A stretch of 64,000 bases of DNA. It comes from Candidatus Woesebacteria bacterium RBG_16_42_24 (lineage in GTDB: Bacteria; Patescibacteriota; Microgenomatia; UBA8517). This document shows positions 1-64,000 of this stretch, in pieces. The notes beneath the pieces are model-generated. The model had not been told where the DNA came from, made no database searches, and was given only the letters and a program-made list of their open reading frames with translations. Both the position numbers and the translations under genes were made by a program. Each line of letters opens with the position of its first letter. Positions within the stretch are counted from its first letter, which is position 1. The stretch is taken from assembly GCA_001792115.1 (NCBI GenBank), contig MGFX01000007.1, forward strand, positions 5,265-69,264, written 5' to 3'.

Positions 1-457
1 GTGGCGTAGGTATATGGACTATGGGGTTTACGCCTACTCCTTTTGCAAGATACTCAATCCACCTGTATGGTGGAATACTTTGCGCAAGAGCTCCGACTTT
101 TGTTACTGCCATTGATACTGCTAGAATTGCATTTGCTCCGTATTTTGACTTATTTTCAGTTCCGTCTATTTCTATCAACTTGGCGTCAATTTCATAAAGA
201 TGTATAGGGTCAAGGCCAGAAACTCCCGGACCCAAAATGTCATTGACATTCTTTACTGCCGTTAATACCCCTTTTCCTCTATACCGGGTATTTTTAATGT
301 CTCTTAACTCTAACGCCTCGTGTGTTCCAGTTGATGTACCTGCAGGAACCGACGCGACAGAAATCATCCCATTGGTTAACTGGCAGGCTGCTTCAACCGT
401 AGGTATTCCTCTTGAATCAAGGATTTCTCTTGCCCATATTTTCGAGATAGTTGCCAT
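1..457 (-). CDS. eno: Enolase, N-terminal 152 aa (gene continues beyond the window start)
   Basis: Hand translation of the minus strand from an ATG at 457..455 gives MATISKIWAREILDSRGIPTVEAACQLTNGMIS...VPAGTSTGTHEALELRD...GKGVLTAVKNVN..., the canonical enolase N-terminus. It overlaps the ppsA stop by 1 nt (TAATG). Confidence 0.8.
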   Translation of the reverse strand, partial: MATISKIWAREILDSRGIPTVEAACQLTNGMISVASVPAGTSTGTHEALELRDIKNTRYRGKGVLTAVKNVNDILGPGVSGLDPIHLYEIDAKLIEIDGTENKSKYGANAILAVSMAVTKVGALAQSIPPYRWIEYLAKGVGVNPIVHIPTP

Positions 458-2727
458 TATTTCCTGCCCAATTTTTTCTCTGCGTTATGAATTAGAAGTC
501 TGGCGCGCTCTATAGAATCGGGATTTACAGAAATACTGGTTATTCCGTAACTAACCAGTTTTTCAACTAAATCGTCATACTGCGAAGGTGCCTGTCCGCA
601 AATTGAGGACGTAATTCCATGCCTATGACATGATTTTATAACCCGCTCAAGGGCCCATAGAACGGCCGGTGTTCTCTCGTCAAAAGCTGAAGCAACCTCT
701 GCGTTATCCCGATCTGTTCCTAAAATAAGCATAGTTAAGTCATTTGAACCAATGGATATTCCGTCTATTCCTACTTTAGCAAAGTCATCAAATTGGATAA
801 TGTTTACAGGAAGCTCAACCATCATCCAAAACTTAAAACTCGGGGATTCAAGTAATCCCTCTGATGCAACAATCCTTTTTACTTTTGAGAGTTCCTCAGG
901 TGAGCGTACGAAAGGAATCATAAGCCATAGGTTCTTGTGTTTTTCTCTAACCTTTTTAATAGCGGCAAGCTCAAGTCCAAAAACCTCCGGGTTTGATATG
1001 TAGCGAAATGCTCCACGGTACCCTAACATTGGATTTGATTCTTCCGGTTCCCATGCTTCTCCTCCGGGAAGAGATCTATATTCGTTAGTTTTAAAATCTG
1101 TTGCCCGATATACAACAGGTCGTGGGTTAAAAGCATCACAAAAGGTGGTCAAATGACTCGCCAGCTTATTAATAAACTCTCCTTGGGTTTTATGTTTTAT
1201 CGCTTCTTTTGGGTGAATCCCAATGTCTGCTATCATAAACTCGGCCCTAAGAAGCCCCACCCCTTCTACGTTCATTTTGGCAATCTCTTTTGCGCGTTCA
1301 GGTTCAGCAAGATTCACATATACTCGTGTTGCAGTTCTCAATTTCTTAGAAGATTTTTGCGGAGCAATCTTAACTTCGGTTTTTGAAACTGCACTGCCCA
1401 TAAACACCATTCCTTTCTTTCCGTCAACCGTAACAACCTGGTCGTCTTTGAGTGTTGAGGTTGCTTTTTTTGTTCCTACAACACAGGGTATTCCCAATTC
1501 CCTTGAAACAATAGCCGCATGAGATGTCTGCCCTCCTTCGTCGGTGATAATCGCCGCTGCCTTTTTCATCGCAGGGACAAAATCAGGTGAGGTCATTATG
1601 GATACTAATACGTCTCCTCGGCCGACTTTGCCTATTTCTTTGGGAGTTTTGGCGATTCTAACGGGGCCGGTGCCAATACCAGGACTAGCCCCGCTACCAG
1701 TGAGAATTGGTGCCTCGGCTATCTTATATTCCCCTTTATCTCCTTTTAATATCTCGCCGGCCTTTTTGATAGTTGTTATTGGTCTAGTTTGAACGATATA
1801 TATTTTCCCTTTTTCCTTAGCCCATTCAACGTCCTGCGGAAAGTAATAATGTTTTTGGAGTTTCGCTCCTATTTTTGCAACGGCTATAATTTCTTTATCG
1901 CTAATTTTTTGTAAATGTTTTATTCTCTCTGAAACTCCAGTTTCTATGGTTGCTCCTTTGACCCGAATGAGCTGTATTGATTGGTCAACTACCTGCTTTG
2001 AAAGAACGTCAAACGTATCTTTTTGAACAACGTAATGATCAGGAACAACTGTCCCTTGAACAATCAGCTCTCCCAATCCCCAAATTGCCTCAATAACAAT
2101 TCTGTCTTTCTCATTAGTCACTGGATCTTGAGTAAACATAACTCCCGAAACCTCCGACTGGATCATTTTTTGTACTATTACGGAAATTTTGACTTTTTGG
2201 TATGGTATTTTATTTTGTTCTCGATAAAAAATTGCCCGGGCAGTAAAGAGTGAAGCCCAACACTCACGGGTATAAGTTAAGAGGTTAGCCTCTCCCTTAA
2301 CATTCAAAAAGGTCGCTTGTTGCCCTGCAAATGAGGCATTTGGAAGATCCTCGGCTGTAGCTGAAGAGCGAACTGCTACGAGAGCATTTCTAAAAATCCC
2401 CGATAGTTTTTTGTAAGAGCGCACAATTTCGGTGCCAACTGCTTCGGGTATTTCAGAAGTTTTTATCTTCTTTTGTATTTTTAAGGCTGCGCTTTCAAGT
2501 TCCTGTGTATTGGCAACATTTGTAATCTTAATAATTTTCGCAATACCATCTACGATTTTGTTATGCTCCATAAAAACATCATATGCCGGAACCGTGATGG
2601 CAAATCCATTTGGAACAGGAAAACCTGCCTTTACCATTTCTCCTAAATTGGCGCCTTTGCCACCAACGAGTGGTAAATCTTCTTTGTCTATATCTTTGAA
2701 GAAAACGGTTAAGGGTTTGGCAGGCAT
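457..2727 (-). CDS. ppsA: Phosphoenolpyruvate synthase (pyruvate, water dikinase)
   Basis: N-terminal ATP-grasp region (VGGKGANLGEM), PEP-utilizer swivel domain (GGQTSHAAIVSRELGIPCVVG) and C-terminal TIM-barrel PEP-binding domain. Start reassigned to the internal MPAKPL (ATG at 2727) to remove the overlap with the upstream gene. Confidence 0.85.
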   Translation of the reverse strand: MPAKPLTVFFKDIDKEDLPLVGGKGANLGEMVKAGFPVPNGFAITVPAYDVFMEHNKIVDGIAKIIKITNVANTQELESAALKIQKKIKTSEIPEAVGTEIVRSYKKLSGIFRNALVAVRSSATAEDLPNASFAGQQATFLNVKGEANLLTYTRECWASLFTARAIFYREQNKIPYQKVKISVIVQKMIQSEVSGVMFTQDPVTNEKDRIVIEAIWGLGELIVQGTVVPDHYVVQKDTFDVLSKQVVDQSIQLIRVKGATIETGVSERIKHLQKISDKEIIAVAKIGAKLQKHYYFPQDVEWAKEKGKIYIVQTRPITTIKKAGEILKGDKGEYKIAEAPILTGSGASPGIGTGPVRIAKTPKEIGKVGRGDVLVSIMTSPDFVPAMKKAAAIITDEGGQTSHAAIVSRELGIPCVVGTKKATSTLKDDQVVTVDGKKGMVFMGSAVSKTEVKIAPQKSSKKLRTATRVYVNLAEPERAKEIAKMNVEGVGLLRAEFMIADIGIHPKEAIKHKTQGEFINKLASHLTTFCDAFNPRPVVYRATDFKTNEYRSLPGGEAWEPEESNPMLGYRGAFRYISNPEVFGLELAAIKKVREKHKNLWLMIPFVRSPEELSKVKRIVASEGLLESPSFKFWMMVELPVNIIQFDDFAKVGIDGISIGSNDLTMLILGTDRDNAEVASAFDERTPAVLWALERVIKSCHRHGITSSICGQAPSQYDDLVEKLVSYGITSISVNPDSIERARLLIHNAEKKLGRK

Positions 2728-2752
2728 TCTTATTATGTTCGCAGATATTTCA

Positions 2753-3829
2753 TCACTTCGCAAGCTCGTTTTTGAAGTAATCGACCCAGGGAATCGGGGA
2801 GGGATCAATGCCGTAGAGCATTGCAAGATAAAAGCTGATATACGAACCGAGAACCAAAAGTTCATAAACCTGATCAATCTTCGTCTGTCCTTTAATTTTT
2901 AAAACGTCACACGCAACACCATTTTTTTCAGTAACATCTATTGTTATTGGATACCTCTTTTTAATCTCTGTAGGATAAAGCTCTGAATCTAAGAAAAGAA
3001 AATGTATAAAACTTTTAGCGCTAGCCGGATTTCTTAAACCTTCTAATAAGTGATGATTGAGCTCAGGAATATCAAAGAAAAGAGCAAATGCTTTAGAATT
3101 TTCGTTCAGCTGGTTCTTAAAGGCATGCGCAATTCCTACTAAATGTGAGCTCGCTATAAGAACTGGAATTTTGTCCTTAAGCTTGGCAGCGTAGAGTTTC
3201 GCTAAGTTATCTTTTATAGGAGTTCTAGCTCCAAATGCCGAAACCGCACTTTCCATATCTTTAACTATTTTTTCAATATCCACGTTGCTAACCTGTGTAA
3301 AACCCAGCTTGTTGAGCAACGCTAAATTGGCCGTTATTGAGTAGCCTAATGCCATTCTAGGCTGCCCCGAAGGGTTTTGTTTGGCTTCAAATATATAAGA
3401 ATTGATATTGTTTTCTTTAGCTAACTCGGCCAACTTTCCGCCGGTTGCTACGATAAAAACCCGGGCTCCTTTAGACATAGCGTCATGGGCCGCCGAAACC
3501 GTTTCCGCTGTATTTCCTGAATACGAAGATAAAATAACGAGAGTGTCGTCTTTTACATAATAAGGTAAGCTGTAGTCCGTTACGACTTCGATTGGCGCGA
3601 GATTAGACGATGATAACAGTGAATGGAGTATTCTCCCAGCAAGTGCGGAGCCTCCCATCCCAGAAACCACGATATGAGATACGCTACGATACTCATCGGG
3701 GAGAGCAATTGCAATTTCTGATACTTCTTGCCAAGCTTGTGCGACTTGCTTGGGTAGGGCTTCAATCGAACCTAAAACATTCCCTTTATCAAGTTCTGCT
3801 ATTTTTGACAGATCATCAAGGTTATCCAT
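2753..3829 (-). CDS. Bifunctional phosphoglucose/phosphomannose isomerase (archaeal-type, SIS domain)
   Basis: 358 aa; SIS-domain motifs (VVSGMGGSALAGRIL, ILSSYSGNTAETV); length and sequence typical of archaeal-type PGI/PMI. Confidence 0.65.
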   Translation of the reverse strand: MDNLDDLSKIAELDKGNVLGSIEALPKQVAQAWQEVSEIAIALPDEYRSVSHIVVSGMGGSALAGRILHSLLSSSNLAPIEVVTDYSLPYYVKDDTLVILSSYSGNTAETVSAAHDAMSKGARVFIVATGGKLAELAKENNINSYIFEAKQNPSGQPRMALGYSITANLALLNKLGFTQVSNVDIEKIVKDMESAVSAFGARTPIKDNLAKLYAAKLKDKIPVLIASSHLVGIAHAFKNQLNENSKAFALFFDIPELNHHLLEGLRNPASAKSFIHFLFLDSELYPTEIKKRYPITIDVTEKNGVACDVLKIKGQTKIDQVYELLVLGSYISFYLAMLYGIDPSPIPWVDYFKNELAK

Positions 3830-5174
3830 TTGGGGTAGAAATCAGCTCCTTCACAAAAGATATTCCATCCTCAAGAAGTTTCCCAGCTTTTTTCTCATCC
3901 TTACTTTCAGCAAAGACCCTAAATTCAGGAGCATTAGCGCTTGATCTAAAAAGAATCCACGTATTTTCGTCCACCCATATTTTGAGTCCATCAAGCTCTT
4001 CTACTCTTACACCTTTGAAATTCTTTTTTGCTTCGGATAGGATTTTATCCTTTAGTTCCCACTTATAATCGATCTTAGTTCTAAACATATAAAACTTGGG
4101 GAGTGTAGCCACAAGCTCTGAAAACTTACCCCCAAATTCGAATAAAAGATTCAGCAACTTCATAGTCATAGTTCCTCCGTCTCGCGTGTACATTATTTCA
4201 GCAGAGATTCCGCCACCGTTTGACTCAAACCCAAATACCGCCCCTACTTCTTTCATCTTGCCCACAACAAACGGGGAGCCAACTTTGGTTCTAATAACTT
4301 TTTTGCCTAAAGTATCGACAACGGATGAAGCGCTAATAGTTGTAACTACTGTATCTCCCGGGGCTTTTTTGGCAATTAAAGAGCATGAGTATTCCCCGGG
4401 GACAAATTCTCCCTTTTCGTTAACGAAAACCACTCTATCACCGTCGCCGTCAAAGGCTATTCCAAAATGTACGCCCTCTTTCTTAACAGTTTCTTTGAGT
4501 GTCTCGATCGCTGCTTTGTCATCGGTATCGGTGTCTCTTGCTATAAAAGGTTCTTGCGGGTCGCAATTGACCTCGATTACATTAAGACCCAGTCTTCGAA
4601 GTAAAGCCGGCATAACGACAGACTGAGAACCATTGGCGCAGTCAAGGCCTACACTCCAGCTCGGGAAGGGACCTACGGCTAAATTAAATAACATGTCGGA
4701 ATAAAGCTCTTGGGCTCTTGACTCTATTTTTACATTCACGGGAATGCTATCGGGTTTTCCTTTCCCCTTAATCTGGTAATAAATGGACTCTATCTCTTTC
4801 TGATCATCAACGGAAACTTCCTCGTCGTGGGCGTAAAATTTTACCCCATTTAGTTCTGGGGCTATATGGCTACCTGTAATCATTATCCCTGCAACAACCG
4901 GCGTGTTGATAATGAGCCAGTTCATAGAAGGAATGGGCGTAACTCCTTCGTCAAAAAGCTCAACGCCACCCGTTGAAAGTCCTGTTAGAAGTTCGTTTCT
5001 TATTCTGGGGCTCGACTCTCTGGGGTCCATACCTATAGCGATAGGCCCCAGACTTTCATGCCGCCTTAAGAATTCTATGAAAGTTCTGCCTATATCAAAA
5101 CAAAACTGTTTTGTAAAAAGGGTGTCTGCAGATCCTCTTATTCCGCTCGTGCCAAAAAGGGATTTTTCTACCAC
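3822..5174 (-). CDS. Phosphohexomutase (phosphomannomutase/phosphoglucosamine mutase family)
   Basis: GTSGIRG N-terminus, active-site TGSHIAPE-like loop (ITGSHIAPELNG) and metal-binding FDGDGDR motif. Confidence 0.75.
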   Translation of the reverse strand: MVEKSLFGTSGIRGSADTLFTKQFCFDIGRTFIEFLRRHESLGPIAIGMDPRESSPRIRNELLTGLSTGGVELFDEGVTPIPSMNWLIINTPVVAGIMITGSHIAPELNGVKFYAHDEEVSVDDQKEIESIYYQIKGKGKPDSIPVNVKIESRAQELYSDMLFNLAVGPFPSWSVGLDCANGSQSVVMPALLRRLGLNVIEVNCDPQEPFIARDTDTDDKAAIETLKETVKKEGVHFGIAFDGDGDRVVFVNEKGEFVPGEYSCSLIAKKAPGDTVVTTISASSVVDTLGKKVIRTKVGSPFVVGKMKEVGAVFGFESNGGGISAEIMYTRDGGTMTMKLLNLLFEFGGKFSELVATLPKFYMFRTKIDYKWELKDKILSEAKKNFKGVRVEELDGLKIWVDENTWILFRSSANAPEFRVFAESKDEKKAGKLLEDGISFVKELISTPNG

Positions 5175-5177
5175 AGC

Positions 5178-5843
5178 TTATTCTAGTTCGGTGGCAATTA
5201 GAAGGTCAAGGGAAGAAACGAGACTTTCTTTTGAAGTTTTTACGCTAACGTCTATCTCGGCTAACTTATTAATCAATCTGCTAAGTTTTTTTTGAGTAAA
5301 CTTTTCCGACTGACTCTCAAGTTTCAACATTCTCCATTCGGGGTAACCCAAGAAAACCCCGTCTATTTTAAGTAGGTATAGATCGCGAAGAAAGCGGGAA
5401 AGAAGATGCAGAATCAATTCTTCAGGTTGGCTACTTGCGATCTGGTGAAATAAATTCAATGCGTTTTTTACATTTCCTGGATAAAAAGAATCCAGAAATT
5501 TATAAATCAGATTGGGGAGCTTAAATTCTTCCAACGACGCGGTGTCCGGAAGAGCGCTTATTAGTGTTTTGGAGATAAACCCTGATTGAAAAAGTATTAT
5601 GTTTCCTTCCCTCCGCGAGAGCAACATCTCAAGTTCTTTTTTTTTCAATCTTCCGGCGTTATCGATTAACAAGACACTTTCTCCAAAAAGACCTCGATTA
5701 AGGGCTACGTCACTTATTGAGGAGGAAGCATCAAGTGAAATTTTCTGTATGTCGATACCTTTCTCTCGGGCTTGAGCAATTAAGACCGCAAGCCTCTTTC
5801 TTGAAGCAACTTCATTGTCGCCGTTTACGACAAAAACCTTCAT
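5178..5843 (-). CDS. holA: DNA polymerase III delta subunit-like (short HolA)
   Basis: 221 aa; N-terminal region with LFGESVLLI motif and helical C-terminal region resembling HolA. Shorter than the canonical protein. Confidence 0.45.
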   Translation of the reverse strand: MKVFVVNGDNEVASRKRLAVLIAQAREKGIDIQKISLDASSSISDVALNRGLFGESVLLIDNAGRLKKKELEMLLSRREGNIILFQSGFISKTLISALPDTASLEEFKLPNLIYKFLDSFYPGNVKNALNLFHQIASSQPEELILHLLSRFLRDLYLLKIDGVFLGYPEWRMLKLESQSEKFTQKKLSRLINKLAEIDVSVKTSKESLVSSLDLLIATELE

Positions 5844-6259
5844 TTAAGACTCCTAAAGTATTGTGCGACCAATACTTCCAATTTACGGTGAAAGTTTCTC
5901 GGTCCACGTCGGATATGCGGCGCTAAAGCGCCTGAAAAATTTCTGGGAATATGTGTGATTTCATGAAGAATAACTTTATCCTTCTCTACTTCGGGAAGTT
6001 TATCATATTTCTCTGAAATTACTTCGACTATATATGCCGCTTCAACTTGAAGTACACCTTGCCAAATTTTTCCCAGTCCCCAAATTCTGGCTATTGCGTG
6101 AGTCTTTGCATTAAACGACCGAAGGCAAAAAACTCTAGTGGGTTTTACCCAGGAGATATCAAGCGAAGTTACAAGGTGAGAAAGTCTTTTTTTTACGTCA
6201 GGAGCTACTTCCCAAACAATACCCCTGCCCCTTTTATGATTCTTTATATACTTCTGCAC
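5840..6259 (-). CDS. Small HExxH-motif putative zinc metallohydrolase (WLM/SprT/YgjP-like)
   Basis: 139 aa containing VILHEITHIPRNF. No further family assignment is possible by eye. Overlaps both neighbours (operon). Confidence 0.35.
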   Translation of the reverse strand: MQKYIKNHKRGRGIVWEVAPDVKKRLSHLVTSLDISWVKPTRVFCLRSFNAKTHAIARIWGLGKIWQGVLQVEAAYIVEVISEKYDKLPEVEKDKVILHEITHIPRNFSGALAPHIRRGPRNFHRKLEVLVAQYFRSLK

Positions 6260-6497
6260 CTTCTTTTACCTCCGAATCGACTTTTAGACCAACAATTTCT
6301 CCTTTTTTGGCTGATTCCTTCTTTTCGTGTTCGACCTGCATGGACGAAACAGTTTGGGTGAAAAGGTCCTCCCCTCCCCTAGAAAATTTAATTTTATCTC
6401 CCACTGCAAGATCTCCTGAAAGTTCTAAAACCGCAACCCCAATTTTATCGTAATAATGTGTTATTTTACCTACTTTATAATCTGCCAAATTCTTCAC
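6234..6497 (-). CDS. Small beta-barrel protein (EF-Tu domain-2-like fold suspected)
   Basis: 87 aa: KVGKITHYYDKIGVAVLELSGDLAVGDKIKF...GEIVGLKV. Sits in the operon between ruvC and the HExxH gene. Confidence 0.3.
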   Translation of the reverse strand: MKNLADYKVGKITHYYDKIGVAVLELSGDLAVGDKIKFSRGGEDLFTQTVSSMQVEHEKKESAKKGEIVGLKVDSEVKEGAEVYKES

Positions 6498-7000
6498 CCC
6501 CCTCCACTAAAAACGTGACATAATGCTATGGCCAAAGCGTCCGCTTCGTTGTCAAAGTGAGTTTTCTTTTTAACTTTACTCCTTATTTTAGCACCTAAGT
6601 GGCCTCGTAGCGCCTGCTGCATCTTTTTTTTGTCAGCGCGTCCATCTCCGGCCACTACTTTTTTTATAGTACCTGGCGCATATTCTGAAACTTTTACCTT
6701 TGATTTGGCGGCAGCCAAAAGTATCACGCCTTGAGCTTGCCCCACGCTTATTGCTGTTTTGGCGTTTGTGGCAAAAAATATTTTCTCCATAGCCATAACG
6801 TCGGGTGAGAATTTTCGAAGCAACCCAAGCATTTCCTTATAAATATGGCTAAGTCTTTTTCCTGTAACACCATTTTTCTCGGTTTCAATAAGTCCCCAAT
6901 CAATAACCTCAAATCCCTTTTTTTCTTTTTTAATGAGTCCGAAACCAGTTGTGGCTGTACCTGGATCTATACCCAAAACAAGCATAGAGTTATTATACAC
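6494..7000 (-). CDS. ruvC: Crossover junction endodeoxyribonuclease RuvC
   Basis: LGIDPGTATTGFG N-terminus and ADALAIALCH C-terminal motif. Confidence 0.85.
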   Translation of the reverse strand: MYNNSMLVLGIDPGTATTGFGLIKKEKKGFEVIDWGLIETEKNGVTGKRLSHIYKEMLGLLRKFSPDVMAMEKIFFATNAKTAISVGQAQGVILLAAAKSKVKVSEYAPGTIKKVVAGDGRADKKKMQQALRGHLGAKIRSKVKKKTHFDNEADALAIALCHVFSGGG

Positions 7001-7009
7001 CCCAACTGC

Positions 7010-7225
7010 CTACTTCTTTCCCTTCTTTTGGAAGAAAGATAAATAAACTATCTCAAGAACCCCAAGTGTATTAATAACCAATAAACCGAAAAACCAATAT
7101 TTCTGGTTATTCCTTGCACTTCTCCAAAGAGCGATGCCTTTCCAAAATAAAGTCCAAACAAGGGCGATTACGACCAGAATTTTTGGCAAACCCGATATTG
7201 GGCCAAGAAGTAGCTCTTTATACAT
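7010..7225 (-). CDS. Small two-helix membrane protein, unknown function
   Basis: Hydrophobic 71 aa product from the internal ATG (MYKELLLGPISGLPKILVVIALVWTLFW...). The longer ORF upstream would run toward the tRNAs. Confidence 0.35.
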   Translation of the reverse strand: MYKELLLGPISGLPKILVVIALVWTLFWKGIALWRSARNNQKYWFFGLLVINTLGVLEIVYLSFFQKKGKK

Positions 7226-7458
7226 AAACTTATCACCCCCAATTAATATTACATAAAAAGAGCAGGGCGGGTCTAGAGTCGTAGGATTTTTGTGTTGAAG
7301 AGGCGAGGTGCCTCCCATCCTTCGATTCTAATTCTGACCCGCCCTGTGCGCTCCTTTACCAGGGGATGCAGACTTGCCGCTTGCTTGGCTACTGCTCTTT
7401 ACCCCCTGGTTCGGCCAGTTGGTATTCACCCGCGGAGAGTTTCCTTGGGTCTGGCCTA

Positions 7459-7533
7459 AGCCAACGGAAGGATTCGAACCTCCAACCCTCCAGGCTATGA
7501 ACCTGGCGCTCTGCCATTGAGCTACGTTGGCGC
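7459..7533 (-). tRNA. tRNA-Met (anticodon CAT), elongator-type or possibly Ile2
   Basis: Cloverleaf read on the minus strand: acceptor GCCAACG/CGTTGGC, anticodon stem CCAGG/CCTGG with loop TTCATAG, T-arm GGAGG-TTCGAAT-CCTTC. CCA is not encoded. Confidence 0.7.
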
Positions 7534-7540
7534 AAACCAT

Positions 7541-7611
7541 GCGCGGTGAGGGATTCGAACCCCCGTACTCCGGCACTCCCTGCCGATGCTCTACCACTGA
7601 GCTAACCGCGC
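7541..7611 (-). tRNA. tRNA with an atypical anticodon loop (AGGGAGT; GGA/GGG-like reading, assignment uncertain)
   Basis: Minus-strand sequence GCGCGGTTAGCTCAGTGGTAGAGCA-TCGGC-AGGGAGT-GCCGG-AGTAC-GGGGG-TTCGAAT-CCCTC-ACCGCGC. Acceptor, D and T arms are perfect but the anticodon loop lacks U33. Confidence 0.5.
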
Positions 7612-7653
7612 GACAGAACTGATATTTTATTTTGGGCTTGTAAAAAAGTCAAG

Positions 7654-8280
7654 CTAGAATGTTACGAAGTAGTTTATGGAGGCACCCGCTTTCAATTCCG
7701 TAATCCAACTTTGATAAGCTGATGAGAGCTTAGTCTGAGCCAGTTGATTTTTAATGTCATCCGCAACGTCCTCGAGCTTGGTCCCATCCTCATAAAGATC
7801 GCCATTTTTCTCGAAATAGTCCTTTACTTCCTCGTCAGATACTACAATTTTATCGGAAAGGATTTTCTCAACCGTCTTTTGAATTTTTATTTGTTCTAGC
7901 AAGTCCTTTTTCGACTGGTTTTGTAAAGAAAGTGCTTCATCGAGGGTCATCCCCTGCTCACTAACAATTTGCTCAAGCCTCGAAAGCTCCGAGTCGATTT
8001 CACTTTGTGAAACTTCCACTCCCTTTTTCTTTGCTTCCTGAAAGATTAATGATTTGACTACCAGATTGTCTAAAGTTTGACTCCCTCCCTGTTTTTCGAG
8101 TTCTTTTACTACCGTTAAACGACTGATGGGCATTCCATTAACTAATGCCGCAACAAATAGCCCTTTACCCAAGTACCCCAATGAGATGGCAGCAATAAGA
8201 GCTGCAATTAGAATGATTTTCTTTCTATTGAAAGATTTTAATTTCGAAAGAAGTTTTATTCGTAATTGCTTAATCTTCAT
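7654..8280 (-). CDS. Membrane-anchored SurA N-domain-like chaperone / PPIase-associated protein
   Basis: N-terminal TM helix followed by a helical region resembling the SurA/PpiD N-terminal domain. No parvulin domain seen. Confidence 0.4.
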   Translation of the reverse strand: MKIKQLRIKLLSKLKSFNRKKIILIAALIAAISLGYLGKGLFVAALVNGMPISRLTVVKELEKQGGSQTLDNLVVKSLIFQEAKKKGVEVSQSEIDSELSRLEQIVSEQGMTLDEALSLQNQSKKDLLEQIKIQKTVEKILSDKIVVSDEEVKDYFEKNGDLYEDGTKLEDVADDIKNQLAQTKLSSAYQSWITELKAGASINYFVTF

Positions 8281-8900
8281 TTTGTTTTTTTCTTCTTAAG
8301 GGCTTGGGTGTAGAGATTTTCTACCTCTTCCCAATTTACCACATTCCACCAAGCGTCGATATATTCGGCGCGTCTATTCTGATAGCGAAGATAGTATGCG
8401 TGCTCCCAAACGTCAAGAGCTAAAATGGGGGAAAGGCCCAAAGAAAGAGGAGAGTCCTGGTTAACGGTATCCACAACCTCGAGCTTCCTGCCGTGAACGA
8501 CAAGCCACACCCAACCACTCCCAAATCTTCCCATAGCGGTTGCGCTAAATTCTTCCTGAAATGTTTTAAAGTCTCTAAAGTTTTTTTTGATTAAGGACAT
8601 TAGTGAATGGGATGGAGCTTTTGCCGGCTTCGGTGCCATTAACTTCCAGAACAGTGAGTGGTTTAAGTGCCCACCACCTTGATTTCTAACTCGGGTTTGG
8701 AGTTCGGCGGGAATTTTTTTTAGACTCCCGATAAGGTCAAAGATATCCGTGTCCAAAAGCTCATCTCTCCCTTTTAAAGCGTCGTTCAGGTTTTGAACAT
8801 AAGCAGCGTGGTGTTTAGTGTGATGAATACGCATGGTTTCCGTATCGATAAAGGGTTCAAGTGCTGCGTAGTCGTAAGGAAGAGGAGGAAGAGTAAACAT
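8277..8900 (-). CDS. sodA: Superoxide dismutase (Fe/Mn family)
   Basis: LPPLPYDYAALEPFIDTETMRIHHTKHHAAYV, and metal ligands in DVWEHAYY. Confidence 0.9.
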   Translation of the reverse strand: MFTLPPLPYDYAALEPFIDTETMRIHHTKHHAAYVQNLNDALKGRDELLDTDIFDLIGSLKKIPAELQTRVRNQGGGHLNHSLFWKLMAPKPAKAPSHSLMSLIKKNFRDFKTFQEEFSATAMGRFGSGWVWLVVHGRKLEVVDTVNQDSPLSLGLSPILALDVWEHAYYLRYQNRRAEYIDAWWNVVNWEEVENLYTQALKKKKTK

Positions 8901-8902
8901 TA

Positions 8903-9298
8903 TTAATTCTCGTTTATGACATCCTCCGCATTTTTTGTCTTTAACTTGACAACCACGGGTCTAGCAAGAAGGGCCCCTAAAGAACCTATTTTATATCCTA
9001 CACTTGCGATAAATCCCATGAGGAGTAGGTGGGCAAGGGTATTCGAGGTCTTGTTTAATATGTCAGCCGGTACGAGCTCGAGCATTGGCGCTTGGCCGGA
9101 TGCCTTAAGTGCGTCACGCGCTTCCGGTGGAGCGTCGCTTCCAATTAAGCTTGAGGCATCCAACGAAATTGCCGGAAAATTAAAAAGCGCAAACGGCTTT
9201 GATTTCCCCGAAAAAACGCTGTAGACAGAAAATGCCGCTAAAACAATAATCACAATCCCGAGGATAATAAGGGCAAACCCGCTCACTCTTTCTGTCAT
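8903..9298 (-). CDS. Hypothetical membrane protein
   Basis: 131 aa with N- and C-terminal hydrophobic helices; no recognisable motif. Confidence 0.35.
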   Translation of the reverse strand: MTERVSGFALIILGIVIIVLAAFSVYSVFSGKSKPFALFNFPAISLDASSLIGSDAPPEARDALKASGQAPMLELVPADILNKTSNTLAHLLLMGFIASVGYKIGSLGALLARPVVVKLKTKNAEDVINEN

Positions 9299-9306
9299 AA
9301 CTTATA

Positions 9307-9948
9307 TTACACAAAATTAGAGTTTTTCAAAAGTACTCTTAAGGCCCCGATGGATGAATCCTCACCGTGGCCACTATAAACCTTGGTCTCGCTCGGGAGT
9401 TTTAGAATTTTTCTCAAACTATTTAAGAGATTGTCTTTTTCGGAATATCTAAAGTCGTACCTACCGATACTTCCATCCGAAAATACTAAGTCTCCGACAA
9501 ACACCAATGATCCCTTCATAGAGTAAAGGCTTACACTCCCAGGTGTGTGCCCGGGCGTAGCAAGGACTGAAAAAAAACTATTCCCAATCTTAATCTTGTC
9601 TCCATTTTTAAGATATTTAGTTATTATCGGCGGCAAGTCCTCTCCAACGCCCGTAGCAAGTTTTGAAGAACTTATCATTCTAGCCAGTAAAAATTCGTCC
9701 CTTTTATTCATAAGAAATGGAATGTCTAAAGCAAGCATAAGGTGGGTCGCCGCCAAAATATGGTCAAAATGTCCGTGGGTTGCGACAATTGCCAGAGGTT
9801 TTAATTCCCTTCTTCCTATTTCCTGCAAAATAAAATCGGGTGCGTCTCCCGGATCAATTATTATTGCCCCGCGGCTGCCCTTATCGAAGGCAAGATAACA
9901 GTTCGATTGCAAAGGGCCCAAAGTAAGAGTTATTACGGTCAAACCCAT
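9307..9948 (-). CDS. MBL-fold metallo-hydrolase (hydroxyacylglutathione hydrolase-like)
   Basis: HGHFDH motif (VATHGHFDHILAA), downstream TPGHTPGS and SGHGEDS motifs. Confidence 0.8.
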   Translation of the reverse strand: MGLTVITLTLGPLQSNCYLAFDKGSRGAIIIDPGDAPDFILQEIGRRELKPLAIVATHGHFDHILAATHLMLALDIPFLMNKRDEFLLARMISSSKLATGVGEDLPPIITKYLKNGDKIKIGNSFFSVLATPGHTPGSVSLYSMKGSLVFVGDLVFSDGSIGRYDFRYSEKDNLLNSLRKILKLPSETKVYSGHGEDSSIGALRVLLKNSNFV

Positions 9949-10317
9949 TTAATCAACAGTGATTATTTTAGCTTTTGTTACTCGTTCTTCACGAACTTCA
10001 ATTGCTACTACTTCGATGAGCAGTTTTTTGGGTAAATTCGAATTTAATAAAGAAAAATACTCGGCTGTCCTTTTTATTCTTTGAAGTTTCCAGGGAGTAA
10101 CGGCCTCCTCGGGTTTCCCAAATTTTTCACTCCAACGAGTTTTAACCTCAATAAAGACTAAGACTCCGTCTTTAAGGGCTACTATATCGATTTCGCCAAA
10201 CCGGCAGCGAAACTTTGTGGTGAGTATTTTATAACCACGCTCATAAAGAAACTTTTTCGCGAATTTCTCACCTTTATCCCCAAAATATCTTGTCGGGAAT
10301 TTTGCTCTCGCAGACAT
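9949..10317 (-). CDS. YraN-family (UPF0102) endonuclease
   Basis: GEKFAKKFLYERGYKIL...GEIDIVALKDGVLVFIEVKTR signature. Start placed at the internal ATG (MSARAKF) to avoid overlap with rplS. Confidence 0.65.
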   Translation of the reverse strand: MSARAKFPTRYFGDKGEKFAKKFLYERGYKILTTKFRCRFGEIDIVALKDGVLVFIEVKTRWSEKFGKPEEAVTPWKLQRIKRTAEYFSLLNSNLPKKLLIEVVAIEVREERVTKAKIITVD

Positions 10318-10318
10318 T

Positions 10319-10669
10319 TCACTTGGAGACCTTCGTCGAACCTCTGGTGTAGATCTTCTCAATCTCCCTTGGAGATTTTTCCCTTAGATAGAAAAGTTTT
10401 GCCCGTCTTACACCGGAAGTACCTTTTTTTATGATTTCAATCTTTTCTATGGTTGGAGCCTCTAACGGAAATATTTTTTCGATGCCGACCTTAGCTTCAC
10501 CAATTCTTCTGACGCAAAAACTATGGTTTCCGGCATCCCCCCTAATTGAAATTACTAATCCTTCGAAACTTGTGCTTCTTTGTTTCTGCCCTTCATTGAT
10601 TCTCTGATTGACTCGAATTTTATCGCCAACGCCAAATTCTACTTCTTTATGCTTAATTATTAGTGCCAT
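10319..10669 (-). CDS. rplS: 50S ribosomal protein L19
   Basis: 116 aa; FCVRRIGEAKVGIEKIFPLEAPTIEKIEIIKKGTSGVRRAKLFYLR matches the L19 core. Confidence 0.85.
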   Translation of the reverse strand: MALIIKHKEVEFGVGDKIRVNQRINEGQKQRSTSFEGLVISIRGDAGNHSFCVRRIGEAKVGIEKIFPLEAPTIEKIEIIKKGTSGVRRAKLFYLREKSPREIEKIYTRGSTKVSK

Positions 10670-10675
10670 AGGCGC

Positions 10676-13600
10676 CTATTCTACACGAGATGGCTCGCCG
10701 ACATCAAGGACATTCGAGATTTGTTTGGCTAAAGTTTCATCCCAGGATATCTTAAAGGGGAGCGTCAGTTTATGAGCGTTTCCAGCGAAAACTAGTACAA
10801 CTTCGTGTTCTCCCTGAGATGCCACCAGAAGCTTTTTCAAATCCCTTAACTTACTTAGGGAAATGTTCTTTGGCACTTTAATAAAAACTTGTTTTGTCCC
10901 TTCCCCAATAGTCTCAAGCGTATCAATTGCTTCAGCAATTAGAGAAGGATTATCCTCACGGCTGTCAACCTTACCGGTTACTAGAACGGGTTTGTAATCA
11001 ACCCAGTAATTTCTGGTTTTATCGAATATCCTTGGAAAAACGACAACTTCTATAGAACCCGTGTCGTCCTCAACCCGAACAAAAGCCATCTCCTGCGAGG
11101 TTCTTTTTGTAACTATTATTCTCACGTCAGAGACAACTCCGGCGACGCGTACGGTTTCACCAAAGGTTTGATTAGGAGAAATTTCGAAAATCTTGTGGGT
11201 TACTTCGTGAGACAAAGGTCCGATAAGTTCCCCGACGGGTCGGGCCGAAAGGGAAAAACCTAAAAGTTGTCTCTCGAGTGCCTGAAGCTCTTCGTCCGAA
11301 AACTCAGCTACGTTACCGAGAAGTCCCTTCACCTCAATTTTTTTGACAGCATTTTCTTCCCTTACATTAAATAAATCTTGCTGCCCGGATAGGCGCGCTG
11401 GCTTTGTAGTTTTTCCTCTAACTTCATCCAAAACCGAAAGAAGCGCTGCCCGGTTACCAAAAGCCTCAAGCCCACCAACCTTTATTAAGCTTTCTAATAC
11501 TTTTTTATTCACCCGCCGCGCGTCGACTCTACCGCAAAAGTCTGCCAGAGACGAAAAGGGCCTTTCCTTACGTGCGGAGAGAATTGCCTCTATTGCAGCA
11601 ACGCCCACATTTTTAATTGCCGATAGACCAAACCTAATGCCTCTTTTGGTTAAAGATTGCCTGTCAGAAGTTATACTAAAACCTACATTGCTTTCATTGA
11701 TATCAGGTGGTAAAACTTTTATTCTCATTCTTCGGCATTCGGATATGGCTGCTGAAATCTTCTCGCTATCTTGGCTTTCGGCAGTTAAAAGAGCGTTCAT
11801 GTATTCGACCGGAAAATTTGCTTTCATGAAAGCTGTTTGATATGCAACCATTCCATAGCTCGCTGCATGTGCTTTATTAAATCCGTATCCTGAAAATGGC
11901 TCTATCAATTTGAATAGCTCTTCTGCTCTTTCCCTCTTCATACCCTTTCTTACGGCTCCATTGATAAATTTCTCCTGTTGTTTCTTCATCTCGGCTGGAA
12001 TTTTCTTTCCTACCGCTTTTCTAAATTTGTCTGCCTCCTCCCAAGTGTAACCTGAAATTTTTATGGCGGTCATAAACACGTCATCCTGATAAACGATGAG
12101 TCCATACGATTTCCCTAAATACTCTTTCATTCTCGGGTCGAAAAAAATTACTTTCTTGGGATTATTTTTACGCTCAATATATTCAGGAATGACCGCCATT
12201 GGGCCAGGTCTATATAGAGCAACCATGACCATCAGATCTTCTACCCTTGTCGGCTTAAGTTCTCTTAGATACCTCGTCATACCCGAACCCGATAGTTGAA
12301 AGACCCCCATGGTTTCACCTCGTGACAACATTTCAAAAGTTTTCTTATCATTAACAGGAATTTGATGAAGATCGATACTCACCCCTCTAGTTTTTTTAAC
12401 TATCTCTATGGAGGCTCCTAAAATAGAAAGATTCCTAAGACCAAGCAAGTCAAATTTAAGAAGTCCTACTGCTTCACCAGGAGAAACATTAGGGTCCAAA
12501 GCGTCCATGTCGTATTGGGTGATTACTTTTTTTCCTTCCGGGTCAAGCTGAATAGGGGTAAATTCGGTAATATCTGAAGGTGCAATAACAAGTCCTGCCG
12601 CGTGCACCGAAACGTGGCGCGCGTTACCTTCTACTTGCTTAGCCAAATCAATTATTTTCTTAGTGTCGCCATCCGAATCATAAAGATTTTTTAGGTCGGG
12701 TGAGACGCTTAATGCCTTATCGATACTCATGGGAAATCCTTGAGATCCCAGAGGAATAAGTTTCGATATTCTATCTCCAGAGGAATAGGGGTACCCTAAA
12801 ACTCTTGCGGTGTCTCTTACTGCTGCCCTTGCCAACATTCTTCCAAATGTGCAGATTTGGGCTACCCTGTCGTGTCCGTATTTTTCTCCCATATAGTTGA
12901 TTATCTCCTCACGTCTGTCGTCGGCTATGTCGAAATCAATATCCGGCGGGGAAGGCCTCCAAGGAGTCAGGAATCTTTCGAATGGGAGGTCATAAGTTAA
13001 AGGGCTGATGTTTACAATTCCTAACGCATAGGCCACCAATGAGCCTGCCGTTGAACCCCTGGTATTTGTCACAATAGCCTGCTCTGCTGCCCACCTCGCC
13101 ATGTCGGAAACAATTAAAAAGTAGGTAGAATATCCCTTATTTTTAATCGTATCAAGCTCATTCTCGAGTCTAAGTAGCTCTTCTTTTTTTGGTTTACCTA
13201 CCTTTGAAGAAAGGCCCGCTCTCGCTCTAATCGCCAGTTCCTCTTCTGGCGTTTTACCTTCAGTGAGGGCGTATTTAGGAAAGTACCATCTAGTCAGTTC
13301 CAAGCTAACTTCGCATTTATCAGCTATTTTAACCGTATTATCCAGGGCCTCCGGCAAGTCTGAAAATAAGTCAGCCATCTCAGCTTGCGTCTTAATATAA
13401 AAGGATGGAGAGTCGATAAAGCGTAGGCGCTTTACCTCGCTTACATTTTTCCCTGTTGCTATGCAAACAAGTGAATCTTGGGCCATAGCGTCTTCCTTTT
13501 TGATGTAGTGGGCGTCGTTAGTGGCAACTATTGGAATCCCCAAGTTTCTACTTAACCGTTTAACTCCGGCAAAAATCGTCTTTTCATTCTTCGCCATACC

Positions 13601-14191
13601 AGATAACTGTTCCTTCAACTCGGGATTGTCCGTTTCGTTGATAAAGCTGTCATATTGGTGTCTCTGGACTTCCAGATAATAATTTTTTCCAAAAACATCC
13701 AGGAACCATTTTGAGATTTGCTTTGCTTTATTAAAATCTTCTGAAATTAAGGCTTGGGCGATTTCGCCTTGGGCACACGCTGAGGTAACTATCAAACCCT
13801 TTGAATACTTAGCCAGAGTTTCCCTGTCTACTCTGGGGCGATAGTAATAGCCTTCAATATGCGCGATGGAGCTCAATTTCATCAAGTTTTGATAACCTTC
13901 ATTATCTTTGGCCAGAAGTAGTAGATGATAATTCTGAAATTTCCCCCTTTCTGGACGCTCTTTAAGAGGAACATTTGTCGTATAGCCTTCCATTCCTATT
14001 ACGGGCTTTACTCCTTCTTTGATACACTTTTTGTAAAAATCTATAACACCGTACATCGCTCCATGGTCGGAAATTGCTATAGCTTCCATCTCCAACTCTT
14101 TTATATATGAAAGTAAATCGCTAATTTTTGAGAGTCCGTCAAGAAGTGAATACTCGGTATGGACGTGAAGGTGTACGAATTTCTTGGCCAT
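10676..14191 (-). CDS. dnaE: DNA polymerase III alpha subunit
   Basis: 1171 aa; PHP domain (FVHLHVHTEYSLLDG), polymerase core, and an OB-fold region near the C-terminus. Confidence 0.9.
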   Translation of the reverse strand: MAKKFVHLHVHTEYSLLDGLSKISDLLSYIKELEMEAIAISDHGAMYGVIDFYKKCIKEGVKPVIGMEGYTTNVPLKERPERGKFQNYHLLLLAKDNEGYQNLMKLSSIAHIEGYYYRPRVDRETLAKYSKGLIVTSACAQGEIAQALISEDFNKAKQISKWFLDVFGKNYYLEVQRHQYDSFINETDNPELKEQLSGMAKNEKTIFAGVKRLSRNLGIPIVATNDAHYIKKEDAMAQDSLVCIATGKNVSEVKRLRFIDSPSFYIKTQAEMADLFSDLPEALDNTVKIADKCEVSLELTRWYFPKYALTEGKTPEEELAIRARAGLSSKVGKPKKEELLRLENELDTIKNKGYSTYFLIVSDMARWAAEQAIVTNTRGSTAGSLVAYALGIVNISPLTYDLPFERFLTPWRPSPPDIDFDIADDRREEIINYMGEKYGHDRVAQICTFGRMLARAAVRDTARVLGYPYSSGDRISKLIPLGSQGFPMSIDKALSVSPDLKNLYDSDGDTKKIIDLAKQVEGNARHVSVHAAGLVIAPSDITEFTPIQLDPEGKKVITQYDMDALDPNVSPGEAVGLLKFDLLGLRNLSILGASIEIVKKTRGVSIDLHQIPVNDKKTFEMLSRGETMGVFQLSGSGMTRYLRELKPTRVEDLMVMVALYRPGPMAVIPEYIERKNNPKKVIFFDPRMKEYLGKSYGLIVYQDDVFMTAIKISGYTWEEADKFRKAVGKKIPAEMKKQQEKFINGAVRKGMKRERAEELFKLIEPFSGYGFNKAHAASYGMVAYQTAFMKANFPVEYMNALLTAESQDSEKISAAISECRRMRIKVLPPDINESNVGFSITSDRQSLTKRGIRFGLSAIKNVGVAAIEAILSARKERPFSSLADFCGRVDARRVNKKVLESLIKVGGLEAFGNRAALLSVLDEVRGKTTKPARLSGQQDLFNVREENAVKKIEVKGLLGNVAEFSDEELQALERQLLGFSLSARPVGELIGPLSHEVTHKIFEISPNQTFGETVRVAGVVSDVRIIVTKRTSQEMAFVRVEDDTGSIEVVVFPRIFDKTRNYWVDYKPVLVTGKVDSREDNPSLIAEAIDTLETIGEGTKQVFIKVPKNISLSKLRDLKKLLVASQGEHEVVLVFAGNAHKLTLPFKISWDETLAKQISNVLDVGEPSRVE

Positions 14192-14193
14192 TT

Positions 14194-14769
14194 TTAAATA
14201 ACCTGCCCTTTTTTTCCTTGCTTAACACCGTACATAGCTTTTTCGGCTAACTCCAAAGTTTGCTCAAAACTTAAGTCTCCGGAATTGTAGGCAAACCCTC
14301 CGCTTATTAAAAAACTAGGTTTAAAACTCCTCTCAATATTTCTCCAAGCTATTTTCGCGTCTTCCTCATACCCTCCCGGTAGGAACATTATAAACTCATC
14401 TCCCTGAGTCCATCTGCCGTATAAGTCGCGCGCTCTAGCCGAGAAACGAAGGGCATTAGCCGCCAGCTTCACCCAATAATTTCCTTCCTCATGGCCCACC
14501 AAGTCATTAATTTGACCCAAATAGTTTAGGTCTAAAAAGAGAACCGAGTAGGGTCCCCCTCGGGTTTTTTTTAGCTCTTCTCCAACCCTGTTTGTGAAAC
14601 CTCTCTTGTTTAATATTCCTGTTAGGGCGTCGCGCTCGGCTTCCGCTTCTTTTTGGGCCAGCATATCTCCGACTACCTCTGGAGATTTGCCTTTCACCCA
14701 ATTTTTCCAAAAGGTCCTTCTTCCTTCCACCCGGGGATCTTCTTGTGGGACTATTTCCGTCTCGTCCAT
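14194..14769 (-). CDS. Stand-alone GGDEF-domain protein (diguanylate cyclase-like, variant TQGDEF motif)
   Basis: LTGILNKRGF, VLFLDLNYLGQINDLVGHEEGN (the DxDxFKxINDxxGH block), RWTQGDEFIMFLP, and C-terminal AEKAMYGVKQGKKGQVI (the ADxALYxAKxxGRN block). No sensor, EAL or HD-GYP domain. Confidence 0.65.
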   Translation of the reverse strand: MDETEIVPQEDPRVEGRRTFWKNWVKGKSPEVVGDMLAQKEAEAERDALTGILNKRGFTNRVGEELKKTRGGPYSVLFLDLNYLGQINDLVGHEEGNYWVKLAANALRFSARARDLYGRWTQGDEFIMFLPGGYEEDAKIAWRNIERSFKPSFLISGGFAYNSGDLSFEQTLELAEKAMYGVKQGKKGQVI

Positions 14770-14771
14770 TT

Positions 14772-16082
14772 TTATTCCTTTATTTTATCTAGAAACAAAC
14801 TGTTAATCAGACTAGGATTTCCTTTCCCTTTCAGTTTAGCTTGCACCTGGCCGATGAGAAAACCTAAAACCTGGCCCTTTCCTTTTTTGTAATCATCTAC
14901 GGCTTTCTTTTGTTCTTCAAGAACTTCGCTGACTGCCTTTTGGGTTTCTTCCCTATTTGCGTATTCTACTCCGGTTAATTCTAATATTTTCTTAATCAGA
15001 CCTTCTGGTTCCGGAAATTCTCTATCGAGATTTTTATTCACCATAAGCTCAGCAATAAGTCCGGGGGGGATGTTTTTGGTCTTTCCCACCTTTACCGCTT
15101 TATCGAAATACTGAACTCTTTCCTTTTCTAAAACAATAATTTGCGTATAGTCATTCCTTAGACCGTATTCTTGGGTTAGGCGATTTCGAACCTGGGAAGG
15201 AGATTCTGGGAGCGCCTTTTGCACCTCTTTTATTTCCTCGTCTGAAAATCTCAAAGGAGGAATGTCTGGTTCGGGAAAATAGCGGTAGTCTTGGGCCTCT
15301 TCCTTTGTTCTTTGGGAAAAAGTTGTCCTTTTGGTCTCATCGTAGCCTCTTGTTTCTTGAACAACCTTTTCTCCCGAGGTGATCAGTTTTATTTGTCTAG
15401 CAATTTCCGAAACGATCGCTTTGTCTAAAAACTTAAAGGAGTTGATATTCTTGAGCTCAACTTTGTAGTTTGGAACTTGAGCGTCTTGGGAAACGGAAAC
15501 GTTAGCTTCAAGTCTCATCGAACCTTTCTCCATATCAGCACTTGATATACCCAGATATCTAACTATCATTTGAATCTCTTTCAAAAACTTTATAACTTCT
15601 TCTACACTTGCAAAGTCCGGTTCGGTAACCATCTCAAGGAGTGCTACGCCGCTTCTATTAAAGTCAATCAGGGTCACCTTTTTTCCATTGACCTCGGTAT
15701 GTTGGAGTTTCCCGGTATCTTCTTCAATATGAATTCTTCTTATCCTAATTTTCTTGCCGATAGGACTCTCCCACACGCCCCCTAGGCAAAGGGGTATGTC
15801 ATATTGGCTTATTTGATAAGCTTTGGGCAAATCAGGGTAAAAGTAGTGCTTTCTATCAAATTTGGAAAAGGAATTTATCCGACAGGAAAATGCCAAACCT
15901 AGGGAAATTGTTGAGTCTATGGCTTTTTTGTTCACATATGGAAGCGCACCGGGAAGACCCAAACATATCGGGCAAACCTGGGTATTTGCTTTTTTGCCAA
16001 AATGATCAGACGAGCACCCACAAAACATTTTTGTTTTTGTGCTTAATTCTATATGTACTTCTAATCCTATAACCGGTCTCAT
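14772..16082 (-). CDS. gatB: Asp/Glu-tRNA(Asn/Gln) amidotransferase subunit B
   Basis: [24 protein letters not shown]-terminus and GatB catalytic core, with a shortened C-terminal tail. Confidence 0.85.
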
Positions 16083-17335
16083 ACACTCTCCTTATTGGTT
16101 AAAAATTTATCCCCATAATTTCGGGAAAAGAAAAAGGCCGAAAAAGTTAGTGTGACGAATACAAAAAGTAAAAGTCTGACACCGAAAAGCTCGCTAACGG
16201 CTCCTGAAAAAAGTACAGGAAAAACAGTTGCAATGGTTGCTAAAAACCAGAAATTACCAAAAACCCTCCCCCTTAAACCTCCCGGCGTATTCTCCTGCAA
16301 AAAAGTCTGGGATGGAATTACAATGCCTATTGCGGAAAATCCCGCCAAAAAAATTGCTCCTCCTCCAATTAATGTCTTCATTATTATTCCCAACTCAGGA
16401 ACTAAAAAGGTGAAAAAGAGAAGCGAGAGGGAAAGAAGTAATAGAGAATTCTCTATAACCAGTTTCTTTCGAAAACCCCTCCTAAGAAGTTTGCTGATAA
16501 GAAGCGAGCCCGTTACTGCACCCAAGACAGCGCTAATGACGATAAATATGATTCCGGAATTTAAATTGAATCGAAAAATATCCACAACAATGAGTGGGGT
16601 ATTAATAAGAATGGTAGCCATGGTAATTTGGAAACCCAAAAGAAACAGGAAAGGAACAAGAACGTGTCTATTTTCCTTTATAAATTTATAACCTTGAAAT
16701 ATCCTTTCGAAAAAATTTACAATACCTTCTTCAAAACGTACAGGTAATTCCTCGCTCGGCTGTATTTTAGGCAGAAGGCTGACTGACACAAAAGCCAGAA
16801 AAAGGAAAAAGGAAGCCACAAAAAGTGTAGTTGCAAACCCCAGTAAATGGTTCAAAATACCGGCTGTTAAAAACCCGACTATAATCGAGCCCTGTTGGGT
16901 CATGAAAAATAAGCTGTTTGCAAAAGGTAGGTGCTTTTTCTCGACTAAGGAGGGTAAAGAGGCAGCCTCTGCGGGTACATAGAATTGATTTAAAAACGCA
17001 TAGCCTACAGTTGCTCCGTATAGAAGAAATATGCCCTTTGTGTAATTTAAGGCATAGAGAAAAATAACAAGAGACTGCAGTAAATTTGTAATTATTAAAA
17101 CAGAACGCCTATCCACCATATCTACAATGGCTGCGCCGAAAGGCCCGACGACAATTGCCGGGAGTGCATAAGAGACCCAAAGCAGTGAAGTAGCAATTGA
17201 AGAGCCGGTAGTAGAGAAAAGTTTAATTAAAAGAACAAAATTTGTCAGATTAATTGTGATCTGGGAAAAGATTTGGGAAATCCAAAGGTACAAAAATTTA
17301 CTATTTTTGACGACCGGCCTAAATTCTTTCAGCAT
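16079..17335 (-). CDS. MFS transporter
   Basis: 418 aa with ~12 predicted TM helices; the MFS D-R/K-x-x-R-like loop is seen as VDMVDRRSV. Confidence 0.65.
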
Positions 17336-17337
17336 GC

Positions 17338-18741
17338 TTATATTTCTCTCACGTTCGGTTTATAGTCGACGGCTCTCTCGTAAAGCTTTCCTAATTCAAA
17401 AAGTACGTATTCAGAAAATCTGGGGCCCAAAAGCTGAAATCCTAACGGAAGTCCGGCTTTTGTAAAACCGGAAGGCAGAGCCAATCCGGGTATTCCGGCT
17501 AGATTTCCTGCCACGGTCAAAATATCTGCGAGGTACATTTGTAAAGGGTCTGAAGCTTTCTGGCCCAATTTGAATGCCGGAGTTGGCGAAACCGGTGCGA
17601 TTATCAAGTCCACTTTTTTAAAAGCCATTTCAAAATCTTGAATGATTTTTGAACGAACTTGCATGGCCTTGAGATAATACGCATCATAATATCCTGCCGA
17701 AAGGACATAGGTGCCCAACATTATCCTACGCTTGGCCTCTTCCCCGAAACTTTCGCGTTGGTTTCCGTACCTAATTCCATCATAACGACCCAGGTTGGAA
17801 GAAACTTCTGCCGGCTGGATTATGTAGTAGACTGATATTGCGTATTTAGTATGAGGAAGTGACACTTTAACCAATTCGATTCCTTCACTTTCAAAAACTT
17901 TGGCTGCTTTCCTTACATTTTCTTCAACCTCTTTATCAATACCTCCTATAAAATATTCCTCCGGAATTCCTAACCTTAACCTGGCATTCGGCATCGTAAA
18001 TTTGGCATTTTTTACCGTCCCATCTTTCCCGTCCTCTCCCTTGGTTACATTAAATATTCTTTCTGCGTCATCCACACACTTCGTAAAATGGCCCATTGAG
18101 TCCAATGATGAAGCCATTGCAACCACTCCGTACCTTGAAACTGCTCCATACGTCGGTTTAAATCCGACAACGCCGCAAAAATTCGCAGGTTGGCGTATTG
18201 ATCCTCCCGTATCGGTTCCCGAGGCCCAAAGAGTTAAGTTCGAAGCTACACTGGCAGCCGATCCGCTTGAGGAACCCCCCGGAACATAATCCAAATTCCA
18301 AGGATTCTTAGTCGGACCAAAATCCGAATTCTCTCCGGATGCCCCGTGCGCCCAAGCATCACAGTTTGTCTTGCCTAGAGTAATTCCTCCCGCTTTATTC
18401 ACCCTATCGACATAAGTAGCCGAATATGCGGGTACAAAAGACTCTAATACTTTCGAGCCAGCTGTAGTTCGAATTCCCTCTGTCAGAAAAAGGTCTTTGT
18501 AGGAAACACAAGTTCCCAGTAAGGGGTAATCGTCAAATGCCTTTTCTTTAAAATCTTCAATTAACTTGTCTACCTTTCTGGCTTTTGTGTATGCCGACTC
18601 CTCAGAAACCGTCAGGAAGCAGTTTAGCCTGGAATTGAGAGAATTTATCCTTGCCAAATAAGCATCAACGAGCTCAACTGCCTTAATTTTCTTCCTTTTC
18701 AGGGCCTCTTGAGTAGAACTAATTGTTAAAGGAATTTCCAT
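17338..18741 (-). CDS. gatA: Glutamyl-tRNA(Gln) amidotransferase subunit A
   Basis: Amidase signature GGSSSGSAASVA, and the catalytic serine context (GTDTGGSIRQP). Confidence 0.9.
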   Translation of the reverse strand: MEIPLTISSTQEALKRKKIKAVELVDAYLARINSLNSRLNCFLTVSEESAYTKARKVDKLIEDFKEKAFDDYPLLGTCVSYKDLFLTEGIRTTAGSKVLESFVPAYSATYVDRVNKAGGITLGKTNCDAWAHGASGENSDFGPTKNPWNLDYVPGGSSSGSAASVASNLTLWASGTDTGGSIRQPANFCGVVGFKPTYGAVSRYGVVAMASSLDSMGHFTKCVDDAERIFNVTKGEDGKDGTVKNAKFTMPNARLRLGIPEEYFIGGIDKEVEENVRKAAKVFESEGIELVKVSLPHTKYAISVYYIIQPAEVSSNLGRYDGIRYGNQRESFGEEAKRRIMLGTYVLSAGYYDAYYLKAMQVRSKIIQDFEMAFKKVDLIIAPVSPTPAFKLGQKASDPLQMYLADILTVAGNLAGIPGLALPSGFTKAGLPLGFQLLGPRFSEYVLFELGKLYERAVDYKPNVREI

Positions 18742-18743
18742 TT

Positions 18744-19043
18744 CTACTTTTCTTTGGTTATGACCTGGGGCACAACAAAATAATTGTTATGAATTTTTTC
18801 TGTTCCTGAAAGAGCCTTCTCGGTGCTTAATGACTCCCCTTCCTCACTATCTTCCCGAAATACATTCGTTAACCCAGTTGTCTGACTTGTAGGTTCAACG
18901 TCTCTAGTATCGACCTCGCTTAGCTCGCTTACGTAACTTACAACGTCTGAGAGTTGTTTCTCGAACGTGGAAATTTCGGAAGGACTGAGACTAAGTTTCG
19001 CCAACTTCGCAACGTGTAGTACGTCCTTTTTAGTGAGCTTCAT
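18744..19043 (-). CDS. gatC: Glutamyl-tRNA(Gln) amidotransferase subunit C
   Basis: 99 aa; the N-terminus (VLHVAKLAKLSLSPSEISTFEKQLSDVVSYV) is typical of GatC. Confidence 0.8.
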   Translation of the reverse strand: MKLTKKDVLHVAKLAKLSLSPSEISTFEKQLSDVVSYVSELSEVDTRDVEPTSQTTGLTNVFREDSEEGESLSTEKALSGTEKIHNNYFVVPQVITKEK

Positions 19044-19085
19044 TTCACACTATGATAACTCTGGATACATAGGGGGCGCAAGGTG

Positions 19086-20012
19086 TTAAGCCATAGCTTT
19101 CAGTGCTTTTATTCTTTCCTCTAGGGGAGGATGTGTATTAAATAGGCTTGCGAACCAGTCTACGGCTCCATGGCCTTTCTCTTTAAATGGATTAACTATA
19201 TAGAGGTGTGCCGTTGCCTTATTGGCTGCCTCAAGAGGTTCGTGGTCAGAAGCAATCTTTTCTAAAGCCGATATTAAACCGATGGGCTGTCGGGTAATTG
19301 CGACGGAAGAGGAATCGGCAAAAAATTCGCGTCTTCGGGAAACCGCGAGTTGGATAAGTTGGGCAATTATTGGCGAGACTATAGCGAAAACAAGTCCCAA
19401 AAGTAAGAAGATTGCCCCTGATTCACCTTTACGATTTCCCCTCCCTCTAATGCTAACCCTAAGAAAGATATCCGCCAGGAGTGCGACCATACCCACTAAA
19501 ATAGCAACTATTGCCATAAGACGTGTGTCGAAGTTTTTTACATGCGAAAGTTCGTGGGCTATCACCCCCTCGAGTTCGGTACGATCGAGTTTTTCGAGTA
19601 ACCCGGTTGTTGCGCAGATAACTGCGTGATCAGGGTCTCGGCCTGTTGCGAAAGCATTCGGAGCGGAATCTTCAATTACATAAAGTTTTGGTTTAGGAAT
19701 TCCACTTGCAATACTTAAGTTTTCAGAAACTGTATAAAACAAGAAGTCTTTCTTTCTGTCTGCCGGGTGGGCACTTGAGATAGTCAGAATTATTTGATCG
19801 CTAAAATAGTAGCTCCCGAAACTTAATAAACCCGAAATTATTAAAGCCAAACCCGCAACTCCCAAGCCCCCTGGTTCATAGCCATAATATACGCCCAAGG
19901 CTTGGGAGATAATATACACAGCCGAGGTGACAAAAAGAATAAAAAGCACAATAATCGCTATACTCTTGCGCTTATTTGCCGCCTGTGCTTCGTAGATATT
20001 GACCATCTTCAA
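19086..20012 (-). CDS. htpX: HtpX-family M48 zinc protease
   Basis: Four TM helices, a HELSHVKN zinc motif and a downstream glutamate. Confidence 0.8.
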   Translation of the reverse strand: MKMVNIYEAQAANKRKSIAIIVLFILFVTSAVYIISQALGVYYGYEPGGLGVAGLALIISGLLSFGSYYFSDQIILTISSAHPADRKKDFLFYTVSENLSIASGIPKPKLYVIEDSAPNAFATGRDPDHAVICATTGLLEKLDRTELEGVIAHELSHVKNFDTRLMAIVAILVGMVALLADIFLRVSIRGRGNRKGESGAIFLLLGLVFAIVSPIIAQLIQLAVSRRREFFADSSSVAITRQPIGLISALEKIASDHEPLEAANKATAHLYIVNPFKEKGHGAVDWFASLFNTHPPLEERIKALKAMA

Positions 20013-20590
20013 AGGTTGATTTTGGGCGTCTTTGTTTCAGAAGCTGAAACTTCGACATGCTCTCCTTTTTCAGGAGCAATTATCCCAGGAAGCTCGGCAA
20101 ATCCGAACATACCGGCTATTAAATTAGATGGCATTGAAACTCTGCGCACATTGTAGTCAGCGGTAAGATCGATTACCAAACGCCTTGCATACATTATTTT
20201 GTCCGCAGTATCTCTTAATTCGTCCATCAATTTGCCAACCACTTCCGAAGCTTTGAGTTCTGGATTATCCTCAACCGCAATTCTAATACTAGGTAAAATA
20301 TTGGCAAGTTTGGTTCCAGCGTCGGCCATTTTCTGAACGTCCCCGGATTCAACTGCTTTGGCAATTTCCCGCCTCGCGTTGGCAAGATCCTCAAATATAC
20401 CCTTTTCGTGTTTCAGGTAACCTTTGGTACTCGCCTCCAAATTCGGAATCAAGTCTGATTGTCTCTTTAATTGATTCCCAATTTCCTGAACAGCCGCTTT
20501 AATTCTAGCCTTAGCCGAAACAAAGAAGTTGTAGTTTGAAATAACCCAAAAAACCAAAATTAGTAGTAGTATTAATAAAACATAACCCAT
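20009..20590 (-). CDS. lemA: LemA-family membrane protein
   Basis: N-terminal TM helix and LemA core (YARRLVIDLTADYNVRRVSMPSNLIAGMFGF). Start set at the ATG preceded by GGAGGAGGTGA. The lemA-htpX pairing is a known conserved arrangement. Confidence 0.75.
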   Translation of the reverse strand: MGYVLLILLLILVFWVISNYNFFVSAKARIKAAVQEIGNQLKRQSDLIPNLEASTKGYLKHEKGIFEDLANARREIAKAVESGDVQKMADAGTKLANILPSIRIAVEDNPELKASEVVGKLMDELRDTADKIMYARRLVIDLTADYNVRRVSMPSNLIAGMFGFAELPGIIAPEKGEHVEVSASETKTPKINL

Positions 20591-20618
20591 TTTGCTATCA
20601 CCTCCTCCACACCACAAT

Positions 20619-22388
20619 TTACAATATCACTTTCTCAAATTCTTTCAAGCTTAAGGTGTTAAGTACATCTTTTTTTGTCGCCCAGCCGCGTCTGGCAACG
20701 CTTACCCCAAACACCATGTTCTGCAAGCCGTCTTTATGGTGGGCGTCTGTTCCGAGGGTCAGCTTAACTCCCGTTTTCACGGCCTCCTTAACTAGAACGT
20801 CGGGTAAATCTAGCCTCATGGGGTCTGCATTTATTTCAAGAAATTTGTCATTTTTTACACAAAATTCAAAAATTTGGGGCCAGTCTAATTCAACGCCTTC
20901 CCTTTGAGTAAGTTTTCTAGCAGTCGGGTGAGCGAATATTTTTATTTTAGGATGGTCTAGGGCTAAAAGGACACGTTTTGTCATTTGAGCTCTATCAAGG
21001 TCGAAGGCTGAATGTATTGAGACTAAGGCAAAATCCAAATACTCAAGTCCCTTCTCGGGTATAGCAAGCTCACCAGTGGGAAGAATATCAATTTCTAAGC
21101 TATTGAACACTTTTTTTACGCTTCCTTCAGCTCTTTTCACGATTGAGGAATTAATTTTCTCAATAGCTTCAAGTTTACGCTTGAGTATATCTAAAGCTTC
21201 ACGCTCGCTGTGCTTACTTTTACTCGGATTGTGCTCTGTAAACGCGAGGTATTCATATCCCAATTTATCTGCTTCATCTACAATCTCTTGCATCGAAGAC
21301 TCTCCTATATCATGGCTTGTCTCTATGTCAAAATCGGAATGAATCTGTAAATCAGCCCTTATATCTTCCGTCTCGACTAAATTAGGAAGCTTATGCTTTA
21401 AGGCCGCCTCAATCTCTCCGGAATCTTCTCTAAGTTCGGGTGGAATTAAGTCCATACCCATACTTTTATAGAAGGCTTCTTCCGAAGGGTATTTGCTAAG
21501 CTTTCCATGCCTTTTTATTCCGTACTCTGACAGGCTCATTCCGTGCTTGATTGCGTATTCGCGCAATGCTATATTGTGGTGTTTTGAACCTGTAAAGTGT
21601 TGGAGTAGTGCTCCGTAAGCATTAGGAGGCTGGACCATCAAATCGACCTGGACGTCTCCTGGAAGCATTAAGGAGGCTGTGTGATCACCCTTTTCCAAAA
21701 CTCGCACCTTTTTAGGGTACAAGGTAAAGTGCTCTATAACCTCTTTGGCCTCATTTGAGGCTACGGCAATATCGATGTCTCCAACCGTCGCAGCCTGGCG
21801 CCTCAAGCTGCCTAGGGGATCAGCACGCTCTACATTCTTGTCTCTTAGCAGCCACTCAATGACTTCATTTGCATATAAAGCGGCATAAGGAAGCAGATGT
21901 CTTTTAGTTCTACCTTTTGTCTCCTCTATTGATTTTAAAATGTCAGCTTGCGATTGTTCACCAAATCCTTCTAGTCTGGCAATTTTACCGGCCTTGGCCC
22001 CCCTTTCAAGCTCAGCTAGGCTCTTTATCCCAATTTTTGTGACTAATTTGTAAGCCGTCTTAACTCCAATTCCAGGAATCTCCATGAGCTCAAACATACC
22101 TGCTGGAAGGCCTTTCATCACTTCTTCGAAGTGTTCAGAAGTTCCAATTCTAAAAAGCTCATCAAGGTGCGAGGCAATAGATTCGCCTATACCTGGTACG
22201 TCTTTGAGCTTTCCATCGTCCCAGAGGTCTTTAAGCTCGCTTGTAGAATGCTCAACAGCATCTGCCGCCCTCTGGTAAGCTATTATCCTAAACCTATTCT
22301 TTTCTTCGTCTTTGAGCTGATATGAAGCCGCAATTGCCCTCAAAAGCTCGGCAATCTCCAAATTGGACATATTTCTGTGAAGTCTCAT
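20619..22388 (-). CDS. Family X DNA polymerase with C-terminal PHP domain (PolX)
   Basis: N-terminal Pol-beta-like helix-hairpin-helix region (NRFRIIAYQRAADAV...VPGIGESIA) and C-terminal PHP motifs (HSDFDIETSHD...FTEHNPS). Confidence 0.8.
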   Translation of the reverse strand: MRLHRNMSNLEIAELLRAIAASYQLKDEEKNRFRIIAYQRAADAVEHSTSELKDLWDDGKLKDVPGIGESIASHLDELFRIGTSEHFEEVMKGLPAGMFELMEIPGIGVKTAYKLVTKIGIKSLAELERGAKAGKIARLEGFGEQSQADILKSIEETKGRTKRHLLPYAALYANEVIEWLLRDKNVERADPLGSLRRQAATVGDIDIAVASNEAKEVIEHFTLYPKKVRVLEKGDHTASLMLPGDVQVDLMVQPPNAYGALLQHFTGSKHHNIALREYAIKHGMSLSEYGIKRHGKLSKYPSEEAFYKSMGMDLIPPELREDSGEIEAALKHKLPNLVETEDIRADLQIHSDFDIETSHDIGESSMQEIVDEADKLGYEYLAFTEHNPSKSKHSEREALDILKRKLEAIEKINSSIVKRAEGSVKKVFNSLEIDILPTGELAIPEKGLEYLDFALVSIHSAFDLDRAQMTKRVLLALDHPKIKIFAHPTARKLTQREGVELDWPQIFEFCVKNDKFLEINADPMRLDLPDVLVKEAVKTGVKLTLGTDAHHKDGLQNMVFGVSVARRGWATKKDVLNTLSLKEFEKVIL

Positions 22389-22427
22389 TAAAACATTATA
22401 TAGCGAAGACTAAAGAGGAAAAACTAG

Positions 22428-22501
22428 CGAGGCTGAAGGGACTCGGACCCTCGACCTCTTGGTTGACAACCAAGCGCTCTAACCAACTGAGCTACAGCCC
22501 C
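22428..22501 (-). tRNA. tRNA-Asp (anticodon GTC)
   Basis: Minus-strand cloverleaf: acceptor GGGGCTG/CAGCCTC, anticodon stem CTTGG/CCAAG with loop TTGTCAA, T-loop TCCGAGT. Confidence 0.85.
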
Positions 22502-22555
22502 ATTCCGATGGAGATGCTATAGAAATTCCTATTTCTCTACAGCCCCATTCCGATG
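22492..22555. repeat. 19-bp direct repeat (ctacagccccattccgatg) spanning the tRNA-Asp 5' end and its leader
   Basis: Copies at 22492..22510 and 22537..22555. The first copy overlaps the first 9 nt of tRNA-Asp. Confidence 0.6.
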
Positions 22556-22593
22556 CTGAATTTTAGCACATTAGGAAAACAAACAAAATCCCC

Positions 22594-22628
22594 TTGACAT
22601 GAGCTACCTCATAGTTTAAATTCCAGAT
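22594..22628 (+). promoter_or_regulatory. Candidate sigma70-type promoter for the LysM gene (TTGACA, 17 nt spacer, TAAATT)
   Basis: Read directly: cccTTGACAtgagctacctcatagttTAAATTcc. It is followed by a ~100-nt leader with two hairpins (ccgac-caatt-gtcgg and cgctga-gct-tcagcg). Confidence 0.35.
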
Positions 22629-22732
22629 ACAAATTCTTCTGCCTTGCCTCGTCGCTCCGACCAATTGTCGGAGAAGGCGGGCCCTGCCTCTGAAATACTT
22701 GTCCGCTTTCGCTGAGCTTCAGCGAGATAAAG

Positions 22733-23299
22733 GTGGTGAGTAGATTGAACTTAAAATCAATTCTTAAAGCACTAAAATTAAACGAATCGACAATTAGTAT
22801 GGTTTTGGGAGCTTTGGTGATAGTGGTGGTCGGAGTTTTGGTAATCAACTACTTCAAGGGAAAAGAAACCGGCACTACTCTTCCTACAGGTGTAACAACG
22901 GAGAGAGAATCCCTATCGCTTCCGCGCACTCACACGGTAGTCGCTGGTGAAACCCTCTGGTCTATATCTGAGAGGTATTACGACTCTGGATATAATTGGG
23001 TTGATATTGCGAAGGAGAATGACCTCGCAAATGCTGGGCTCATTGAGGTGGGGCAAAAACTTTCAGTCCCGGATGTTCCCGCAAAGGCCGTAACTGTCTC
23101 GGAAGGTAAAGTAGTAAGCGAAACTTCCGGCAGTGCTATTTCTGGCTCAACTTACGAAGTCGTTAAAGGAGATTCTCTTTGGGACATTTCCGTTAGAGCA
23201 TATGGAGATGGATATCGCTGGGTAGAGGTTGCAAAGGAAAACAAATTAGCAAACCCTAATATCATCCACGCCGGAAACATTCTTATACTACCTAGGTAA
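22733..23299 (+). CDS. Membrane-anchored protein with two LysM peptidoglycan-binding domains
   Basis: GTG start after an AAAGG site; N-terminal TM helix; two LysM repeats (HTVVAGETLWSISERYY...VGQKLSVP and YEVVKGDSLWDISVRAYG...AGNILILP). Confidence 0.75.
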   Translation: MVSRLNLKSILKALKLNESTISMVLGALVIVVVGVLVINYFKGKETGTTLPTGVTTERESLSLPRTHTVVAGETLWSISERYYDSGYNWVDIAKENDLANAGLIEVGQKLSVPDVPAKAVTVSEGKVVSETSGSAISGSTYEVVKGDSLWDISVRAYGDGYRWVEVAKENKLANPNIIHAGNILILPR

Positions 23300-23334
23300 G
23301 AAATACTGGGAGTGATATAATTAATCCCATAAAA

Positions 23335-23405
23335 GCGGGATTAGTTGAGCGGCTCAATACTACCTTCCCAAGGTAGGGAGACGGGTTCGACTCCCGTATC
23401 CCGCT
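23335..23405 (+). tRNA. tRNA-Gly (anticodon CCC)
   Basis: Acceptor GCGGGAT/ATCCCGC, anticodon stem CTACC/GGTAG with loop TTCCCAA, T-arm ACGGG-TTCGACT-CCCGT. Confidence 0.8.
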
Positions 23406-23465
23406 CACAAGCGGAATCCGCAGCCGCGAGTTCGTGCGGGTTAGGGTTTGGGGGGAAGAGTAGGA

Positions 23466-24857
23466 CTAGAGCTTTGTAACTTGCCCCTCGATTGCATCAA
23501 CAAGTACTTTATCTCCATTCTTTAGTAGGAAAGTTGCATTGTTGGTTCCGACCACACAAGGAATTCCAAATTCTCTCGCAATAATTGCAGCGTGGGAAGT
23601 AATCCCACCAGAATCTGTAACAATTGCGGCGGCCTTAGTCATTGCAACAACATATGCTGGCTGGGTCTGAAATGCAACAAGTATTTCTCCCTTTTTAAAT
23701 TCTTTTAAGTCATCGTAGACTTTAATTATTCTTACTCTTCCCTCAACTTTTCCTCGACAAGCAGCAGTTCCTTTGATTTCTTGAGTTTTTGGTCGCTTAC
23801 GTTTTATTAATTTTTGGATTTTTTTAAATTGTTTTTGGTCTTTGAAGTAATAGAAATGAAGTTTGCCTTTCTCTGGCCAGACCAGCCTCAATTGGTTATT
23901 GTACCTTTCTTCATATTTCCTTATCTTTTTTGGGTTTTCGCTTACTTCAATGAGCTCTTCAAAAGTCAAGTTTTGGATAATTCCTTCGACATAGTACATA
24001 CCCATCTTTTTCTTAAGATAATTTTTAAATAGGAAATCAAGTTCGACTTGCTTGTCCGCGGCCCGATTATCGTACGAGTTAATCTTAACAAAAGTATTTA
24101 TTAGGTTTTTATCCTTGGCTGAAACTTTATCAATAAACATGAGTTCTTTATTTTGTTCTTTCTCCTTAACTAAGCCTTTTAGCTGATCTAGAAAGCTTTG
24201 TGGACCCCAGGGCTTGAGTCCTCTTTCGCTTGTGCTTATCCAGCCGTAATTTTCTGTGTGTCTTACCAATAATATTTTGATTTTTGGATCCAATTCTTCA
24301 AAGTTAAAATCAACTTTCTCAAACTCTTTTTGGAAATTTTTGTAAATTTCTAAAAGGTTATTATTGCTTTCCGTTAATTTAGTTTCTGAAGAATTTTTAA
24401 GAATGTAATTTATAATATCTGCTTCTGGAACTGATTCCTCTTTTGAAATTTCGGAAACCCCATGAGGGATAATCTCGTCAAATACCAGTGAAACAGAGCT
24501 CATAAGAAGAGATAAATTTTCCTGTATTTTAATGTACTTTTTAGAATCAAATTTTTGGTCATTAAGTTCAAAAATTAGTTTATCAGCAGATACACAGATA
24601 TCTTCAAAATCTTTTAAGAGTTTTTTAGTCTTTTGGCTGTCTTTGAAAAAATCTCTAAATCTTTCTAGGATCTCAGCTTCTTTATAAAAATCCAGGTACT
24701 CATCCCCGAAGACAGGCACCTTGTATCCTAGATAAATTGGATATTTGCCAAAAGACATTGTCTTGGCAAAAAGAAGGTGAATATACCAATCCCATTGCCA
24801 AACGCCTCCCCTGGTCCAATAGCCTTTTTTGACTTTTCTAATAAAACTTTCAAGCAC
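23466..24857 (-). CDS. Orphan PEP-utilizer swivel (phosphohistidine) domain protein with an uncharacterised lysine-rich N-terminal ~360 aa
   Basis: The C-terminal ~100 aa (RVRIIKVYDDLKEFKKGEILVAFQTQPAYVVAMTKAAAIVTDSGGITSHAAIIAREFGIPCVVG) matches the mobile His domain of PEP synthase and PPDK. No ATP-grasp GGKGANL motif and no PEP-binding TIM barrel. Markedly AT-rich. Confidence 0.55.
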   Translation of the reverse strand: MLESFIRKVKKGYWTRGGVWQWDWYIHLLFAKTMSFGKYPIYLGYKVPVFGDEYLDFYKEAEILERFRDFFKDSQKTKKLLKDFEDICVSADKLIFELNDQKFDSKKYIKIQENLSLLMSSVSLVFDEIIPHGVSEISKEESVPEADIINYILKNSSETKLTESNNNLLEIYKNFQKEFEKVDFNFEELDPKIKILLVRHTENYGWISTSERGLKPWGPQSFLDQLKGLVKEKEQNKELMFIDKVSAKDKNLINTFVKINSYDNRAADKQVELDFLFKNYLKKKMGMYYVEGIIQNLTFEELIEVSENPKKIRKYEERYNNQLRLVWPEKGKLHFYYFKDQKQFKKIQKLIKRKRPKTQEIKGTAACRGKVEGRVRIIKVYDDLKEFKKGEILVAFQTQPAYVVAMTKAAAIVTDSGGITSHAAIIAREFGIPCVVGTNNATFLLKNGDKVLVDAIEGQVTKL

Positions 24858-24909
24858 AGTATGATTATACAGTGAGAATGTGGAATTTGGGTGGAGTTTA
24901 GCCTCTAAA

Positions 24910-25119
24910 GGGAGTAAAATGTGTCTTTAATTGTCCGCGCACGGGTTGGGCTTGCCCTAAAAATTGCGCATTCAATTTTCAGGGTGAAGGGCAAGGACAA
25001 TTTGTTCCTGTCTTAACGCGCGCAAAAAATAGCGGAGGCGAGGCTGTTAGGCCGAGCCGGAGCTGCGACAATTAGGGTGTGCGACAAAAGTTAGTTCGAG
25101 CTTTTTCAAAAACGAGCTC
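24910..25119. repeat. Intergenic repeat element, copy 1 (~210 bp)
   Basis: Near-identical blocks shared with 29666..29929: gggagt...cgcacggg, gaagggcaa.gacaatttgttcctgtcttaacgcgcgc, caaaaaat, agcggaggcgaggc, ggccgagccgg, ttcgaRctttttcaaaaacgagctc. Ends 5 nt before the GTG start of the 25125 gene. Confidence 0.7.
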
Positions 25120-25124
25120 CATAA

Positions 25125-25847
25125 GTGACAAAAATAAACATTAATGACAAAAAAGTTACAATAATGGATAATGGTTTTATGAATAAATACGTGGTGTTGC
25201 TTCGTAGTAACATATTTAAAATCACGACGCTTGTTTTGTTTCTGATTGTTCTTGTTGTCAGCTTTGTTAACATCAGCTTCCAGCAAAAACTTAAGGATAC
25301 AACCCAAAAATTGGCATTTAAAAGCGAGGAATATGAGCTGTGCATAGATGACAAAGCAAAAATAATAGAAGAATCTAAGCAAACTTATTCTCCTCAGGAA
25401 TTTAAGATTTCTTCTCCTTTGTTTGAAGGAAAAGAAATGACCGTAAAAATGTTGGGTTATAAAGGCACTGAGATAAAAGAGATGACAATTGATCTTCCGC
25501 AAAGTGATCAGCTGGGTCATCCGATTAATATTAAAGTCTGGGATTATATTAACGTTCCTAATCCAAAAATGGCAAGATTCGACCAGTATTACAATGCCTT
25601 TCCACTTTGGGCAGAAACAGTAAATGATAATCTGACAAATTATTTTACATATAAGACGACTAGTGGATTTTCTATGAATCGCGCTTGTGGAGAATTAACC
25701 ATTTCGAGAAGCATCACCAGCATTCACAGCATTTATGTATTGATATCAGGCTATCAATGTACTGGAATATTTCCAGGAAAAGAGGAAGAAACAATCAGGG
25801 AGTCAACAAAGTTTCTAGAGGAAGTAGCAGACACTATTAATTTTTAG
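25125..25847 (+). CDS. Hypothetical membrane-anchored protein
   Basis: 240 aa; TM helix at ~30-50 then a soluble domain without recognisable motifs. Very AT-rich. GTG start with no obvious RBS. The antisense ORFs in this region look like low-complexity artefacts. Confidence 0.4.
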   Translation: MTKININDKKVTIMDNGFMNKYVVLLRSNIFKITTLVLFLIVLVVSFVNISFQQKLKDTTQKLAFKSEEYELCIDDKAKIIEESKQTYSPQEFKISSPLFEGKEMTVKMLGYKGTEIKEMTIDLPQSDQLGHPINIKVWDYINVPNPKMARFDQYYNAFPLWAETVNDNLTNYFTYKTTSGFSMNRACGELTISRSITSIHSIYVLISGYQCTGIFPGKEEETIRESTKFLEEVADTINF

Positions 25848-25942
25848 CTTTACTCTAGCGTGGCAAAATCATCAACACCTAAGAGTTCTTTCAAGGCCAA
25901 AAGCTGAACACCCAACTCTGGTGTGATATACTTTGATAGGCT

Positions 25943-25966
25943 TGTCCTGAGTGAAATCGAAGGGTT
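25943..25966. repeat. Short repeat fragment (gtcctgagtgaaatcgaagggtt) related to motifs inside repeat copy 2
   Basis: Matches the inverted copy ccttcgatttcactcagga at 29794..29812 and the direct copy gtcctgagcgaagtcgagggg at ~29874..29894. Confidence 0.5.
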
Positions 25967-26022
25967 CGAGCCCAGTACGGTATCCAGCTCAAAACGTGAG
26001 TGTACGTGCGTAAACCAGGATT

Positions 26023-26793
26023 ATGCAGATAGATTTCTTCGAGGAGTTCCCCAACGATGATAGTTTATCTAAGTTGCGCATTATTAAATTTCGAACAAAT
26101 CTCTATGTCGCTGCTAAAAGTGTAAAAGAATTCTTAGTTTTAAAAACTAAAATTAAGAAGTTTTATAGAAATGTAGCCGAGGTAATTTACTGGCCTATTC
26201 TAGAGGTGAATGAAGGTTATTGGCTATCAGCATTCTCCAAAACATTGGCAATTAAGCGAATTCTAAACGAGCTTAAAAATACAAACGAGAAGTTCTCAGT
26301 ACTTTGGGATGCAGAACTGCCAATATTAGCTAAAGAACTTTTCGTGACTCAATTACCAAATTTCTTAAGAAATCGGAAAATTATAAAAAAAGTAACATTG
26401 CATCAAGACTCAAATCATCCTCTTATAATAACGGCATTTCCCAAAAGCGGAATAAATAAATTCTTCTCGAGTCTGGCGTGCACTTATTTTTCTTCTGGAA
26501 GTTTTCCCTATATCGATATGCTCTATACCTCTTTACTGAGGGTAAAAGATAAGTCTAGGTATGTACGTAGTGCCATAAAAAGAAATAAAAATAAATTTCA
26601 GGAATACTCTGTTGCACTTGGACTTATTGGGCGAGGGGTAGAAGATTACTCAACACCACTAATTTCTCCTCTTGGCTTAAAAATGGATTTAGGTATCGCA
26701 CAGAAAGAAGGGGTAAAAAATGTAGTACTTTATCGCCTAGGAGGCTTAAATAAAAATTATCTCGGAGTGCTTGAGGAATTTGTCAGTAAATAG
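26023..26793 (+). CDS. Hypothetical protein
   Basis: 256 aa, AT-rich, no recognisable motif. Confidence 0.4.
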   Translation: MQIDFFEEFPNDDSLSKLRIIKFRTNLYVAAKSVKEFLVLKTKIKKFYRNVAEVIYWPILEVNEGYWLSAFSKTLAIKRILNELKNTNEKFSVLWDAELPILAKELFVTQLPNFLRNRKIIKKVTLHQDSNHPLIITAFPKSGINKFFSSLACTYFSSGSFPYIDMLYTSLLRVKDKSRYVRSAIKRNKNKFQEYSVALGLIGRGVEDYSTPLISPLGLKMDLGIAQKEGVKNVVLYRLGGLNKNYLGVLEEFVSK

Positions 26794-26909
26794 CCCACAA
26801 AAAGTGTTAATTTATTAAGTTGTACTTTATTATGTATTTTTTAGTTCTAAAGCATAAACTAAATCAGGTAATAGGCCGTCTTGATAGAATAATCTGATAA
26901 AATCTAACT

Positions 26910-27386
26910 ATGATTAAAGATTTGAACAAACTAGCCAGGAAAATTATTCAGGAAAACCAATATGTAACAATTGCCACATCAGACAAAAATGGCAATCCTT
27001 GGATTTCTGCAGTGGTTTATGCATATGACAAAGACTGGAATTTTTATTTCATTTCAATCCCTTCATCTAAACACTGCCAGAACATAAAAAATAATAAAAG
27101 GGTTGTGGTTGCAATTTTCGATTCACATCAGCTTTTGGGTGAAGGAGTCGGTTTACAAATAGAGGGTGAAGCGATTATGGTGGATATTAAAGACACGCCT
27201 AAAGTAGCTACAATTTATTTTGGAAGAAAATACCCATATGGCAAGGTGGCGCATAATGCCGGTCAGTATATCAAAAGATTTATGAAGAAAGGAGAACTAT
27301 ACAGATTTTATAAAATTCGACAGACAACGTTTTGGATGAACGACCCAAATAGCAAAATTGATTTAAGAGTTGAAGTAAAATTATGA
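26910..27386 (+). CDS. Pyridoxamine 5'-phosphate oxidase-like FMN-binding split-barrel protein
   Basis: YVTIATSDKNGNPWISAVVY...NKRVVVAIFDSHQ pattern typical of the PNPOx/general-stress-protein-26 family. Paralogous to the 28102..28578 product. Confidence 0.55.
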   Translation: MIKDLNKLARKIIQENQYVTIATSDKNGNPWISAVVYAYDKDWNFYFISIPSSKHCQNIKNNKRVVVAIFDSHQLLGEGVGLQIEGEAIMVDIKDTPKVATIYFGRKYPYGKVAHNAGQYIKRFMKKGELYRFYKIRQTTFWMNDPNSKIDLRVEVKL

Positions 27387-28105
27387 ATATGGATTTTCAG
27401 AATAAAGTAGCAGTTATCACAGGAGCAAGTAGAGGACTTGGCAAAGAAATTGCGATACTTTTGGCTGAGCAAAAAGCCAAACTTGCACTGGTTTCCCGAT
27501 CAGAAAATGAGCTAAATAAAGTCAAAGAAGAAATTGGCCCCAATGCGGAATATTTTGTCTGCGATATTTCAAACTCAAAAGCAGTTGAGAAAACCATCGT
27601 TGAGATTCATCAAAAGTTCGGCAAAATAGACATTCTCATCAATAATGCCGGTATTTGGTTTGAGGGGCTAGCAGAAAAACACCCTCCAGAAAAGGTTAAA
27701 GAATTATTCGACGTAATCACGTTGGGAACTATTTATGTAACAACAAGCGTGCTACCAATTCTCAAAAAACAGGCTGAAGGGCAAATATTAAATGTCGTTT
27801 CTGTCGCAGGGATAGAAACTCCCGGAGCTGAAATGGGTCCTTACTCGCCGTATACTGCCGCAAAATATGCTGTAACCGGGTTCACGAAATCATTAGAGGA
27901 AGAACTCAAAGGGACAAAAATAAAAGTAATGGGAATTTATCCAGGCGGAATGAATACACCTCTATTCAAGAAAGCTGGTTTTGATTATACAGAAAACGAA
28001 AATTGGATGATGGATAAGAAAGATGTCGCCAAAATTATTTTATTCATGCTCTCACAACCAAAAGACGTAATTATTGACCACTTAGTTGTAAGAAAATTTA
28101 GTTAA
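27383..28105 (+). CDS. Short-chain dehydrogenase/reductase (SDR)
   Basis: TGASRGLG cofactor-binding motif, NNAG, and a YxxxK active-site region (YTAAKYAV). Confidence 0.8.
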   Translation: MNMDFQNKVAVITGASRGLGKEIAILLAEQKAKLALVSRSENELNKVKEEIGPNAEYFVCDISNSKAVEKTIVEIHQKFGKIDILINNAGIWFEGLAEKHPPEKVKELFDVITLGTIYVTTSVLPILKKQAEGQILNVVSVAGIETPGAEMGPYSPYTAAKYAVTGFTKSLEEELKGTKIKVMGIYPGGMNTPLFKKAGFDYTENENWMMDKKDVAKIILFMLSQPKDVIIDHLVVRKFS

Positions 28106-28578
28106 GCCTTCCAAATTCCGTATTCTTCAGGTGAATAAAGTTCTTTGTTGAAAAACTTTAAATACTTTGGGGTAATCTTCCAAACGTTAGTGTCAGCAAA
28201 TTTTATAACCTCCTTTATCGTTATCTCCTTTTCTACTCCAGGGTTTTGCTTATGCCAAAGTGCTAATGCCTTAGTTAGATTGATAATTCCTTTAACCTTC
28301 TCGATTGTGCCGGATCCTTGGAGCCCCTTCTTGGGTTCAAAAATCTTTTGGTGAGAATCGAAAATATTAAATGCGATTTTGTTGTTCTTAGTCATATCTT
28401 TGCCGTGAATTGAGTTCGGGTCGGTAACAATGTACAGATTCATATCTTTGTCAATTCCATAATAAACAGTGCAAACCCAAGGGCCTTTTGAGGATTGAGT
28501 AGCCAACGTCATGATTCCCTTCTTTTTAAGAAACTTGAAAATATCTTGCCCGATTAGAACGTTTGTTCTTTTACCCAT
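28102..28578 (-). CDS. Pyridoxamine 5'-phosphate oxidase-like FMN-binding protein (paralog of the 26910..27386 gene)
   Basis: IMTLATQSSKGPWVCTVYYGIDKDMNLYIVTDPNSIHGKDMTKNNKIAFNIFDSHQ aligns with the 26910 product. Start placed at the internal Met to avoid a 90-nt overlap with the pyrD-like gene. Confidence 0.5.
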   Translation of the reverse strand: MGKRTNVLIGQDIFKFLKKKGIMTLATQSSKGPWVCTVYYGIDKDMNLYIVTDPNSIHGKDMTKNNKIAFNIFDSHQKIFEPKKGLQGSGTIEKVKGIINLTKALALWHKQNPGVEKEITIKEVIKFADTNVWKITPKYLKFFNKELYSPEEYGIWKA

Positions 28579-28599
28579 CAAGGCTATAATATCACTGGA

Positions 28600-29664
28600 G
28601 TGAATAAATTCAAAATTGAACACTGGGTCTATAAAAATATTCTCAGGCCATATTTGTTTGCTATTGATTCCGAAAAAATCCACGACCAAATGATTAGGTT
28701 TGGGGAACTCACGGAAAATGCAGGCTGGTTTTTAGAAGCCCAATACTCATATAAAAGCGATAGGTTAAAAAGGTCGTTTTTAGATGTAGATTTTGAGAAT
28801 CCAGTGGGGCTTGCTGCCGGGTTTGACTACGATGGACATTTAGCCAAAACAATGAAACATCTCGGGTTTGGATTTAATACCATTGGCACAGTTACGGCTA
28901 AGCCTTACGGAGGTAACCAGAAGCCTAGGTTGCTAAGACTTGTGAAGTCTCGAGCGATTCTTGTAAACAAAGGCTTCAAGTCAGAAGGTGCGACCAAAGT
29001 GGCAAAAAGGCTAGACGCAAAAAATCTTCAAGGACACACTGTCGGAATCAGTGTCGGAAGCTCAAACATTCCAGAAGTGAACACAATTGACAAAGCGATC
29101 AATGACTATGTCTTTACTTTCAATGTTTTTAAAAACAAGCCTTACGTTAAATATTTTGAACTTAATATCAGTTGTCCTAACACAGCGATGACTGAGTCAT
29201 TTACTACACCACAAAATTTTGAAAAGTTGGTATCCGCCGTAAGTAAGCTGAATTTGAAGCAACCAATCTTTGTGAAAATGCCAAACGAAATAGTCAGTAA
29301 AGAAGCAGAAAGCTTAGTAAGAATTGGTTTGAGGTATAGAATAAATGGCTATATTTTCTCTAACCTTGTTAAGGATCGGGGAAATAAATACTTTGTAAAA
29401 AGCGAGATCGAAAAGATGGAAGGCTACAAAGGTAATTTTAGCGGGAAACCCTGCACGGAGAACTCTAACAAACTTCTGGCGCATGTTAAGACAAAGTTCG
29501 GTAATAAGGTTGTCCTGATTGGCCTTGGCGGAATTTTCAATGCGAAAGACGCAATCCAGATGTTTGAAAGTGGGGCCGATTTAGTACAACTTATAACAGG
29601 AATGATTTTTGAAGGACCTCAAATAGCAGGAGAGATAAATTATCAACTTTCTATTGGTAAGTAG
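28600..29664 (+). CDS. pyrD: Dihydroorotate dehydrogenase-like, class 2 (quinone-type) architecture
   Basis: N-terminal extension YKNILRPYLFAIDSEKIHD, ENPVGLAAGFDYDG, GFGFNTIGTVTAKPYGGNQKPRL, NISCPNT, and C-terminal LGGIFNAKDA...GADLVQLITGMIFEGPQI all match class-2 PyrD blocks. Confidence 0.7.
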   Translation: MNKFKIEHWVYKNILRPYLFAIDSEKIHDQMIRFGELTENAGWFLEAQYSYKSDRLKRSFLDVDFENPVGLAAGFDYDGHLAKTMKHLGFGFNTIGTVTAKPYGGNQKPRLLRLVKSRAILVNKGFKSEGATKVAKRLDAKNLQGHTVGISVGSSNIPEVNTIDKAINDYVFTFNVFKNKPYVKYFELNISCPNTAMTESFTTPQNFEKLVSAVSKLNLKQPIFVKMPNEIVSKEAESLVRIGLRYRINGYIFSNLVKDRGNKYFVKSEIEKMEGYKGNFSGKPCTENSNKLLAHVKTKFGNKVVLIGLGGIFNAKDAIQMFESGADLVQLITGMIFEGPQIAGEINYQLSIGK

Positions 29665-29665
29665 A

Positions 29666-29929
29666 GGGAGTGTGTTTAATATATTTTACGTTGGCACGCA
29701 CGGGCAGGGCTTGCACTAAAAAATTTCCGGAGGAATTTTTCAGCGTGAAGGGCAAAGACAATTTGTTCCTGTCTTAACGCGCGCGCAAAAAATCCTTCGA
29801 TTTCACTCAGGATAAATAGCGGAGGCGAGGCCACATTCGGCTTAGCTCAGTGTAAACTTGGCCGAGCCGGCGAAGTCCTGAGCGAAGTCGAGGGGAGCGA
29901 AGCGGTTCGAACTTTTTCAAAAACGAGCT
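29666..29929. repeat. Intergenic repeat element, copy 2 (~265 bp; carries extra internal segments relative to copy 1)
   Basis: Shares the blocks listed for copy 1. It also carries an internal imperfect inverted pair (ccttcgatttcactcagga ... tcctgagcgaagtcgagg) separated by ~60 nt. Confidence 0.7.
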
Positions 29930-29958
29930 CAAGTTATTAGTTGTGCTAAGCTAGGATT

Positions 29959-30678
29959 ATGAAGTTTAAGCTTGTTGATAAGAAGGCAGAGGCGAAGGGG
30001 ACGAAGTCTTTCTTTTGGGAACCTGACAAAAGGTTTGAATTCTTACCCGGACAGTATCTTTATTACACTCTTCCAAAGCTTGAGTTTCCGGATCCAAGAG
30101 GCGCTACGCGGCACTTTACTATTTCAGCCTCACCTACGGAATCTCCCCCCGTCAGGTTGACTACTAGGATTCGTGAGGAGTCTGGTTACAAAAAAACTTT
30201 AGATTCGCTACCAATTGGCAGTTTTGTTGAAGCAGAAGGCCCTGACGGAACTTTTATTTTAGATACTGGCGATGCGGGACCCCATATCTTTATTGCGGGA
30301 GGAATCGGCATTACTCCTTTCAGAAGCATGATTAAGTTTGTCCTTGACAAAAATCTGGGTTACGAGATGCATTTAATTTATTCAAACTCTCTTCCCGAGG
30401 AAATTGCTTTTAGAGAAGAGTTTGACCATTACGCTGACCTTATTCCCAATTTTAAGATTACCTCAACTGTGACTAAGAAAGACGAAATAAAAACGCCCTG
30501 GGTTGGACTGACCGGGAGAATTGATGTCAACTTAATTTCGAAGGTTGCAAGCTCTTACCAAAATCCCACATTTTGGGTTTGCGGTCCACCTCCGATGGTC
30601 GATGCGATAGAGAAAGCTCTTTCCGAGCTCAAAATCTCTTCGAGCCAAATAAGGACAGAAAAATTCACGGGTTATTAG
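29959..30678 (+). CDS. FAD/NAD(P)-binding ferredoxin-NADP reductase-like oxidoreductase
   Basis: RHFTIS (RxYS flavin motif), GGIGITPF, and a C-terminal VCGPPPM NAD-binding motif. No Cys cluster for a 2Fe-2S centre. Confidence 0.7.
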   Translation: MKFKLVDKKAEAKGTKSFFWEPDKRFEFLPGQYLYYTLPKLEFPDPRGATRHFTISASPTESPPVRLTTRIREESGYKKTLDSLPIGSFVEAEGPDGTFILDTGDAGPHIFIAGGIGITPFRSMIKFVLDKNLGYEMHLIYSNSLPEEIAFREEFDHYADLIPNFKITSTVTKKDEIKTPWVGLTGRIDVNLISKVASSYQNPTFWVCGPPPMVDAIEKALSELKISSSQIRTEKFTGY

Positions 30679-30716
30679 CTTCAGATGTCTTCGCAATGAT
30701 ATAATTCCAATTGATC

Positions 30717-30788
30717 GCCGATGTAGCTCAATGGCAGAGCAGTCCCTTCGTAAGGGAAAGGTTAGGGGTTCAAGTCCTCTCATCGGCT
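30717..30788 (+). tRNA. tRNA-Thr (anticodon CGT)
   Basis: Acceptor GCCGATG/CATCGGC, D-arm GCTC-AATGGCA-GAGC, anticodon loop TTCGTAA, T-arm AGGGG-TTCAAGT-CCTCT. Confidence 0.85.
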
Positions 30789-30794
30789 CCCTAA

Positions 30795-31510
30795 ATATGA
30801 GAAATTATTCCAGACTTGTGAGATTCGAGGAAAGGAGAAACCTAAGAAGTGCGGTACTATTGGGACTGTTAACTTTGGGGCTCATTCTATTTTTTATATT
30901 TTTTGGCCTACCTCTCATGGCTAAATTTGCGGGGTTCTTGGCAGATTTGAGAAAAACATCTACACCTGTCGAGAGTGCCGACACAACTCCTCCTGCACCC
31001 CCAAGACTTGATACACTGCCAGAGGCTACAAATAAGCTAAGTATAAATATAACTGGGTCGACCGAACCTGGTGCCACAGTTATTCTTAGTTTAAATACTA
31101 AAGAGGAAGAGATTCTAGCCAACTCCGAAGGCGAATTTACCTTTAATTTTGAACTACTTAATGGAGAAAACTCCATCTTGGCGAAGGCACGAGACGACGC
31201 CGGCAACGAAAGTCAAAAGACCCAAACAGTCAAAATTATTTTCGACGATGAAGCTCCAAGTTTAGAAATCACCGCTCCTCCCGATGGAGCTTCTTTTTTC
31301 GGCTCAAAGCAAAGGCAAATAGTCGTTGAAGGGAAGACCGAAGAAGGAACCTCCCTTACTATAAATGACCGTTTTGTTTTGGTTGAAAACGACGGAACGT
31401 TCGCCTTTACAACCACTCTCGGAGAGGGAGAAAATTCTTTCAATCTTAAGGCTAAAGACAAGGCTGAAAATTTAACTGAAAAAACTATTAAAGTATCCTT
31501 TACTCCTTAA
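30795..31510 (+). CDS. Membrane-anchored surface protein with two Ig-like (BIG-type) repeats
   Basis: Start moved downstream of the tRNA (MRNYSRL...). TM helix, then two ~70-aa repeats (GATVILSLN...NSILAKARDDAGNES and GTSLTINDRF...NSFNLKAKDKAENLTE). Confidence 0.5.
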
Positions 31511-32663
31511 GGATTGCCAAAATAGCCATAAAACCCAGCACCCAGGGGTAAAAAAGGGAATTAACAAAGAAAGAATGGATAATAAGGGCGGCCGAGCTTC
31601 CAAGAAAAGCCGTTGAGTAAAGATTCCGTCCAGAACCCTTTAATAGGTCGTAAGCAAATTTAATGAACGCCAAGGTTCCTAATACCCCAGTAGTGGCAAA
31701 AATTAGAAGGAGGCTTGAATCCGAACCGCTGCAGGCGTGTGAGGTTGTTTCTCTATCTCCCAGATATTTTTCTCTTGCCAAGCACATATTGTTAAATCCA
31801 ACGCCAAAAAGGGGTACTTCCTTGATAATATTCAGCGTTTGCCCATAATTGGTTAGCTTTGCATAGATACTATGAGTTCTTTCTAGCATTACTCCGTAAC
31901 CTGCGGGGCGCGGTAAAAAAAGCGTCAACGCCAATAAAAACAAGGAAGTAATTAAAAGTGGCCGAAAATTGCCTTTCATTTTGGAGATTACATAGACACC
32001 GCCTAAAAGCGCAACATATGCCGCCCTCGCGTACGTAAAAGTCACGCTTAGCAAAAGCAGCATTGAAAGCAGCAAAAAGATTTTCTTCTTTTCCTCAATA
32101 AACTTAACTGCCGCAAGCAAAAATCCAAAAACCAAAATAATACTAGTAAAACCGGGGTCCAAAAATGTACCGATTAATCGGTACAAATGGTCGTCCCAAC
32201 CGATATAAAATAGACTTCTTAGGTCGGGGAATCGAAAATACTGAATCCACCCGAAGATTGCTGAAATAGCCGCAACTGCAATTAGCAAATTGTATATAGT
32301 ATTTTTTGCTTCTTTGCCCTTTACCACATTAAAAAGAGCTACGAAGAAAAACAGATATGAAATAAGTCTAAGTAGATAAAACGCCCCTTTAATAACCTGT
32401 GCGACACCAAAAACTGAGGTAGAGAAAAGCAAAGAAAACACGGCCACTGTTAAAAAAGAAGTCATACTTTTGTAAAATTGGGGTTTACTAAATGGTCCGG
32501 AAATTGTGGTTAGAAAGATTAAAACAATCACTACATCGATGGGGTGAATTGTGATATTTGTGCCAAAGAACACTACTTCACTTCTAATAAGTTGTCCAAA
32601 GGGGAAAAGTATCAAAAAAAGAAGTGTAAACGCCTTAATTATCTTTGATTTTGTCTTATCCAT
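31500..32663 (-). CDS. O-antigen ligase/polymerase-like polytopic membrane protein
   Basis: 387 aa with ~10 TM helices and a large periplasmic loop. Its position among GT2 and flippase genes supports a Wzy/WaaL-like role. Confidence 0.45.
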   Translation of the reverse strand: MDKTKSKIIKAFTLLFLILFPFGQLIRSEVVFFGTNITIHPIDVVIVLIFLTTISGPFSKPQFYKSMTSFLTVAVFSLLFSTSVFGVAQVIKGAFYLLRLISYLFFFVALFNVVKGKEAKNTIYNLLIAVAAISAIFGWIQYFRFPDLRSLFYIGWDDHLYRLIGTFLDPGFTSIILVFGFLLAAVKFIEEKKKIFLLLSMLLLLSVTFTYARAAYVALLGGVYVISKMKGNFRPLLITSLFLLALTLFLPRPAGYGVMLERTHSIYAKLTNYGQTLNIIKEVPLFGVGFNNMCLAREKYLGDRETTSHACSGSDSSLLLIFATTGVLGTLAFIKFAYDLLKGSGRNLYSTAFLGSSAALIIHSFFVNSLFYPWVLGFMAILAILKE

Positions 32664-33385
32664 TGTTTGCTCCAGGCCAGGAACGAGTGGAAACTCATCA
32701 AAATTGCGATAACAAATCCGTAAACCCCGTCTAATATTCCCAACCTTAATAAGGTATCCCGGAAAAATTTTAGCTTCGGCCAGAGAATAATTTTAGCCAG
32801 GCTTGAGTGTTTTCCTTCCCCCATATTTTCTTCGGCGTGAAGTGTTGAATAAAAATTAACTTCGTCAATAAATTTAGATAGGTTCTGGTGCGGATAATGA
32901 ACGACGGGATTTATGAGAGTCTGTTTATAACCCCCGACTTCCCAAAACTCGTGAACTTTTCTCTTCCAGTCTCCCGTACCTTTTCTAACAACTCTCAGAA
33001 GTTTTATATTCGAGTTTTCTCCGAAGCGAAATCTCTTTCCCCAAATAATGTCGACACGTTTTATATAGTAGGCTTTTATTTGAGATGGCTTACTAATTTC
33101 TGCAACAATCTCTTGGCGCAACTTTTCCGATATTCTTTCGTCGCAGTCGAGAAACAAAACCCACTCTCCTTTAGCTTTTTCTAAGCCAAAATTCCTTTGG
33201 CCTGCGAAGTTATCTTCGAGGCTCCTCGTAAAAACTTTTGCACCAAGACTTAAGGCAATTTCAACCGTCTTATCGGTGGAATTATCATCAATAACTATGA
33301 CTTCATCACAAAAATCTACACTCTTTATGGCATCTCCAATATTTTTCTCTTCGTCTTTAGCCAAAATAACAGCTGAAATTCTCAT
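32639..33385 (-). CDS. Family 2 glycosyltransferase
   Basis: ISAVILAKDEEKNI...VIVIDDNSTDKT...LFLDCDE (DxD) motifs. Start at the internal MRISAVI. Confidence 0.8.
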   Translation of the reverse strand: MRISAVILAKDEEKNIGDAIKSVDFCDEVIVIDDNSTDKTVEIALSLGAKVFTRSLEDNFAGQRNFGLEKAKGEWVLFLDCDERISEKLRQEIVAEISKPSQIKAYYIKRVDIIWGKRFRFGENSNIKLLRVVRKGTGDWKRKVHEFWEVGGYKQTLINPVVHYPHQNLSKFIDEVNFYSTLHAEENMGEGKHSSLAKIILWPKLKFFRDTLLRLGILDGVYGFVIAILMSFHSFLAWSKQWIRQNQR

Positions 33386-33491
33386 AACAGTTTCAAGGAT
33401 ACCACGGATCACACAATCCGTGGAGGAATTGAACCTGATATATAATCCTCGCTCAGGCGTGAAACCGACGAGTTTGACTCGGCGGAGGATT

Positions 33492-34718
33492 TTATTTAAC
33501 TTCCTCCAAAGACTTTCTTAGGGCGTAAATAGCAGCGGGAATTGCGACAATTGCCCCAATTAGAGCCGAAATTCCGGCTCCGACAATGCCGTAGGCTCTT
33601 ACCAAAGGTAAAATACTGACTCCCAAGCCTAATATTCCAACGAAGGTTATTAGTGTGACATATTTCTGTTTACCTAAGGATAAAAGCACTGCAAAAACAG
33701 TATTTGATATTGCCTTAATTACACCAAAAATCGCCAAAACTTTTAGCACGGAAGCTGCTTCTAACCAGTTAGAACCCAGAGTCACATTAATTATTTCGCG
33801 CGGAAAAAGAAAAAGTAAAGCTCCAAATGGAATTACTAAAAGACAAACCCCCCCCAGTGTCTTAAAAAATGCCTGGGTCAATCTTTTTTTCTCCCCTGAG
33901 ATTTTTACATAGACTGGGAATGTGACCTTCCCAACTACGTCTGAAACTTCGGTTATGGGAAGGGTCGAGATTCTATAGGCAACCTGATAAATTCCCAAAG
34001 GGTAAGTCCCCAAAATTCGACCTACAACGATATCGTCACCGTGTTGAAAGAAATAATTGAAAATTCCGGCACCTGTCAACCACTTACCCCTATTGACTAT
34101 CTCTTGCAATTTTTCCTTCTCAAAAGTAACTCTGGGCCTGGGTTTAACAATGATATACGATAGGATTACTTCAAGAATGGCTCCGGCGATTAAACCATAG
34201 ATTATACTCGCCGCGGAATGTGTTATAAGAGCGGCTGATACGGCAACCAGAGTATCGAAAATAAATATCGATAGTCTAAAAGTAAATTCCCTTTTGAACT
34301 TAAGTTCCTTGACAAGCTTAACCACCGAAGGGTTAATAAATCCCCGAATAATCGGAACAACCGCCATTAAGTATAGAAGCCGGTAAGCATCGGGAGACTT
34401 AAAGAACACAACTATTACGGGTGAGGCTAACAAAATAACTATCGAAATAAGAAAACCCCGGGCAATAGAAAAAATCCAGGCTGTGTTGATATAGGTATCC
34501 ATGTTTTTCTTCTCCTGCATTAGAACCACATTTACACCCGTTTCTGTTAAAATCTCAAGAAGTTCTAAAACTAAAGAAGCTATTCCAAAGAGTCCGAATT
34601 GAGCAGGAATAAGAACTCTCGCAAGAATCGCTGTCTTAGCAAAGGCAATTGCTCGCGAGATGGCCTTGAGTCCACCAAGCCAGGAAACCCCTTTTACAAT
34701 GTCTCTTAAATACCCCAT
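33492..34718 (-). CDS. Polysaccharide flippase (Wzx/MOP superfamily)
   Basis: ~12 TM helices; N-terminal LGGLKAISRAIAFAKTAILARVLIPAQFGLFG is typical of Wzx-like polysaccharide biosynthesis proteins. Its start overlaps the upstream stop as TAATG. Confidence 0.7.
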   Translation of the reverse strand: MGYLRDIVKGVSWLGGLKAISRAIAFAKTAILARVLIPAQFGLFGIASLVLELLEILTETGVNVVLMQEKKNMDTYINTAWIFSIARGFLISIVILLASPVIVVFFKSPDAYRLLYLMAVVPIIRGFINPSVVKLVKELKFKREFTFRLSIFIFDTLVAVSAALITHSAASIIYGLIAGAILEVILSYIIVKPRPRVTFEKEKLQEIVNRGKWLTGAGIFNYFFQHGDDIVVGRILGTYPLGIYQVAYRISTLPITEVSDVVGKVTFPVYVKISGEKKRLTQAFFKTLGGVCLLVIPFGALLFLFPREIINVTLGSNWLEAASVLKVLAIFGVIKAISNTVFAVLLSLGKQKYVTLITFVGILGLGVSILPLVRAYGIVGAGISALIGAIVAIPAAIYALRKSLEEVK

Positions 34719-35668
34719 TATTTTCCTATTATACCTTTCAAAAACCCTGCCATTACGGCAAAATCCGATGAAATTTGAATCACCGGTCCCCAAATACTAA
34801 TCTCCCAATCTTTAAATTCTAAATTGACCTTCTTATAAGCCCACAGAAGGTAAAGTATGACAAGTATCAAAAGTATGACGGGGAGTGAAGGGTTTGCAAA
34901 AGATAAAATTAATATTAAACAACCAAATATATATCGCCCGAAGATTGAAAGAACATGGATATTGTGCGACGAAAGCTTTTGGGTTGGGTGCCACCAATTT
35001 CCGTATCGGGCGTCCCATCTGGCATAATCCTCCATAGTTTTTAACCCCTCCCTTAAAGTCCCCGGTGTCCCCCACTCCACTATCGCATCTTTCACGCGTG
35101 AATACTTTAGCCCCAGCTTAATTGCCTTTGTGTTGAATTCCGAATCTTCAGCCGAATTCTCCTCCCTTTCCGGGAATCCCCCAACAGTCTCCCAAGCTTC
35201 TTTTCTAAAAGCCATCGACCTTGCCGTGGGTAGAAAATCTTTGTCGAATTTTGAGGCAGGAAATCCAAGAAAGCAGCCTAAAGCTTTTTGCATAGGGCTC
35301 TCCCCTATCATCTCGTATAATCCAGCAACAATATCTACGTCTGGGTCGTTAAAAGGTGCTGTAATCTTTTCCAACCAATCCTTTTTAGCAATACAACCAG
35401 CGTCGGTCATAGCTATTATCTCGCTATCGGCAATTTCAACGGCCAAATTTCTGCCTCTTGCCCTTAAACAATTCTCAAGGAGAAGCTTAATTCTCCCATC
35501 TTTCTTTTGATAATGTTTCAGAATCTCAATAGTTTTATCCCTAGATCCCCCGTCAACCACCACTATTTCTTCTGTTCTTTTAGTTTGTCCTAGTAACGAA
35601 TCCAGAAGTGGACTTATTATTTTCTCTGCGTTTAAGACGGTTAAGCAAATTGACACCTTCATTGCCAA
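34718..35668 (-). CDS. Family 2 glycosyltransferase with C-terminal membrane anchor
   Basis: VSICLTVLNAEKII...VVVDGGSRDKT...AMTDAG GT2-A motifs and a hydrophobic C-terminus. Confidence 0.75.
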   Translation of the reverse strand: MAMKVSICLTVLNAEKIISPLLDSLLGQTKRTEEIVVVDGGSRDKTIEILKHYQKKDGRIKLLLENCLRARGRNLAVEIADSEIIAMTDAGCIAKKDWLEKITAPFNDPDVDIVAGLYEMIGESPMQKALGCFLGFPASKFDKDFLPTARSMAFRKEAWETVGGFPEREENSAEDSEFNTKAIKLGLKYSRVKDAIVEWGTPGTLREGLKTMEDYARWDARYGNWWHPTQKLSSHNIHVLSIFGRYIFGCLILILSFANPSLPVILLILVILYLLWAYKKVNLEFKDWEISIWGPVIQISSDFAVMAGFLKGIIGK

Positions 35669-35739
35669 ATTATAACAATCTTTTAGGGCGGGGAGAACGT
35701 CATTGCACTTTTACGGCAGTCTAACTAAACTGAATTTAT

Positions 35740-36330
35740 ATGGCACAAACCCCCAAAGAGAAGGACCCTCCGATTGTCGATGTTAAGGTAAGAAACCCAA
35801 TAACCTACATCAAAAAGTGGTGGAAAAAGGTCATTGAGAATGAAGGAATATTTTTCAGTTTCCGGGTGCGTCCCCTCACGGCCATTGCGGTCGCTTTGGT
35901 TGTCACAAGCTTAACACTTGGGCTAGGTAAATTTGTATTGCCATTTACTATCCCATTTTTCCAATATAACCCCGAACCGGCTACGCCTCTCGTTCCTACC
36001 CCTGAGGTTTGGAAAGAAACCGCCTATACAGGGACTTTACGCTATTCGGAAGCAACAGGTAAATACTATTTGGTGACGACCGCATCTGAAGCAATCACCC
36101 TTCAAGTACCAGAAAACATAAAGCTTTCCCCTTATGTCGGAAGAAGAATTTTTGCAACTGGAAAGTATTACAAGGCAACACGTACATTAGTGGTAGCCAG
36201 CGCTAACGACACAGAACTTTTACCGTCAGCCTCCAACCCTATTCCTACAACATCTCCTACCCCGTCGCCATCTCCCACTCCCACTTTTGAGCCGGCCTCA
36301 GGTACCGACACAATCACACCGTCTCTTTAG
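35740..36330 (+). CDS. Hypothetical membrane-anchored protein with Pro/Thr/Ser-rich C-terminus
   Basis: TM helix at ~45-65; C-terminal PTTSPTPSPSPTPTFEP low-complexity tail. Confidence 0.4.
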   Translation: MAQTPKEKDPPIVDVKVRNPITYIKKWWKKVIENEGIFFSFRVRPLTAIAVALVVTSLTLGLGKFVLPFTIPFFQYNPEPATPLVPTPEVWKETAYTGTLRYSEATGKYYLVTTASEAITLQVPENIKLSPYVGRRIFATGKYYKATRTLVVASANDTELLPSASNPIPTTSPTPSPSPTPTFEPASGTDTITPSL

Positions 36331-36333
36331 CTC

Positions 36334-36990
36334 CTAAACGTATTCTTTCTTGGGAAGAAAATATTTTCTATAAAGTCGTCTTAAAATTGTCAAGCCTACT
36401 ATTAAAACAGCAAACCAATAAAACCACGAAAAGGGGGGCGTCCAGGCATCTGTTCCAGTGAAATAGGCGTGGACTGCGACGAAAAGGAATGCAACATAAT
36501 TGAGGATGTGCAAACTCCTCCACTTTTCTCTAAAAAAGGGTTTTGTTCGAAAATAACCAGCGGCAACTCCGACAGTAAGAAGTAAAAAAGCGAATCTGCC
36601 AAAGCTTATCCAAAGCTCTCTTCCTGTCAGTGACATCGGGAAAATTGTAAATAAAGGATTAAAAATGCCCAAATTAAAGTAGTTGAAAAGTGTATAGAGC
36701 ATTGGGTGGATAAGAATTAATCCGTATATAAAAAGCCCTTGGGTCGTATGAAACTTAAAGACCCAACCCCCTAATTTTTCTGTTAATAAAGTCATATATG
36801 AGCCCAGTATTATTTGCCAAAACAAGAGTATAAATGCGGCTAATCCCGTTAGTCTTTGGAAAAAGTTGGTAATTAAAGTTGGGTTATCGATGGAACCGGG
36901 AGGGGTAAGACTAAGGATTGTCAAAGGGGCAATTAGAAGTGTCACAAACCAGAGAAACAAAAAGAGGGGCTTTCCAACACCGATACTCAT
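36334..36990 (-). CDS. Ferric-reductase-like / YedZ(MsrQ)-like haem-binding membrane protein (tentative)
   Basis: ~6 TM helices with paired conserved His residues in TM helices (HTTQG...LILIHP and HILNY...FVAVHAY), the pattern of bis-haem ferric reductase domains. Confidence 0.35.
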   Translation of the reverse strand: MSIGVGKPLFLFLWFVTLLIAPLTILSLTPPGSIDNPTLITNFFQRLTGLAAFILLFWQIILGSYMTLLTEKLGGWVFKFHTTQGLFIYGLILIHPMLYTLFNYFNLGIFNPLFTIFPMSLTGRELWISFGRFAFLLLTVGVAAGYFRTKPFFREKWRSLHILNYVAFLFVAVHAYFTGTDAWTPPFSWFYWFAVLIVGLTILRRLYRKYFLPKKEYV

Positions 36991-37297
36991 CTATAAAAGT
37001 ATATCAAAAAAACTACTTGACTTTCAAAAGTGTCTTGTTAAGCTAAATGAGGTGTCATATCCTGAAAACCGGGCAGGCCAAGCCGGACAAATAGGCCGAA
37101 GTATAGGAGTTATTGAACCAGATCACCCTTCTTTTAAAGTTGATACCCCATTACAAACTGGAAGACCCGAGTGGATGGACAATAAAGTTTTAGCGGTTAA
37201 AGACGGAAAGACTATCGAAATTCCCATCGGTGTTTGGCTCAGAGATAATATTTCTCCTCATGCCCGCGGCACCTAAAAAAGTGCTATCATCTTGTAA

Positions 37298-37861
37298 ATG
37301 TTAGAGTATTTCGGGTTAAAAATCTGTGGTCTAACTCGCAAACTTCCCCTAATCCCCATTTCCAAGAACACCAAAATTGCTAGCTTTAACATTTTGGGGG
37401 ATGCAGAGCTGACCGAAAAAGTGGCTACTGAACTTTCAAAAAGACTAAAAAAATATAAATTTGATTATCTCGTGGGACCCGAAGTAAAGGTGGTTCCACT
37501 TATTCATGAACTGGCAACTAAATTAAGACACAAAAAATATGTAATATGCAGAAAGAGCGTCAAACCTTATATGGCCTCCCCAACTATTCTCAAGCCTCTT
37601 TCCCACTTCCCCAAACACGTAAGGCCCCTTGTTATTGACGGGGCTGATAAAGAAATGCTCTCTGGAAAAAAAGTTGTAATTGTAGACGATGTGGTCTCAA
37701 CCGGAGTAACGATAAGAATGATTAAATACCTGATGGATAAAATTGGAGCAAAGGTTGTGGCAACTGTTGCAATCATAAGGCAGGGAGAAAAACAATTTGA
37801 CGAAATTGAGAATTTTATTTACTTGGCCGAACTTCCAATTTTCAAAGAGACCACAATATAG
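37298..37861 (+). CDS. Type I phosphoribosyltransferase (purine/pyrimidine salvage PRTase)
   Basis: PRPP-binding motif KVVIVDDVVSTGVTI. Confidence 0.7.
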   Translation: MLEYFGLKICGLTRKLPLIPISKNTKIASFNILGDAELTEKVATELSKRLKKYKFDYLVGPEVKVVPLIHELATKLRHKKYVICRKSVKPYMASPTILKPLSHFPKHVRPLVIDGADKEMLSGKKVVIVDDVVSTGVTIRMIKYLMDKIGAKVVATVAIIRQGEKQFDEIENFIYLAELPIFKETTI

Positions 37862-37989
37862 GACATTTCTTCTTCTTGACAGGGGTAAGGGCAATTGCTA
37901 AGGTTAATATGTTTTCACAACAGCGCAATATCTCAGATTAAGCCGGAGAAAAATATAAGAAACAGGGCTTAAAAAAGGTACCCGGACTG

Positions 37990-39111
37990 TTGTGTTCGGG
38001 TTTTTTAGTTTTAATGAGTGTAGAATTTCGAGTTACCTCCGATTTTCGGGAACTTGCCGAAATAGCAGAAGCTAGAAACGCCTCTCCAGAATGGCGCGGA
38101 GTTTTAGAAATTAAGCCTTCAGTAAATAGAGTCTTCCGTCTTCGTGGAAGACCTCCCAATAAGGGTGATATAAACGACATCTACTACGACTTGGTAGATT
38201 TTTCCCAAATAACGATATCTTTTAATGAGCTTGCTCGGCGACTTTCACAAATGGCAGAGTTAGAAGGTACTTATTACCCTCTAGCCGAAAATTTCGCCCT
38301 TCGTGTCGCTCGAGATACAGGTCGTTACGAAAGAATCCCGGATTTTATAGATGCAGGCAAAGACCTGGTTGCTCACGCCGTCTGGTACTTATGGAGACCG
38401 GAAAGAGGGGAAGATTTTACAACCCTAAACAGTATAAATAAAGCTCAACTAAACAGGGCCCTAAAATCTTTTTGGTACCGCTCAAATTTCCACCAATCCT
38501 TCTCGGGCGTGGCAATCCATGAACTGCATACGGCCAAGCCTTTGGATGAAAATGACGCGACTGCCGTACGATCAAAGCCTAGAACAAGACTCAAGCAAGC
38601 CACTCTACATCTTTCTCTGCCCTCTGTTATCGCAACTGTTGATGAATGTGACCCGATCGAAAAGATAGCCTCCCTTGCCGTAATGGGATATTACCCCGAC
38701 GGGAGAGGGCTCATGGGAGTAGCCAAACAAATTAGGGTGGATCGAATCAAGTTGGGATACGCCTTAAACCGAGCGATTGAAAAACTTATACAGACTCGAA
38801 ACGGAGCAACTCCCGAAAGGTCAATTAGAGAAATTGTTGACGAGCTCCTACGAGACGGAAAATACCGCTACGCCTCCGGAGCAGCAGTGGTAAGAAACTC
38901 TCCGAGATACTTACTTCTAAGAATGAGGAAGTTACCCCAAGGACTATCTGAACCAGAAAGGAAAATCGTGGAATTAGCACTCATGAGAAACGGCAATACG
39001 CTCTTGTACTCTAACAATGAGGAAATAGGACAACAACTCGGAGTAGACAAGAATATGATTTTCAACGTAATCCGAAACGTCACGAGTAGTCTTCAGCAGG
39101 ATACACTTTAG
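37990..39111 (+). CDS. Hypothetical regulator with sigma-70 region-4-like C-terminal HTH
   Basis: The C-terminus (LSEPERKIVELALMRNGNTLLYSNNEEIGQQLGVDKNMIFNVIRNV) fits the sigma-70 region-4 / LuxR-type HTH pattern. N-terminal ~300 aa unrecognised. The real start may be the ATG at 38014 (MSVEFRV). Confidence 0.4.
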   Translation: MCSGFLVLMSVEFRVTSDFRELAEIAEARNASPEWRGVLEIKPSVNRVFRLRGRPPNKGDINDIYYDLVDFSQITISFNELARRLSQMAELEGTYYPLAENFALRVARDTGRYERIPDFIDAGKDLVAHAVWYLWRPERGEDFTTLNSINKAQLNRALKSFWYRSNFHQSFSGVAIHELHTAKPLDENDATAVRSKPRTRLKQATLHLSLPSVIATVDECDPIEKIASLAVMGYYPDGRGLMGVAKQIRVDRIKLGYALNRAIEKLIQTRNGATPERSIREIVDELLRDGKYRYASGAAVVRNSPRYLLLRMRKLPQGLSEPERKIVELALMRNGNTLLYSNNEEIGQQLGVDKNMIFNVIRNVTSSLQQDTL

Positions 39112-39242
39112 GAAAAACCTTGAGACTATCCTGCTGCAGTCTACCTTTTCTAGGTCCCGAAGGTAGAAAATCCTAGCAGCAAAAAGGAGGATTGCCCTTT
39201 TACAAATAGGGACCGCTTACACTCAAACTGGAGGAAGCAACA

Positions 39243-40259
39243 ATGTCTCGCAAATGGAGGGTCCTGTTCGTGCTGGGAATCCTGGCGGTACTTACTGCCG
39301 GATGCGGAGCCTCTGCTCAACCGCAAGCCCAGCCGCCTGTGCAGGTGGAGGTTATCGTTGTCTACCCTACTCCGATGCCTACCCAGATTCCTGCACCAAC
39401 AGCCGTACCGTTGAAGCTCGATGACACCCCTCGTATCGCCCTGATTTCTGCCTTTGACGGCGAACTCTACGCTTTCAGGGACGAGGGCAACATCGAGGAA
39501 ACCCTAGTCGTCGACGGCCGAACCGTGTACATGGGAACGCTTGCTGGGCACGACGTTCTCATGACGATCAGTGGGGTTTCGATGGTCAACGCAACGCAGG
39601 CGGTGACCACGCTGATCGAGCGGTTCAACATCACACACATCGTGTTTTCGGGTATAGCGGGCGGCGTCAACCCGGATCTTCGAATCGGCGACGTGGCTGT
39701 GCCTGCGAGGTGGGCTGAGTACCAAGAGAACTACTTCGCCCGAGAGACGTCCGGCGGCTTCGCTCCCCCGCCCTGGGTCACGCCGATAGCACCCAACTTC
39801 GGGATGATGTTTCCCAGCTGTCCCGATGTCGTTCTGCCAGGGTCTCCGCCCGACCTCGAGACTACGATGTGCTGGTGGAACGCCGACCCAACCATGCTCC
39901 AAGTCGCCCAACAGGTGGCCACCAGCATCGAGCTCGAACGGTGTGTCGATGCAGACCACTGTCTCAGTGAAACGCCGGTCGTCAGGGTCGGTGGAAACGG
40001 CGTAGCCGGGCCCACTTTCGTGGACAATGCGGAATACCGAAGCTATGTCTGGGACGTCTGGCGGGCTGACTCCCTGGACATGGAAAGCTCAGCCGTTGCC
40101 CACGTGGCTACCGACAAGCATGTTCCGTTCATCATCTTCCGGAGCCTCTCCGATCTTGCCGGAGGCGGCCCAGGAGAGAACGAGATCGGGACATTCTTCG
40201 GCATCGCGGCCACCAACAGCGCCAGGGTCATGCTCGCCTTCCTGGAAGCCTGGCCGTAA
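39243..40259 (+). CDS. Lipoprotein of the PNP/UDP phosphorylase family-1 (MTA/SAH nucleosidase-like), strongly GC-rich
   Basis: Lipobox LTAGC after a signal peptide; GHDVLMTISG, FSGIAGGV and DMESSAVAHVA match family-1 nucleoside phosphorylase/nucleosidase motifs. GGAGG RBS 7 nt upstream. 60-nt spot counts give ~63% GC, against ~35-45% for neighbouring genes. Confidence 0.65.
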   Translation: MSRKWRVLFVLGILAVLTAGCGASAQPQAQPPVQVEVIVVYPTPMPTQIPAPTAVPLKLDDTPRIALISAFDGELYAFRDEGNIEETLVVDGRTVYMGTLAGHDVLMTISGVSMVNATQAVTTLIERFNITHIVFSGIAGGVNPDLRIGDVAVPARWAEYQENYFARETSGGFAPPPWVTPIAPNFGMMFPSCPDVVLPGSPPDLETTMCWWNADPTMLQVAQQVATSIELERCVDADHCLSETPVVRVGGNGVAGPTFVDNAEYRSYVWDVWRADSLDMESSAVAHVATDKHVPFIIFRSLSDLAGGGPGENEIGTFFGIAATNSARVMLAFLEAWP

Positions 40260-40346
40260 GCACCGTACGGGGAAAGAAATTTAAGTCCCCAAAGGGGGGG
40301 TCGAAGTGGACAATCGTCCATCAGGCCCCCTCTGGTACTTTAAAAG

Positions 40347-40418
40347 TGGTCGCTGCAGGGATCGAACCTGCGACCTCTTCGATGTGAACGAAGCGCTCTA
40401 CCACTGAGCCAAGCGACC
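40347..40418 (-). tRNA. tRNA-Val (anticodon CAC)
   Basis: Minus strand: acceptor GGTCGCT/AGCGACC, anticodon stem CTTCG/CGAAG with loop TTCACAT, T-arm GCAGG-TTCGATC-CCTGC. Confidence 0.85.
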
Positions 40419-40500
40419 AATATGCATATTTTACCACGCCAGTGGGCCATTCTCATTTAACCCCTTGTAACTTAAGTTTGGACACGAATATAATTAATTC

Positions 40501-41067
40501 ATGTTTCTAAAACGTCTGGGAGCTTTTTTTTTGGACTTTTTGGAGGTAATTGTTTTTGCCGTAGCAATATTTCTTTTCTTTTATCTTCTGATCTTGCAAC
40601 CCCATAGAATTGACGGCAACTCCATGCAACCCAATTACCCAGACAACGAACTACTTTTGACCGACAAAGTAAGCTACAGATTCAATGAACCCCAGCGAGG
40701 TGATGTGATTGTTTTTGAAGCTACAGCACCAACCGATAAAGGAAAAGAATTCATTAAAAGAATAATGGGTTTACCCGGGGAGAGGATTATGGTAAAAGAC
40801 GGCCTTTTTTGGGTAAATGGAAAGGTAGTGAGAGAGGATTATTTAGCTTCCGGCACCCAAACCTTTTCAGGAGTTTTCCTTAAAGATGGGGAGGAAAAGG
40901 AAGTTCCAAGCGGAGAATACTTTGTCATGGGAGATAATCGTGGCTCCTCGTCCGATTCAAGAGCCTGGGGATTTGTTCCCAAGGAGGCTATTACCGGAAA
41001 GAGCTGGTTCATCTATTGGCCACCTAAAAACTTGGGAATAGTTGCAAAAGTTGAATATTCTATCTAA
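40501..41067 (+). CDS. lepB: Signal peptidase I
   Basis: TM helix, catalytic Ser box (DGNSMQPNY), RIMGLPGERI and GDNRGSSSDSR boxes. Confidence 0.85.
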   Translation: MFLKRLGAFFLDFLEVIVFAVAIFLFFYLLILQPHRIDGNSMQPNYPDNELLLTDKVSYRFNEPQRGDVIVFEATAPTDKGKEFIKRIMGLPGERIMVKDGLFWVNGKVVREDYLASGTQTFSGVFLKDGEEKEVPSGEYFVMGDNRGSSSDSRAWGFVPKEAITGKSWFIYWPPKNLGIVAKVEYSI

Positions 41068-41070
41068 AAG

Positions 41071-41919
41071 TTAAATCGAGGTAATGGCTCTATGAACTTT
41101 TTGAAGCCTTTCCTCTGTTTCCTCCAAACCACCCTTAAATACGATACTGATTTTTGTTTCGCGCCTTGAGCGAACTAATTTAACGGTTGATTTCCTAATA
41201 TCTTCGGAAATTCCGTCGTTCAATTTCTTTTGCATCTCCTCCTGCATTTTGTCTAGCTCCTCCGAGACTACCCTTAACTGGTCTTGTCTAACCCCAACCG
41301 TTTTTGTCGACTGTTGAGACTTTGCTTTCATTCTCCTCGCTAATTCCTCAGCCCGCCTCACAGACCCACTTTCCCGCAAAATTATCTTATAAGCCTCAAG
41401 CATAAGCCCCTGGTCATCCACGGCCGCCAGGGCTCTTGCGTGACCCTCCGATATTAAACCAGAAAGAAGACCATCCTTCAGGGCGTCTGGCAAAGAAAGA
41501 AGCCTTATTGAGTTTGAAACGTAAGCAACGCTCTTTCCGATTCTTACTGCAATCTCGCTCGTTGTGAGACCAAACTCATGAATTAATCTTTCGAATCCCT
41601 TCGCCCGATCGAGTGGATTAAGGTCAATCCTCTGAACGTTTTCAACTAGTGCCATCTCAAGCATCCCCTTGGGCGATGTTTCCCTTATTAGTGCTGGGAC
41701 AAACGGTAATCCCGCCAACTTCGAAGCGCGCCATCTTCTCTCCCCCGCAATTATTTGATATCCGGCTGGTGTCTTAGCAACAACCAGGGGCTCAAGTATT
41801 CCGTGTTCTTTAATAGAATCAACTAGATCTACCAGGGATTCTGGAGTAATTGCACCACGCGGCTGGAGAGGATTTGGTTGGAGCTCGTTTACGTCTATCT
41901 GAACTACTTCTTCTGCCAT
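41071..41919 (-). CDS. parB: ParB/Spo0J chromosome partitioning protein
   Basis: ParB box GILEPLVVAKTPAGYQIIAGERRWRASKLAGL, followed by an HTH. Confidence 0.85.
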   Translation of the reverse strand: MAEEVVQIDVNELQPNPLQPRGAITPESLVDLVDSIKEHGILEPLVVAKTPAGYQIIAGERRWRASKLAGLPFVPALIRETSPKGMLEMALVENVQRIDLNPLDRAKGFERLIHEFGLTTSEIAVRIGKSVAYVSNSIRLLSLPDALKDGLLSGLISEGHARALAAVDDQGLMLEAYKIILRESGSVRRAEELARRMKAKSQQSTKTVGVRQDQLRVVSEELDKMQEEMQKKLNDGISEDIRKSTVKLVRSRRETKISIVFKGGLEETEERLQKVHRAITSI

Positions 41920-41920
41920 A

Positions 41921-42166
41921 TTATGTTATTGAAATTATGCCTTTCCCATATTTTTGGCTCATTTTCACTTTCCCAACCCGCACCGAATAAATCGTGTGGT
42001 CTCGACCTTTTTTGGCACCGGTACCTGCATGAAATTTAGTACCTCTTTGTCTAATCAATATTTCTCCCGCTCCAACACTTTCTCCATTTGACACTTTCAT
42101 TCCAAGCCTTTTTCCAGCTGGGGAAACGTGTTGAGATGCTTTACCGCCTTGTTTATGCGTAGACAT
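41921..42166 (-). CDS. rpmA: 50S ribosomal protein L27
   Basis: Start MSTHKQGGKAS..., then RLGMKVSNGESVGAGEILIRQRGTKFHAG...GKDHTIYS, the L27 core. Start moved to the internal ATG. Confidence 0.8.
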   Translation of the reverse strand: MSTHKQGGKASQHVSPAGKRLGMKVSNGESVGAGEILIRQRGTKFHAGTGAKKGRDHTIYSVRVGKVKMSQKYGKGIISIT

Positions 42167-42248
42167 AGTAATTTTTTGAAATTGCAATCAATATAATGGA
42201 TATTTTCACAGCTGTCAAGAGACTAGAAAGAGGCAATTTGATATATTT

Positions 42249-42551
42249 TCAGAGAGATATTTTCTCTACAAGTAGCCTTGAGAATTGGGGACGAAATCCT
42301 ATATGTTTCCTGTATCTTGATTTAGCTCTGAATTTTATGACGTCAATTTTTTCTCCTTTAACGTCTGCAATCTTTTTTAGAGCTACCTTTGCGCCGACGA
42401 CTTTTGGTTTTCCGACGGAAACTTTTTCTGAATCCACAACCAACAAAACCTCAGGAGCGACCTCATCCTCTATCCTATCGACTAAAATTTCTTCTTTTTC
42501 CGAAACTTTATATTGATGACCGCCAAGCCGTATTACTGCATATTTAGCCAT
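42249..42551 (-). CDS. rplU: 50S ribosomal protein L21
   Basis: MAKYAVIRLGGHQYKVSEKEEILVD...KIDVIKFRAKSRYRKHIGFRPQFSRLLVEKI matches L21. Start at the internal ATG. Confidence 0.8.
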   Translation of the reverse strand: MAKYAVIRLGGHQYKVSEKEEILVDRIEDEVAPEVLLVVDSEKVSVGKPKVVGAKVALKKIADVKGEKIDVIKFRAKSRYRKHIGFRPQFSRLLVEKISL

Positions 42552-42586
42552 ATTCATCGCAATTTTAACCTGAAGGGCAGGCAAAC

Positions 42587-43648
42587 TCAAGATTGAATTT
42601 GTTTCCGACAGGAAGTTACTATCGCAAGCGAAATGCTGGTGGCAAGAAGCGACGATCCTCCTCCTGAAACAAGTGGTAAGGGAACACCGGTTATGGGTAG
42701 AATACCCATATTCATCCCGATATGCACAAATGTTTGGGCAAAAAGAGTTAAAAAAATTCCTGCCGTATACGCCCTCGCCGCAAAACTTCTAGGATCTGAA
42801 ATTACGCTTGAAATCCTCCAAAAAACCGCAAAAAGGCCTACCAGGATTAGTCCTGCTCCAACTAGACCCATCTCCTCGGCAATTGAAGCAAAAATAAAGT
42901 CCGTGTGCCGCTCGGGCAGGAATGCTAGTTGTGTTTGAACCCCCCGCCCCAATCCCCTACCGGTAAGCTTTCCAGAGCCAACAGAAATCATCGCTTGCAA
43001 GCTATTGTATCCCGCTCCATAGGGGTCGCTGCCGGGATTTATGAAAGTAATTATTCTTGCTTTTTGATAAGGGGCAAGAGCCTGCCAGGCAAGCGGCACG
43101 ATTACTATAAGTATTAGTCCCCCAAAAAGCAACAATTTTTTGTTTATTTCCGAAGCTAGTACTACGCCTATAAAGCCAACTAGTGTCAATATCGCCACCC
43201 CGAGTGAGGGTTGTACCAAAATAAGAAAAGCGGGCAGGGTAAGTAAGATTAGAGTATTTATAAATCTTTTTAAGTCAATCTTCTGGGATGTTAGGTAGTT
43301 GGCGAAATAAATAATTAAAAGCGGTCTAACTATTTCCGCCGGCTGAATAGTAAGAGGTCCAATTGGTATCCAACGAATTGCACCCCTGGTAACTTGTCCA
43401 ATCAAAAGCGGAGCCAAAAGAAGAAGAATCGAGAGTATATACAGATGTTTTGAAAAAAGCGAGAGAATTTCAAAATCGATATGAGAGAATATAATAAAGG
43501 CAACCACCGCGAGTGCCAAATATAAAAAATATACAGGGAAAAGAGAAGGAGCCAGAGAGCGAAGGTTAACCACACCAAAGACTACCAAAAAAATTGCTGC
43601 GAATAAGAGGATATAGTCAAAGCGGCGTGAGATTGAAAAACCTTTCAT
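42587..43648 (-). CDS. rodA: SEDS-family peptidoglycan glycosyltransferase, RodA-like (second SEDS paralog in the window)
   Basis: 10-TM FtsW/RodA/SpoVE signature region (ERHTDFIFASIAEEMGLVG...GILPITGVPLPLVSGGGSS). Called RodA because a separate ftsW lies next to murG. Confidence 0.75.
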   Translation of the reverse strand: MKGFSISRRFDYILLFAAIFLVVFGVVNLRSLAPSLFPVYFLYLALAVVAFIIFSHIDFEILSLFSKHLYILSILLLLAPLLIGQVTRGAIRWIPIGPLTIQPAEIVRPLLIIYFANYLTSQKIDLKRFINTLILLTLPAFLILVQPSLGVAILTLVGFIGVVLASEINKKLLLFGGLILIVIVPLAWQALAPYQKARIITFINPGSDPYGAGYNSLQAMISVGSGKLTGRGLGRGVQTQLAFLPERHTDFIFASIAEEMGLVGAGLILVGLFAVFWRISSVISDPRSFAARAYTAGIFLTLFAQTFVHIGMNMGILPITGVPLPLVSGGGSSLLATSISLAIVTSCRKQIQS

Positions 43649-43649
43649 C

Positions 43650-46580
43650 CTAACTCAATTTGCTTACCTTGAAATCTCCTTTTGTCAATTTGCCAATTAT
43701 AGCTTTAGATGTTACTCTTTGAATAAGATATTTGTTCATTGGCAGCCATGGTGTAGAAACGTTTATCTTTTGGGTAAGATCCATACCCATTTTTTTCCTT
43801 TCTTCCTGAATATCTCTAATAAGTTCTCGAGTTTTAGCTTCCTCTTCGAGTTCAGGTGTTATTTTAGTATCTAGTTTGTTATTTAACGTTTTCCCCTTCT
43901 TTAAGGTCCATTTTTTTATATTTAACTCATCTAATAAATAAGTCCTGAGATTATTACCAATTTCGAATGGAGCAGAAGTTTCTAAATAAGCTAATGGTTG
44001 TCTAACTGGAATTCCCTTTTCTTTTCTAATTGAGTGAACTTTCTCTACGACTAGCCTAAGATTCTGCATATCACTAATTAATTTGGCGTCAACATCAGCG
44101 GCTTTTGGCCAATCCGACAAATGGACCGATTCTTCCTCTGACAAATTTTTATAAATTATTTCAGCAATGAAAGGGGTAAATGGAGCAAGAAGTTTGGTTA
44201 AGGTAACAAGTAGCAAGTGACAAGTTGTATAGAATATATCTTTATCTTTTTCGGACTCCGCGGCTGGACCTATTCTATCTCGGGAACGCCTAACGTACCA
44301 AAGAGATAAATCATCGACAAATGCCTCAATGGCCCCACTCGCTTGATAAGCATCATATTTCTCAAGGGATTCTGTTACTTCCTTAATAGTTTGGTTGAGT
44401 CTCGAGAGGATCCATTTATCAAGTGGCGTCAGATTTGAGTTTTTCCCGCCTGCCGGCGGGGCAGGGAGTTTTCTAGTTTTTGATGGCTTCCATCTATCAA
44501 GATTCGCATAGGTGACAAAGAAGTTATAGACGTTCCAGAGTTTTAGATGAAATCTCCTTCTTGTTTCATCAGCAACATGATATCCGAATATAAGATTCTC
44601 TGATGGGTTCTGTCGAACATACATCCAGCGCATGACATCGACTCCAATTTTGTCTGCGCCTTCATTGAATTCGATTGCATTCCCCCATGATTTATGCATT
44701 GGACGGCCGTCTTCTCCAAAAAGCGTCGCAAAACCCAAAACGGATTTAAAGGGTTCACGATTTTCTAAGACAGTACTCATCGCCAAAAGTGAGTAAAACC
44801 AATTTTTAAACTGTCCCGGAAAGCTTTCTGTGATAAAGTCAGCCGGATACCACTTCTCAAACTCTTTTTTGTCTGTTAAGTAAAGCGGGGCACTTTTATT
44901 GTCAACCGAAACCGTGGAGAATGAAACAATCCCCGCGTCAAGCCATGGATTTCCTACATCCTGTATTCTTTCCATAACCTCCCCACACTTTGAGCACTTT
45001 ATTTTCACTTCGTCGATCCACGGCTTGTGAGGAGATTTGCCCTCAAATTTATCCCAACCCTCTGTCGCTTTTTGCCTTAATTCATCCTTTCCGCCAATCA
45101 CTTCAAAGTTTCCACATTTGCCACATACCCAAATGGGAAGAGCCAAACCCCAATAACGCTTTTTTGATATAAGCCAATCGTGCATATTTTTCAACCAGTC
45201 TAATTCCCTATCCAGTCCGAATTTTGGCAACCAGTTTATTTTCTTTGTGACTTCCATCATTTGCTCTCTCAACCCATCCATCGCGATGTACCATTCATCC
45301 ACCACCCTCCAAACAAGCTCGGTCTTGCAGCGCCAGCAGGCCGGGTATCTGTGTCTGTAAGAAACAATGTCGAAAAAGTACCTGCCTCCTTCTTTATCTT
45401 TGATGTAATCAAGAATTACTTCAGGGTGCTCTTTTGCATTTTTACCCGAGAATTCGCCCAAATCCGAAAGATAAGTTGCTTCCTCGTCTATAAGCTCGAT
45501 CACCGGAAGTTTTAGTTTCTTTCCAAGTTGAAAGTCTTCGCTTCCGGCTCCAGGGGCAACGTGCACAAGGCCTGTTCCTTCCTCTTCGCTGACCGGCAGA
45601 ATTTTTTCATCGGTCGCAACTACTTCATGAACATATTTTCCAAGTGATTTTTTTACCCTGACTAAACTATCGAATGGAGATTCATATTTGAATCCAGCTA
45701 ACTCTCGACCTTTCAATTTCTTTTCTAGAGTAAGCCCTAATCGCTTCGCCGCAAATTCAAGGAGATAATATTTATTTCCCGCAACTTTCCCAGTTGCAAC
45801 GACATAATCTTTGTCAGCGTCGATTGCGACAGCTACATTTCCTGGAAGGGTCCAGGGAGTCGTAGTCCAAACTAAAAGATACTCATTTCTCCTGCCCTTG
45901 ATCGGATATTCGATGTAGACGGAATCGTGAGTTGCCTCTTTATAATCTTCTGTGAGCATCTCGTGCTGGGAAATTGCGGTCCCGCAACGGGGACACCAGG
46001 GAACTGAATCTCGTCCTTTATAAATAAGACCGCGTTCATGGCACATTTTAAGAAAGTGCCAAATCATGTAGTTATTCTCATCCGAGAGGGTGTAGTAGGA
46101 GTTATCCCAATCCATAAAATAGCCCAAGCGTTTTGATTGCTCGGTTTGAATTCCGGCATATTTTTTTGCCCTCTCCTTACAAAGCTCTACAAAGCGCGCA
46201 ATTGAAGCTTTCTTGTCACCGGATACTAAATTCTCTATATCTCTTTTATTCTTTAACCCTAATTCTTTTTCAACTTCTACCTCAACCCAAAGACCTTGAC
46301 AATCAAAACCATTCTGAAATCTTTGCTTAAATCCCCGCATGTTATAGAAACGCTGCCAGAGATCTTTATAGGTCCTCCCCCATGCATGGTGAACTCCCAT
46401 GGGATTGTTGGCTGTAATGGGTCCGTCCAAGAAAGAGAAGTTTTTAGTAGAGTTTTTGTTTCTTTCTCTATACTTCTTAACCATTCCCGTAGTTTCCCAT
46501 TCTTTCAGGGTCTCCTTCTCCAAAGAAGGAAAGTCTACCTTGGGGTCAACAGCATCAAAAAAAGGCTTTTTGGCGGCCAT
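43650..46580 (-). CDS. ileS: Isoleucyl-tRNA synthetase
   Basis: Class I HIGH region (PITANNPMGVHHAWG), editing-domain insertion, NGFDCQGLWVEV, KMSKS-like PMHKSWGN, and C-terminal zinc-finger cysteines. Confidence 0.8.
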   Translation of the reverse strand: MAAKKPFFDAVDPKVDFPSLEKETLKEWETTGMVKKYRERNKNSTKNFSFLDGPITANNPMGVHHAWGRTYKDLWQRFYNMRGFKQRFQNGFDCQGLWVEVEVEKELGLKNKRDIENLVSGDKKASIARFVELCKERAKKYAGIQTEQSKRLGYFMDWDNSYYTLSDENNYMIWHFLKMCHERGLIYKGRDSVPWCPRCGTAISQHEMLTEDYKEATHDSVYIEYPIKGRRNEYLLVWTTTPWTLPGNVAVAIDADKDYVVATGKVAGNKYYLLEFAAKRLGLTLEKKLKGRELAGFKYESPFDSLVRVKKSLGKYVHEVVATDEKILPVSEEEGTGLVHVAPGAGSEDFQLGKKLKLPVIELIDEEATYLSDLGEFSGKNAKEHPEVILDYIKDKEGGRYFFDIVSYRHRYPACWRCKTELVWRVVDEWYIAMDGLREQMMEVTKKINWLPKFGLDRELDWLKNMHDWLISKKRYWGLALPIWVCGKCGNFEVIGGKDELRQKATEGWDKFEGKSPHKPWIDEVKIKCSKCGEVMERIQDVGNPWLDAGIVSFSTVSVDNKSAPLYLTDKKEFEKWYPADFITESFPGQFKNWFYSLLAMSTVLENREPFKSVLGFATLFGEDGRPMHKSWGNAIEFNEGADKIGVDVMRWMYVRQNPSENLIFGYHVADETRRRFHLKLWNVYNFFVTYANLDRWKPSKTRKLPAPPAGGKNSNLTPLDKWILSRLNQTIKEVTESLEKYDAYQASGAIEAFVDDLSLWYVRRSRDRIGPAAESEKDKDIFYTTCHLLLVTLTKLLAPFTPFIAEIIYKNLSEEESVHLSDWPKAADVDAKLISDMQNLRLVVEKVHSIRKEKGIPVRQPLAYLETSAPFEIGNNLRTYLLDELNIKKWTLKKGKTLNNKLDTKITPELEEEAKTRELIRDIQEERKKMGMDLTQKINVSTPWLPMNKYLIQRVTSKAIIGKLTKGDFKVSKLS

Positions 46581-46602
46581 ATTGAACTTATTCTACAACA
46601 AA

Positions 46603-46640
46603 CCTAGTGGATTTTGCGAAGGAGAGCGGAAAATTTCGTT
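46603..46640. repeat. Tail-module repeat copy A (within the Nudix 3' end; encodes ...FSALLRKIH-stop)
   Basis: Minus-strand aaattttccgctctccttcgcaaaatccactagg shares a ccttcgcaaaatccactagg core with the ftsZ 3' end (copy C) and tccgctct/ccttcgcaaaatccac with copy B. Confidence 0.7.
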
Positions 46641-47125
46641 ATCGTTTCTAATATTCCCCTCTTAAAATTTTCAGGGTGAGCTTTAGCCATAGCAGTAATT
46701 GTAACTACATCCAACCATTCTAGTTTGTCGATTTCCTGTTTATTAAATTCTCCGATATCGTCGGCAATGTCGACTCTGTAAACCATAGCAAAACACCCAA
46801 CACCGTCTTTTGGAGTCATTTTTCCCAATTCCTGAATCTTAGCTTCTTTAATACTCAATTCCTCGTTTAACCCCCGCTTGGCTGCCTCAAGATAACTCTC
46901 TCCCGAACGAACATGCTCTCCGCACGAAAAGTCGTAACATCCGGGAAAGATTTTTTTCTTCATTGACCGTGTCGGTAATAATATTTTATTTTCGGCGTTT
47001 AAAACAAAAATATTAACCACCCGGACATTATGCTCAAGCCCCCTCTTCCAGATATTGTTCCTTGTATCACGACCGACGACTTTATCGTTCCTATCTACAA
47101 TATCTAAATATTCTTCGTCTTCCAT
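46604..47125 (-). CDS. Nudix hydrolase carrying an FtsZ-type C-terminal tail (LLRKIH)
   Basis: Nudix box GEHVRSGESYLEAAKRGLNEELSI. The last 9 codons are encoded by the repeat module shared with ftsZ. Confidence 0.75.
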   Translation of the reverse strand: MEDEEYLDIVDRNDKVVGRDTRNNIWKRGLEHNVRVVNIFVLNAENKILLPTRSMKKKIFPGCYDFSCGEHVRSGESYLEAAKRGLNEELSIKEAKIQELGKMTPKDGVGCFAMVYRVDIADDIGEFNKQEIDKLEWLDVVTITAMAKAHPENFKRGILETITKFSALLRKIH

Positions 47126-47149
47126 AGGCTAACTATATTATATACGTCA

Positions 47150-47190
47150 ATTTTGTGGATTTTGCGAAGGAAGAGCCGGGATCTATTTGA
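47150..47190. repeat. Tail-module repeat copy B (just after the stop of the 47183..47572 gene; frameshifted and degenerate)
   Basis: Minus-strand ttcaaatagatcccggctcttccttcgcaaaatccacaaaattga matches atcccggccttccttcgcaaaatccac of ftsZ except for a 1-nt indel and loss of the terminal cactag. Confidence 0.7.
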
Positions 47191-47572
47191 AAGCAACCAT
47201 ATGTTTTTCCAATACCTCATTAAAATCCAACGCTGCGTCGGTCTCCGAGGCGCCTATCTCTGCCAAAGCATTCAATCTCGGTTGTACCTTGGGATACTCC
47301 TCGTAAAAATATGGATTATCCGGATTCAAACCCCGGGTGGTTATCGTTGAAAAGCGGGATACGAGAAGAATGCTTATCGCTTGCCCTTTGTCAATCAAGA
47401 TTTTCCCGGAATCGGGGTCCGTATGGCTTCGGATATACAAATCCAGAGCATCCGATGGGGCTAGAACAAAAGTTTCGTCCGTTTGGGGATTACGGAATCC
47501 TATTTTTCCCCCTTCAACTGGGAATACCTGGTATTCTCTAAGCTCAGCATTCGGAATAAATTCATGAGTCAT
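47183..47572 (-). CDS. Hypothetical protein
   Basis: 129 aa, no recognisable motif; lies between ftsZ and the Nudix gene on the same strand. A degenerate tail module follows its stop codon. Confidence 0.4.
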   Translation of the reverse strand: MTHEFIPNAELREYQVFPVEGGKIGFRNPQTDETFVLAPSDALDLYIRSHTDPDSGKILIDKGQAISILLVSRFSTITTRGLNPDNPYFYEEYPKVQPRLNALAEIGASETDAALDFNEVLEKHMVAFK

Positions 47573-47574
47573 AG

Positions 47575-47615
47575 CCTAGTGGATTTTGCGAAGGAAGGCC
47601 GGGATTTCAAATTTC
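47575..47615. repeat. Tail-module repeat copy C (ftsZ 3' end; encodes the conserved FtsZ C-terminal peptide [10 protein letters not shown]-stop)
   Basis: Minus-strand gaaatcccggccttccttcgcaaaatccactagg. IPAFLRK is the canonical FtsZ C-terminal partner-binding peptide. Confidence 0.75.
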
Positions 47616-48760
47616 TCGCCAAACATATCTTGTTCTTCTTCCTCCTCCGGTGGCTCCTCTGGCGGCCTTTTTTCTTCTTCCTCTTCCTCGTCCCCCTGGG
47701 CCTCTAGGGCTTGCGGGCCGGGAGCTTCCCGCCTCTCACTCACTACCCCCTGAATTACCGGAGGTTCTGGTTTTGGCTGGGAGATTTGTGCAAGTCGTGC
47801 TCTTGTTTCGTCAAACCCAGTGGCAATTACCGTAATTCTTACCTGGTCAACAAGTTCGTCTTTAATAACGGCCCCGAAAATAATATTGGCGTCAGCGTCA
47901 GCCGAGCTTGAAATAATCCTTGCAGCTTCGTCCACTTCAAACATTGTTAAGTCGGCACCCCCCGCAACATTAAAGAGTACCCCTCTTGCTCCCTCGATAG
48001 AGAGGTCAAGAAGCGGCGAGGATACCGCGGCACGTGCGGCCATTTGAGCTCGATTTTCTCCAACACCAGTTCCAATTCCCAGAAGAGCTGTTCCAGCATT
48101 TTGCATGATGGTTCTAACGTCAGCAAAGTCGACGTTAATTAGCCCCGGAGTCGTAATAATATCGGCAATCCCGCCAACCGCCTGCCCCAGAACCGAGTCA
48201 ACCACTTTAAAGGCTTCAAGAAGTGTCATTTTCCTATCAATCACATCCATCAACCTCTGATTTGGAATAACAATTAATGTGTCAACCGACTCTCTCAATT
48301 TCTCAACACCGTCCTCGGCGATTACCATTCTTCTTGTACCTTCAAAAGCAAAAGGTTTAGTTACAATACCCACAGTTAGGGCTCCGGACTCCTTTGCTAG
48401 TTTTGCGATAACAGGAGCCGCCCCCGTCCCGGTTCCTCCTCCCATTCCTCCCGTAATAAAAACCATGTCGGAGTCTAATAACAGTTCTTTTATTTTTTCG
48501 GTCGATTCTTCTGCTGCCTGTTGACCCTGCTGCGGGTCTCCCCCTACCCCTAACCCCTTAGTCAGCTTTTCTCCAATTTGAAGTTTTGTCGGAGCTTTAT
48601 TGGCAAGAAGAACCTGCGCGTCGGTATTAACTGCAATAAACTCCACGCCGTTAACGCTATTTGTCTCAAGCATTGAGGAAACGGCGTTTCCCCCACCACC
48701 GCCAACTCCAATTACTTTAATCTTCGCAATTCTTGCTGAATCTGGTTTAACGAGCGCCAT
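47576..48760 (-). CDS. ftsZ: Cell division GTPase FtsZ
   Basis: Tubulin signature GGGTGTG ([16 protein letters not shown]), T7 loop, acidic linker and C-terminal peptide IPAFLRKIH. Confidence 0.9.
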
Positions 48761-48817
48761 GAATATCTAAAACTAAGTCAGACGATTGTATACAAGGCAG
48801 GGAATTTTTACAAGTAC

Positions 48818-50089
48818 TTAGGGCAAGAGGTTTTTGATAGCTTCGACTAACTTTCCAGCTATCCCTTTTGTGGGTAGTTTTATTCTTTTGCCTATACTTG
48901 TCAAGCCCTCTTTTCCCGGCTCGTTAGCTCCATAAAGAATCAAGCCAACGCAAGTCGAAAAAGAAGGATTAATTACGTCATCAATGAGGCCTCCAATACC
49001 TTTTGGTTTCCCAATTCTAACAGGCAGTGAAAGCATTCGACGTGCTGCATCTTCTATGCCTACGGTTTCTGCTCCTCCGCCCGTTACCACAACTCCAGAG
49101 GGAACTCTATTGGCAACGTCCGCTTTATCAAGCTCAAGTCGCACCATTGTAAAAATTTCATTCAAGCGCGGCCTTATAATTCCATCTACCAGGGTTCTTT
49201 TTGAAACATTCTTTACCTCGGGAACACCTAAGCTTTCTAAATCCAAAGTGTCTCCTTCTTCCTTTGTCTTCTTGTCTTTTTTTGCCGAATCCGAAAGAAA
49301 AACTTTAATTTTTTCCGCCGACTCCAAGGACACCCTTAAACCTATAGCTAAATCATTGGTTACATTCTTGGCACCAATCGGAATAACTCCAGAATAGGTA
49401 ATCGCTCCGTCGATAAATGCAGCTACCGAAGTCGTTCCACCACCAATATCGACTACCACGCACCCCAACTCTTTCTCGGTACTCGAAAGAATAGCTTCAG
49501 CTGATGCTAAAGCGGAAAAAACCAATCCTTCTGTCTCTATTCCAACCTCTTTAGCCGCCTTCCTCAAATTTTTGATGGCTGCAAAGGACGCTGTAATTAT
49601 GTGGGTGTCGACTTCAAGTCTCACTCCGCTCATTCCAATCGCGTCTTTCACTCCAGCCTCTCCGTCAACAATAAACTCGCGGGGAACCACATGAATGACC
49701 TCTCGAGAAGAAGGAAGCGAAACTGCCGAAGCTCCTTCAATCACACGGTCAACGTCGTCTTGGGTTATCTCCCCATCAGGATCCGAAACAGCAACGACTC
49801 CGTGGGAATTTTGTGATGCCATATGTGCCCCGGAAACGGCAATATATGCACTGTCGAGATTGTATCCCGCCATCCTCTCAGCCGCCTCAATAGAAGCAAT
49901 TGCCACCTCAACAGTCTCTTCAATATCAACTATCTGGCCTTTTTTCACTCCACGAGAGGGAACCGCTGCAACCCCTACGATATTAATACTTACCTCAAAG
50001 GTGGTCGGGTCGGTAACGACTTGAGCAATCAAAGTCGCCACTTTAGAAGACCCGAGCTCAACTGCCGCGACTATTCGATTTTTAGCCAT
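48818..50089 (-). CDS. ftsA: Cell division protein FtsA
   Basis: Actin-fold ATPase with SHS2 insertion: VAAVELGSSKVATLIAQV N-terminus, phosphate-2 VVDIGGGTT, and C-terminal GGGAE-like VVTGGGAE. Confidence 0.85.
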   Translation of the reverse strand: MAKNRIVAAVELGSSKVATLIAQVVTDPTTFEVSINIVGVAAVPSRGVKKGQIVDIEETVEVAIASIEAAERMAGYNLDSAYIAVSGAHMASQNSHGVVAVSDPDGEITQDDVDRVIEGASAVSLPSSREVIHVVPREFIVDGEAGVKDAIGMSGVRLEVDTHIITASFAAIKNLRKAAKEVGIETEGLVFSALASAEAILSSTEKELGCVVVDIGGGTTSVAAFIDGAITYSGVIPIGAKNVTNDLAIGLRVSLESAEKIKVFLSDSAKKDKKTKEEGDTLDLESLGVPEVKNVSKRTLVDGIIRPRLNEIFTMVRLELDKADVANRVPSGVVVTGGGAETVGIEDAARRMLSLPVRIGKPKGIGGLIDDVINPSFSTCVGLILYGANEPGKEGLTSIGKRIKLPTKGIAGKLVEAIKNLLP

Positions 50090-50111
50090 ATTTAATATTG
50101 TAGATTATTTT

Positions 50112-50783
50112 TCACTCCCGTAGAACTGGATTTTTGAATCTTAAGTCTATCTCTCTTGGCTTGACGTCTACCCCCTCGTATCTTTTTAGAACTAAAGCTA
50201 AAGATGAAATTAGTATTTCACGATCACCTTCAAGAGGAAAGATTACTTTTGTTCCGTCATTAAGGAAAATATATAACGCCCCATTCTCGACGACACCAAC
50301 TTTAACCTGATAGAAAGAAAATAAGTCAGCCAAAATTAAGAGTGCAAAAAAGTTCTCTTGACTAACTTTCTCTCCAACACTCCCGATGCCTTCCGGAATT
50401 ACGATTTGGGGCAGATTTGACGCCTCTTCAATAGAAACTATATACCCTTCCGCATCAACTAACGCAAGAGCTTTCGTGTCAGATCTTACGACTGCGAATT
50501 GGGGCTTCCTTTCTATTAAGTTAACACTTAGGCGATTTGGTAGATAAAATTGGATAGAAAAATCTTTGACTAAGACCTCGTGAGCTAATATTTCGGATAT
50601 CCCAACTTTCGCCTGGTGAAACGGTAGGCCCTCGAGATTCTCAAGTTTAGCAAAGATGGTTACGTTGCAAGGTCCAAATTGACTACTACAGGTTATATCC
50701 CCAATTTTCAGAATTCTTGATACAAAGATGGTTAATACTATAAGAACAAGAACTCCTAAAATTAGCTTTATAACAGTCTTCAC
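50112..50783 (-). CDS. ftsQ: Cell division protein FtsQ/DivIB-like
   Basis: Single N-terminal TM helix followed by a POTRA-like and beta domain. Its position between ftsA and murG is conserved in dcw clusters. Confidence 0.55.
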   Translation of the reverse strand: MKTVIKLILGVLVLIVLTIFVSRILKIGDITCSSQFGPCNVTIFAKLENLEGLPFHQAKVGISEILAHEVLVKDFSIQFYLPNRLSVNLIERKPQFAVVRSDTKALALVDAEGYIVSIEEASNLPQIVIPEGIGSVGEKVSQENFFALLILADLFSFYQVKVGVVENGALYIFLNDGTKVIFPLEGDREILISSLALVLKRYEGVDVKPREIDLRFKNPVLRE

Positions 50784-50784
50784 T

Positions 50785-51915
50785 TTAAACGTACTCCTTA
50801 ATCAGATCGACCAATTTCTTGGAGGCGCCCGTATCCGGGCTAATTTTGTGTCTAGTTTTTAGAGCGAAATAGTCCCAATTCCTGACCATATATAGAACCT
50901 CTTTAAAAAGAATATTAGACGTTAGGGTGTCTTGTCTTAACACCTTGGCAATTCCAAATTCCTCGGCGAACTTGGCGTTCTTCGTCTGTTCATCTTCATA
51001 GCTCCAGGGAATCGGGATAAGAATTGAGGGAATTTTTGTAATCATAATCTCGGAAACTGTATTTGCACCAGCCCGGGCAATAACTAGATCCGCACGCTTG
51101 TATACTTCACCCATTTGCATAGGATCTATTTGGGCAAATATTTGATATTTTTCCTTTAATTCCCCGGGTAAGTCGTGCTTTAACCTTGAAAACTTTTTGT
51201 AATCCATCGGCCCTGTGTGGTGAATCAGTTTAAACTTGGTAAGGAGTTTGGGTAGAACTCCCTCAATTAGGCTATTTATTGTTAGCGATCCTCTTGAACC
51301 TCCAGTTACAAATATTGTCGGGGGGGACACTAACTTATTTTTGGGAGTAACTAGCGAAATTTGGGCCATAGTAGGATTGCCCGTCACAATACACTTTTCT
51401 TGGGGGAAATATTTCATACTCTCAACTCTCGCCAGTGCAATCCTCTGTGCAAAATATGCCGAGTACTTATTGGCTCTACCTACGGCTACTGTTTGTTCAT
51501 GAACAATAACCGGTATCCTCCTTAGATATCCGGCCAAAACTACTGGGAATGCTGCAAAACCTCCGAATGAAAGAATTACATCGGGATTAATTTTAGATAA
51601 TTCCCAAAACGCAAAGAAAAAACCTAGAGGAATTTTAAAGAACGACGGAATTGTCCAAGATGTAAATCGCATCTGTAGCCTCCCGCTAATAATCGGGCGA
51701 AGTTTTACTCCCATTCTGGGGAAAATCGACTCTTCAATAGGCACAACTTTTTTTCCCTCGATGGCACTTTTTGGCCCTATCCAGTAAATATCCCAAAAAT
51801 TAGTTTGGGGGCCTTGCTTATTTAGTTCTTCGATAACCGAAAGTGCCGTCGTTGCCGCGTGTCCACCCGTAAGGACAATCTTTACAATTTTTCTTTCTCC
51901 TTCAGTTTTTGGCAT
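50785..51915 (-). CDS. murG: Undecaprenyldiphospho-muramoylpentapeptide beta-N-acetylglucosaminyltransferase
   Basis: GT-B fold; N-terminal GGHAATTALS (G-loop) and C-terminal GANTVSEIMITKIPSILIP. Start placed at MPKTEG. Confidence 0.8.
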   Translation of the reverse strand: MPKTEGERKIVKIVLTGGHAATTALSVIEELNKQGPQTNFWDIYWIGPKSAIEGKKVVPIEESIFPRMGVKLRPIISGRLQMRFTSWTIPSFFKIPLGFFFAFWELSKINPDVILSFGGFAAFPVVLAGYLRRIPVIVHEQTVAVGRANKYSAYFAQRIALARVESMKYFPQEKCIVTGNPTMAQISLVTPKNKLVSPPTIFVTGGSRGSLTINSLIEGVLPKLLTKFKLIHHTGPMDYKKFSRLKHDLPGELKEKYQIFAQIDPMQMGEVYKRADLVIARAGANTVSEIMITKIPSILIPIPWSYEDEQTKNAKFAEEFGIAKVLRQDTLTSNILFKEVLYMVRNWDYFALKTRHKISPDTGASKKLVDLIKEYV

Positions 51916-52993
51916 GTTTAGAAATATTAAGTAGTATACCAGCTGCAACCAAGATCATGGTTAGGGCGCTCCCCCCATAAGAAAAAAAAGGCAAAGGTAC
52001 ACCAGTAAGGGGGGTCAGGGCGACCATTGAGCCAATATTTAAAAATATTTGACCCCCAATCCAGGAAGCTATACCAATTGTAAGTAGCTGGGAAAATTTG
52101 TCCGGAGCATTTTTGGCAATAATAAGGACCTTTATAACAAATGCTGCTAAAAGAAAAATAACGACCAAGGCTCCGACAAAGCCTACTTCCTCGGCGACAA
52201 CCGCAAACACCGAATCCGTCGCCGCCTCTGGCAGAAAGAGATATTTCTGCCGAGACGCCCCCAAGCCCACTCCGAAAAGACCACCTGAACCTAGCGCAAG
52301 GAGTACCTGCCTTATATGATAGGATTTACCTAAAGGGTCCTGAGTTTGTTCGAAAAAGGTTAGCAGCCTATCTCGTCTATACTGCGAGGTGAGTACAAGA
52401 ATCAAGCTTGCTGTTACCCCTAAGGCCAACGCTCCAAAAAAGTAGAGTAAACTAATCCCTGAAACGAAAATTTGCGCCATTGAGGCGGCACCTACGACCA
52501 GGAAAGTGCCCAGGTCTGGCTGAAGCATTATAAGCCCCAAAACAATTACAAGCGGCAAAAAATAAGAAAGCGGTCCCTTGCCTTTGCTATAAGCTTTCGC
52601 CAAATAAATGGCCAGGCTAAGCTTCACAAACTCCGAGGGTTGAATCGAAACCGTACCAATTACTATCCACCTCCTTGCTCCCAGGGCCGAAACTCCGAGC
52701 GAAGGAAAAAGAACAGCAACAAGTCCTAAAATGCTTAGAAAAAGTAATGGGAGAGCCAACTTTTCCCAGAAAGAGTAATGAATTTTTGAAACAATAAAAA
52801 GAAGAACGAGACCTATCCCCCCCCAAACAATTTGCTGTTTTACAAAATAAAATTTGTCGTTAAAGGCGCTTAATGCCTGGGGCGCTGAAGCATCGGCAAC
52901 AGCAATAAGACCCAAAGCCGTTAAGCTTAGAGTAAGAACGAGAAATGTCCTGTCCCAAACTTTCTTTTGTCTGGATAGACGCAGTTTTCTCAC
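51902..52993 (-). CDS. ftsW: SEDS-family peptidoglycan glycosyltransferase FtsW
   Basis: 10-TM SEDS signature (ATDSVFAVVAEEVGFVGA...LTPLTGVPLPFFSYGGSA); located between mraY and murG. Confidence 0.8.
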   Translation of the reverse strand: MRKLRLSRQKKVWDRTFLVLTLSLTALGLIAVADASAPQALSAFNDKFYFVKQQIVWGGIGLVLLFIVSKIHYSFWEKLALPLLFLSILGLVAVLFPSLGVSALGARRWIVIGTVSIQPSEFVKLSLAIYLAKAYSKGKGPLSYFLPLVIVLGLIMLQPDLGTFLVVGAASMAQIFVSGISLLYFFGALALGVTASLILVLTSQYRRDRLLTFFEQTQDPLGKSYHIRQVLLALGSGGLFGVGLGASRQKYLFLPEAATDSVFAVVAEEVGFVGALVVIFLLAAFVIKVLIIAKNAPDKFSQLLTIGIASWIGGQIFLNIGSMVALTPLTGVPLPFFSYGGSALTMILVAAGILLNISKHAKN

Positions 52994-52994
52994 T

Positions 52995-54050
52995 TCAAAT
53001 TGTAGCCAGCCAGAGTCCGAAAATTGCCAGCATGAGTCCTGCCAACCAAGCTCTGATTACAATTTTTGGCTCTTCCCAACCTATTGCCAAGAATGTGTGG
53101 TGAATAGGAGCTAATGGAAAAATAGGTCTTTTCATAAATTTCCAGCCGAAAATCTGAATAGCGGAAGACGCAGCCTCGATTACGAAAATTCCCCCAATAA
53201 CTACTAAAGCGACCAAGCTTCCTGTTAATAATCCGATAACAGCCAGCGTCGCTCCAAATGAAAGGGCTCCTGCGTCACCCAAAAAGAGTCTCGCCGGCCA
53301 GACATTAAAATAAAGAAAGGCCATCATTATCCCTATCCAGATGGAGATGAATATCGAAAGCGGGGTATCGAGTCTCCCCTGGGTAATTATCAGGAATGCT
53401 AAGAGACAAATGACCAAAAGTCCCGAAGCCAAACCATCAAGCCCGTCTGTGATATTAAAAGCATTCGAAAACGATACTATTACAAAAGCGGTGAAAGGAA
53501 TATACCATATTCCCAAATCGTAAACCCTATCAAATAGGGGAATATGTAAAATATGAATCCCAAGATACCTATAGATCACGTAGCCTATTGAGAGTCCCAA
53601 AATCCACTGCAAAATGAATTTGTGCTTCCTGCCTAGACCAAATGAAAGACCTAAAATTCCTGCGTGGCTCTTCCCAAAAATTTTTACCAGGTCGTCTGAG
53701 AGTCCCAAAAGGCCAAAAGATAAGAAGGTGAGAAATATGATGAAAAGCTCTGTCTTTAGTTCAAAGGAACTTCTGATAAAAACTCCCAAGTAGGAAGCTA
53801 GGGGGAATACCAAGGCAAAAAGCAGACAAACAAGGACAATAATCAAAATTCCACCCCCGACTGGGGTCCCGGCTTTAATATCGTGCAGCTTGTCAAAAAG
53901 CGGTACTTTACCCTTCCTCGGCGCTTCCTTTTTCCTGGTAAGTTTAAATTTATAAAGAAGGTCAATAAAAGGAATTACCAAAACCGAGGCTATGGAAAAC
54001 GAAAATATGATTAGCCCCAGGCCGAGCGATAAGTAGCTTGAAGAACCCAT
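52995..54050 (-). CDS. mraY: Phospho-N-acetylmuramoyl-pentapeptide transferase
   Basis: NAFNITDGLDGLASG and DDLVKIFGKSHAG motifs, ~10 TM helices. Confidence 0.9.
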   Translation of the reverse strand: MGSSSYLSLGLGLIIFSFSIASVLVIPFIDLLYKFKLTRKKEAPRKGKVPLFDKLHDIKAGTPVGGGILIIVLVCLLFALVFPLASYLGVFIRSSFELKTELFIIFLTFLSFGLLGLSDDLVKIFGKSHAGILGLSFGLGRKHKFILQWILGLSIGYVIYRYLGIHILHIPLFDRVYDLGIWYIPFTAFVIVSFSNAFNITDGLDGLASGLLVICLLAFLIITQGRLDTPLSIFISIWIGIMMAFLYFNVWPARLFLGDAGALSFGATLAVIGLLTGSLVALVVIGGIFVIEAASSAIQIFGWKFMKRPIFPLAPIHHTFLAIGWEEPKIVIRAWLAGLMLAIFGLWLATI

Positions 54051-54077
54051 CTTTAGAATTATATTGTACCTAGGATT

Positions 54078-55331
54078 TTAAGACAACCTTGCAATAAGAT
54101 TATCGAGGCCAACACTCCGTGAGCCTTTAACTAAAACTATTATTCCTTCTCTTAAAAGTTTCTTTGCCGGTTTCACTGCCTCTTTCCAATTTGGTACAAC
54201 CAAAACTCTTTCTTGGCCCAAAATTCGAGCAGCCGTGCGAGCCGTAACTTCTGAGGCATGCCCTACACAGATAAGGTTTGCCACGCCAGCCTTTCCAATA
54301 TATTCGCCCAACTCCCTGTGGTATTTCTCCTCCCACCTTCCTAGCTCTAACATGTCTCCAAAGATTATGACTTTCTCTCCTTGGAGCTCCTCAAGAGTGG
54401 AGAGCGCCTCTATGGCAGCCCTGGGGCTACTATTATAAGAATCGTCAATAATGATCGCCCCGGAGGCGTGTTTTATTACTCTCATTCTATGAGGCGGGGC
54501 GTCGTAATTTGTGAGACCATTCCTGATTTTGTCTACATCGACCCTTAAAGCATAGGCTACAGCTGCCGCGGCTAGGGCATTGCCGATAAATTGTTTCCCA
54601 AAAACTGGGAGCGAAATTTTGATTTTTTTTCTAGAGTTTTGATCAAGGATTAACAAAAACTCTGTCTTAAAATCACTAGTAAACTTTTCTTGAGACGACA
54701 TCACGTGAGTATCATTACCAAACCAAAGAGTTTTAGTCTTTGCCTTTCCTTTTAGTTTGGTCAAAAACTTGTCCTCATTATTAAGAACCGCTATCCCCTC
54801 TTTAGAAAGACCATTTACCAGTTTACTTTTCTCTCTGAAGACCCCTCCGGTATCGCCAAAAAAAAGTGTATGGGTGGGATAGATATTGGTAATTACGCCG
54901 ATATCAGGTCGGGAAAGCCACAAGTAAAAATCCATCTCTCCAAGATACTCTACCGACATTTCAAGAATTAGAAATTTTGCCCCCCAAGGTATTCTTAAAA
55001 TTGTGTTTGGAATATTGTAAACAGAGTCTACGCCTTCTTTCGACCAAACAGTTTTCCCAGAAAGATTCAAAATTGATGCGAGCATTTGAATAGTGGTCGT
55101 TTTACCAGCACTTCCGGTAACTGCAATAACTTTAATATCTGTATACCTTTGAAGAATTTTTAAATACCCCCTAGCCAGCCTTCTTTTAACGGGGTGAGCT
55201 AACCATTGCGATATGACGTGTCGAACTATTCCAAAAATATTTTTATTCTTGAGAAATGGAAGTTCAAAAACGTCGTGATATGGAAGTTTCGGTGTTACCC
55301 ACCACTTTAGTATTGGATTAATTGTATTCAT
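54078..55331 (-). CDS. murF: UDP-MurNAc-tripeptide--D-alanyl-D-alanine ligase
   Basis: Mur ligase P-loop VIAVTGSAGKTTT and central/C-terminal Mur ligase domains. Assigned MurF from its position next to mraY. Confidence 0.75.
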   Translation of the reverse strand: MNTINPILKWWVTPKLPYHDVFELPFLKNKNIFGIVRHVISQWLAHPVKRRLARGYLKILQRYTDIKVIAVTGSAGKTTTIQMLASILNLSGKTVWSKEGVDSVYNIPNTILRIPWGAKFLILEMSVEYLGEMDFYLWLSRPDIGVITNIYPTHTLFFGDTGGVFREKSKLVNGLSKEGIAVLNNEDKFLTKLKGKAKTKTLWFGNDTHVMSSQEKFTSDFKTEFLLILDQNSRKKIKISLPVFGKQFIGNALAAAAVAYALRVDVDKIRNGLTNYDAPPHRMRVIKHASGAIIIDDSYNSSPRAAIEALSTLEELQGEKVIIFGDMLELGRWEEKYHRELGEYIGKAGVANLICVGHASEVTARTAARILGQERVLVVPNWKEAVKPAKKLLREGIIVLVKGSRSVGLDNLIARLS

Positions 55332-55333
55332 TA

Positions 55334-56485
55334 TTATCTAACTAACACTCTGGGAATCCTTTCATTTATCCTTGCAATCATTTCATAATTAATTGTACCG
55401 CTTCTTTCAGCCAATTCTTCTGCCGAAATTGACTCCTTCCCACTTGGCCCCATTAAGAGAACCTCGTCCTCAACATGAACATTTTTAATATTGGTTACAT
55501 CCACAACTATCATATTCATCGCGACCCTGCCGACGAGAGGAGTGAATTTGCCTTTTATAAGAACTCTTGAATTATTCGACAACCCCCTATCGTACCCATC
55601 GGAATAACCGACCGGAACAACCGCAATTTTAGTTTTTCTGTGTGCAAACCAGCTCCTGCCGTAGCCTACCGATTCGCCAGCCTCTATCTCCTTTACCTGG
55701 GCAACTATACTCTTCCAAGAAAGAACGGGTTTAAGAATTAATTTCTTTTTTCTAGTAGCAAGGGCTATTTTAGTTTCTCGCGAGGGCCAAAGACCATAAA
55801 GGGCTATTCCAATTCTTACCATTTTGAAATGGGTCTTGGGGTAAAGAATTGCCCCTGCGCTTGCTGCCGAATGAATTAAAGGGGGATGGATTCCATTTCG
55901 CTTCAACGCGGCAATTGCTTTATTTAAATTCTTTAATTGCAGATTAGCAAAACTCGCATCAAGCGTATCCTCGATATTGGCAAAGTGTGTAGATACACCC
56001 TCCAAAAACATCCTCTTTTCATTTTTAAGAATGTGTTTTGATAGCGTAAGCAAAGCTTCTTTCCCCACTCCCTGTCTATTTAATCCGGTTTCAATTTTAA
56101 TGTGCAATTTAGCCTTTATAGGAAGATTTAGATTTACAATCTTATTTATACTTTCTCGGTTATATACGACCATTGAAATGTTTTTTTCTATAGCCTCTTT
56201 CATACGAGAAAGTGGGGTGTAACCCAAAATTACAATTGGTTTATTGGAAAGCTCTCTAACTATTAGGGCTTCCTCGATATTGTCCACGCAAAACCAATCG
56301 GTTGTATCTTTAAGGATTTCAACGACTTCACGGATTCCGTGTCCATAAGCATTTGCCTTGATCACACAACCAATTTTCGTTTTTGCTCCTACGATTCCCT
56401 TTATTTCACTTAAATTGTGAAGTAATGAAGACCTAGAAATCTCAATCCAAGTCTTGAAAGGAAGCGAATTATTTTTCGAGTGCAT
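55334..56485 (-). CDS. alr: Alanine racemase
   Basis: PLP-binding VIKANAYGHG, TIM barrel plus C-terminal beta domain. Confidence 0.85.
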   Translation of the reverse strand: MHSKNNSLPFKTWIEISRSSLLHNLSEIKGIVGAKTKIGCVIKANAYGHGIREVVEILKDTTDWFCVDNIEEALIVRELSNKPIVILGYTPLSRMKEAIEKNISMVVYNRESINKIVNLNLPIKAKLHIKIETGLNRQGVGKEALLTLSKHILKNEKRMFLEGVSTHFANIEDTLDASFANLQLKNLNKAIAALKRNGIHPPLIHSAASAGAILYPKTHFKMVRIGIALYGLWPSRETKIALATRKKKLILKPVLSWKSIVAQVKEIEAGESVGYGRSWFAHRKTKIAVVPVGYSDGYDRGLSNNSRVLIKGKFTPLVGRVAMNMIVVDVTNIKNVHVEDEVLLMGPSGKESISAEELAERSGTINYEMIARINERIPRVLVR

Positions 56486-57497
56486 ATTTAATAATTCTTT
56501 CCAAAAGTTTTGGATAAGAAATTCCTGCGGCGGCTGCCGCTTTGGGTAGAAGGGACATTGGTGTAAGCCCCGGTATTGTGTTAATTTCTAAAACGTAAGG
56601 ATATTTGTTTTCTTTCAAGATGAAGTCCACCCTCCCAAAACCACTTGTCCCAATAGCTTTATAAACCTCAATTGCCAATTGCTGAACTTTCCTAGTAAGT
56701 TTTTTAGATAAACGTGCTGGGACAATTTCCTTAGCTCCGCTTTCGCTATATTTTGATTCATAGTCGAAAAATTCTCCTTTGAGTGGCCTAATTTCAATAA
56801 CGGGGAGAGCTTTTGGATCCTCGTTTCCTATCACACTGACTGTTAACTCCTTACCCTTGAGGTATTCATCGACAAGGGCGATATTCCCGTATTCGAATGC
56901 TAACCTGAGGGCATTCTTAAGTTCGGATTTTTTCCTTGCAATAGAGGCGCCCACCGAGGAACCCAAGTTATATGGCTTTACGAAATAGGGGGGTCTTCCC
57001 AACTCCTTAAGGTTCCGAACCTTCTCACCCCTTTTTACAACGATGTACTTGGGAATAGGAATACTCCTCCCCTTAAGAAGCTCTCGAAATTTTATTTTGT
57101 CCATTCCCAAAGCGCTTGCAAGAACTTTAGAGCCGGTATATTTAACTCCTGAAAGTTCAAGCATCCCTTGAATTGTTCCGTCTTCACCGTATGGACCATG
57201 CATAGCAATAAAAGCTACATCTACCCCACGGGATAAATTATTTGCCCCGGTTATTTCTTTATAGGAAAGTGGTACTATTTCCTTTTTCTTTGACCTCGCT
57301 TTTATAGGGTCCGGTAATGAAAAGATACTTTTTGCATCCGTGAGTCTCCATTTGCTTCCGTCTCTTGAGATAACTACGGGGAGAGGGGTGTATTTTGATT
57401 TATCGAGATTCCTTACTACTTCGCGACCTGAAATCAAAGATATCTCATGCTCGGGTGATTTCCCACCCATCAATACGGCGACTTTCACTTTTCTCAT
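56469..57497 (-). CDS. ddl: D-alanine--D-alanine ligase
   Basis: N-terminal Ddl domain (KVAVLMGGKSPEHEISLISG), ATP-grasp with GSSVG, and C-terminal EINTIPGLTPMSLLPK. Confidence 0.85.
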   Translation of the reverse strand: MRKVKVAVLMGGKSPEHEISLISGREVVRNLDKSKYTPLPVVISRDGSKWRLTDAKSIFSLPDPIKARSKKKEIVPLSYKEITGANNLSRGVDVAFIAMHGPYGEDGTIQGMLELSGVKYTGSKVLASALGMDKIKFRELLKGRSIPIPKYIVVKRGEKVRNLKELGRPPYFVKPYNLGSSVGASIARKKSELKNALRLAFEYGNIALVDEYLKGKELTVSVIGNEDPKALPVIEIRPLKGEFFDYESKYSESGAKEIVPARLSKKLTRKVQQLAIEVYKAIGTSGFGRVDFILKENKYPYVLEINTIPGLTPMSLLPKAAAAAGISYPKLLERIIKYALEK

Positions 57498-58291
57498 AGA
57501 CTTACCTTCTTAATCGAACCACTAATTCTTTCTCCCAAAAACATTTCTGCAACTCCTATAAATCTACTCGTTAAGTCCGTGACAAAATATATTCTTTTTG
57601 CTTTTGGGTTTTCGGGCGCCAAAAGATTCTTTTCCTCTAAATATAAGGAAAGGGAGGCTGCGATTTCTTCGGCGGGATCTATAAGGGCTACCCCCTGCCC
57701 CATAAAGCGTTTTATTTCTTTTTTGATAATGGGATAATGGGTGCAGGCTAAAATTAGCGAGTCAATTTTTTCCTTTTTAAGAGGAGTCAGATATTTCCTG
57801 ATGAGCGCTCTTATTAGTTGCCCCGACGTTTCCCCTTCCTCAATTGCCGGCACCAAAAGGGGACAGGCAAGTTCTATGATCTTACTTTTTGCATTCAGTT
57901 TCTTTATCGCATCCCTATATGCATGGCTTCCTATTGTGCCTCTAGTTCCTATCACACCCGTTTTTCTTAAGGAGAGGGTAGCTACTTTCTTGACTGTAGG
58001 AGAAATTGCATCAAAGACAGGAACCGGTGAAATTTTTCTTACTTCACTCGCCCCCAAGGCAGAGGAAGTATTACAGGCAATTACCAAACATTTAACTTTT
58101 CTTGTGATAAGAAATATTGCATCCTCTAAAGAAAACTTTTTGACGACTTCCTTGCTTCTAGTTCCATACGGAACCCGGGCCGTATCTCCCAAATAAATTA
58201 TGTCTTCATAAGGCAAGGCTTTCTTTATCTCATTTACTACTGTAAGGCCTCCAAGTCCGGAGTCAAAAACACCGATTGGTCGAGCATTCAT
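57494..58291 (-). CDS. murI: Glutamate racemase
   Basis: VFDSGLGGLTV, ACNTSS and CTHYP catalytic cysteine motifs. Confidence 0.85.
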   Translation of the reverse strand: MNARPIGVFDSGLGGLTVVNEIKKALPYEDIIYLGDTARVPYGTRSKEVVKKFSLEDAIFLITRKVKCLVIACNTSSALGASEVRKISPVPVFDAISPTVKKVATLSLRKTGVIGTRGTIGSHAYRDAIKKLNAKSKIIELACPLLVPAIEEGETSGQLIRALIRKYLTPLKKEKIDSLILACTHYPIIKKEIKRFMGQGVALIDPAEEIAASLSLYLEEKNLLAPENPKAKRIYFVTDLTSRFIGVAEMFLGERISGSIKKVSL

Positions 58292-58292
58292 A

Positions 58293-59591
58293 TCAGCCGA
58301 GGGCTTTCACGGCAGATTTAAACTTTCTTCCTCTATCCTTGTAATCTCTAAACATATCAAATGACGCCGCGGCAGGAGAAAGAAGTATAACCCCTCCATT
58401 AGGCGTATTCAAAAATGCCTCCCGAACAACTTCTTCCATAGATGAATTTCCTTTATCGATTATCTTTCCTTTATACCCCGCATTCTTAATAGCAATTCTT
58501 ATTTTTTGCCTTACCTGACCTATCAAAATTACAAATTTTACATTTTTTGCTTTAGAAATTTCTTCCCCCAAACCCTTGTAGTCAAGGAACTTCTCTGACC
58601 CTCCCAAAATTACAGTCAATGGCTCATCAAACGACCTAATGGCGGCAATTGTTGGCTGGGGACCCGTTGCAAATGAGTCGTTATAGAAAGTTATTCCTTT
58701 GACCTTCCCAACCAGTTCGAGTCTGTGCTCCAGTCCCCTAAAAGTCGTTAAAACCTTAAGGACGGCCTCGTCGCTAACTTTAAGAATATCGGAAACGGCG
58801 ACGGCCGCCGCCACATTTTCCCAGTTATGTTCTCCCTTAAGAAGTAGGCTCTTTTTATACCTATCAGCAAGTTGTCTTTTGGAGAAAAAGACTACCTTAG
58901 CTTTGGTTTGCTTCGAAAAACTTTTTGGGGGTTCGTAATCGGAATTAATAACTGCAAAATCGTCTTTACCCTGAAATTTGACAATATTTTTTTTGGCACT
59001 TACGTATTCGCTTAAATCTTTATGCCAGTCGAGATGATCCTGGGTGATATTAAGAACTACGGCGATGTGGGGACTTTCGTCCATATCTATAAGCTGAAAT
59101 GAGGAAAGCTCAAGCACAACCAAACTTTCTTTTTTAAGCTTGGGGATGAGTTCAAGAAAGGGTTTCCCAATATTTCCTGCCAAATAGACATCGTATCCTG
59201 CCTTTCTAAGAATTTCATAAATTAATGTAGCGGTTGTTCCTTTTCCTTTAGTTCCAGTAACGCCAATTATTTTTGCAGGAGATAGGTCAAAAAAAAGTTT
59301 AATCGCGCTTGAAATTGTTACTCCCTCACTCTCGGCTTTAACAATCTCGGGAATATTTCTATAAACCCCAGGAGATCTAAAAATGGTATCGAAATTCCCC
59401 AGTCCGTCTCTTAGATAATCCTTTCCGCAAATTAGAGTCAAATTATTTTTGGCCACACCCTCAAAATTCAAATCCCCCTCATTTTTCCTATCAAATACGA
59501 AAATTTTGGCCCCTTCCCTTAAAAGGTAGTTTGCCAAGTCTTTGCCCTCCATACCAAAACCCAAAATTGCTATCTTTTTATCCTTAAACAT
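58293..59591 (-). CDS. murD: UDP-N-acetylmuramoylalanine--D-glutamate ligase
   Basis: Rossmann N-domain (IAILGFGMEGKDLANYL), P-loop GVTGTKGKGTT, MurD C-domain. Confidence 0.85.
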   Translation of the reverse strand: MFKDKKIAILGFGMEGKDLANYLLREGAKIFVFDRKNEGDLNFEGVAKNNLTLICGKDYLRDGLGNFDTIFRSPGVYRNIPEIVKAESEGVTISSAIKLFFDLSPAKIIGVTGTKGKGTTATLIYEILRKAGYDVYLAGNIGKPFLELIPKLKKESLVVLELSSFQLIDMDESPHIAVVLNITQDHLDWHKDLSEYVSAKKNIVKFQGKDDFAVINSDYEPPKSFSKQTKAKVVFFSKRQLADRYKKSLLLKGEHNWENVAAAVAVSDILKVSDEAVLKVLTTFRGLEHRLELVGKVKGITFYNDSFATGPQPTIAAIRSFDEPLTVILGGSEKFLDYKGLGEEISKAKNVKFVILIGQVRQKIRIAIKNAGYKGKIIDKGNSSMEEVVREAFLNTPNGGVILLSPAAASFDMFRDYKDRGRKFKSAVKALG

Positions 59592-59593
59592 CT

Positions 59594-60550
59594 TTAGTTA
59601 AAACCAATGAGCTGTACTTCGGGTTCTAACTTTATTCCAAATTTTTTCTCTACTTTGTCTCGGTAAAAGTTCGCTAAATCGATAAAGTCTTTCGCTTTTC
59701 CTCCACCTAAGTTTATTATTAGGTTTCCGTGATACTCGGCTATTTCCACCCGGCCTTTGCGAGCTCCGATTGCTCCAACCGATTGCATAAGATACCCGGA
59801 GGGGATTTTACCAAAAATGATTTTATCTTCCGGAATTCTCTTTAGGGACTCCGCCGAAACGTCCTTTAATAGGACATTTTTAAAAAAACTACCCGGGCAC
59901 CTAACTCCTTCTGGATATTTACCCGCCCTCATGGCAATAATTTCTTTACTTTTTGAGACGAGCTCTGAGGATTTTCCCTTGGGAAACTGAAACGTCGCCG
60001 AAAGTATTATCCAACTTTTGTGTCCTTTAAAGACGCTCTCTCTGTAGGAAAACCTAAGTCTTCTTTTTTTCCAAATTACGACCTTGCCGTCTTTAAAAAA
60101 CTTAACACTTTTTAAATGGTCACATATTGCTTGGCCATATGCGCCTGCATTTCCATAGATCGCCCCACCCACAGTTCCGGGAATACCAGCCATGCTCTCT
60201 ATTCCTTGACTGCCTGAACGATTAACGAAATCTATAAACTCCGCTAAAGAAGTCCCTGCCTTGACTTCAAAATGGCCGTTTTCTTTGCTTATTCCCTCTA
60301 CACGATTCACGATTACGACTCCGTCGTAGCCTTTATCACTAACTAGTAGGTCGCTCCCCTCCCCTATGACTATAAATTTTTCTTGGGGGATAAGCTCTTG
60401 CAAAAGTTTTAGCAAAGTTTCTTCTCCACTTACTTCAATAAGCATCTTTGAGGGCCCGCCAATTTGAAGAGTAGTATGCTTACTCATTGGCTCGCTCTTG
60501 AACCCTTTTAGTCTATTTTCTTTAATAAACTCCTCAAGTTTTTTCATCAT
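59594..60550 (-). CDS. murB: UDP-N-acetylenolpyruvoylglucosamine reductase
   Basis: FAD-binding PCMH domain (IGGPSKMLIEV...GEGSDLLVSD), and MurB C-terminal domain with catalytic Ser/Glu context. Confidence 0.8.
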   Translation of the reverse strand: MMKKLEEFIKENRLKGFKSEPMSKHTTLQIGGPSKMLIEVSGEETLLKLLQELIPQEKFIVIGEGSDLLVSDKGYDGVVIVNRVEGISKENGHFEVKAGTSLAEFIDFVNRSGSQGIESMAGIPGTVGGAIYGNAGAYGQAICDHLKSVKFFKDGKVVIWKKRRLRFSYRESVFKGHKSWIILSATFQFPKGKSSELVSKSKEIIAMRAGKYPEGVRCPGSFFKNVLLKDVSAESLKRIPEDKIIFGKIPSGYLMQSVGAIGARKGRVEIAEYHGNLIINLGGGKAKDFIDLANFYRDKVEKKFGIKLEPEVQLIGFN

Positions 60551-63345
60551 TTAATTAAAGCTTCGTGTAAATAAAAAATGTCGCCAGCGCCAAGTGTCAA
60601 AAGCAGATCTCCCCTCCTTAGATTCTTTTCAAGCCAGTTAGCCGCCTCTTCATGCCCTCCTATATAATAGGCCTCCTTATTATGCCTCCTCGTTTCTTTA
60701 GCCAAATTAAGCGAGTTTACCGTGGGATCCTTTTCTTCCCTGGCCGAGGAGTAAATGTCCATGAATGCCACAACGTCTGCGTCGTCAAAAGAGGTGGCAA
60801 ACTCGGCAAAGAGAACCTTTGTCCTAGTGTACGTATGAGGTTGAAAAACGGCGACAATTCTTCTTTCGGGGAACCACTGCCTAGTCGCCGCAAGAACCGC
60901 CCTAATCTCGAGTGGGTGATGTGCATAATCGTCATAGATTTTAGCTCCTCCAACCTCTCCTACGAACTCGAATCTTCTTTTTACTCCAACAAATGCCGCC
61001 AGTCCTTCTTTCGCCACATTTGGAGAAATTCCAAAAAGTTTGGCTACGATAAATGTGGCAGTGGCATTGAGGACATTATATTGTCCCGGAATATTAATTC
61101 TTATATTTTTTACGATATCTGTTTTATGTTTAAGAGAGAATTTTGTAGAACTGGGGGAGAAAGTAACGTCCGTAATTCTCCAGTCGGCGTCAGGGGAAAA
61201 GCCAAATGTAGCCTTGGGTACGTCTATGTCGGAAATTAAGTCCCTTATATTCTTATTATCAACGTTAGCAACCAACCATCCATCACTTGGTACTTTTTGG
61301 AAAAATTCTTTAAAAGCTCTCTTAGTATCGGCAATTGTCGGGTAAATATCTGGGTGATCGTGCTCAATGTTTGTTACGACCAATACTTTAGGGGAAAGAA
61401 GAGAAAATCTGGGGTTATCGTTCACCCCGGGTGAAATTGCAAATTCATCTCCCTCGCAAACAAAGTATTTTCCCTCCTTATTAAACTTTCCAGGAGTATT
61501 TAGGGGGAAAATATTGCCAACCCCTATTGCAAACGATGGGGCTAGATTGGCGCTTTCAAGAAGATGCGCAATTAAAGAGGAGGTGGTGCTTTTGCCTCCG
61601 ACCCCACATACGCAAATTGTATCTTTGCCCTGTGAGAGCATGGCTAAAGCTTCTGCGTGGGTCATAACGGGGATTCCTCGCCTGCCTGCCGCCAAAACCT
61701 CCGGATTATTAAGGCCGCCATGCGCTCCGGTGGTAATCAACAAATTGCATTCCTTGTCAATATTTTTTCCCGAAAAACCAACTTTCCATTTGATTTTTCT
61801 TTTTGCGAGAATCTCGTCGGTAACAAATACTTCCTTCGTATCGCTTCCCGTAACTTTTGTTCCTTCATCGTCAAAACAAAGGGCAAGCGATGTCATTCCT
61901 ACCCCCTTTATTCCGGTAAAATGCACAAGCTTTAGACTCTCAAAATCAAATCCTCTCTCGACTGTCTTAACTTTTCCTTTGAGAGCATCTGCCACCGCCT
62001 CCTGATCACTCCATGGATATTCTTTTGACCCATAAGCCATACTTTTTTCGTGACCCTTTCCTAGTATTGCGACAATATCCCCTTTTCTAGCTAATTTATT
62101 AATAGCATAAAAAATTGCCTCACCCCTTTCTTCAATCTTGTAAATGTCCGTACCCTCCTTCGCTCCTCGGGAAATTGCACCGGATGCCATTTCATTTATT
62201 ATTTTTCTAACTGATTCGCCTCTTGGATCCTCTGCGGTGAAGACGGATATATTAGCTAGCCGTGCCGAAATATCCCCCATCATAGGCCTTTTTTGCTTAT
62301 CTCTCTCACCCGCGCATCCGAATATGGCAATTAATCTTGCACCATGACTTATCCTTACCAGCGCTCCCAGAGACATTTCTAAACCATTGGGAGTATGGGC
62401 AAAGTCTATAAATACCCTAAAACCTCTATTTGTTTTTATCTCTTGCATCCTTCCAGGGAGTTGGGGAAGAGTTTTAACTGCCTTCACTATTTCCGCTTCT
62501 TTTACCCCACACTCTTTTGCAACTGAAATCGCTGCTTGAGCATTTAAGTGGTTGTAATCCTCGGGAAATCTGTTTTCTATCGCTTCCGTCAGCCTTTTAC
62601 TAAGGGAAACGGGGTAATTTACTATCCTCACATTTTTATTTATGAGAGGTTTAATTTTGTTGTAAGAAGCGTCCCTCAGATTAAGAATAGCAACTCGGAC
62701 ATCCAAAAAAAGTTTGGATTTTGCTAAAATGTAGGCGTCGAAAGACTTGTGATAATCAAGGTGCTCATGCGTAATATTGGTTAATACCCCTATATCAAAT
62801 TTAATCCCTGCCGTCCTTTTTTGATCTAGACCGTGTGAAGTTATTTCAAGAACTGCGTATTCACATTCTGCGTCAACCATTTGTGAAAGAATTCTTTGAA
62901 GGTTAACTGTGTCTGGATTCGTAACGTGGAAACCCGTATCGAGAACCTTTCTCCCGACTTTTGCGTCAATTGTTGAAACAAGGCCAACTTTCTTCCCGGC
63001 ACACTTTAGCATCCAGTAGATAAGGCTTGCGGTTGTAGTTTTTCCGTCCGTACCCGTCACCCCTATTACCTTCATTTTGGCCGAAGGATTATGATAAAAG
63101 TTAGATGCGAGCACCCCGAGAGCTTCTCGAGAATCGGGGACTCTTATGTAGGTCGCATCCGGAATAATATCATACTCTCCAACGACTATCGAAGCTCCCC
63201 GGGAGATTGCGTCTTCTATAAAATCGTGTCCGTCGTGATTTATTCCTTTGACCGCAACAAAGATATAACCTCCCTTCACCTGCCTTGAATCGCTAGTTAT
63301 CCCCGAGTATTTTCCAAGTTCCTGAAGTAATTCGTCGAGCTGCAC
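60547..63345 (-). CDS. murE/murC: Fused MurE (UDP-MurNAc-L-Ala-D-Glu--diamino acid ligase) and MurC (UDP-MurNAc--L-Ala ligase) polypeptide
   Basis: The N-terminal half has MurE motifs (ITSDSRQVKGGYIFVAVKG..DGHDFI; VIGVTGTDGKTTTA; HEHLDYH). The second half restarts with a MurC N-domain (HFTGIKGVGMTSLALCF..GTKVTGSD), a second P-loop (GVGGKSTTSSL) and a MurC C-domain. There is no stop or frameshift between the halves. Confidence 0.75.
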   Translation of the reverse strand: MQLDELLQELGKYSGITSDSRQVKGGYIFVAVKGINHDGHDFIEDAISRGASIVVGEYDIIPDATYIRVPDSREALGVLASNFYHNPSAKMKVIGVTGTDGKTTTASLIYWMLKCAGKKVGLVSTIDAKVGRKVLDTGFHVTNPDTVNLQRILSQMVDAECEYAVLEITSHGLDQKRTAGIKFDIGVLTNITHEHLDYHKSFDAYILAKSKLFLDVRVAILNLRDASYNKIKPLINKNVRIVNYPVSLSKRLTEAIENRFPEDYNHLNAQAAISVAKECGVKEAEIVKAVKTLPQLPGRMQEIKTNRGFRVFIDFAHTPNGLEMSLGALVRISHGARLIAIFGCAGERDKQKRPMMGDISARLANISVFTAEDPRGESVRKIINEMASGAISRGAKEGTDIYKIEERGEAIFYAINKLARKGDIVAILGKGHEKSMAYGSKEYPWSDQEAVADALKGKVKTVERGFDFESLKLVHFTGIKGVGMTSLALCFDDEGTKVTGSDTKEVFVTDEILAKRKIKWKVGFSGKNIDKECNLLITTGAHGGLNNPEVLAAGRRGIPVMTHAEALAMLSQGKDTICVCGVGGKSTTSSLIAHLLESANLAPSFAIGVGNIFPLNTPGKFNKEGKYFVCEGDEFAISPGVNDNPRFSLLSPKVLVVTNIEHDHPDIYPTIADTKRAFKEFFQKVPSDGWLVANVDNKNIRDLISDIDVPKATFGFSPDADWRITDVTFSPSSTKFSLKHKTDIVKNIRINIPGQYNVLNATATFIVAKLFGISPNVAKEGLAAFVGVKRRFEFVGEVGGAKIYDDYAHHPLEIRAVLAATRQWFPERRIVAVFQPHTYTRTKVLFAEFATSFDDADVVAFMDIYSSAREEKDPTVNSLNLAKETRRHNKEAYYIGGHEEAANWLEKNLRRGDLLLTLGAGDIFYLHEALIK

Positions 63346-63350
63346 AGAGA

Positions 63351-64000
63351 CTAGTTCTCCCTCCTTATTTCCGCCCCTAACGCCCTCAATCTTTCCTCAA
63401 GTCGTTCATACCCTCTTTCTATCATTTCTACATTATCAATTACGCTTTCCCCTTCTGCTGCCAGGGCAGCCAAGACCAAAGACATTCCGGCCCTAATATC
63501 TTTTGAGTAAAGAAAGTCAGCAGAAAGTGGCGTTGGGCCGCTTACTATTACTCTGTGAGGATCTGCAATAAAAATATTTGCACCCATGGAAATTAAATCG
63601 TCGACAAAAAACATCCTCCATTCATACATCCAGTCGTGGCATAGAACTACCCCAGTAGTTTGTGTCGCCAAGACGATAAATGGGCTCATCAAGTCTGTTG
63701 GGAAACCAGGCCAAGGCCGAGTTTGAAACTTTCGCTTAAGGGCAACTAGCTTGGATGGTAGAACTTCCAAAGAGTCTTTTTCCTCACGAAACTCCACCCC
63801 CATATTCCTAAAATAATGAAGGATCATTTTATAATGTCCCGGAATATAATCCTTTATCGTCACTCTACCTTTGGTAATAGCCGAAGCAATTATAAAAGTT
63901 CCGCCTTCTACGTGATCCGGTATCACTTTATGGGTAGCTCCTTTCAACTTTCTTTTGCCTTTTATTGTCAGAATATTTGTACCTTCCCCTGAAATGTCTA
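63351..64000 (-). CDS. murA: UDP-N-acetylglucosamine 1-carboxyvinyltransferase, C-terminal part (gene continues beyond the window end)
   Basis: C-terminal EPSP-synthase-fold blocks (VIDNVEMIERGYERLEERLRALGAEI). Confidence 0.75.
   Translation of the reverse strand, partial: DISGEGTNILTIKGKRKLKGATHKVIPDHVEGGTFIIASAITKGRVTIKDYIPGHYKMILHYFRNMGVEFREEKDSLEVLPSKLVALKRKFQTRPWPGFPTDLMSPFIVLATQTTGVVLCHDWMYEWRMFFVDDLISMGANIFIADPHRVIVSGPTPLSADFLYSKDIRAGMSLVLAALAAEGESVIDNVEMIERGYERLEERLRALGAEIRREN

What the first reader, a model, noticed from the sequence alone, without database searches (positions are those of the whole stretch)
26910..30678. Flavoprotein redox cassette with a class-2 pyrD-like gene in an organism that otherwise looks biosynthetically minimal
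Five consecutive oxidoreductase genes lie on the island: a PNPOx-like gene, an SDR gene, a PNPOx-like paralog, a class-2 dihydroorotate dehydrogenase-like gene and an FNR-like FAD/NAD(P)H reductase gene. No other pyrimidine-pathway gene is in the window. CPR-type genomes usually lack de novo pyrimidine synthesis, so a lone quinone-type pyrD homolog more likely serves another redox role. It could be the DHODH-like enzyme plus FNR-like reductase acting as an electron sink or source, or a dihydropyrimidine/dihydrouracil-type reaction. The convergent and divergent layout with duplicated PNPOx genes suggests a small-molecule modification pathway.
Basis: inference. Interest (0 to 1): 0.55.

Follow-up and report, generated by a model that had tools for sequence, protein, structure and literature searches.

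The report
Atypical pyrD-like redox gene pair
The five oxidoreductase genes are real, but only two or three belong together, and the "pyrD" is an unusual bacterial flavoenzyme with a rebuilt active site whose closest relatives are fused to a membrane protein that forms disulfide bonds, so it is probably a redox outlet and not a stray pyrimidine gene.

Summary
Window 26910-30678 of a Candidatus Woesebacteria contig encodes PNPOx-like, SDR, PNPOx-like paralog, class-2-fold DHO_dh and FNR-like genes. No PyrB/C/E/F homolog lies in the 64 kb.

The five genes are not one conserved cassette.
- **Core pair:** the minus-strand PNPOx paralog plus the DHOD-like gene are adjacent in 20 of 21 assessable related loci. 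They share a conserved 21-nt divergent promoter spacer.
- **SDR:** one lies nearby in 5 of 9 well-flanked loci.
- **FNR-like and first PNPOx genes:** these travel along only in about 94%-identical relatives.

The DHOD-like protein passes NCBI's quinone-DHODH cut-offs and models as a class 2 DHODH (pLDDT 94.6, TM 0.82-0.88). Against E. coli PyrD, however, its active site is changed: Ser175→Cys, Lys66→Tyr, Thr247→Leu, and the Asn111 loop is one residue shorter. This signature is essentially fixed in 240 homologs from the candidate phyla radiation (CPR). In 120 of them the domain is fused behind a VKOR membrane domain with an intact CxxC.

My best reading (about 0.45) is a quinone/VKOR-linked flavoenzyme that serves as an electron outlet in cells without a respiratory chain. 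The main rival (about 0.3) is a respiration-independent true DHODH, like the fungal Cys-type Ura9. I found no paper describing this family. It is a new variant of a known kind.

The parts
28600..29664 (+). DHOD-like FMN enzyme with a class-2 fold and N-terminal helical 'quinone-tunnel' domain. Active-site signature: Tyr77 (for E. coli Lys66), V122-N123-K124-G125 (for N111-R-M-G), Cys192 (for Ser175), Leu256 (for Thr247).
   Evidence: Pfam DHO_dh E 1.5e-53. NF003652 285.4 > 267. Residue-level alignments to PDB class 2 enzymes. Site mapping. AF2 pLDDT 94.6 with N-terminal helices 3-19, 24-37 and 42-49. Foldseek TM 0.82-0.88 to human, E. coli, A. baumannii and M. tuberculosis DHODH. The GTG start at 28600 is supported by the 354-aa GenBank version and by the conserved 21-nt spacer.
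28102..28578 (-). PNPOx2: split-beta-barrel (PNPOx/FDOR-like, 'YhbP-like') protein of 158 aa. It is the conserved partner of the DHOD-like gene. Its cofactor is unresolved (flavin or heme).
   Evidence: PNPOx_N 28.9 bits. A homolog sits directly upstream of the DHOD-like gene in 20 of 21 assessable loci, divergent or co-directional. The family is restricted to CPR Microgenomates: Woese-, Beckwith- and Amesbacteria. AF2 pLDDT 87.5. Best PDB folds are HugZ-like heme binders and FMN/F420 binders, TM about 0.75.
28579..28599 (.). 21-nt divergent spacer CAAGGCTATAATATCACTGGA. TATAAT at 28585-28590 on the + strand overlaps TATTAT on the - strand. It lies 9 nt before the GTG and 7 nt before the ATG, which implies overlapping -10 boxes and leaderless or near-leaderless transcripts for both genes.
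   Evidence: Sequence. Length and the core CTATAATATCAC are conserved in relatives whose proteins are only 70-94% identical (L095-L100, L102). The - strand match TTGAAT-16-TATTAT with TG was listed by the scan. Promoter function and leaderless starts are inferred.
27383..28105 (+). Classical short-chain dehydrogenase/reductase, 240 aa. It is a frequent but replaceable neighbour.
   Evidence: adh_short E 4.8e-51. No NCBIfam equivalog cut-off is reached. An SDR lies within 2.6 kb of the DHOD-like gene in 5 of 9 loci with at least 2 kb on both sides. In the 94%-identical relatives it is a different SDR (33-34% identical) on the other strand.
26910..27386 (+). PNPOx1: second split-barrel paralog, 158 aa, whose stop overlaps the SDR start. 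It is linked only in close relatives, although L008 also has extra PNPOx copies.
   Evidence: PNPOx_N E 1.8e-12. 37.7% identity to PNPOx2 over 77 aa. Present in L095-L097 at 88-89% identity. L008 has three PNPOx_N genes plus an SDR divergent from DHO_dh.
29959..30678 (+). Stand-alone FNR-like FAD/NAD(P)H reductase, 239 aa. It is adjacent but not part of the conserved unit.
   Evidence: NAD_binding_1 E 8e-19 and FAD_binding_6 E 7e-6. Best PDB relatives are reductase modules of nitrate reductase, MmoC and cytochrome b5 reductase. PyrK models score 32 bits against a cut-off of 224. Found near DHOD only in L096 and L120, at 63% identity and 1.5 kb further away. It lies beyond the G+C step at about 29.7 kb.

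Best explanation
The pyrD-like gene encodes a flavoenzyme from a CPR-specific branch of the class-2 DHODH fold. It is not a left-over pyrimidine gene.

Shown:
- It keeps the FMN barrel and the N-terminal helical domain that in class 2 enzymes forms the quinone tunnel. His19, Arg102, Asn172, Asn177, Lys217 and Asn246 (E. coli numbering) are retained.
- The acid/base is Cys.
- The Lys that bridges FMN and the orotate carboxylate is Tyr.
- Thr247 is Leu.
- The Asn111 loop is one residue shorter.
- Its fixed genomic partner is the split-barrel protein PNPOx2, expressed from an overlapping divergent promoter and often accompanied by an SDR.
- In the sister branch the same catalytic domain is fused to the cytoplasmic end of a four-helix VKOR with an intact outward-facing CxxC.

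Inferred:
- The enzyme sits at the membrane and exchanges electrons through its tunnel with a quinone-type or partner-bound carrier. That carrier is VKOR's quinone in the fused forms, and a carrier handled by PNPOx2 in this lineage.
- It uses FMN plus Cys192 to reduce a cytoplasmic acceptor that is not, or not only, orotate.
- In a cell without a respiratory chain this would be the electron outlet that re-oxidises carriers such as the one VKOR needs for extracellular disulfide-bond formation.
- The acceptor itself is unknown. Fumarate-like enoates, or flavin via PNPOx2, are candidates.

The FNR-like gene and PNPOx1 are lineage-local neighbours.
For: - **Active site.** Residue-level alignments show NISCPNT where class 2 enzymes have NISSPNT, and FDYDGH where they have LDKxG. 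The signature Y/VNKG/C/L is present in 110-120 of 120 unfused homologs and 119-120 of 120 VKOR-fused homologs. In an NJ tree these form one clade (32/32), inside a CPR/DPANN clade (50/50) and apart from canonical class 2.
- **VKOR fusion.** It is in frame in three independent genome contigs, with CxxC and a loop Cys pair. All 120 best hits of the fusion carry PF07884 + PF01180.
- **Gene linkage.** PNPOx2 is adjacent in 20 of 21 loci, with a conserved 21-nt spacer. An SDR is adjacent in 5 of 9. L008 shows the same set in a different chromosomal context.
- **No pyr context.** No pyr genes were found in the window or among the neighbours examined in related loci.
- **Literature.** VKOR and MdbA-like oxidoreductases are widespread in CPR (PMC6744442). 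The title of PMC7507113 says electron transport chains are ancestrally absent in Patescibacteria and DPANN (seen). A preprint reports that 93% of examined Patescibacteriota genomes lack de novo nucleotide synthesis (bioRxiv 10.64898/2026.06.21.733656).
- **Established enzymology (my own knowledge).** Members of this fold that run reductively use Cys as the proton donor. Examples are the fumarate half-reaction of class 1A DHOD, dihydropyrimidine dehydrogenase and Dus.
Against: - The protein passes two curated 'equivalog' cut-offs for quinone-dependent DHODH. It retains four of the pyrimidine-ring contacts.
- Cys at the base position is compatible with real DHODH activity in fungal class II enzymes (PMC8520639).
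- Some Flavobacteriaceae pyrD genes have Cys in an otherwise canonical site.
- The window protein itself has no VKOR domain, and no VKOR gene lies in the 64 kb. The VKOR link is therefore by family, not by locus.
- CPR are not known to make quinones.
- No acceptor is identified.
- Losing the Lys near the flavin would, if anything, lower the flavin potential, which does not obviously favour electron uptake from a quinol.
- The whole-genome pyr inventory could not be checked.
Confidence: 0.45

Rival explanations
1. It is a genuine dihydroorotate dehydrogenase adapted to life without a respiratory chain. It would be a Cys-type class 2 enzyme like the fungal anaerobic Ura9 proteins, passing electrons to a flavin-type acceptor instead of the quinone pool. 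PNPOx2 would be that acceptor or flavin carrier, and the gene would serve de novo pyrimidine synthesis in the minority of CPR that have the pathway.
For: - It passes NF003652 and TIGR01036 cut-offs and has a class 2 fold at TM 0.82-0.88.
- Asn172, Asn177, Asn246 and Lys217 are retained.
- Fungal class II DHODs with Cys at this position work anaerobically, and ArUra9 uses free FMN/FAD as acceptor (PMC8520639).
- A flavin-binding-fold partner is always adjacent.
- pyrD is often unlinked to other pyr genes in ordinary bacteria. Only 1 of the many canonical control loci (L042) had a pyr neighbour.
Against: - Lys66→Tyr, Thr247→Leu and the shortened Asn111 loop are fixed in 240 homologs. Those positions contact orotate and FMN in known enzymes (Lys100 is named in PMC12197698; the rest is my own knowledge).
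- Fusion to VKOR, which is itself a quinone reducer, makes little sense for an enzyme that needs an oxidised acceptor.
- The family is widespread in a phylum where 93% of examined genomes are reported to lack de novo nucleotide synthesis.
- No pyr gene was found among the neighbours examined in about 40 loci of this clade.
Confidence: 0.3
2. One reading: all five genes form one small-molecule modification pathway. Two PNPOx-type oxidases, an SDR, a DHOD-like desaturase and an FNR-like reductase would act in sequence on one metabolite.
For: - The five genes are contiguous, and the same order is deposited for sister Woesebacteria.
- PNPOx, SDR and DHOD recur together in L008, L113, L114 and L122.
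Against: - FNR and PNPOx1 are absent from the neighbourhood outside the roughly 94%-identical relatives.
- The SDR is swapped for a 33%-identical one on the other strand in those same relatives.
- The FNR gene sits beyond a G+C step and a 294-nt gap.
- No transporter, regulator or scaffold-forming enzyme is linked.
Confidence: 0.08
3. The DHOD-like and FNR-like proteins form a PyrD/PyrK-like two-protein dehydrogenase that couples the flavoenzyme to NAD(P)(H).
For: - The genes are adjacent and on the same strand.
- FNR-like modules are the partners of class 1B DHOD (established knowledge).
- There are weak PyrK model hits.
Against: - PyrK models score 32 and 16 bits against cut-offs of 224 and 219, and there is no Fe-S motif.
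- FNR is near the DHOD-like gene in 1 of 9 well-flanked loci.
- Its identity to the L096 copy (63%) is far below that of DHOD (94%), so the two genes do not share history.
Confidence: 0.05
4. There is no common function. The region would be a low-G+C patch of unrelated stress or detoxification oxidoreductases (general-stress-protein-26-like PNPOx proteins, SDR, FNR) that happens to sit next to an annotated pyrD.
For: - PNPOx-like proteins of this size are often annotated as general stress proteins.
- Neighbourhoods of the DHOD-like gene differ in Blackburnbacteria (FAD oxidoreductase, glycosyltransferases) and in L006 (glmS).
Against: - PNPOx2-DHOD adjacency in 20 of 21 loci spans protein identities from 94% down to 56%, and both orientations.
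- The divergent spacer is conserved.
- The PNPOx2 family appears restricted to the same CPR lineages.
Confidence: 0.1

Closest known systems
Class 2 (quinone-dependent) dihydroorotate dehydrogenase, PyrD (E. coli 1F76, human 1D3G)
   Same: - FMN TIM barrel plus an N-terminal helical tunnel domain.
- 27-30% identity, and TM 0.82-0.88 for the model.
- His19, Arg102, Asn172, Asn177, Lys217 and Asn246 equivalents are kept.
- It passes the NCBIfam cut-offs.
   Different: - The catalytic Ser is Cys.
- Lys66/Lys100 is Tyr.
- Thr247 is Leu.
- The Asn111-Arg-Met-Gly loop is Val-Asn-Lys-Gly, so the Asn is shifted by one residue.
- The host phylum is described in the literature as lacking electron transport chains, and CPR are not known to make quinones.
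- No pyrimidine gene context was seen.
Fungal anaerobic class II DHODs with an active-site Cys (ArUra9, SjUra9, DbUra9; PMC8520639)
   Same: - Class 2 scaffold with Cys at the base position.
- Activity independent of respiration.
- One of them uses free flavins as acceptor. This parallels an adjacent flavin-fold partner here.
   Different: - The fungal enzymes are proven DHODs.
- I did not see evidence that they carry the Lys→Tyr, Thr→Leu and loop changes.
- ArUra9 lacks the N-terminal domain, which is retained here.
- No VKOR fusions are known for them.
VKOR-DHO_dh fusion proteins of CPR (for example Candidatus Pacebacteria; P0121-P0240), annotated only as 'dihydroorotate dehydrogenase (quinone)' or hypothetical
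   Same: - The same catalytic-domain clade and the same Y/VNKG/C/L signature.
- 42-43% identity to the window protein.
   Different: - The window protein has no VKOR domain and instead has PNPOx2 as its fixed neighbour.
- In the loci examined, the fused genes have a class I methyltransferase upstream (four loci) and a VIT1 gene downstream (three loci).
Class 1A/1B DHOD and dihydropyrimidine dehydrogenase (PreA/DPD)
   Same: - Cys as the acid/base next to FMN.
- The ability of these enzymes to run the site reductively (fumarate, orotate, uracil).
   Different: - Global sequence similarity is low (TIGR01037 72 bits against 270; PreA 24 against 335).
- These enzymes have no N-terminal tunnel domain.
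- The class 1B partner PyrK carries a 2Fe-2S cluster that the FNR-like protein here lacks.
PNPOx / FDOR split-barrel superfamily (PdxH, YhbP, HugZ/HutZ, Rv1155-type F420 enzymes)
   Same: Fold of PNPOx1 and PNPOx2 (Pfam PNPOx_N; Foldseek TM about 0.75).
   Different: - No equivalog model is reached (pdxH 16.5 bits against 180; YhbP 39.8 against 176).
- The cofactor cannot be assigned.
- The PNPOx2 family is confined to CPR and tied to the DHOD-like gene.

Membership tests
Class 2 quinone-dependent DHODH (PyrD) | DHO_dh FMN barrel that scores above the curated family cut-offs | tested here: met
   PF01180 E 1.5e-53. NF003652 285.4 > 267 and TIGR01036 217.2 > 200.
Class 2 quinone-dependent DHODH (PyrD) | N-terminal helical extension that forms the quinone tunnel and membrane anchor | tested here: met
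   The alignment starts at E. coli residue 2. Model helices 3-19, 24-37 and 42-49 have pLDDT 89-94. Full-length Foldseek alignments. His19 and Arg102 equivalents are conserved.
Class 2 quinone-dependent DHODH (PyrD) | Serine as catalytic base (E. coli Ser175, human Ser215) | tested here: not met
   Cys192 in NISCPNT. Cys in 240 of 240 homologs.
Class 2 quinone-dependent DHODH (PyrD) | Conserved orotate/FMN contacts Lys66, Asn111 and Thr247 (E. coli numbering) | tested here: not met
   Tyr, Val (with the Asn shifted by one residue) and Leu respectively. This is fixed across both the unfused and the fused families.
Class 2 quinone-dependent DHODH (PyrD) | Conserved ring contacts Asn172, Asn177 and Asn246, and FMN Lys217 | tested here: met
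   All four are present in 240 of 240 homologs.
Class 2 quinone-dependent DHODH (PyrD) | Part of a complete de novo pyrimidine pathway in the same genome | not testable with these tools
   No pyr genes lie in the 64-kb window. The rest of the genome could not be fetched.
Class 2 quinone-dependent DHODH (PyrD) | Dihydroorotate:quinone oxidoreductase activity | not testable with these tools
   This needs an enzyme assay or complementation.
Class 1B DHOD with PyrK electron-transfer subunit | Class 1 PyrD sequence plus an adjacent FAD/2Fe-2S PyrK | tested here: not met
   TIGR01037 72 bits against 270. PyrK models 32 against 224 and 16 against 219. No Fe-S motif in the FNR-like protein. FNR linkage is not conserved.
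CPR VKOR-DHO_dh fusion family | N-terminal VKOR domain with CxxC fused to the DHOD-like domain | tested here: not met
   The window protein starts directly with the tunnel helices. There is no VKOR match in the window at E <= 0.01.
CPR VKOR-DHO_dh fusion family | Catalytic-domain signature Tyr / Val-Asn-Lys-Gly / Cys / Leu, and common ancestry | tested here: met
   The signature is shared. One NJ clade, 32 of 32.
Pyridoxamine 5'-phosphate oxidase (PdxH) | PdxH equivalog score and C-terminal dimerisation region | tested here: not met
   TIGR00558 16.5 bits against 180 for PNPOx1, and no hit for PNPOx2. Only the generic PNPOx_N fold is matched.
Classical SDR | adh_short Rossmann domain above threshold | tested here: met
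   E 4.8e-51. No substrate-specific equivalog is reached.

The most novel reading that the evidence does not exclude
CPR bacteria have turned the class 2 DHODH scaffold into the missing electron outlet of their VKOR/MdbA disulfide-bond-forming system.

In the fused proteins, electrons would pass from extracellular thiols through VKOR's CxxC and a bound quinone-type carrier. They would then enter the tunnel of the cytoplasmic DHOD-like domain and leave through FMN/Cys onto a cytoplasmic acceptor. This would be a self-contained transmembrane redox wire in cells that have no respiratory chain.

The Woesebacteria gene in this window would be the unfused version of that outlet. It would work with the split-barrel protein PNPOx2 (and an SDR) instead of a covalently attached VKOR.
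Probability: 0.25. Interest if true: 0.8.

Novelty: new variant of a known kind. Interest (0 to 1): 0.62.

Why it matters
Databases name hundreds of these CPR proteins 'quinone-dependent dihydroorotate dehydrogenase'. If that name is wrong, metabolic reconstructions that count pyrD as evidence for pyrimidine synthesis or for quinone use in CPR are misled.

CPR are rich in VKOR and MdbA-like proteins used to fold pilins and other surface proteins. They are described as lacking electron transport chains, and they are not known to make quinones, so nobody knows what re-oxidises VKOR. A flavoenzyme that is fused to VKOR in many lineages is a concrete, testable candidate.

If the protein is instead a true DHODH, it would be a bacterial counterpart of the fungal respiration-independent class II enzymes. 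Its acceptor partner (PNPOx2) would then be identifiable by gene linkage.

Tried and rejected
1. **Whole-genome pyr check.** This was not possible. Only ±10 kb around hits can be fetched, and the single genome-contig scan was consumed.
2. **Carbamoyltransferase in L012.** The carbamoyltransferase 5 kb from the fused gene looked like pyrB by tblastn. It is an ornithine carbamoyltransferase inside an argH/argE cluster, so I rejected it as a pyrimidine link.
3. **Adenine-PRT-like gene.** The gene at 37298-37861 is not pyrE.
4. **Promoter and terminator scan.** The scan of 25.8-30.9 kb found no more sites than shuffles give. Only the conserved 21-nt spacer is worth keeping.
5. **Rfam.** It found only tRNAs, and nothing in the 294-nt gap 29665-29958.
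6. **PNPOx proteins against PDB sequences.** These searches gave nothing significant. The fold search could not decide between heme, FMN and F420 binders.
7. **Methyltransferase upstream of the VKOR fusions.** It hits UbiG/UbiE only weakly (27-36 bits against a cut-off of 103) and hits CmoB equally well. I do not use it as quinone evidence.
8. **Literature.** I found no paper combining DHODH with CPR, or VKOR with DHODH in a bacterial context. Castelle 2018 is not held.
9. **Other neighbours of the DHOD-like gene.** These include an FAD oxidoreductase in Blackburnbacteria, glmS, Zip/Fur, PIN and G6PD/cupin. They gave no consistent theme.

Full report
**1. What is there.**

| Gene | Coordinates | Strand | Match |
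|---|---|---|---|
| PNPOx1 | 26910-27386 | + | PNPOx_N, E 1.8e-12 |
| SDR | 27383-28105 | + | adh_short, E 4.8e-51 |
| PNPOx2 | 28102-28578 | - | PNPOx_N, 28.9 bits, just above the cut-off |
| DHOD-like | 28600-29664 | + | DHO_dh, E 1.5e-53 |
| FNR-like | 29959-30678 | + | FAD_binding_6 + NAD_binding_1 |

The two PNPOx genes are distant paralogs, 37.7% identical over 77 aa. Exact-sequence look-up places the window in Candidatus Woesebacteria, a CPR lineage (Microgenomates). The five proteins are GenBank OGM15147-OGM15151, and the DHOD-like one is named 'dihydroorotate dehydrogenase (quinone)'. tblastn with E. coli PyrB, PyrC, PyrE and PyrF finds nothing in the 64 kb, even at E <= 1. The one phosphoribosyltransferase is adenine-PRT-like.

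**2. Which genes belong together.**
I collected 33 related metagenome loci and several long-contig neighbourhoods.
- **PNPOx2.** A homolog lies directly upstream of the DHOD-like gene in 20 of the 21 loci where upstream sequence exists. It is divergent in the relatives at 55-94% DHOD identity and co-directional in L112-L116 and L122. L008, at 59% identity and in a thrS/infC/pheST context, shows PNPOx, PNPOx, SDR and PNPOx divergent from DHO_dh.
- **SDR.** One lies within 2.6 kb in 5 of the 9 loci that have at least 2 kb on both sides. In the 94%-identical relatives, however, it is a different SDR (33-34% identity) on the other strand.
- **FNR-like gene.** It is nearby in only 1 of those 9 loci, again in the 94% relatives. 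There it is 1.5 kb further away and only 63% identical. In the window it lies beyond a G+C step and a 294-nt gap.
- **Other lineages.** Blackburnbacteria have an FAD oxidoreductase overlapping the DHOD start, and L006 has glmS there.

The conserved unit is therefore PNPOx2 + DHOD-like, usually with an SDR. It is not a five-gene cassette.

**3. The divergent spacer.**
The 21 nt between the two start codons (28579-28599, CAAGGCTATAATATCACTGGA) keep their length and the core CTATAATATCAC in relatives whose proteins are only 70-94% identical. TATAAT on the + strand (28585-28590) overlaps TATTAT on the - strand. These lie 9 and 7 nt from the respective start codons. I infer overlapping -10 boxes and leaderless transcripts, which means joint control of the two genes. 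The spacer also fixes the start codons (GTG 28600, ATG 28578).

**4. What the DHOD-like protein is.**
By global sequence and fold it is class 2.
- It passes NF003652 (285.4 > 267) and TIGR01036 (217.2 > 200), while class 1 models score 72 against 270.
- The AF2 model has pLDDT 94.6 and three N-terminal helices.
- The best PDB matches are human, E. coli, A. baumannii, H. pylori and M. tuberculosis class 2 DHODHs, at TM 0.82-0.88.

The active site is not class 2. In the printed alignments the motif NISCPNT stands where class 2 enzymes have N(I/V)SSPNT, so the catalytic Ser (E. coli 175, human 215) is Cys192. FDYDGH stands where they have (L/F)DKxG, so Lys66/Lys100 is Tyr77.

Mapping onto E. coli PyrD adds Thr247→Leu256 and the loop I-N111-R-M-G-F→L-V-N-K-G-F, in which the Asn is displaced by one residue. 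His19, Arg102, Asn172, Asn177, Lys217 and Asn246 are kept.

Across 120 unfused homologs, Cys is 120/120, Tyr 110/120 (the rest Trp or Asn), Leu 119/120 and VNKG 113-120/120. Lys100 is listed as a residue that mediates the dihydroorotate-FMN interaction in PMC12197698. The roles of Asn111 and Thr247 rest on my knowledge of the published structures.

**5. Relatives.**
The genome scan, although biased, sorted relatives into four groups:
- **Group A:** the window type, found in CPR.
- **Group B:** found in other CPR and in DPANN archaea. Lys is kept, with Cys, Leu and a V-[YNHW]-[YVL]-G-L loop.
- **Group C:** canonical class 2 enzymes (Bacteroidota and others).
- **Group D:** canonical residues but Cys, found in some Flavobacteriaceae.

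An NJ tree puts all of A in one clade (32/32), nested with B in a CPR/DPANN clade (50/50) and apart from C and D.

**6. The VKOR fusion.**
In three group-A genome loci (L011, L012, L013) the DHOD-like domain continues in frame from an N-terminal VKOR domain (PF07884, E 1e-21 to 1e-23). The VKOR part has a loop Cys pair and a CxxC at the start of the last helix. A search with the L013 protein returned 120 best hits at 52-100% identity. All carry PF07884 + PF01180, and they come from Pacebacteria and other Patescibacteria. All have the CxxC and the same Tyr/VNKG/Cys/Leu signature.

Reading the sequence with the positive-inside rule gives four helices, with the Cys pairs outside and the DHOD-like domain inside. 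This topology is inferred.

Méheust et al. report that VKOR and MdbA-like thiol-disulfide oxidoreductases are widespread in CPR and often adjacent (PMC6744442). The title of PMC7507113 says electron transport chains are ancestrally absent in Patescibacteria and DPANN (seen).

VKOR passes electrons from thiols to a quinone, and a canonical class 2 DHODH also reduces quinone. A fusion of the two makes functional sense only if the DHOD-like domain takes electrons from the carrier and hands them to a cytoplasmic acceptor. Enzymes of this fold that run reductively use Cys as the proton donor (the fumarate half-reaction of class 1A, dihydropyrimidine dehydrogenase, Dus; established knowledge). Orotate is a poor acceptor thermodynamically (about -250 mV; my knowledge), and the pocket is rebuilt, so I infer a different acceptor.

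**7. The partner.**
PNPOx2 belongs to a small CPR-only family (88 hits; Woese-, Beckwith- and Amesbacteria). Its model (pLDDT 87.5) is a split barrel. The nearest solved folds are HugZ-type heme binders, MSMEG_6519 and At3g03890, followed by FMN and F420 binders, at TM about 0.75. The cofactor cannot be called.

**8. The main rival.**
Bouwknegt et al. showed that fungal class II DHODs with Cys at the base position support anaerobic, respiration-independent pyrimidine synthesis. One of them uses free FMN/FAD as acceptor (PMC8520639). A CPR counterpart with PNPOx2 as its flavin-type acceptor is a serious alternative, and the protein does pass NCBI's cut-offs.

Four points count against it:
- the fixed loss of Lys66, Thr247 and the Asn111 register;
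- the VKOR fusion;
- the absence of any pyr neighbour among those examined in about 40 clade loci;
- the reported lack of de novo nucleotide synthesis in 93% of examined Patescibacteriota genomes.

I could not check the rest of this genome.

**9. Verdict.**
The 'other redox role' and 'electron sink' ideas gain support from the active site and the fusion. The five-gene pathway and the DHOD-FNR pairing do not.

I rate the quinone/VKOR-linked outlet reading at about 0.45, the true respiration-independent DHODH at about 0.3, and the rest lower. I found no paper describing this family, its active-site signature or the VKOR fusion. It is a new variant of a known kind, with interest 0.62.

Noticed in passing
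L011:9341-11101, L012:7697-9250, L013:835-2415; proteins P0121-P0240: A widespread CPR protein architecture: an N-terminal VKOR domain (with CxxC and a loop Cys pair) fused to the DHOD-like domain, about 525 aa in total. All 120 best hits have both Pfam domains. Databases call it DHODH (quinone) or hypothetical.
   Followed up: partly
L128:7218-7958, L129:7191-7949, L130:7225-7989, L013:59-838 (with L128:9557-10081 and L128:5301-7157): The VKOR-DHOD fusion gene has a class I SAM methyltransferase immediately upstream in four loci, abutting or overlapping its start. Its best but weak hits are UbiG/UbiE and CmoB. In three of those loci a VIT1 iron-transporter-like gene converges downstream and an Elp3 radical SAM gene diverges upstream.
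   Followed up: partly
L017-L031, L033, L034, L040, L041, L059, L061: A second divergent DHOD-like group occurs in other CPR and in DPANN archaea (Woese-, Pace- and Nanoarchaeota). It has Lys kept, Cys, Leu and a V-[YNHW]-[YVL]-G-L loop. No pyr genes lie nearby. DoxX/DoxD membrane proteins are neighbours in 2 of 18 loci.
   Followed up: partly
L043, L049, L068, L069, L072, L076, L082 (Flavobacteriaceae); L032, L053, L063, L074, L087: Otherwise canonical class 2 PyrD sequences (INRMGF, Lys, NT[ST]) that carry Cys instead of the catalytic Ser. The Ser rule for bacterial class 2 enzymes therefore has natural exceptions. The sample is biased by the search pattern YFELNISC.
   Followed up: no
window 28579-28599: A conserved 21-nt divergent spacer with overlapping TATAAT/TATTAT boxes 7-9 nt from both start codons. 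This suggests two leaderless transcripts from one palindromic -10 region.
   Followed up: partly
L095:5068-5631, L096:6768-7496, L097:6933-7496 versus window 27383-28105: In relatives whose DHOD and PNPOx genes are about 94% identical, the SDR between PNPOx1 and PNPOx2 is a different gene (33-34% identity) on the opposite strand. The gene was replaced, but an SDR is still kept at that spot.
   Followed up: partly
window 23400-29700: A low-G+C stretch (0.355-0.39 against about 0.42) with reversed GC skew lies between tRNA-Gly (23335-23406) and tRNA-Thr (30717-30790). It holds a 463-aa protein with only the PEP-utilizers mobile domain (23466-24857), two proteins without any family match (25125-25847, 26023-26793) and the redox genes. 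I saw no integrase. The content is syntenic in L096.
   Followed up: partly
window 29665-29958: A 294-nt G+C-richer gap between the DHOD-like and FNR-like genes, with no ORF of 60 aa or more, no Rfam match and no terminator-like site. In L096 the corresponding gap holds a PIN-domain gene and a small ORF.
   Followed up: partly
window 38000-41000: G+C rises to 0.50-0.52 over about 3 kb. The stretch covers a 373-aa ORF without family match (37990-39111) and a 338-aa MTA/SAH-nucleosidase-like ORF (39243-40259) whose match to the family is split into two stretches.
   Followed up: no
L106:3910-5031: A ZIP zinc transporter gene and a Fur-family regulator gene sit directly beside the PNPOx2/DHOD-like pair in one relative.
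   Followed up: no

Follow-up and report, generated by a model that had tools for sequence, protein, structure and literature searches.

The nucleosidase gene at 39243..40259 of the window, which is the whole 64,000-nucleotide stretch of DNA analysed here, is carried by what is probably a horizontally acquired cassette of foreign, GC-rich origin that has been swapped among Woesebacteria and that, to judge from sequence comparison, would serve in extracellular adenine salvage. The cassette would consist of a 5' leader, the nucleosidase ORF as its cargo, a GC-rich 3' stem-loop and tRNA-Val, and it fills the gap that separates an HTH-like gene specific to the clade from the tRNA, inside a purine-salvage neighbourhood. 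Its source outside the Woesebacteria would have been GC-rich and probably Chloroflexota-like. Entry into the clade would lie far enough back for the four-fold sites to be randomised relative to every sampled outside homolog, and the cassette would since have passed between Woesebacteria lineages, with loss or breakage in some.

The locus and its occurrence in related genomes

The upstream side of the locus is formed by two forward-strand genes of native composition. The first (37298..37861; GC3 0.38) encodes an adenine phosphoribosyltransferase-type PRTase of 187 aa with the Pfam domain PF00156, which passes the cutoff of NCBIfam NF005592 'adenine phosphoribosyltransferase' (191.8 bits against 143) and is matched by the PDB APRTs 5zgo and 6fsp (E = 1e-36). 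The second (37990..39111) encodes a clade-specific protein of about 365 aa, here called HYP, with just 19 family members in a set of 5.8 billion proteins. HYP has no Pfam or NCBIfam match above threshold; weak matches to HTH_6, HTH_10 and Sigma70_r4 are found across five of its orthologs. HYP accompanies the PRTase rather than the nucleosidase, as L096 and L097 have the pair without a nucleosidase gene; the L098 contig with this pair stops at HYP. Its stop codon is covered by a hairpin (inverted repeat I3, 39086..39144, forward strand) with 27-nt arms that are 78% complementary and a 5-nt loop.

The nucleosidase gene, on the forward strand, has its own GGAGG ribosome-binding site (39229..39233), as the first-pass annotation had noted, 9 nt ahead of the ATG and kept in orthologous leaders. 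The gene is followed by tRNA-Val(CAC) on the reverse strand (40346..40418; ARAGORN; 71 bits with Rfam), with the 3' end of the tRNA toward the nucleosidase gene. This adjacency had also been recognised, although the spacer is 86 nt by computation and not 88 nt. The other genes around the locus encode an S26 peptidase, ParB, L27, L21 and FtsW.

The cassette is found in the same slot in at least ten diverged Woesebacteria-clade contigs and is always GC-rich. Slot and synteny are shared by L009, L090, L092, L093, L099, L100 and L110, with a GC3 of 0.62-0.76 against 0.26-0.57 for the flanks. tRNA-Val adjoins the nucleosidase gene in L090, L092 and L093, and its first 3' bases are visible at the end of the L099 contig. 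L094 retains only the block of PRTase, HYP and nucleosidase, L165 retains PRTase, leader and nucleosidase, and a decaying nucleosidase copy is present in L108/L155. An unoccupied site is seen in L096, where HYP is followed by about 44-46 nt and then by tRNA-Val, and where an IMPDH-family gene lies between tRNA-Val and the S26 gene. In trees of the flanks this empty-site relative is sister to the cassette-bearing L090 (68-100% bootstrap). Literature searches found neither this CPR cassette nor a similar case of maintained GC described.

Composition of the nucleosidase gene

The ORF encodes 338 aa and has a GC content of 60.5%, with 62.5, 47.5 and 71.4% at the first, second and third codon positions and 57-65% in 100-nt windows along its length. 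The comparison set, the 58 other ORFs of at least 100 aa in the window, has a mean GC of 41.2% (sd 3.2) and a mean GC3 of 38.5% (sd 3.7), with a GC3 maximum of 46%. The difference is large (z = 6.1 for GC and 8.9 for GC3), which bears out the strong outlier status given to the gene in the first-pass annotation, although the figure of about 63% GC proposed there is slightly high. Codon choice, and not amino-acid content alone, is anomalous, because the observed GC3 of 0.715 is far above the 0.417 +/- 0.025 expected for the same protein under the codon usage of the window (z = 11.7). Lysine makes up 0.9% of the nucleosidase and 8.3% of residues in the window. The raised GC extends from the start codon to the 3' hairpin ahead of the tRNA, with an abrupt step at the ORF borders. 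In non-CPR genomes the same gene has the composition of its neighbours, low-GC genomes included.

Exchange between lineages

The laterally exchanged unit is about 1.35 kb long (39128..40478) and takes in the leader, the nucleosidase ORF, the 3' hairpin, tRNA-Val and about 60 nt past the 5' end of the tRNA. Nucleotide identity between the window and L110 is 50-75% over HYP and about 70% in the S26 gene, and because it jumps to 90-100% only across 39128-40478, a discrete cassette has been swapped among lineages. Near-identity in this alignment begins at CTGCTGCAGTCTACC, and the left border of the exchanged segment is the 3' arm of the hairpin over the HYP stop codon (from about 39128). The same pattern is seen at the amino-acid level, with 95% identity to L110 for the nucleosidase, 62% for HYP and 72% for the S26 protein. 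The tRNA-Val is 100% identical to that of L110 and 73-88% identical to those of other clade members. The trees are likewise in conflict, as the nucleosidase pairs the window with L009 at 100% whereas the flanks pair it with L093 at 85-100%. Homologous replacement fits better than site-specific integration because the whole tRNA and about 60 nt upstream of it lie inside the exchanged block, and the most likely route of transfer would be uptake of DNA followed by replacement via the conserved flanks.

The leader element and the 3' stem-loop

The 5' leader contains a conserved element (39153..39214, forward strand), a candidate regulatory RNA, in which a 6-bp closing helix, GGTCCC/GGGACC, surrounds an interior of about 50 nt with TAGAAAA and a perfect SD-like AAAGGAGG. 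The pairs of the closing helix are 100% kept, with compensatory changes from U-A to C-G or G-C and from G-C to A-U, and the observed covariation score is reached in 6 of 500 shuffles. These results come from realignment with a covariance model: MAFFT misplaced the 3' arm, so RNAalifold on MAFFT alignments missed the closing helix. The covariance model (R1) matches only upstream of clade cassettes, and is absent at 81 other homolog loci and elsewhere in the window. Rfam, searched over 34000-42000 at E <= 1, returned no leader family, the matches being the tRNA and two chance ones. Folded as a single sequence, the leader has no unusual stability (z = -1.2), and the registers of the inner helix, P2/P3, are ambiguous. 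Reading the internal SD-like motif as a leader peptide (TTG-CCC-TTT-TAC-AAA-TAG) fails, because its frame is not kept in L009.

The 3' end of the cassette has a GC-rich nested stem-loop in MFE folds (40293..40333, forward strand). Seven orthologous 3' regions fold by MFE into the same GGAGGGGGyC...GGCCCCCTCC stem, and the inner hairpin is variable. A terminator scan found no canonical terminator here, the stem-loop being without a canonical U-tract. No such GC-rich stem is apparent by eye in the HYP-tRNA spacer of the empty site in L096.

Persistence of the high GC3

All copies of the gene have a GC4 of 0.58-0.83, and host flanks have 0.35-0.59, without correlation to the GC4 of the copy. An F81-type model would require an ancestral GC4 above 1 for 11 of 15 copy pairs, and still for 8 of 15 at the upper 95% bound. 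A single old transfer followed by neutral amelioration does not explain the lasting high GC3.

These two observations are among those that give some weight to an explanation that appears unlikely, namely that this is an old, mostly vertical resident gene whose GC-rich third positions are actively maintained and are not the trace of a recent foreign origin. The means of maintenance would be either selection on synonymous sites, acting through mRNA stability or structure or through the kinetics of translation or secretion, or GC-biased gene conversion at a recombination hot spot. Third-position base frequencies are indeed near-identical in six lineages, the GC-rich stretch coincides with the ORF and hairpin, no high-identity patches are held in common with any sampled outside homolog, and recombination at the locus is demonstrated. 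However, low-GC non-CPR genomes have versions with a GC3 of 0.37-0.41, so that GC-rich codons are no inherent requirement of the family, and the ribosomal-protein genes L27 and L21 in the window are not GC3-rich. Moreover, the exchange of the cassette between the window and L110 lineages breaks the assumption of a long stay in each low-GC host, and parsimony hints at AT-ward drift along the branches leading to the window and to L009 (at four-fold sites, 20 changes are S>W and 3 are W>S), a polarisation that is weakly informative given its small counts and bias by saturation.

A broader proposal is put forward tentatively. The cassette of leader, nucleosidase, hairpin and tRNA-Val may represent an undescribed, recombinase-free mobile element of CPR bacteria that crosses deeply diverged lineages and keeps its GC-rich coding despite host mutation pressure, either because synonymous sites are under selection or through GC-biased conversion, under a new structured leader RNA that is possibly a purine or nucleoside riboswitch.

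The nucleosidase protein

The sequence supports the prediction that the gene encodes an exported MTAN-like nucleosidase. The protein has a signal peptide and lipobox (aa 1-21, 39243-39305), a Pro-rich linker (aa 22-62, 39306-39428) and a catalytic domain (aa 63-338, 39429-40256). The N-terminus is MSRKWRVLFVLGILAVLTAGC, in which a hydrophobic helix (aa 3-19) is followed by the LTAGC lipobox, with Cys21 encoded at 39303-39305; we take L-T-A-G-C21 to fit the PROSITE-type lipobox rule [LVI][ASTVI][GAS]C after a hydrophobic region. The sequence is in keeping with the lipoprotein signal reported in the first-pass annotation. The lipobox cysteine is kept in most clade copies, L092 being without it, and N-terminal signal peptides are present in all 24 of 24 aligned homologs.

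The Pfam PNP_UDP_1 match (E = 1.9e-36) places the protein in the nucleoside phosphorylase-I alpha/beta fold. Glu12 and Asp197 are important in the MTAN of E. coli, for which mutant structures (1z5n and 1z5o) are present in the PDB. Glu74, Met280-Glu281, Arg300 and Ser303-Asp304 align with the positions of E. coli MTAN Glu12, Met173-Glu174, Arg193 and Asp197, and these aligned residues are invariant across 24 homologs, which agrees with the earlier description of a family-1 nucleoside phosphorylase or MTA/SAH nucleosidase-like enzyme. The position of E. coli Ser76 is taken by Ile138, an isoleucine that is invariant in the family. A family-specific insertion of about 80 aa in the catalytic domain (about aa 160-237, 39720-39953) is unalignable to MTANs, has a pLDDT of 57-74 in the predicted model and appears to stand where MTANs have the loop that forms the 5'-alkylthio pocket; Cys234 and Cys240 are invariant in the family. 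None of the curated MTAN equivalog cutoffs of NCBIfam is reached (PRK05584, 115.5 against 169; TIGR01704, 71.7 against 73.8; others far below). The purine nucleoside permease family (NUP, PF06516) scores 23.8 bits, under its 27-bit cutoff, and covers only aa 63-155 of the window protein, whereas precomputed NUP matches are common among the close homologs.

A proposed role in extracellular adenine salvage

The proposed pathway begins outside the cell, where the nucleosidase would be lipid-anchored via the Cys21 lipobox after export, with the Pro-rich linker of about 40 aa perhaps spacing the enzyme off the membrane. From its fold and conserved catalytic residues, the MTAN-fold domain would be expected to hydrolyse the N-glycosidic bond of adenine nucleosides, the candidate substrates being adenosine, MTA, SAH and 5'-deoxyadenosine. 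The freed adenine would then be imported, and the adenine phosphoribosyltransferase encoded 1.4 kb upstream would turn it into AMP.

The coupling of nucleosidase and APRT is suggested because the gene neighbourhood is repeated and a domain fusion exists, the APRT family membership itself being shown by the matches above. The same APRT subfamily lies directly upstream of a nucleosidase homolog in two Patescibacteria contexts (L016 and L026), and a related PRTase, found by tblastn only, lies directly upstream of the homolog in L045. In Woesebacterium L026 the nucleosidase is fused to a Bmp/PnrA nucleoside-binding domain (PF02608); the Chloroflexota L017 and L025 have nucleosidase and Bmp as a pair of genes, and Bmp also adjoins the nucleosidase in L045. 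The APRT adjacency and the Bmp/PnrA fusion support extracellular adenine salvage, by analogy and from gene context, and so agree with the nucleoside scavenging proposed in the first-pass annotation.

It seems improbable that the exported enzyme serves some purpose other than purine salvage, such as extracellular removal of MTA or SAH (signal interference or detoxification) or the cleavage of another N-ribosyl substrate, for example of futalosine-like or cytokinin type. Such a role could account for the missed MTAN equivalog thresholds, the apparent replacement of the pocket loop by the insertion and the change of Ser76 to Ile, and signalling is suggested for the periplasmic MTAN of Aeromonas (PMC6302742). 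However, APRT adjoins the gene in four contexts (the window, L016, L026 and L045), the nucleoside-binding Bmp/PnrA domain is a fusion partner or neighbour, and the IMPDH-family gene stands beside the tRNA in the empty-site relative.

Comparison with known systems

The closest functional likeness to the proposed adenine salvage is found in Borrelia burgdorferi, an extreme purine auxotroph in which Bgp (BB0588) and MtnN (BBI06) have the MTAN fold and signal peptides, are located on or near the surface and are proposed to supply transportable adenine (PMC7557402). Both systems would combine an exported nucleosidase with intracellular salvage, which is here read from sequence. Unlike the Borrelia MTANs, the window protein has the insertion of about 80 aa, a Pro-rich tether, the invariant Cys234 and Cys240 and an Ile at the position of E. 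coli Ser76. No GAG-binding role is implied for it, and its gene is physically linked to that of APRT and lies on a mobile cassette. The periplasmic MTA/SAH nucleosidase of Aeromonas hydrophila (PDB 5b7g; Xu et al. 2017, as cited in PMC6302742) is 20% identical to the window protein, is without the insertion and the lipobox-linker architecture, and belongs to a proteobacterium that makes its own purines. Identity to solved MTANs in general is about 20-27%. The cytoplasmic MtnN/Pfs (E. coli 1jys; EC 3.2.2.9) shares the fold and Glu12, Glu174, Asp197, Arg193 and Met173, whereas the window protein is predicted to be exported, falls under all equivalog cutoffs, has Ser76 changed to Ile and appears to have its specificity loop replaced. 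The NUP domain is common among close homologs, but in the window protein it is sub-threshold and partial. Bmp/PnrA lipoproteins are functionally associated in relatives, but their domain is absent from the window cassette.

Origin and mode of insertion

The foreign origin of the gene proposed in the first-pass annotation holds in so far as the gene is of foreign composition and L096 shows an unoccupied site; the recent, private, actinobacterial and tRNA-island details do not. In an NJ tree the sister group (99% bootstrap) includes the Chloroflexia MAG L010, a taxonomic label taken from that one MAG title, and the 65% GC contig L095. Monophyly of the Woesebacteria copies has 60% support, and the placement of L094, L016 and L026 is not settled by this tree. 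At four-fold sites, identity to the sister-group genes L010 and L095 is at chance level, and no mosaic patches from GC-rich outside homologs (>=85% identity over 40 nt) were found.

A recent private gain from a high-GC donor of actinobacterial type, by a mechanism of tRNA-targeting islands, is thus very improbable. The strong compositional outlier, the tRNA-Val 3' flank and the empty site in a relative are all features shared with integrase-mediated tRNA-linked islands. However, the cassette is carried by at least ten diverged lineages in the same slot, and in a set of 5.8 billion proteins nothing from beyond the syntenic Woesebacteria group exceeds 65% identity to the nucleosidase, the closest being at about 65%; the chance-level four-fold identity to L010 and L095 is also at odds with recency. 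There are no Actinobacteria among the best 80 genome matches, the nearest being Chloroflexota-like. Unlike tRNA-linked islands, the cassette is only about 1.3 kb long, has one cargo gene and lacks an integrase and att repeats. Neither inside the insert nor next to it is there an integrase, recombinase or other mobility gene, the neighbours being the APRT, HYP, S26 peptidase, ParB, L27, L21 and FtsW genes, and no att-like direct repeats beyond chance length surround it. The search suggested in the first-pass annotation for a partial tRNA-Val repeat on the far side found none, as a 23-nt 3' segment of the tRNA, searched with up to 3 mismatches, matched only itself. At 37234-37247 lies a 14-nt stretch that matches the D-arm of the tRNA in inverted orientation; it has no Rfam match and is no tRNA remnant.

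An assembly chimera or contamination, in which a GC-rich fragment of another organism would have been spliced into a CPR contig, would produce the abrupt GC step at the ORF borders but is hardly credible. Twelve contigs, drawn from at least seven assemblies, share these junctions, which are identical at either border in four ENA assemblies, two Logan runs and a second NCBI genome; syntenic orthologs are present in other metagenomes, and the leader is specific to the clade.

Significance

The locus provides a clean natural case for the study of amelioration, as one gene of 1 kb is present in at least ten low-GC genomes, with synonymous divergence saturated and GC3 still at about 0.7. The conserved leader is in addition a candidate for a new regulatory RNA. 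According to the prevailing view, CPR bacteria live on building blocks taken from their neighbours, but the extracellular steps are poorly defined. The locus offers a testable two-enzyme route, analogous to the proposal made for Borrelia, in which an exported nucleosidase would free adenine and APRT would convert it to AMP, and this route would be borne on a cassette that CPR lineages pass laterally.

Composition and identity of the nucleosidase

The nucleosidase gene (39243-40259, plus strand, 338 aa) has a GC content of 60.5% and a GC3 of 71.4%, against means of 41.2% (sd 3.2) and 38.5% (sd 3.7) for the other 58 window ORFs of at least 100 aa, whose GC3 nowhere exceeds 46% (z = 6.1 for GC and 8.9 for GC3). 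Recoding the protein with the codon usage of the window gives an expected GC3 of 0.417 ± 0.025 (z = 11.7), and the anomaly is therefore one of codon choice, not of amino-acid content alone; amino-acid usage is likewise of the high-GC type (lysine 0.9% vs 8.3%). The z-scores and the recoding together confirm the GC-rich outlier described in the first-pass annotation. The GGAGG ribosome binding site and the MSRKWRVLFVLGILAVLTAGC signal with its lipobox are present as claimed, and the stop codon lies 86 nt from the 3' end of tRNA-Val(CAC) (40346-40418, minus strand). An assembly artefact is ruled out: 12 contigs carry the identical protein with the same neighbours on both sides, and they represent four ENA assemblies, two separate runs assembled by Logan and a second NCBI genome. 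The source of the protein is given as Candidatus Woesebacteria bacterium RBG_19FT_COMBO_42_9. Elsewhere in the window, gene orientation and GC skew reverse near 23-24 kb, and positions 24000-29000 are AT-rich (GC 0.34-0.38 vs 0.42). The products encoded in this AT-rich stretch include a short-chain dehydrogenase, a PNPOx-like protein, a PEP-utilizer-domain protein and two proteins without a family match.

The product was annotated as a family-1 nucleoside phosphorylase or MTA/SAH nucleosidase (MTAN)-like enzyme, and this assignment holds. The protein matches Pfam PNP_UDP_1 (E = 1.9e-36), its top PDB sequence matches are MTANs over two stretches (aa 64-159 and 238-335), and an AlphaFold model with 24 homologs as input (pLDDT 80.7) aligns structurally to MTANs at a target-normalised TM-score of about 0.83. 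Family-invariant residues align with Glu12, Met173-Glu174, Arg193 and Ser196-Asp197 of the E. coli enzyme. It is not an MtnN equivalog, however, since all NCBIfam MTAN cutoffs are missed, the Ser76 position is occupied by Ile and the loop shaping the 5'-substituent pocket is replaced by an insertion of about 80 aa. All 24 homologs keep Cys234 and Cys240 within this insertion, an invariance suggestive of a disulfide in an exported protein; N-terminal export signals are found in all aligned homologs. The copies in the window and in the related locus L009 carry further cysteines, including 203 and 210.

Gene context and proposed adenine salvage

The product of 37298-37861 scores 191.8 bits against a cutoff of 143 for an NCBIfam adenine phosphoribosyltransferase (APRT) subfamily and matches APRTs in the PDB at E = 1e-36. 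Nucleosidase homologs in two unrelated Patescibacteria contexts (L016 and L026) also have a member of this subfamily immediately upstream, and in a third locus, L045, a phosphoribosyltransferase 43% identical to that of the window occupies this position (tblastn only). On the Woesebacteria chromosome CP066693.1 (L026, 2893-4965) a 690-aa ORF joins the homolog to a Bmp/PnrA-like nucleoside-binding domain, and L017 and L025, both from Chloroflexota, have an adjacent gene 54% identical to that domain after the nucleosidase. Just upstream of the fusion ORF lie the APRT gene and then tRNA-Glu with a 563-aa resolvase-domain gene. The relative L096, which lacks the nucleosidase, has an IMPDH-family gene of native composition between tRNA-Val and the S26 peptidase gene.

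This gene context points to adenine salvage, and the proposed salvage function stands on the APRT neighbours, the Bmp/PnrA fusion and neighbours and the IMPDH-family gene. The nearest functional parallels are two exported MTANs of Borrelia burgdorferi, Bgp and MtnN, for which a role in providing this extreme auxotroph with transportable adenine has been proposed (PMC7557402). The accompanying claim of an inability to make nucleotides needs qualification: the window encodes a dihydroorotate dehydrogenase (28600-29664; PF01180, E = 1.5e-53) and, after it, an FAD/NAD-binding oxidoreductase (29959-30678) resembling a PyrK-type partner, and hence one or more steps of de novo pyrimidine synthesis.

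Distribution and origin

Among 5.8 billion proteins the closest are 80% identical and the next at most 67%. Every closest homolog that can be placed in context (L009, L090, L092, L093, L099, L100 and L110) lies in a shared Woesebacteria locus comprising APRT, HYP (a clade-specific protein of about 365 aa), the nucleosidase, tRNA-Val, S26 peptidase, ParB, L27, L21, FtsW and IleRS; L094 retains only the three-gene block of APRT, HYP and nucleosidase. Judged by their sequence identities (ParB 79-88%, L27 58-63%, FtsW 60-65%; flank pS 0.63-0.90, mostly at least 0.73), the carrier lineages are deeply diverged. In all of them the nucleosidase has a GC3 of 0.62-0.76 vs 0.26-0.57 in flanking genes. 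In non-CPR genomes its composition is that of its neighbours, low-GC genomes included (GC3 0.37-0.41), which shows that GC-rich codons are not an inherent property of the family.

A foreign origin stands, but the acquisition is neither recent nor private to this genome, given the shared locus in such distant lineages. Nor is the suggested actinobacterial donor upheld: no Actinobacteria occur among the best 80 genome matches, and a neighbour-joining tree unites the Woesebacteria genes (monophyletic at 60% support), at 99% bootstrap, with a group including the Chloroflexia MAG L010 and the 65% GC contig L095.

Cassette insertion and exchange

Insertion at the tRNA-Val 3' flank stands, with the empty site in L096 (5084-5202), the sister to cassette-bearing L090 by flanking genes, where the HYP stop codon is separated from the tRNA-Val 3' end by 44 nt and the nucleosidase is absent. 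In L097, APRT and HYP are followed by groES/EL. The nucleosidase tree groups the window with L009 at 100%, in conflict with both flanks, which group it with L093 at 85-100%. The most direct evidence for a mobile unit is the comparison of L110 (1-2827) with the window (37894-40706), in which nucleotide identity is 50-75% across HYP, 90-100% from about 39128 to about 40478 and about 70% in S26; the amino-acid identities are 62% for HYP, 95% for the nucleosidase and 72% for S26. The block spans the leader and the ORF as well as the 3' stem-loop, the entire tRNA-Val and about 60 nt beyond it; as read from the sequences, a discrete unit that includes the tRNA has recently been exchanged laterally.

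Island-type integration, as implied by the first-pass annotation, is not supported: neither an integrase, a partial tRNA repeat nor an att-like repeat was found at the cassette. On this basis the most economical mechanism would be homologous replacement through the conserved flanks. Copies in L108 (2886-3430) and L155 (5990-6471) lack about aa 159-247, with the frame changed, and are probably pseudogenes. In L099, HYP is reduced to a remnant of about 46 aa joining its N- and C-termini. L009, the 81%-identical relative, has a tRNA-Val(CAC) at 67-142, upstream of APRT and away from the nucleosidase, that is only 73% identical to that of the window. The tRNA-Val of L090 resembles that of L009 in its anticodon stem and that of L096 resembles the window's; the distribution of tRNA-Val variants thus departs from the flank phylogeny.

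Leader and 3' stem-loop

A conserved leader precedes every copy of the clade, at 39153-39214 in the window and in L009 (2065-2127), L090 (5919-5976), L092 (5907-5966), L093 (4819-4880), L099 (361-422), L100 (274-330) and L110 (1265-1334). Its 6-bp closing helix, GGTCCC/GGGACC, is kept paired by compensatory changes (GATCCC/GGGATC, GGTCTC/GAGACC, GGCCCC/GGGGCC and GGGCCC/GGGCCC) and encloses a conserved TAGAAAA and AAAGGAGG, the latter a perfect SD-like element. Two sequence subtypes occur. A covariance model matches only in these cassettes, with no match in 81 other homolog loci or the rest of the window, and Rfam returned no match, making the leader a candidate new cis-regulatory RNA. At the 3' end of the cassette (40293-40333 and orthologous positions) lies a nested GC-rich stem-loop of conserved structure, with an outer stem GGAGGGGG/CCCCCTCC and a variable inner hairpin. 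The tract that follows is A-rich rather than U-rich, so the stem-loop does not qualify as a canonical intrinsic terminator in either orientation.

Persistence of high GC3

Four-fold sites show chance identity between the Woesebacteria genes and those of the sister group, and near chance identity among the Woesebacteria copies for deeper pairs. GC4 is 0.58-0.83 in the nucleosidase copies and 0.35-0.59, uncorrelated, in the host flanks. If the cassette had followed F81-type resampling at host equilibrium after its copies diverged, 11 of 15 pairs would require an ancestral GC4 greater than 1, and 8 of the 15 would do so even at the upper 95% bound. Two explanations remain. Either an unsampled GC-rich reservoir may be re-seeding low-GC lineages, which is compatible with the demonstrated exchange, or selection or biased conversion may keep the synonymous sites GC-rich. 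A search of the gene for recent patches derived from sampled GC-rich homologs gave none, and parsimony polarisation of its four-fold changes is only weakly informative. The enzyme itself is a new variant of a known exported-MTAN theme; worth pursuing are the behaviour of the cassette, the leader RNA and the persistent GC3.

Follow-up and report, generated by a model that had tools for sequence, protein, structure and literature searches.

The 3' end of ftsZ in a Candidatus Woesebacteria (CPR) bacterium recurs behind the two genes that follow it, which raises the question of whether the partner-binding tail of a cell division protein was grafted onto its neighbors or whether the repeats arose in another way. 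In the window (the whole 64-kb stretch of DNA analyzed), ftsZ, a 129-aa ORF, a Nudix gene and ileS were all encoded on the minus strand. The genes up to 6 kb on either side comprised mraY, ftsW, murG, a ftsQ-like gene, ftsA, ftsZ, the 129-aa gene, the Nudix gene, ileS, rodA, the genes for L21 and L27, parB and a signal peptidase gene. We consider it probable (roughly 0.7) that two genes were inserted in succession at the ftsZ-ileS junction, a recombination hotspot, and that the three copies are the junction repeats of these events.

Three copies of the ftsZ end in one locus

The features of the locus, in the direction of transcription, were as follows:

ftsZ, 47576..48760, minus strand: 394 aa, Pfam Tubulin and FtsZ_C; the target gene whose 3' end recurs
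Copy C, 47576..47608, minus strand: functional FtsZ C-terminal peptide with its TAG stop; 17-nt core at 47579-47595
129-aa orphan gene, 47183..47572, minus strand: ends HMVAFK-stop, starts 3 nt after the ftsZ stop; putatively the first inserted gene
Copy B, 47155..47182, minus strand: non-coding, decayed copy of the ftsZ tail (ATCCCGGCTCTTCCTTCGCAAAATCCAC) with a 1-nt insertion and no stop codon, abutting the TAG of the 129-aa gene
Nudix leader, 47126..47154, minus strand: short; TATAAT box (putative promoter) 12 nt downstream of the core and 11 nt upstream of the ATG
548-bp indel unit, 46607..47154, minus strand: Nudix leader, Nudix gene and one core, bounded by cores B and A
Nudix gene, 46604..47125, minus strand: 173 aa, ends TKFSALLRKIH-stop; YfcD/DR0079/IDI-like; lineage-specific foreign insertion
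Copy A, 46603..46630, minus strand: codons for SALLRKIH, then TAG and G; the last 21 nt (46603-46623) are the ftsZ end
ftsZ-ileS spacer, 46581..46602, minus strand: putative ileS promoter of the leaderless type, its TAGAAT box 9 nt ahead of the ATG
ileS, 43650..46580, minus strand: conserved right flank of the hotspot

Candidatus Woesebacteria bacteria from Rifle groundwater encode an FtsZ 100% identical to the one here. As the initial annotation had proposed, the repeated element is the coding sequence of the conserved FtsZ C-terminal peptide: an identical 10-residue end was found in 87 of the 120 closest FtsZ homologs, IPAFLRK was kept by nearly all of these 120 tails, and in FtsZ itself the consensus peptide stood at the extreme C-terminus, preceded by an acidic disordered linker. 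The three related copies that it had placed at the 3' ends of ftsZ, the 129-aa gene and the Nudix gene were also recovered. Within the 64 kb, the 17-nt core TCCTTCGCAAAATCCAC (minus strand) showed no dispersal, occurring at exactly three sites, namely the ftsZ end, just 3' of the 129-aa gene, and the last codons of the Nudix gene. The 16-mer CCTTCGCAAAATCCAC occurred exactly three times in the 64 kb (46607-46622, 47155-47170 and 47579-47594), against a mean of 0.07 in shuffled controls, and its four matches at two or fewer mismatches were reached by none of 100 shuffles. A repeat search of the window returned the same three-copy family, at spacings of 548 and 424 nt, and no inverted repeats at copies A, B or C. 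A scan of IMG/VR with the 17-mer gave 10 single matches (uninspected), about the chance number estimated for a collection of that size.

Copies A and C were identical over 21 nt, consisting of TCCTTCGCAAAATCCAC, TAG and G; identity had previously been reported to run 3 nt past the stop codon, and it runs only 1 nt past. Copy B matched copy C over 28 nt with one base inserted (alignment score 48, matched by 0 of 300 shuffles), and does lie just after the stop of the 129-aa gene with a 1-nt indel relative to the ftsZ copy, as first described; it has no stop codon and homology ends at CAC. It reads as TAG, then ATC CCG GCT (I P A), then the +1 indel, in keeping with its earlier description as a decayed in-frame tail. 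Upstream of the core, the resemblance between copy A and ftsZ (GAAATTT) was not significant (658 of 2000 shuffles equaled it), and extended similarity of copy B (GAA.AA.ATATG.TTG) was only suggestive (73 of 2000).

The initial annotation had offered a 3'-end RNA signal as an alternative reading of the element, which likewise gained no support. No terminator-like hairpin was present at any copy, the sole terminator-like site at 46400-48000 being inside the 129-aa gene, and Rfam gave no matches over 46000-48000 at E values up to 1. Upstream of the Nudix gene, the architecture paralleled that upstream of ileS, and a promoter scan, whose matches were not above chance, listed TCCACA-16-TATAGT at the Nudix leader.

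The ftsZ-ileS junction in relatives

Among relatives, the ftsZ-ileS junction is a hypervariable insertion hotspot. In many lineages ileS directly follows ftsZ with a spacer of 16-56 nt, and in others unrelated genes lie between them, encoding, by lineage, an SLT transglycosylase, a PD-(D/E)XK nuclease, an HNH protein, an AAA_21 and RloB pair, a MetK-like protein or orphans. Empty sites occurred in close relatives (L109, L187-189, L167, L168, L177 and others), and copy A with the 23 nt that follow it resembles such an unoccupied junction (cf. L167 and L168). Lineages L009 and L158 carried ftsZ, the 129-aa gene and ileS with no Nudix gene, and had one downstream copy whose right flank was identical to that of copy A; the L009 junction reads TAG AACGCTTCT TCCTTCGCAAAATCCAC TAGGTTTGTTGTAGAATAAGTTCAAT ATG(ileS). 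Because L009 has a single downstream copy and no Nudix gene, the 548-bp Nudix unit can be identified as an indel bounded by copies B and A. Three candidates for variant strains (L008, L133 and L010) were discarded as apparent chimeric assemblies, in which 100% identity switched abruptly to unrelated sequence.

Duplication of the ftsZ end was not confined to the window. Behind the inserted gene, which differed in every case, at least six lineages carried a second and often decayed copy of their own ftsZ 3' end, with 17 nt exact in L117, 25/30 in L139, the full 17-codon tail in L134 and 18/24 in L169. A before-and-after pair was provided by L187 (empty) and L105/L190 (180-aa gene), between which a segment of about 33 nt is duplicated. 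The right edge of the repeat was nearly always at the ftsZ stop and the left edge ranged from -17 to -54, with repeat lengths by event of 17, 21-23, about 22, 28-30, about 33 and 54 nt, and thus no core of constant length. As at att-type sites, the insert lies between direct repeats of the target's 3' end, ftsZ is left intact, and empty and occupied states both exist among relatives (L009 without the Nudix unit; L109 and L187 empty; L105/L190 occupied). A Smith-Waterman test found no junction repeat at about two thirds of occupied sites, which counts against an origin of the repeats by insertion; a rule that every insertion duplicates the overlap of the ftsZ end and the ileS promoter was rejected as not general, since most other occupied sites lack the repeat.

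Such recurrence could also reflect a dedicated system, in which the ftsZ end would be the attachment site for a trans-acting recombinase that inserts and stacks single-gene, integron-like cassettes, each ending in a copy of the site. Besides the presence of copies in at least six lineages, the tight single-gene units (two of them stacked in the window), repeats that abut the cassette stop codon and lateral transfer of the 129-aa module would fit this. We nevertheless regard it as improbable, given repeats that vary from 17 to 54 nt and always match the ftsZ of the resident genome rather than a conserved cassette-borne site, copies that lack inverted-repeat structure, no integrase or recombinase among the genes within 6 kb on either side of the inserts, and no repeat at most occupied sites. 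We would also give long odds against a wider version, in which this Woesebacteria clade has unrecognised machinery, be it a trans-acting recombinase or a specialised short-homology pathway, that uses the last codons of ftsZ as its dedicated attachment site to insert, stack and exchange single-gene cassettes, and in-frame fusions of the Nudix type occasionally carry an FtsZ-like partner-binding peptide.

The two inserted genes and their C-termini

Copy A supplies the C-terminus and stop codon of the Nudix gene, whose ORF ends within the copy in the ftsZ frame, as had been noted from the start. The protein was assigned by Pfam NUDIX (3.8e-13), NCBIfam (YfcD-like) and PDB 1q27, and Pfam-type naming of both inserts gave nothing further than 'Nudix, YfcD/IDI-like'. 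All 23 Nudix-bearing contigs that were read had the same Nudix protein sequence, and the eight retrieved as DNA were near-identical across the locus, save for the chimeric 5' part of L008. The closest homologs shared at most 62% identity, and the three contexts checked were unrelated places away from ftsZ. None of the approximately 70 homologs listed had an FtsZ-type tail; about 64 full-length homologs among them end in KFKxDFxxVLxWYxKKFKK or similar. The window protein retained the C-terminal helix of the family as far as 'KF', after which it continued into the displaced ftsZ end, in the ftsZ frame. The GC profile gave no foreign-DNA signal at the inserted genes.

The initial annotation took this arrangement to be recombinational grafting of a divisome-targeting module. 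On that account the FtsZ-type tail would dock the Nudix enzyme, and formerly the 129-aa protein, on FtsA or another partner, with recruitment to the Z-ring or competition with FtsZ as the outcome. The ftsZ frame is indeed preserved in the Nudix gene, as are L-R-K-I-H and the hydrophobic pattern F-x-x-L-L-R-K; copy B is in frame for its first three codons behind the TAG, ftsA (48818-50089, minus strand) adjoins ftsZ, and in L134 an in-frame TAG alone separates a 121-aa gene from a complete second tail. However, comparison of the Nudix end (K-F-S-A-L-L-R-K-I-H) with the core (D/E)-I-P-x-F-L-R-K showed that I, P and F, conserved in nearly all 120 of the closest FtsZ tails, had been replaced or deleted. 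Nor was there a disordered linker: in the AlphaFold model (pLDDT 91.9) the native helix runs on through the graft, with no peptide on a linker, helix 158-170 having a pLDDT of about 92 and low confidence being confined to the last three residues. Equivalent copies in five other lineages are non-coding scars that follow unrelated genes; those in L139, L169 and L117 do not share the frame of the gene upstream, and that in L139 shows non-synonymous decay (ISAFFRKIR). Differences between the two L134 tails were purely synonymous; selection on the second tail or on a 23-codon mini-ORF was considered and set aside, as these differences are better explained by two working ftsZ ends from different lineages, and the copy in L153 matches the true ftsZ end of L164. 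Of the two findings that the initial annotation had named jointly as contrary to its reading, absence of the tail from Nudix orthologs was borne out, and dispersal of the 17-mer was not seen in the 64 kb. Copying of the tail by recombination is supported, and a functional graft of a divisome module is not: with no tail in any listed homolog, I, P and F lost, the graft modeled as a continuation of the helix and scars elsewhere, recruitment of the Nudix enzyme to the divisome was not supported, and we judge a functional tail to be very improbable. The best explanation is that the Nudix ORF lacks its last few native residues (...KKFKK) and the relic now supplies the final codons and stop in frame, the swap being an accidental and roughly neutral exchange of amphipathic basic helix ends.

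The 129-aa protein had no match in Pfam or NCBIfam, and its own cluster was all that turned up in libraries of 5.8e9 and 1.84e9 proteins, with word-based and full HMMER searches adding only spurious repeat-protein matches. Its AlphaFold model was of low confidence (pLDDT 63.5); a Foldseek search of the PDB returned no match below E = 1. Divergence from the L009 gene by codon position was 0.054/0.031/0.185, indicating that the gene is protein coding and under constraint. Its nucleotide identity to L009 was 91%, compared to only 71-73% in the flanking ftsZ and ileS, and the relic and spacer were 100% identical over 44 nt; therefore, the module has moved laterally.

A kinship between the two inserted genes would offer another route to the repeats, in which a Nudix-like gene with its tail copy was duplicated in tandem by unequal crossing-over between tail copies, and the 129-aa gene would be a Nudix paralog that has been truncated and has diverged strongly. 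Its last 14 residues (DFNEVLEKHMVAFK) match the native C-terminus of the Nudix family (DFPEVLEWYIKKFK) with a PSSM score of 10.8 bits, reached by only two of 36,343 background 14-mers, one of which is the 129-aa C-terminus itself, although a chance 14-mer elsewhere in the window scored higher (13.6 bits). Weak collinear tblastn alignments to Nudix residues 88-160 and a weak DNA alignment of the 3' ends of the two genes (score reached by 40 of 2000 shuffles) point the same way. In contrast, profile-profile comparison was negative (hhalign probability 0.2%), the 129-aa protein scored below zero on the Nudix-family HMM, and the gene occurs alone in L009; protein identity of about 24% is also a poor fit to cores that are 100% identical, barring homogenisation by gene conversion. 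The similarity is suggestive of a homology confined to the last 14 residues, the rest being rejected by profile methods, and we think it unlikely that the locus arose by tandem duplication.

Origin of the repeats and comparison with known systems

Under the preferred reading, junction repeats from successive insertions, ileS would ancestrally have lain about 20-40 nt behind ftsZ. With each insertion, ftsZ would have kept an intact end, followed by a foreign gene, and a partial, displaced ftsZ end would have remained downstream, still joined to the ileS leader. Arrival of the 129-aa gene would have produced copy C and a downstream copy, as in L009; subsequently, in the window lineage only, the 548-bp Nudix unit would have entered the downstream copy and split it into B and A. 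Recombination is the most likely mechanism, with the conserved end of ftsZ serving as a short patch of homology; it could have been homologous on one side with an illegitimate joint on the other, or an excised circle could have integrated. As the right edge is fixed near the ftsZ stop and the left edge is variable, homology-based or illegitimate joints are favored, and a dedicated site-specific recombinase is unlikely. Several findings fit this reading less well. No recombination intermediate, donor locus or same-species empty Nudix site was found, the missing stop codon of copy B is not predicted by simple models, and in several lineages only 0-1 nt separate the inserted gene from the repeat, which is tidier than random illegitimate joints. 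Furthermore, the 17-21 nt cores are perfectly identical, yet the sequence just upstream has diverged, which requires that the copies arose recently, or that gene conversion or selection has kept the core intact.

A role in cis regulation would account for the intact core and is compatible with insertion rather than exclusive of it: the last 20 nt or so of ftsZ may act as the -35/UP part of a promoter for whichever gene follows with its own -10 (ileS, Nudix), and each such gene would then need a copy in front of it. The layouts are alike, with core-11 nt-TAGAAT-9 nt-ATG at ileS and core-12 nt-TATAAT-11 nt-ATG at the Nudix gene, and a TAnAAT box was found 1-11 nt before the ATG in 30 of 36 distinct ileS upstream regions of relatives (28 of them at 6-11 nt). 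The complete identity of relic and spacer to L009, where the gene next to them differs by 18.5% at third codon positions, is also consistent with such a role. Against this, the -35-like hexamer (TTCGCA, 19-nt spacer) is weak, promoter-scan matches did not exceed chance (four found against 2.8 expected), the distance from ftsZ stop to -10 varied widely across other empty sites, no -10 box lies behind copy C, and the L117 repeat has no -35-like sequence. We regard a regulatory contribution as possible, if doubtful.

Junction repeats would replace the story of a divisome-targeted Nudix enzyme with an evolutionary one, in which an essential, strongly conserved 30-nt patch at the ftsZ end is where accessory genes repeatedly land or are exchanged in the streamlined genomes of CPR bacteria, and partial copies of gene ends are the footprints of that exchange. 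For annotation, gene-end repeats and chimeric C-termini beside core genes should be read first as insertion scars. The locus would also provide a concrete, alignable case of single-gene gain and swap for CPR gene flow, where classical mobile elements are few, and, for protein evolution, a case of a new C-terminus acquired by read-through into the relic of a neighboring gene. Should the tail prove functional after all, it would be a natural bacterial example of docking-peptide transfer akin to exon shuffling.

Literature searches returned no report of ftsZ-tail repeats behind inserted genes, and the nearest parallels come from several directions. The conserved C-terminal peptide of FtsZ docks FtsA, ZipA, SepF, MinC and others. 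Copy C is this peptide, and its coding sequence is the source of copies B and A, whereas the Nudix version lacks I-P, F, the flexible linker and conservation, and copy B is untranslated. Like integron cassettes, the inserts are compact single-ORF units arranged head to tail, each with a repeated site at its end; unlike them, they have no IntI and no attC-type imperfect inverted repeat at the ftsZ-tail copies, and the repeated site is a coding gene end that differs between genomes. Hotspots of horizontal transfer reportedly lie between conserved core genes. Here, too, syntenic genes (ftsZ and ileS) flank variable accessory content that includes defence-like nuclease and ATPase genes, with no mobile-element genes and with indications of module exchange by recombination in the flanks, but the left homology arm is essentially a tail-coding patch of about 30-45 nt, which several insertions have duplicated. 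Homology-facilitated illegitimate recombination, which is said to occur in naturally transformable bacteria, would leave the right edge fixed and the left edge variable if ftsZ were the anchor and the other joint illegitimate, and GAAATTT at the Nudix joint is a possible, though not statistically significant, microhomology. Finally, genomic islands and prophages integrate at the 3' ends of conserved genes (tRNA, tmRNA and some protein genes) and leave att direct repeats. The inserts behind ftsZ differ in being single small genes of 0.4-0.6 kb with no integrase, and their repeats vary from 17 to 54 nt and match the ftsZ of their own genome rather than a fixed element-borne site. They resemble such islands in that the target gene's 3' end forms the repeat, a fresh proximal copy keeps the target intact, a displaced partial copy marks the distal junction, and occupied and empty sites coexist among relatives.

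Three copies of the ftsZ end in the window

The genes of the ftsA-ileS locus all lie on one strand:

48818-50089, minus strand, ftsA
47576-48760, minus strand, ftsZ
47183-47572, minus strand, 129-aa ORF
46604-47125, minus strand, Nudix gene (173-aa protein)
43650-46580, minus strand, ileS

Over this locus the window was 100% identical to a 12.5-kb Rifle groundwater metagenome contig (L001), and it was 99.99% identical to a Candidatus Woesebacteria MAG contig (L005; Microgenomates, CPR; GCA_001793175.1). The initial annotation had correctly observed three copies of the ftsZ tail: the 16-mer CCTTCGCAAAATCCAC occurred exactly 3 times in 64 kb, compared to 0.07 expected. Copy C comprised the codons for the FtsZ C-terminal end. 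Copy B (28 nt, with one extra base) began immediately 3' of the TAG of the 129-aa gene and, as a correction to that annotation, lacked a stop codon. Copy A shared 21 identical nt with copy C, including the TAG and one further base; identity thus passed the stop as claimed, by 1 nt rather than 3. The last codons and stop of the Nudix gene came from copy A, giving a protein ending in ...TKFSALLRKIH*. The cores common to all copies were perfectly identical, with differing sequence immediately upstream.

Another 12.5-kb contig (L002:5521-5550) differed from the window by only two bases, both within the ftsZ tail (CGCAAA to GGCCAA, IPAFLRKIH to IPAFLGQIH), which may reflect true variation, gene conversion or misassembly. 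PIFIRKIH, a peptide resembling the FtsZ tail, was encoded about 2.2 kb 5' of the ftsZ end at two loci (L011:4889-4912; L119:12496-12519), inside ftsA judging by position. Directly downstream of ileS was a second FtsW/RodA-family gene (window about 42580-43648, minus strand; L001:9478-10539), besides the ftsW gene that precedes murG. Relatives kept the order ftsZ-ileS-rodA.

The ftsZ-ileS junction in relatives

Relatives were collected by looking up close FtsZ proteins, by scanning species-representative genomes once and by a single metagenome search for the in-frame tail pattern (73 loci). In this Woesebacteria clade ftsZ was usually followed by ileS at variable spacing. About fifteen loci had a gap of 16-56 nt, among them L109 and L187-189 (FtsZ 90-94% identical to that of the window); elsewhere it was 200-1825 nt. 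Genes in the long gaps were mutually unrelated, making the locus an insertion hotspot: the 129-aa orphan, a 176/180-aa DprA/SLOG-like protein, an SLT transglycosylase, a PD-(D/E)XK nuclease, an HNH protein, an AAA_21+RloB pair, a MetK-like protein and several orphans. Some of these are defence-like (the AAA_21 ATPase with its RloB-like partner, the PD-(D/E)XK nuclease and the HNH protein), occurring in L142, about 90-1780 nt past the ftsZ stop, and in L131, L136, L143 and L153. The relatives with the FtsZ protein most similar to that of the window (L101/L105, 95% identity) carried a different gene at this hotspot; at the nucleotide level the three lineages (window, L101/L105 and L009) were roughly equidistant. 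Three public contigs (L008:1-4880, L133:835-1417, L010) appear to be chimeric metagenome assemblies: 100% identity gave way abruptly to unrelated or strongly diverged sequence, in ftsZ, in the Nudix gene or in the region of the 129-aa gene.

Two relatives, L009 and L158, read ftsZ-TAG-GCT-ATG...129aa...TAG-AACGCTTCT-TCCTTCGCAAAATCCAC-TAGGTTTGTTGTAGAATAAGTTCAAT-ATG(ileS), with a single downstream copy whose left context was that of copy B and whose right context was that of copy A. By this alignment, the Nudix unit is an indel between copies B and A. Copy A with its right flank resembled the empty junction of L167 and L168, ...CGCAAAATCCA(C/T)TAA|GTTTGTTGTAAAAT...|ATG, which points to the ileS-proximal copy as the displaced original ftsZ end, hereafter the relic. 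FtsZ of L009 was about 80% identical to that of the window, with DNA identity of 73% in ftsZ and 71% in ileS. The 129-aa gene was shared at 91% DNA identity, and the relic copy, spacer and first ~35 nt of ileS were 100% identical. Because the flanks diverge more than the module and its relic, we conclude that the 129-aa module has moved laterally, with its left boundary within the ftsZ tail.

Other lineages also carried a second copy of the ftsZ end behind an inserted gene:

Second ftsZ-end copies at occupied junctions
L117, 179-aa gene starting 2 nt past the ftsZ stop: exact 17-nt copy TACGTAAAATACACTAA at the gene end, then a 66-aa gene and ileS
L139, 203-aa gene: copy ATTTCTGCATTTTTCCGTAAAATCCGTTAA, 25/30, reading ISAFFRKIR* (decayed)
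L169, 67-aa gene: copy of its own ftsZ end, 18/24
L134, 121-aa gene: complete second FtsZ tail
L105/L190, 180-aa gene: duplicated segment of about 33 nt over stop and spacer, compared to empty L187

Copies in L117, L139, L169 (the weakest) and L134 were significant against 300 shuffles each, a test that left out L105/L190. The second copy always derived from the ftsZ of the same genome; with few exceptions it ended on the right at the ftsZ stop, and its left edge lay anywhere between -17 and -54. No junction repeat was seen at about two thirds of the occupied sites. Judged from these loci, the pattern arose independently in several lineages. The two L134 tails differed at about 11 positions, all synonymous, as expected if both were once working ftsZ ends of different lineages, and the orthologous copy in L153 matched the true ftsZ end of L164. 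This second tail (L134:1149-1219; also L153:1-67) can be read as a 23-codon mini-ORF; it also shares the frame of the 121-aa gene, from which one TAG separates it. Differences between L134 and L153 were likewise exclusively synonymous.

The Nudix C-terminus

Among 5.8 billion proteins there were about 70 Nudix homologs (best 62% identity); full-length ones had about 160-192 residues, with one of 266, and in most a conserved helix of the type ...KFKxDFxxVLxWYxKKFKK formed the C-terminus. The ending LRKIH occurred in none of the roughly 70. Genomic context, examined for three, was unrelated to that of the window (one archaeal-looking), and none of the three lay near ftsZ. The window protein matched the family up to '...ITKF', after which SALLRKIH replaced roughly the last six native residues. 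An FtsZ-type tail is therefore, on these comparisons, not a family feature. The graft lacked the I-P and F, which almost all of the 120 closest FtsZ tails retain. In an AlphaFold model (36 homologs, pLDDT 91.9), the C-terminal helix 158-170 ran straight through the graft, which is thus predicted not to be a flexible-linker peptide. Recruitment of the enzyme to FtsA, the putative function proposed in the initial annotation, found no support in any test run on sequence or model, and nor did its alternative of a 3'-end RNA signal. We infer that the ORF runs in frame into the relic by an accident of the joint, and the swap may have been tolerated because the native and the grafted helix ends are both amphipathic and basic.

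The 129-aa protein ended in 14 residues, DFNEVLEKHMVAFK (window 47186-47227, minus strand), that closely resembled the native Nudix-family C-terminus DFPEVLEWYIKKFK, the ending that the window Nudix has lost; profile methods rejected overall homology between the two.

Retention of the relic and mechanism of insertion

Both ileS and the Nudix gene were preceded by the layout core-11/12 nt-TAnAAT-9/11 nt-ATG. In 28/36 distinct relatives the ileS TAnAAT box, conserved as TGT(A/T)GTA(A/C)AAT-AGCTTCA (window 46581-46602; ileS upstream regions of L101-L182), ended 6-11 nt before the ATG, and in two others the distance was 1-2 nt, which suggests a leaderless or near-leaderless ileS mRNA. Neutral sites near the relic differed by about 18% between the window and L009, compared to full conservation of relic and spacer. 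Given this conservation, the identical cores and the TAnAAT layout, the relic may persist as the upstream portion of a leaderless-type promoter; matches in a consensus promoter scan were not above chance. Some relatives had a 200-300 nt ftsZ-ileS leader containing GGTGGTACCGCG (L043:7263-7410). With the Rfam T-box model it scored 33 bits (E 8e-6, small search), short of the gathering threshold of 93; a leader of this kind was absent in the window's lineage.

A recombinational origin of the tail copies, as first proposed, is supported. No recombinase genes were found within 6 kb of the locus, which, together with the fixed right edge, variable left edge and lineage-specific repeat, argues against a single site-specific system. 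We favour recombination using the conserved tail-coding patch as short homology. A donor fragment comprising an ftsZ 3' end and a gene could be anchored in ftsZ, with an illegitimate joint inside the resident ftsZ end; alternatively, an excised circle bearing the tail patch could re-integrate by single crossover. Either route would leave ftsZ with an intact end, followed by the inserted gene and the truncated remainder of the resident end.

The hotspot itself is of some interest. It is a variant of a known theme, integration at a gene 3' end with direct repeats, in which single genes lacking an integrase are inserted into streamlined CPR genomes and the recurrent junction is formed by the codons of the FtsZ docking peptide.
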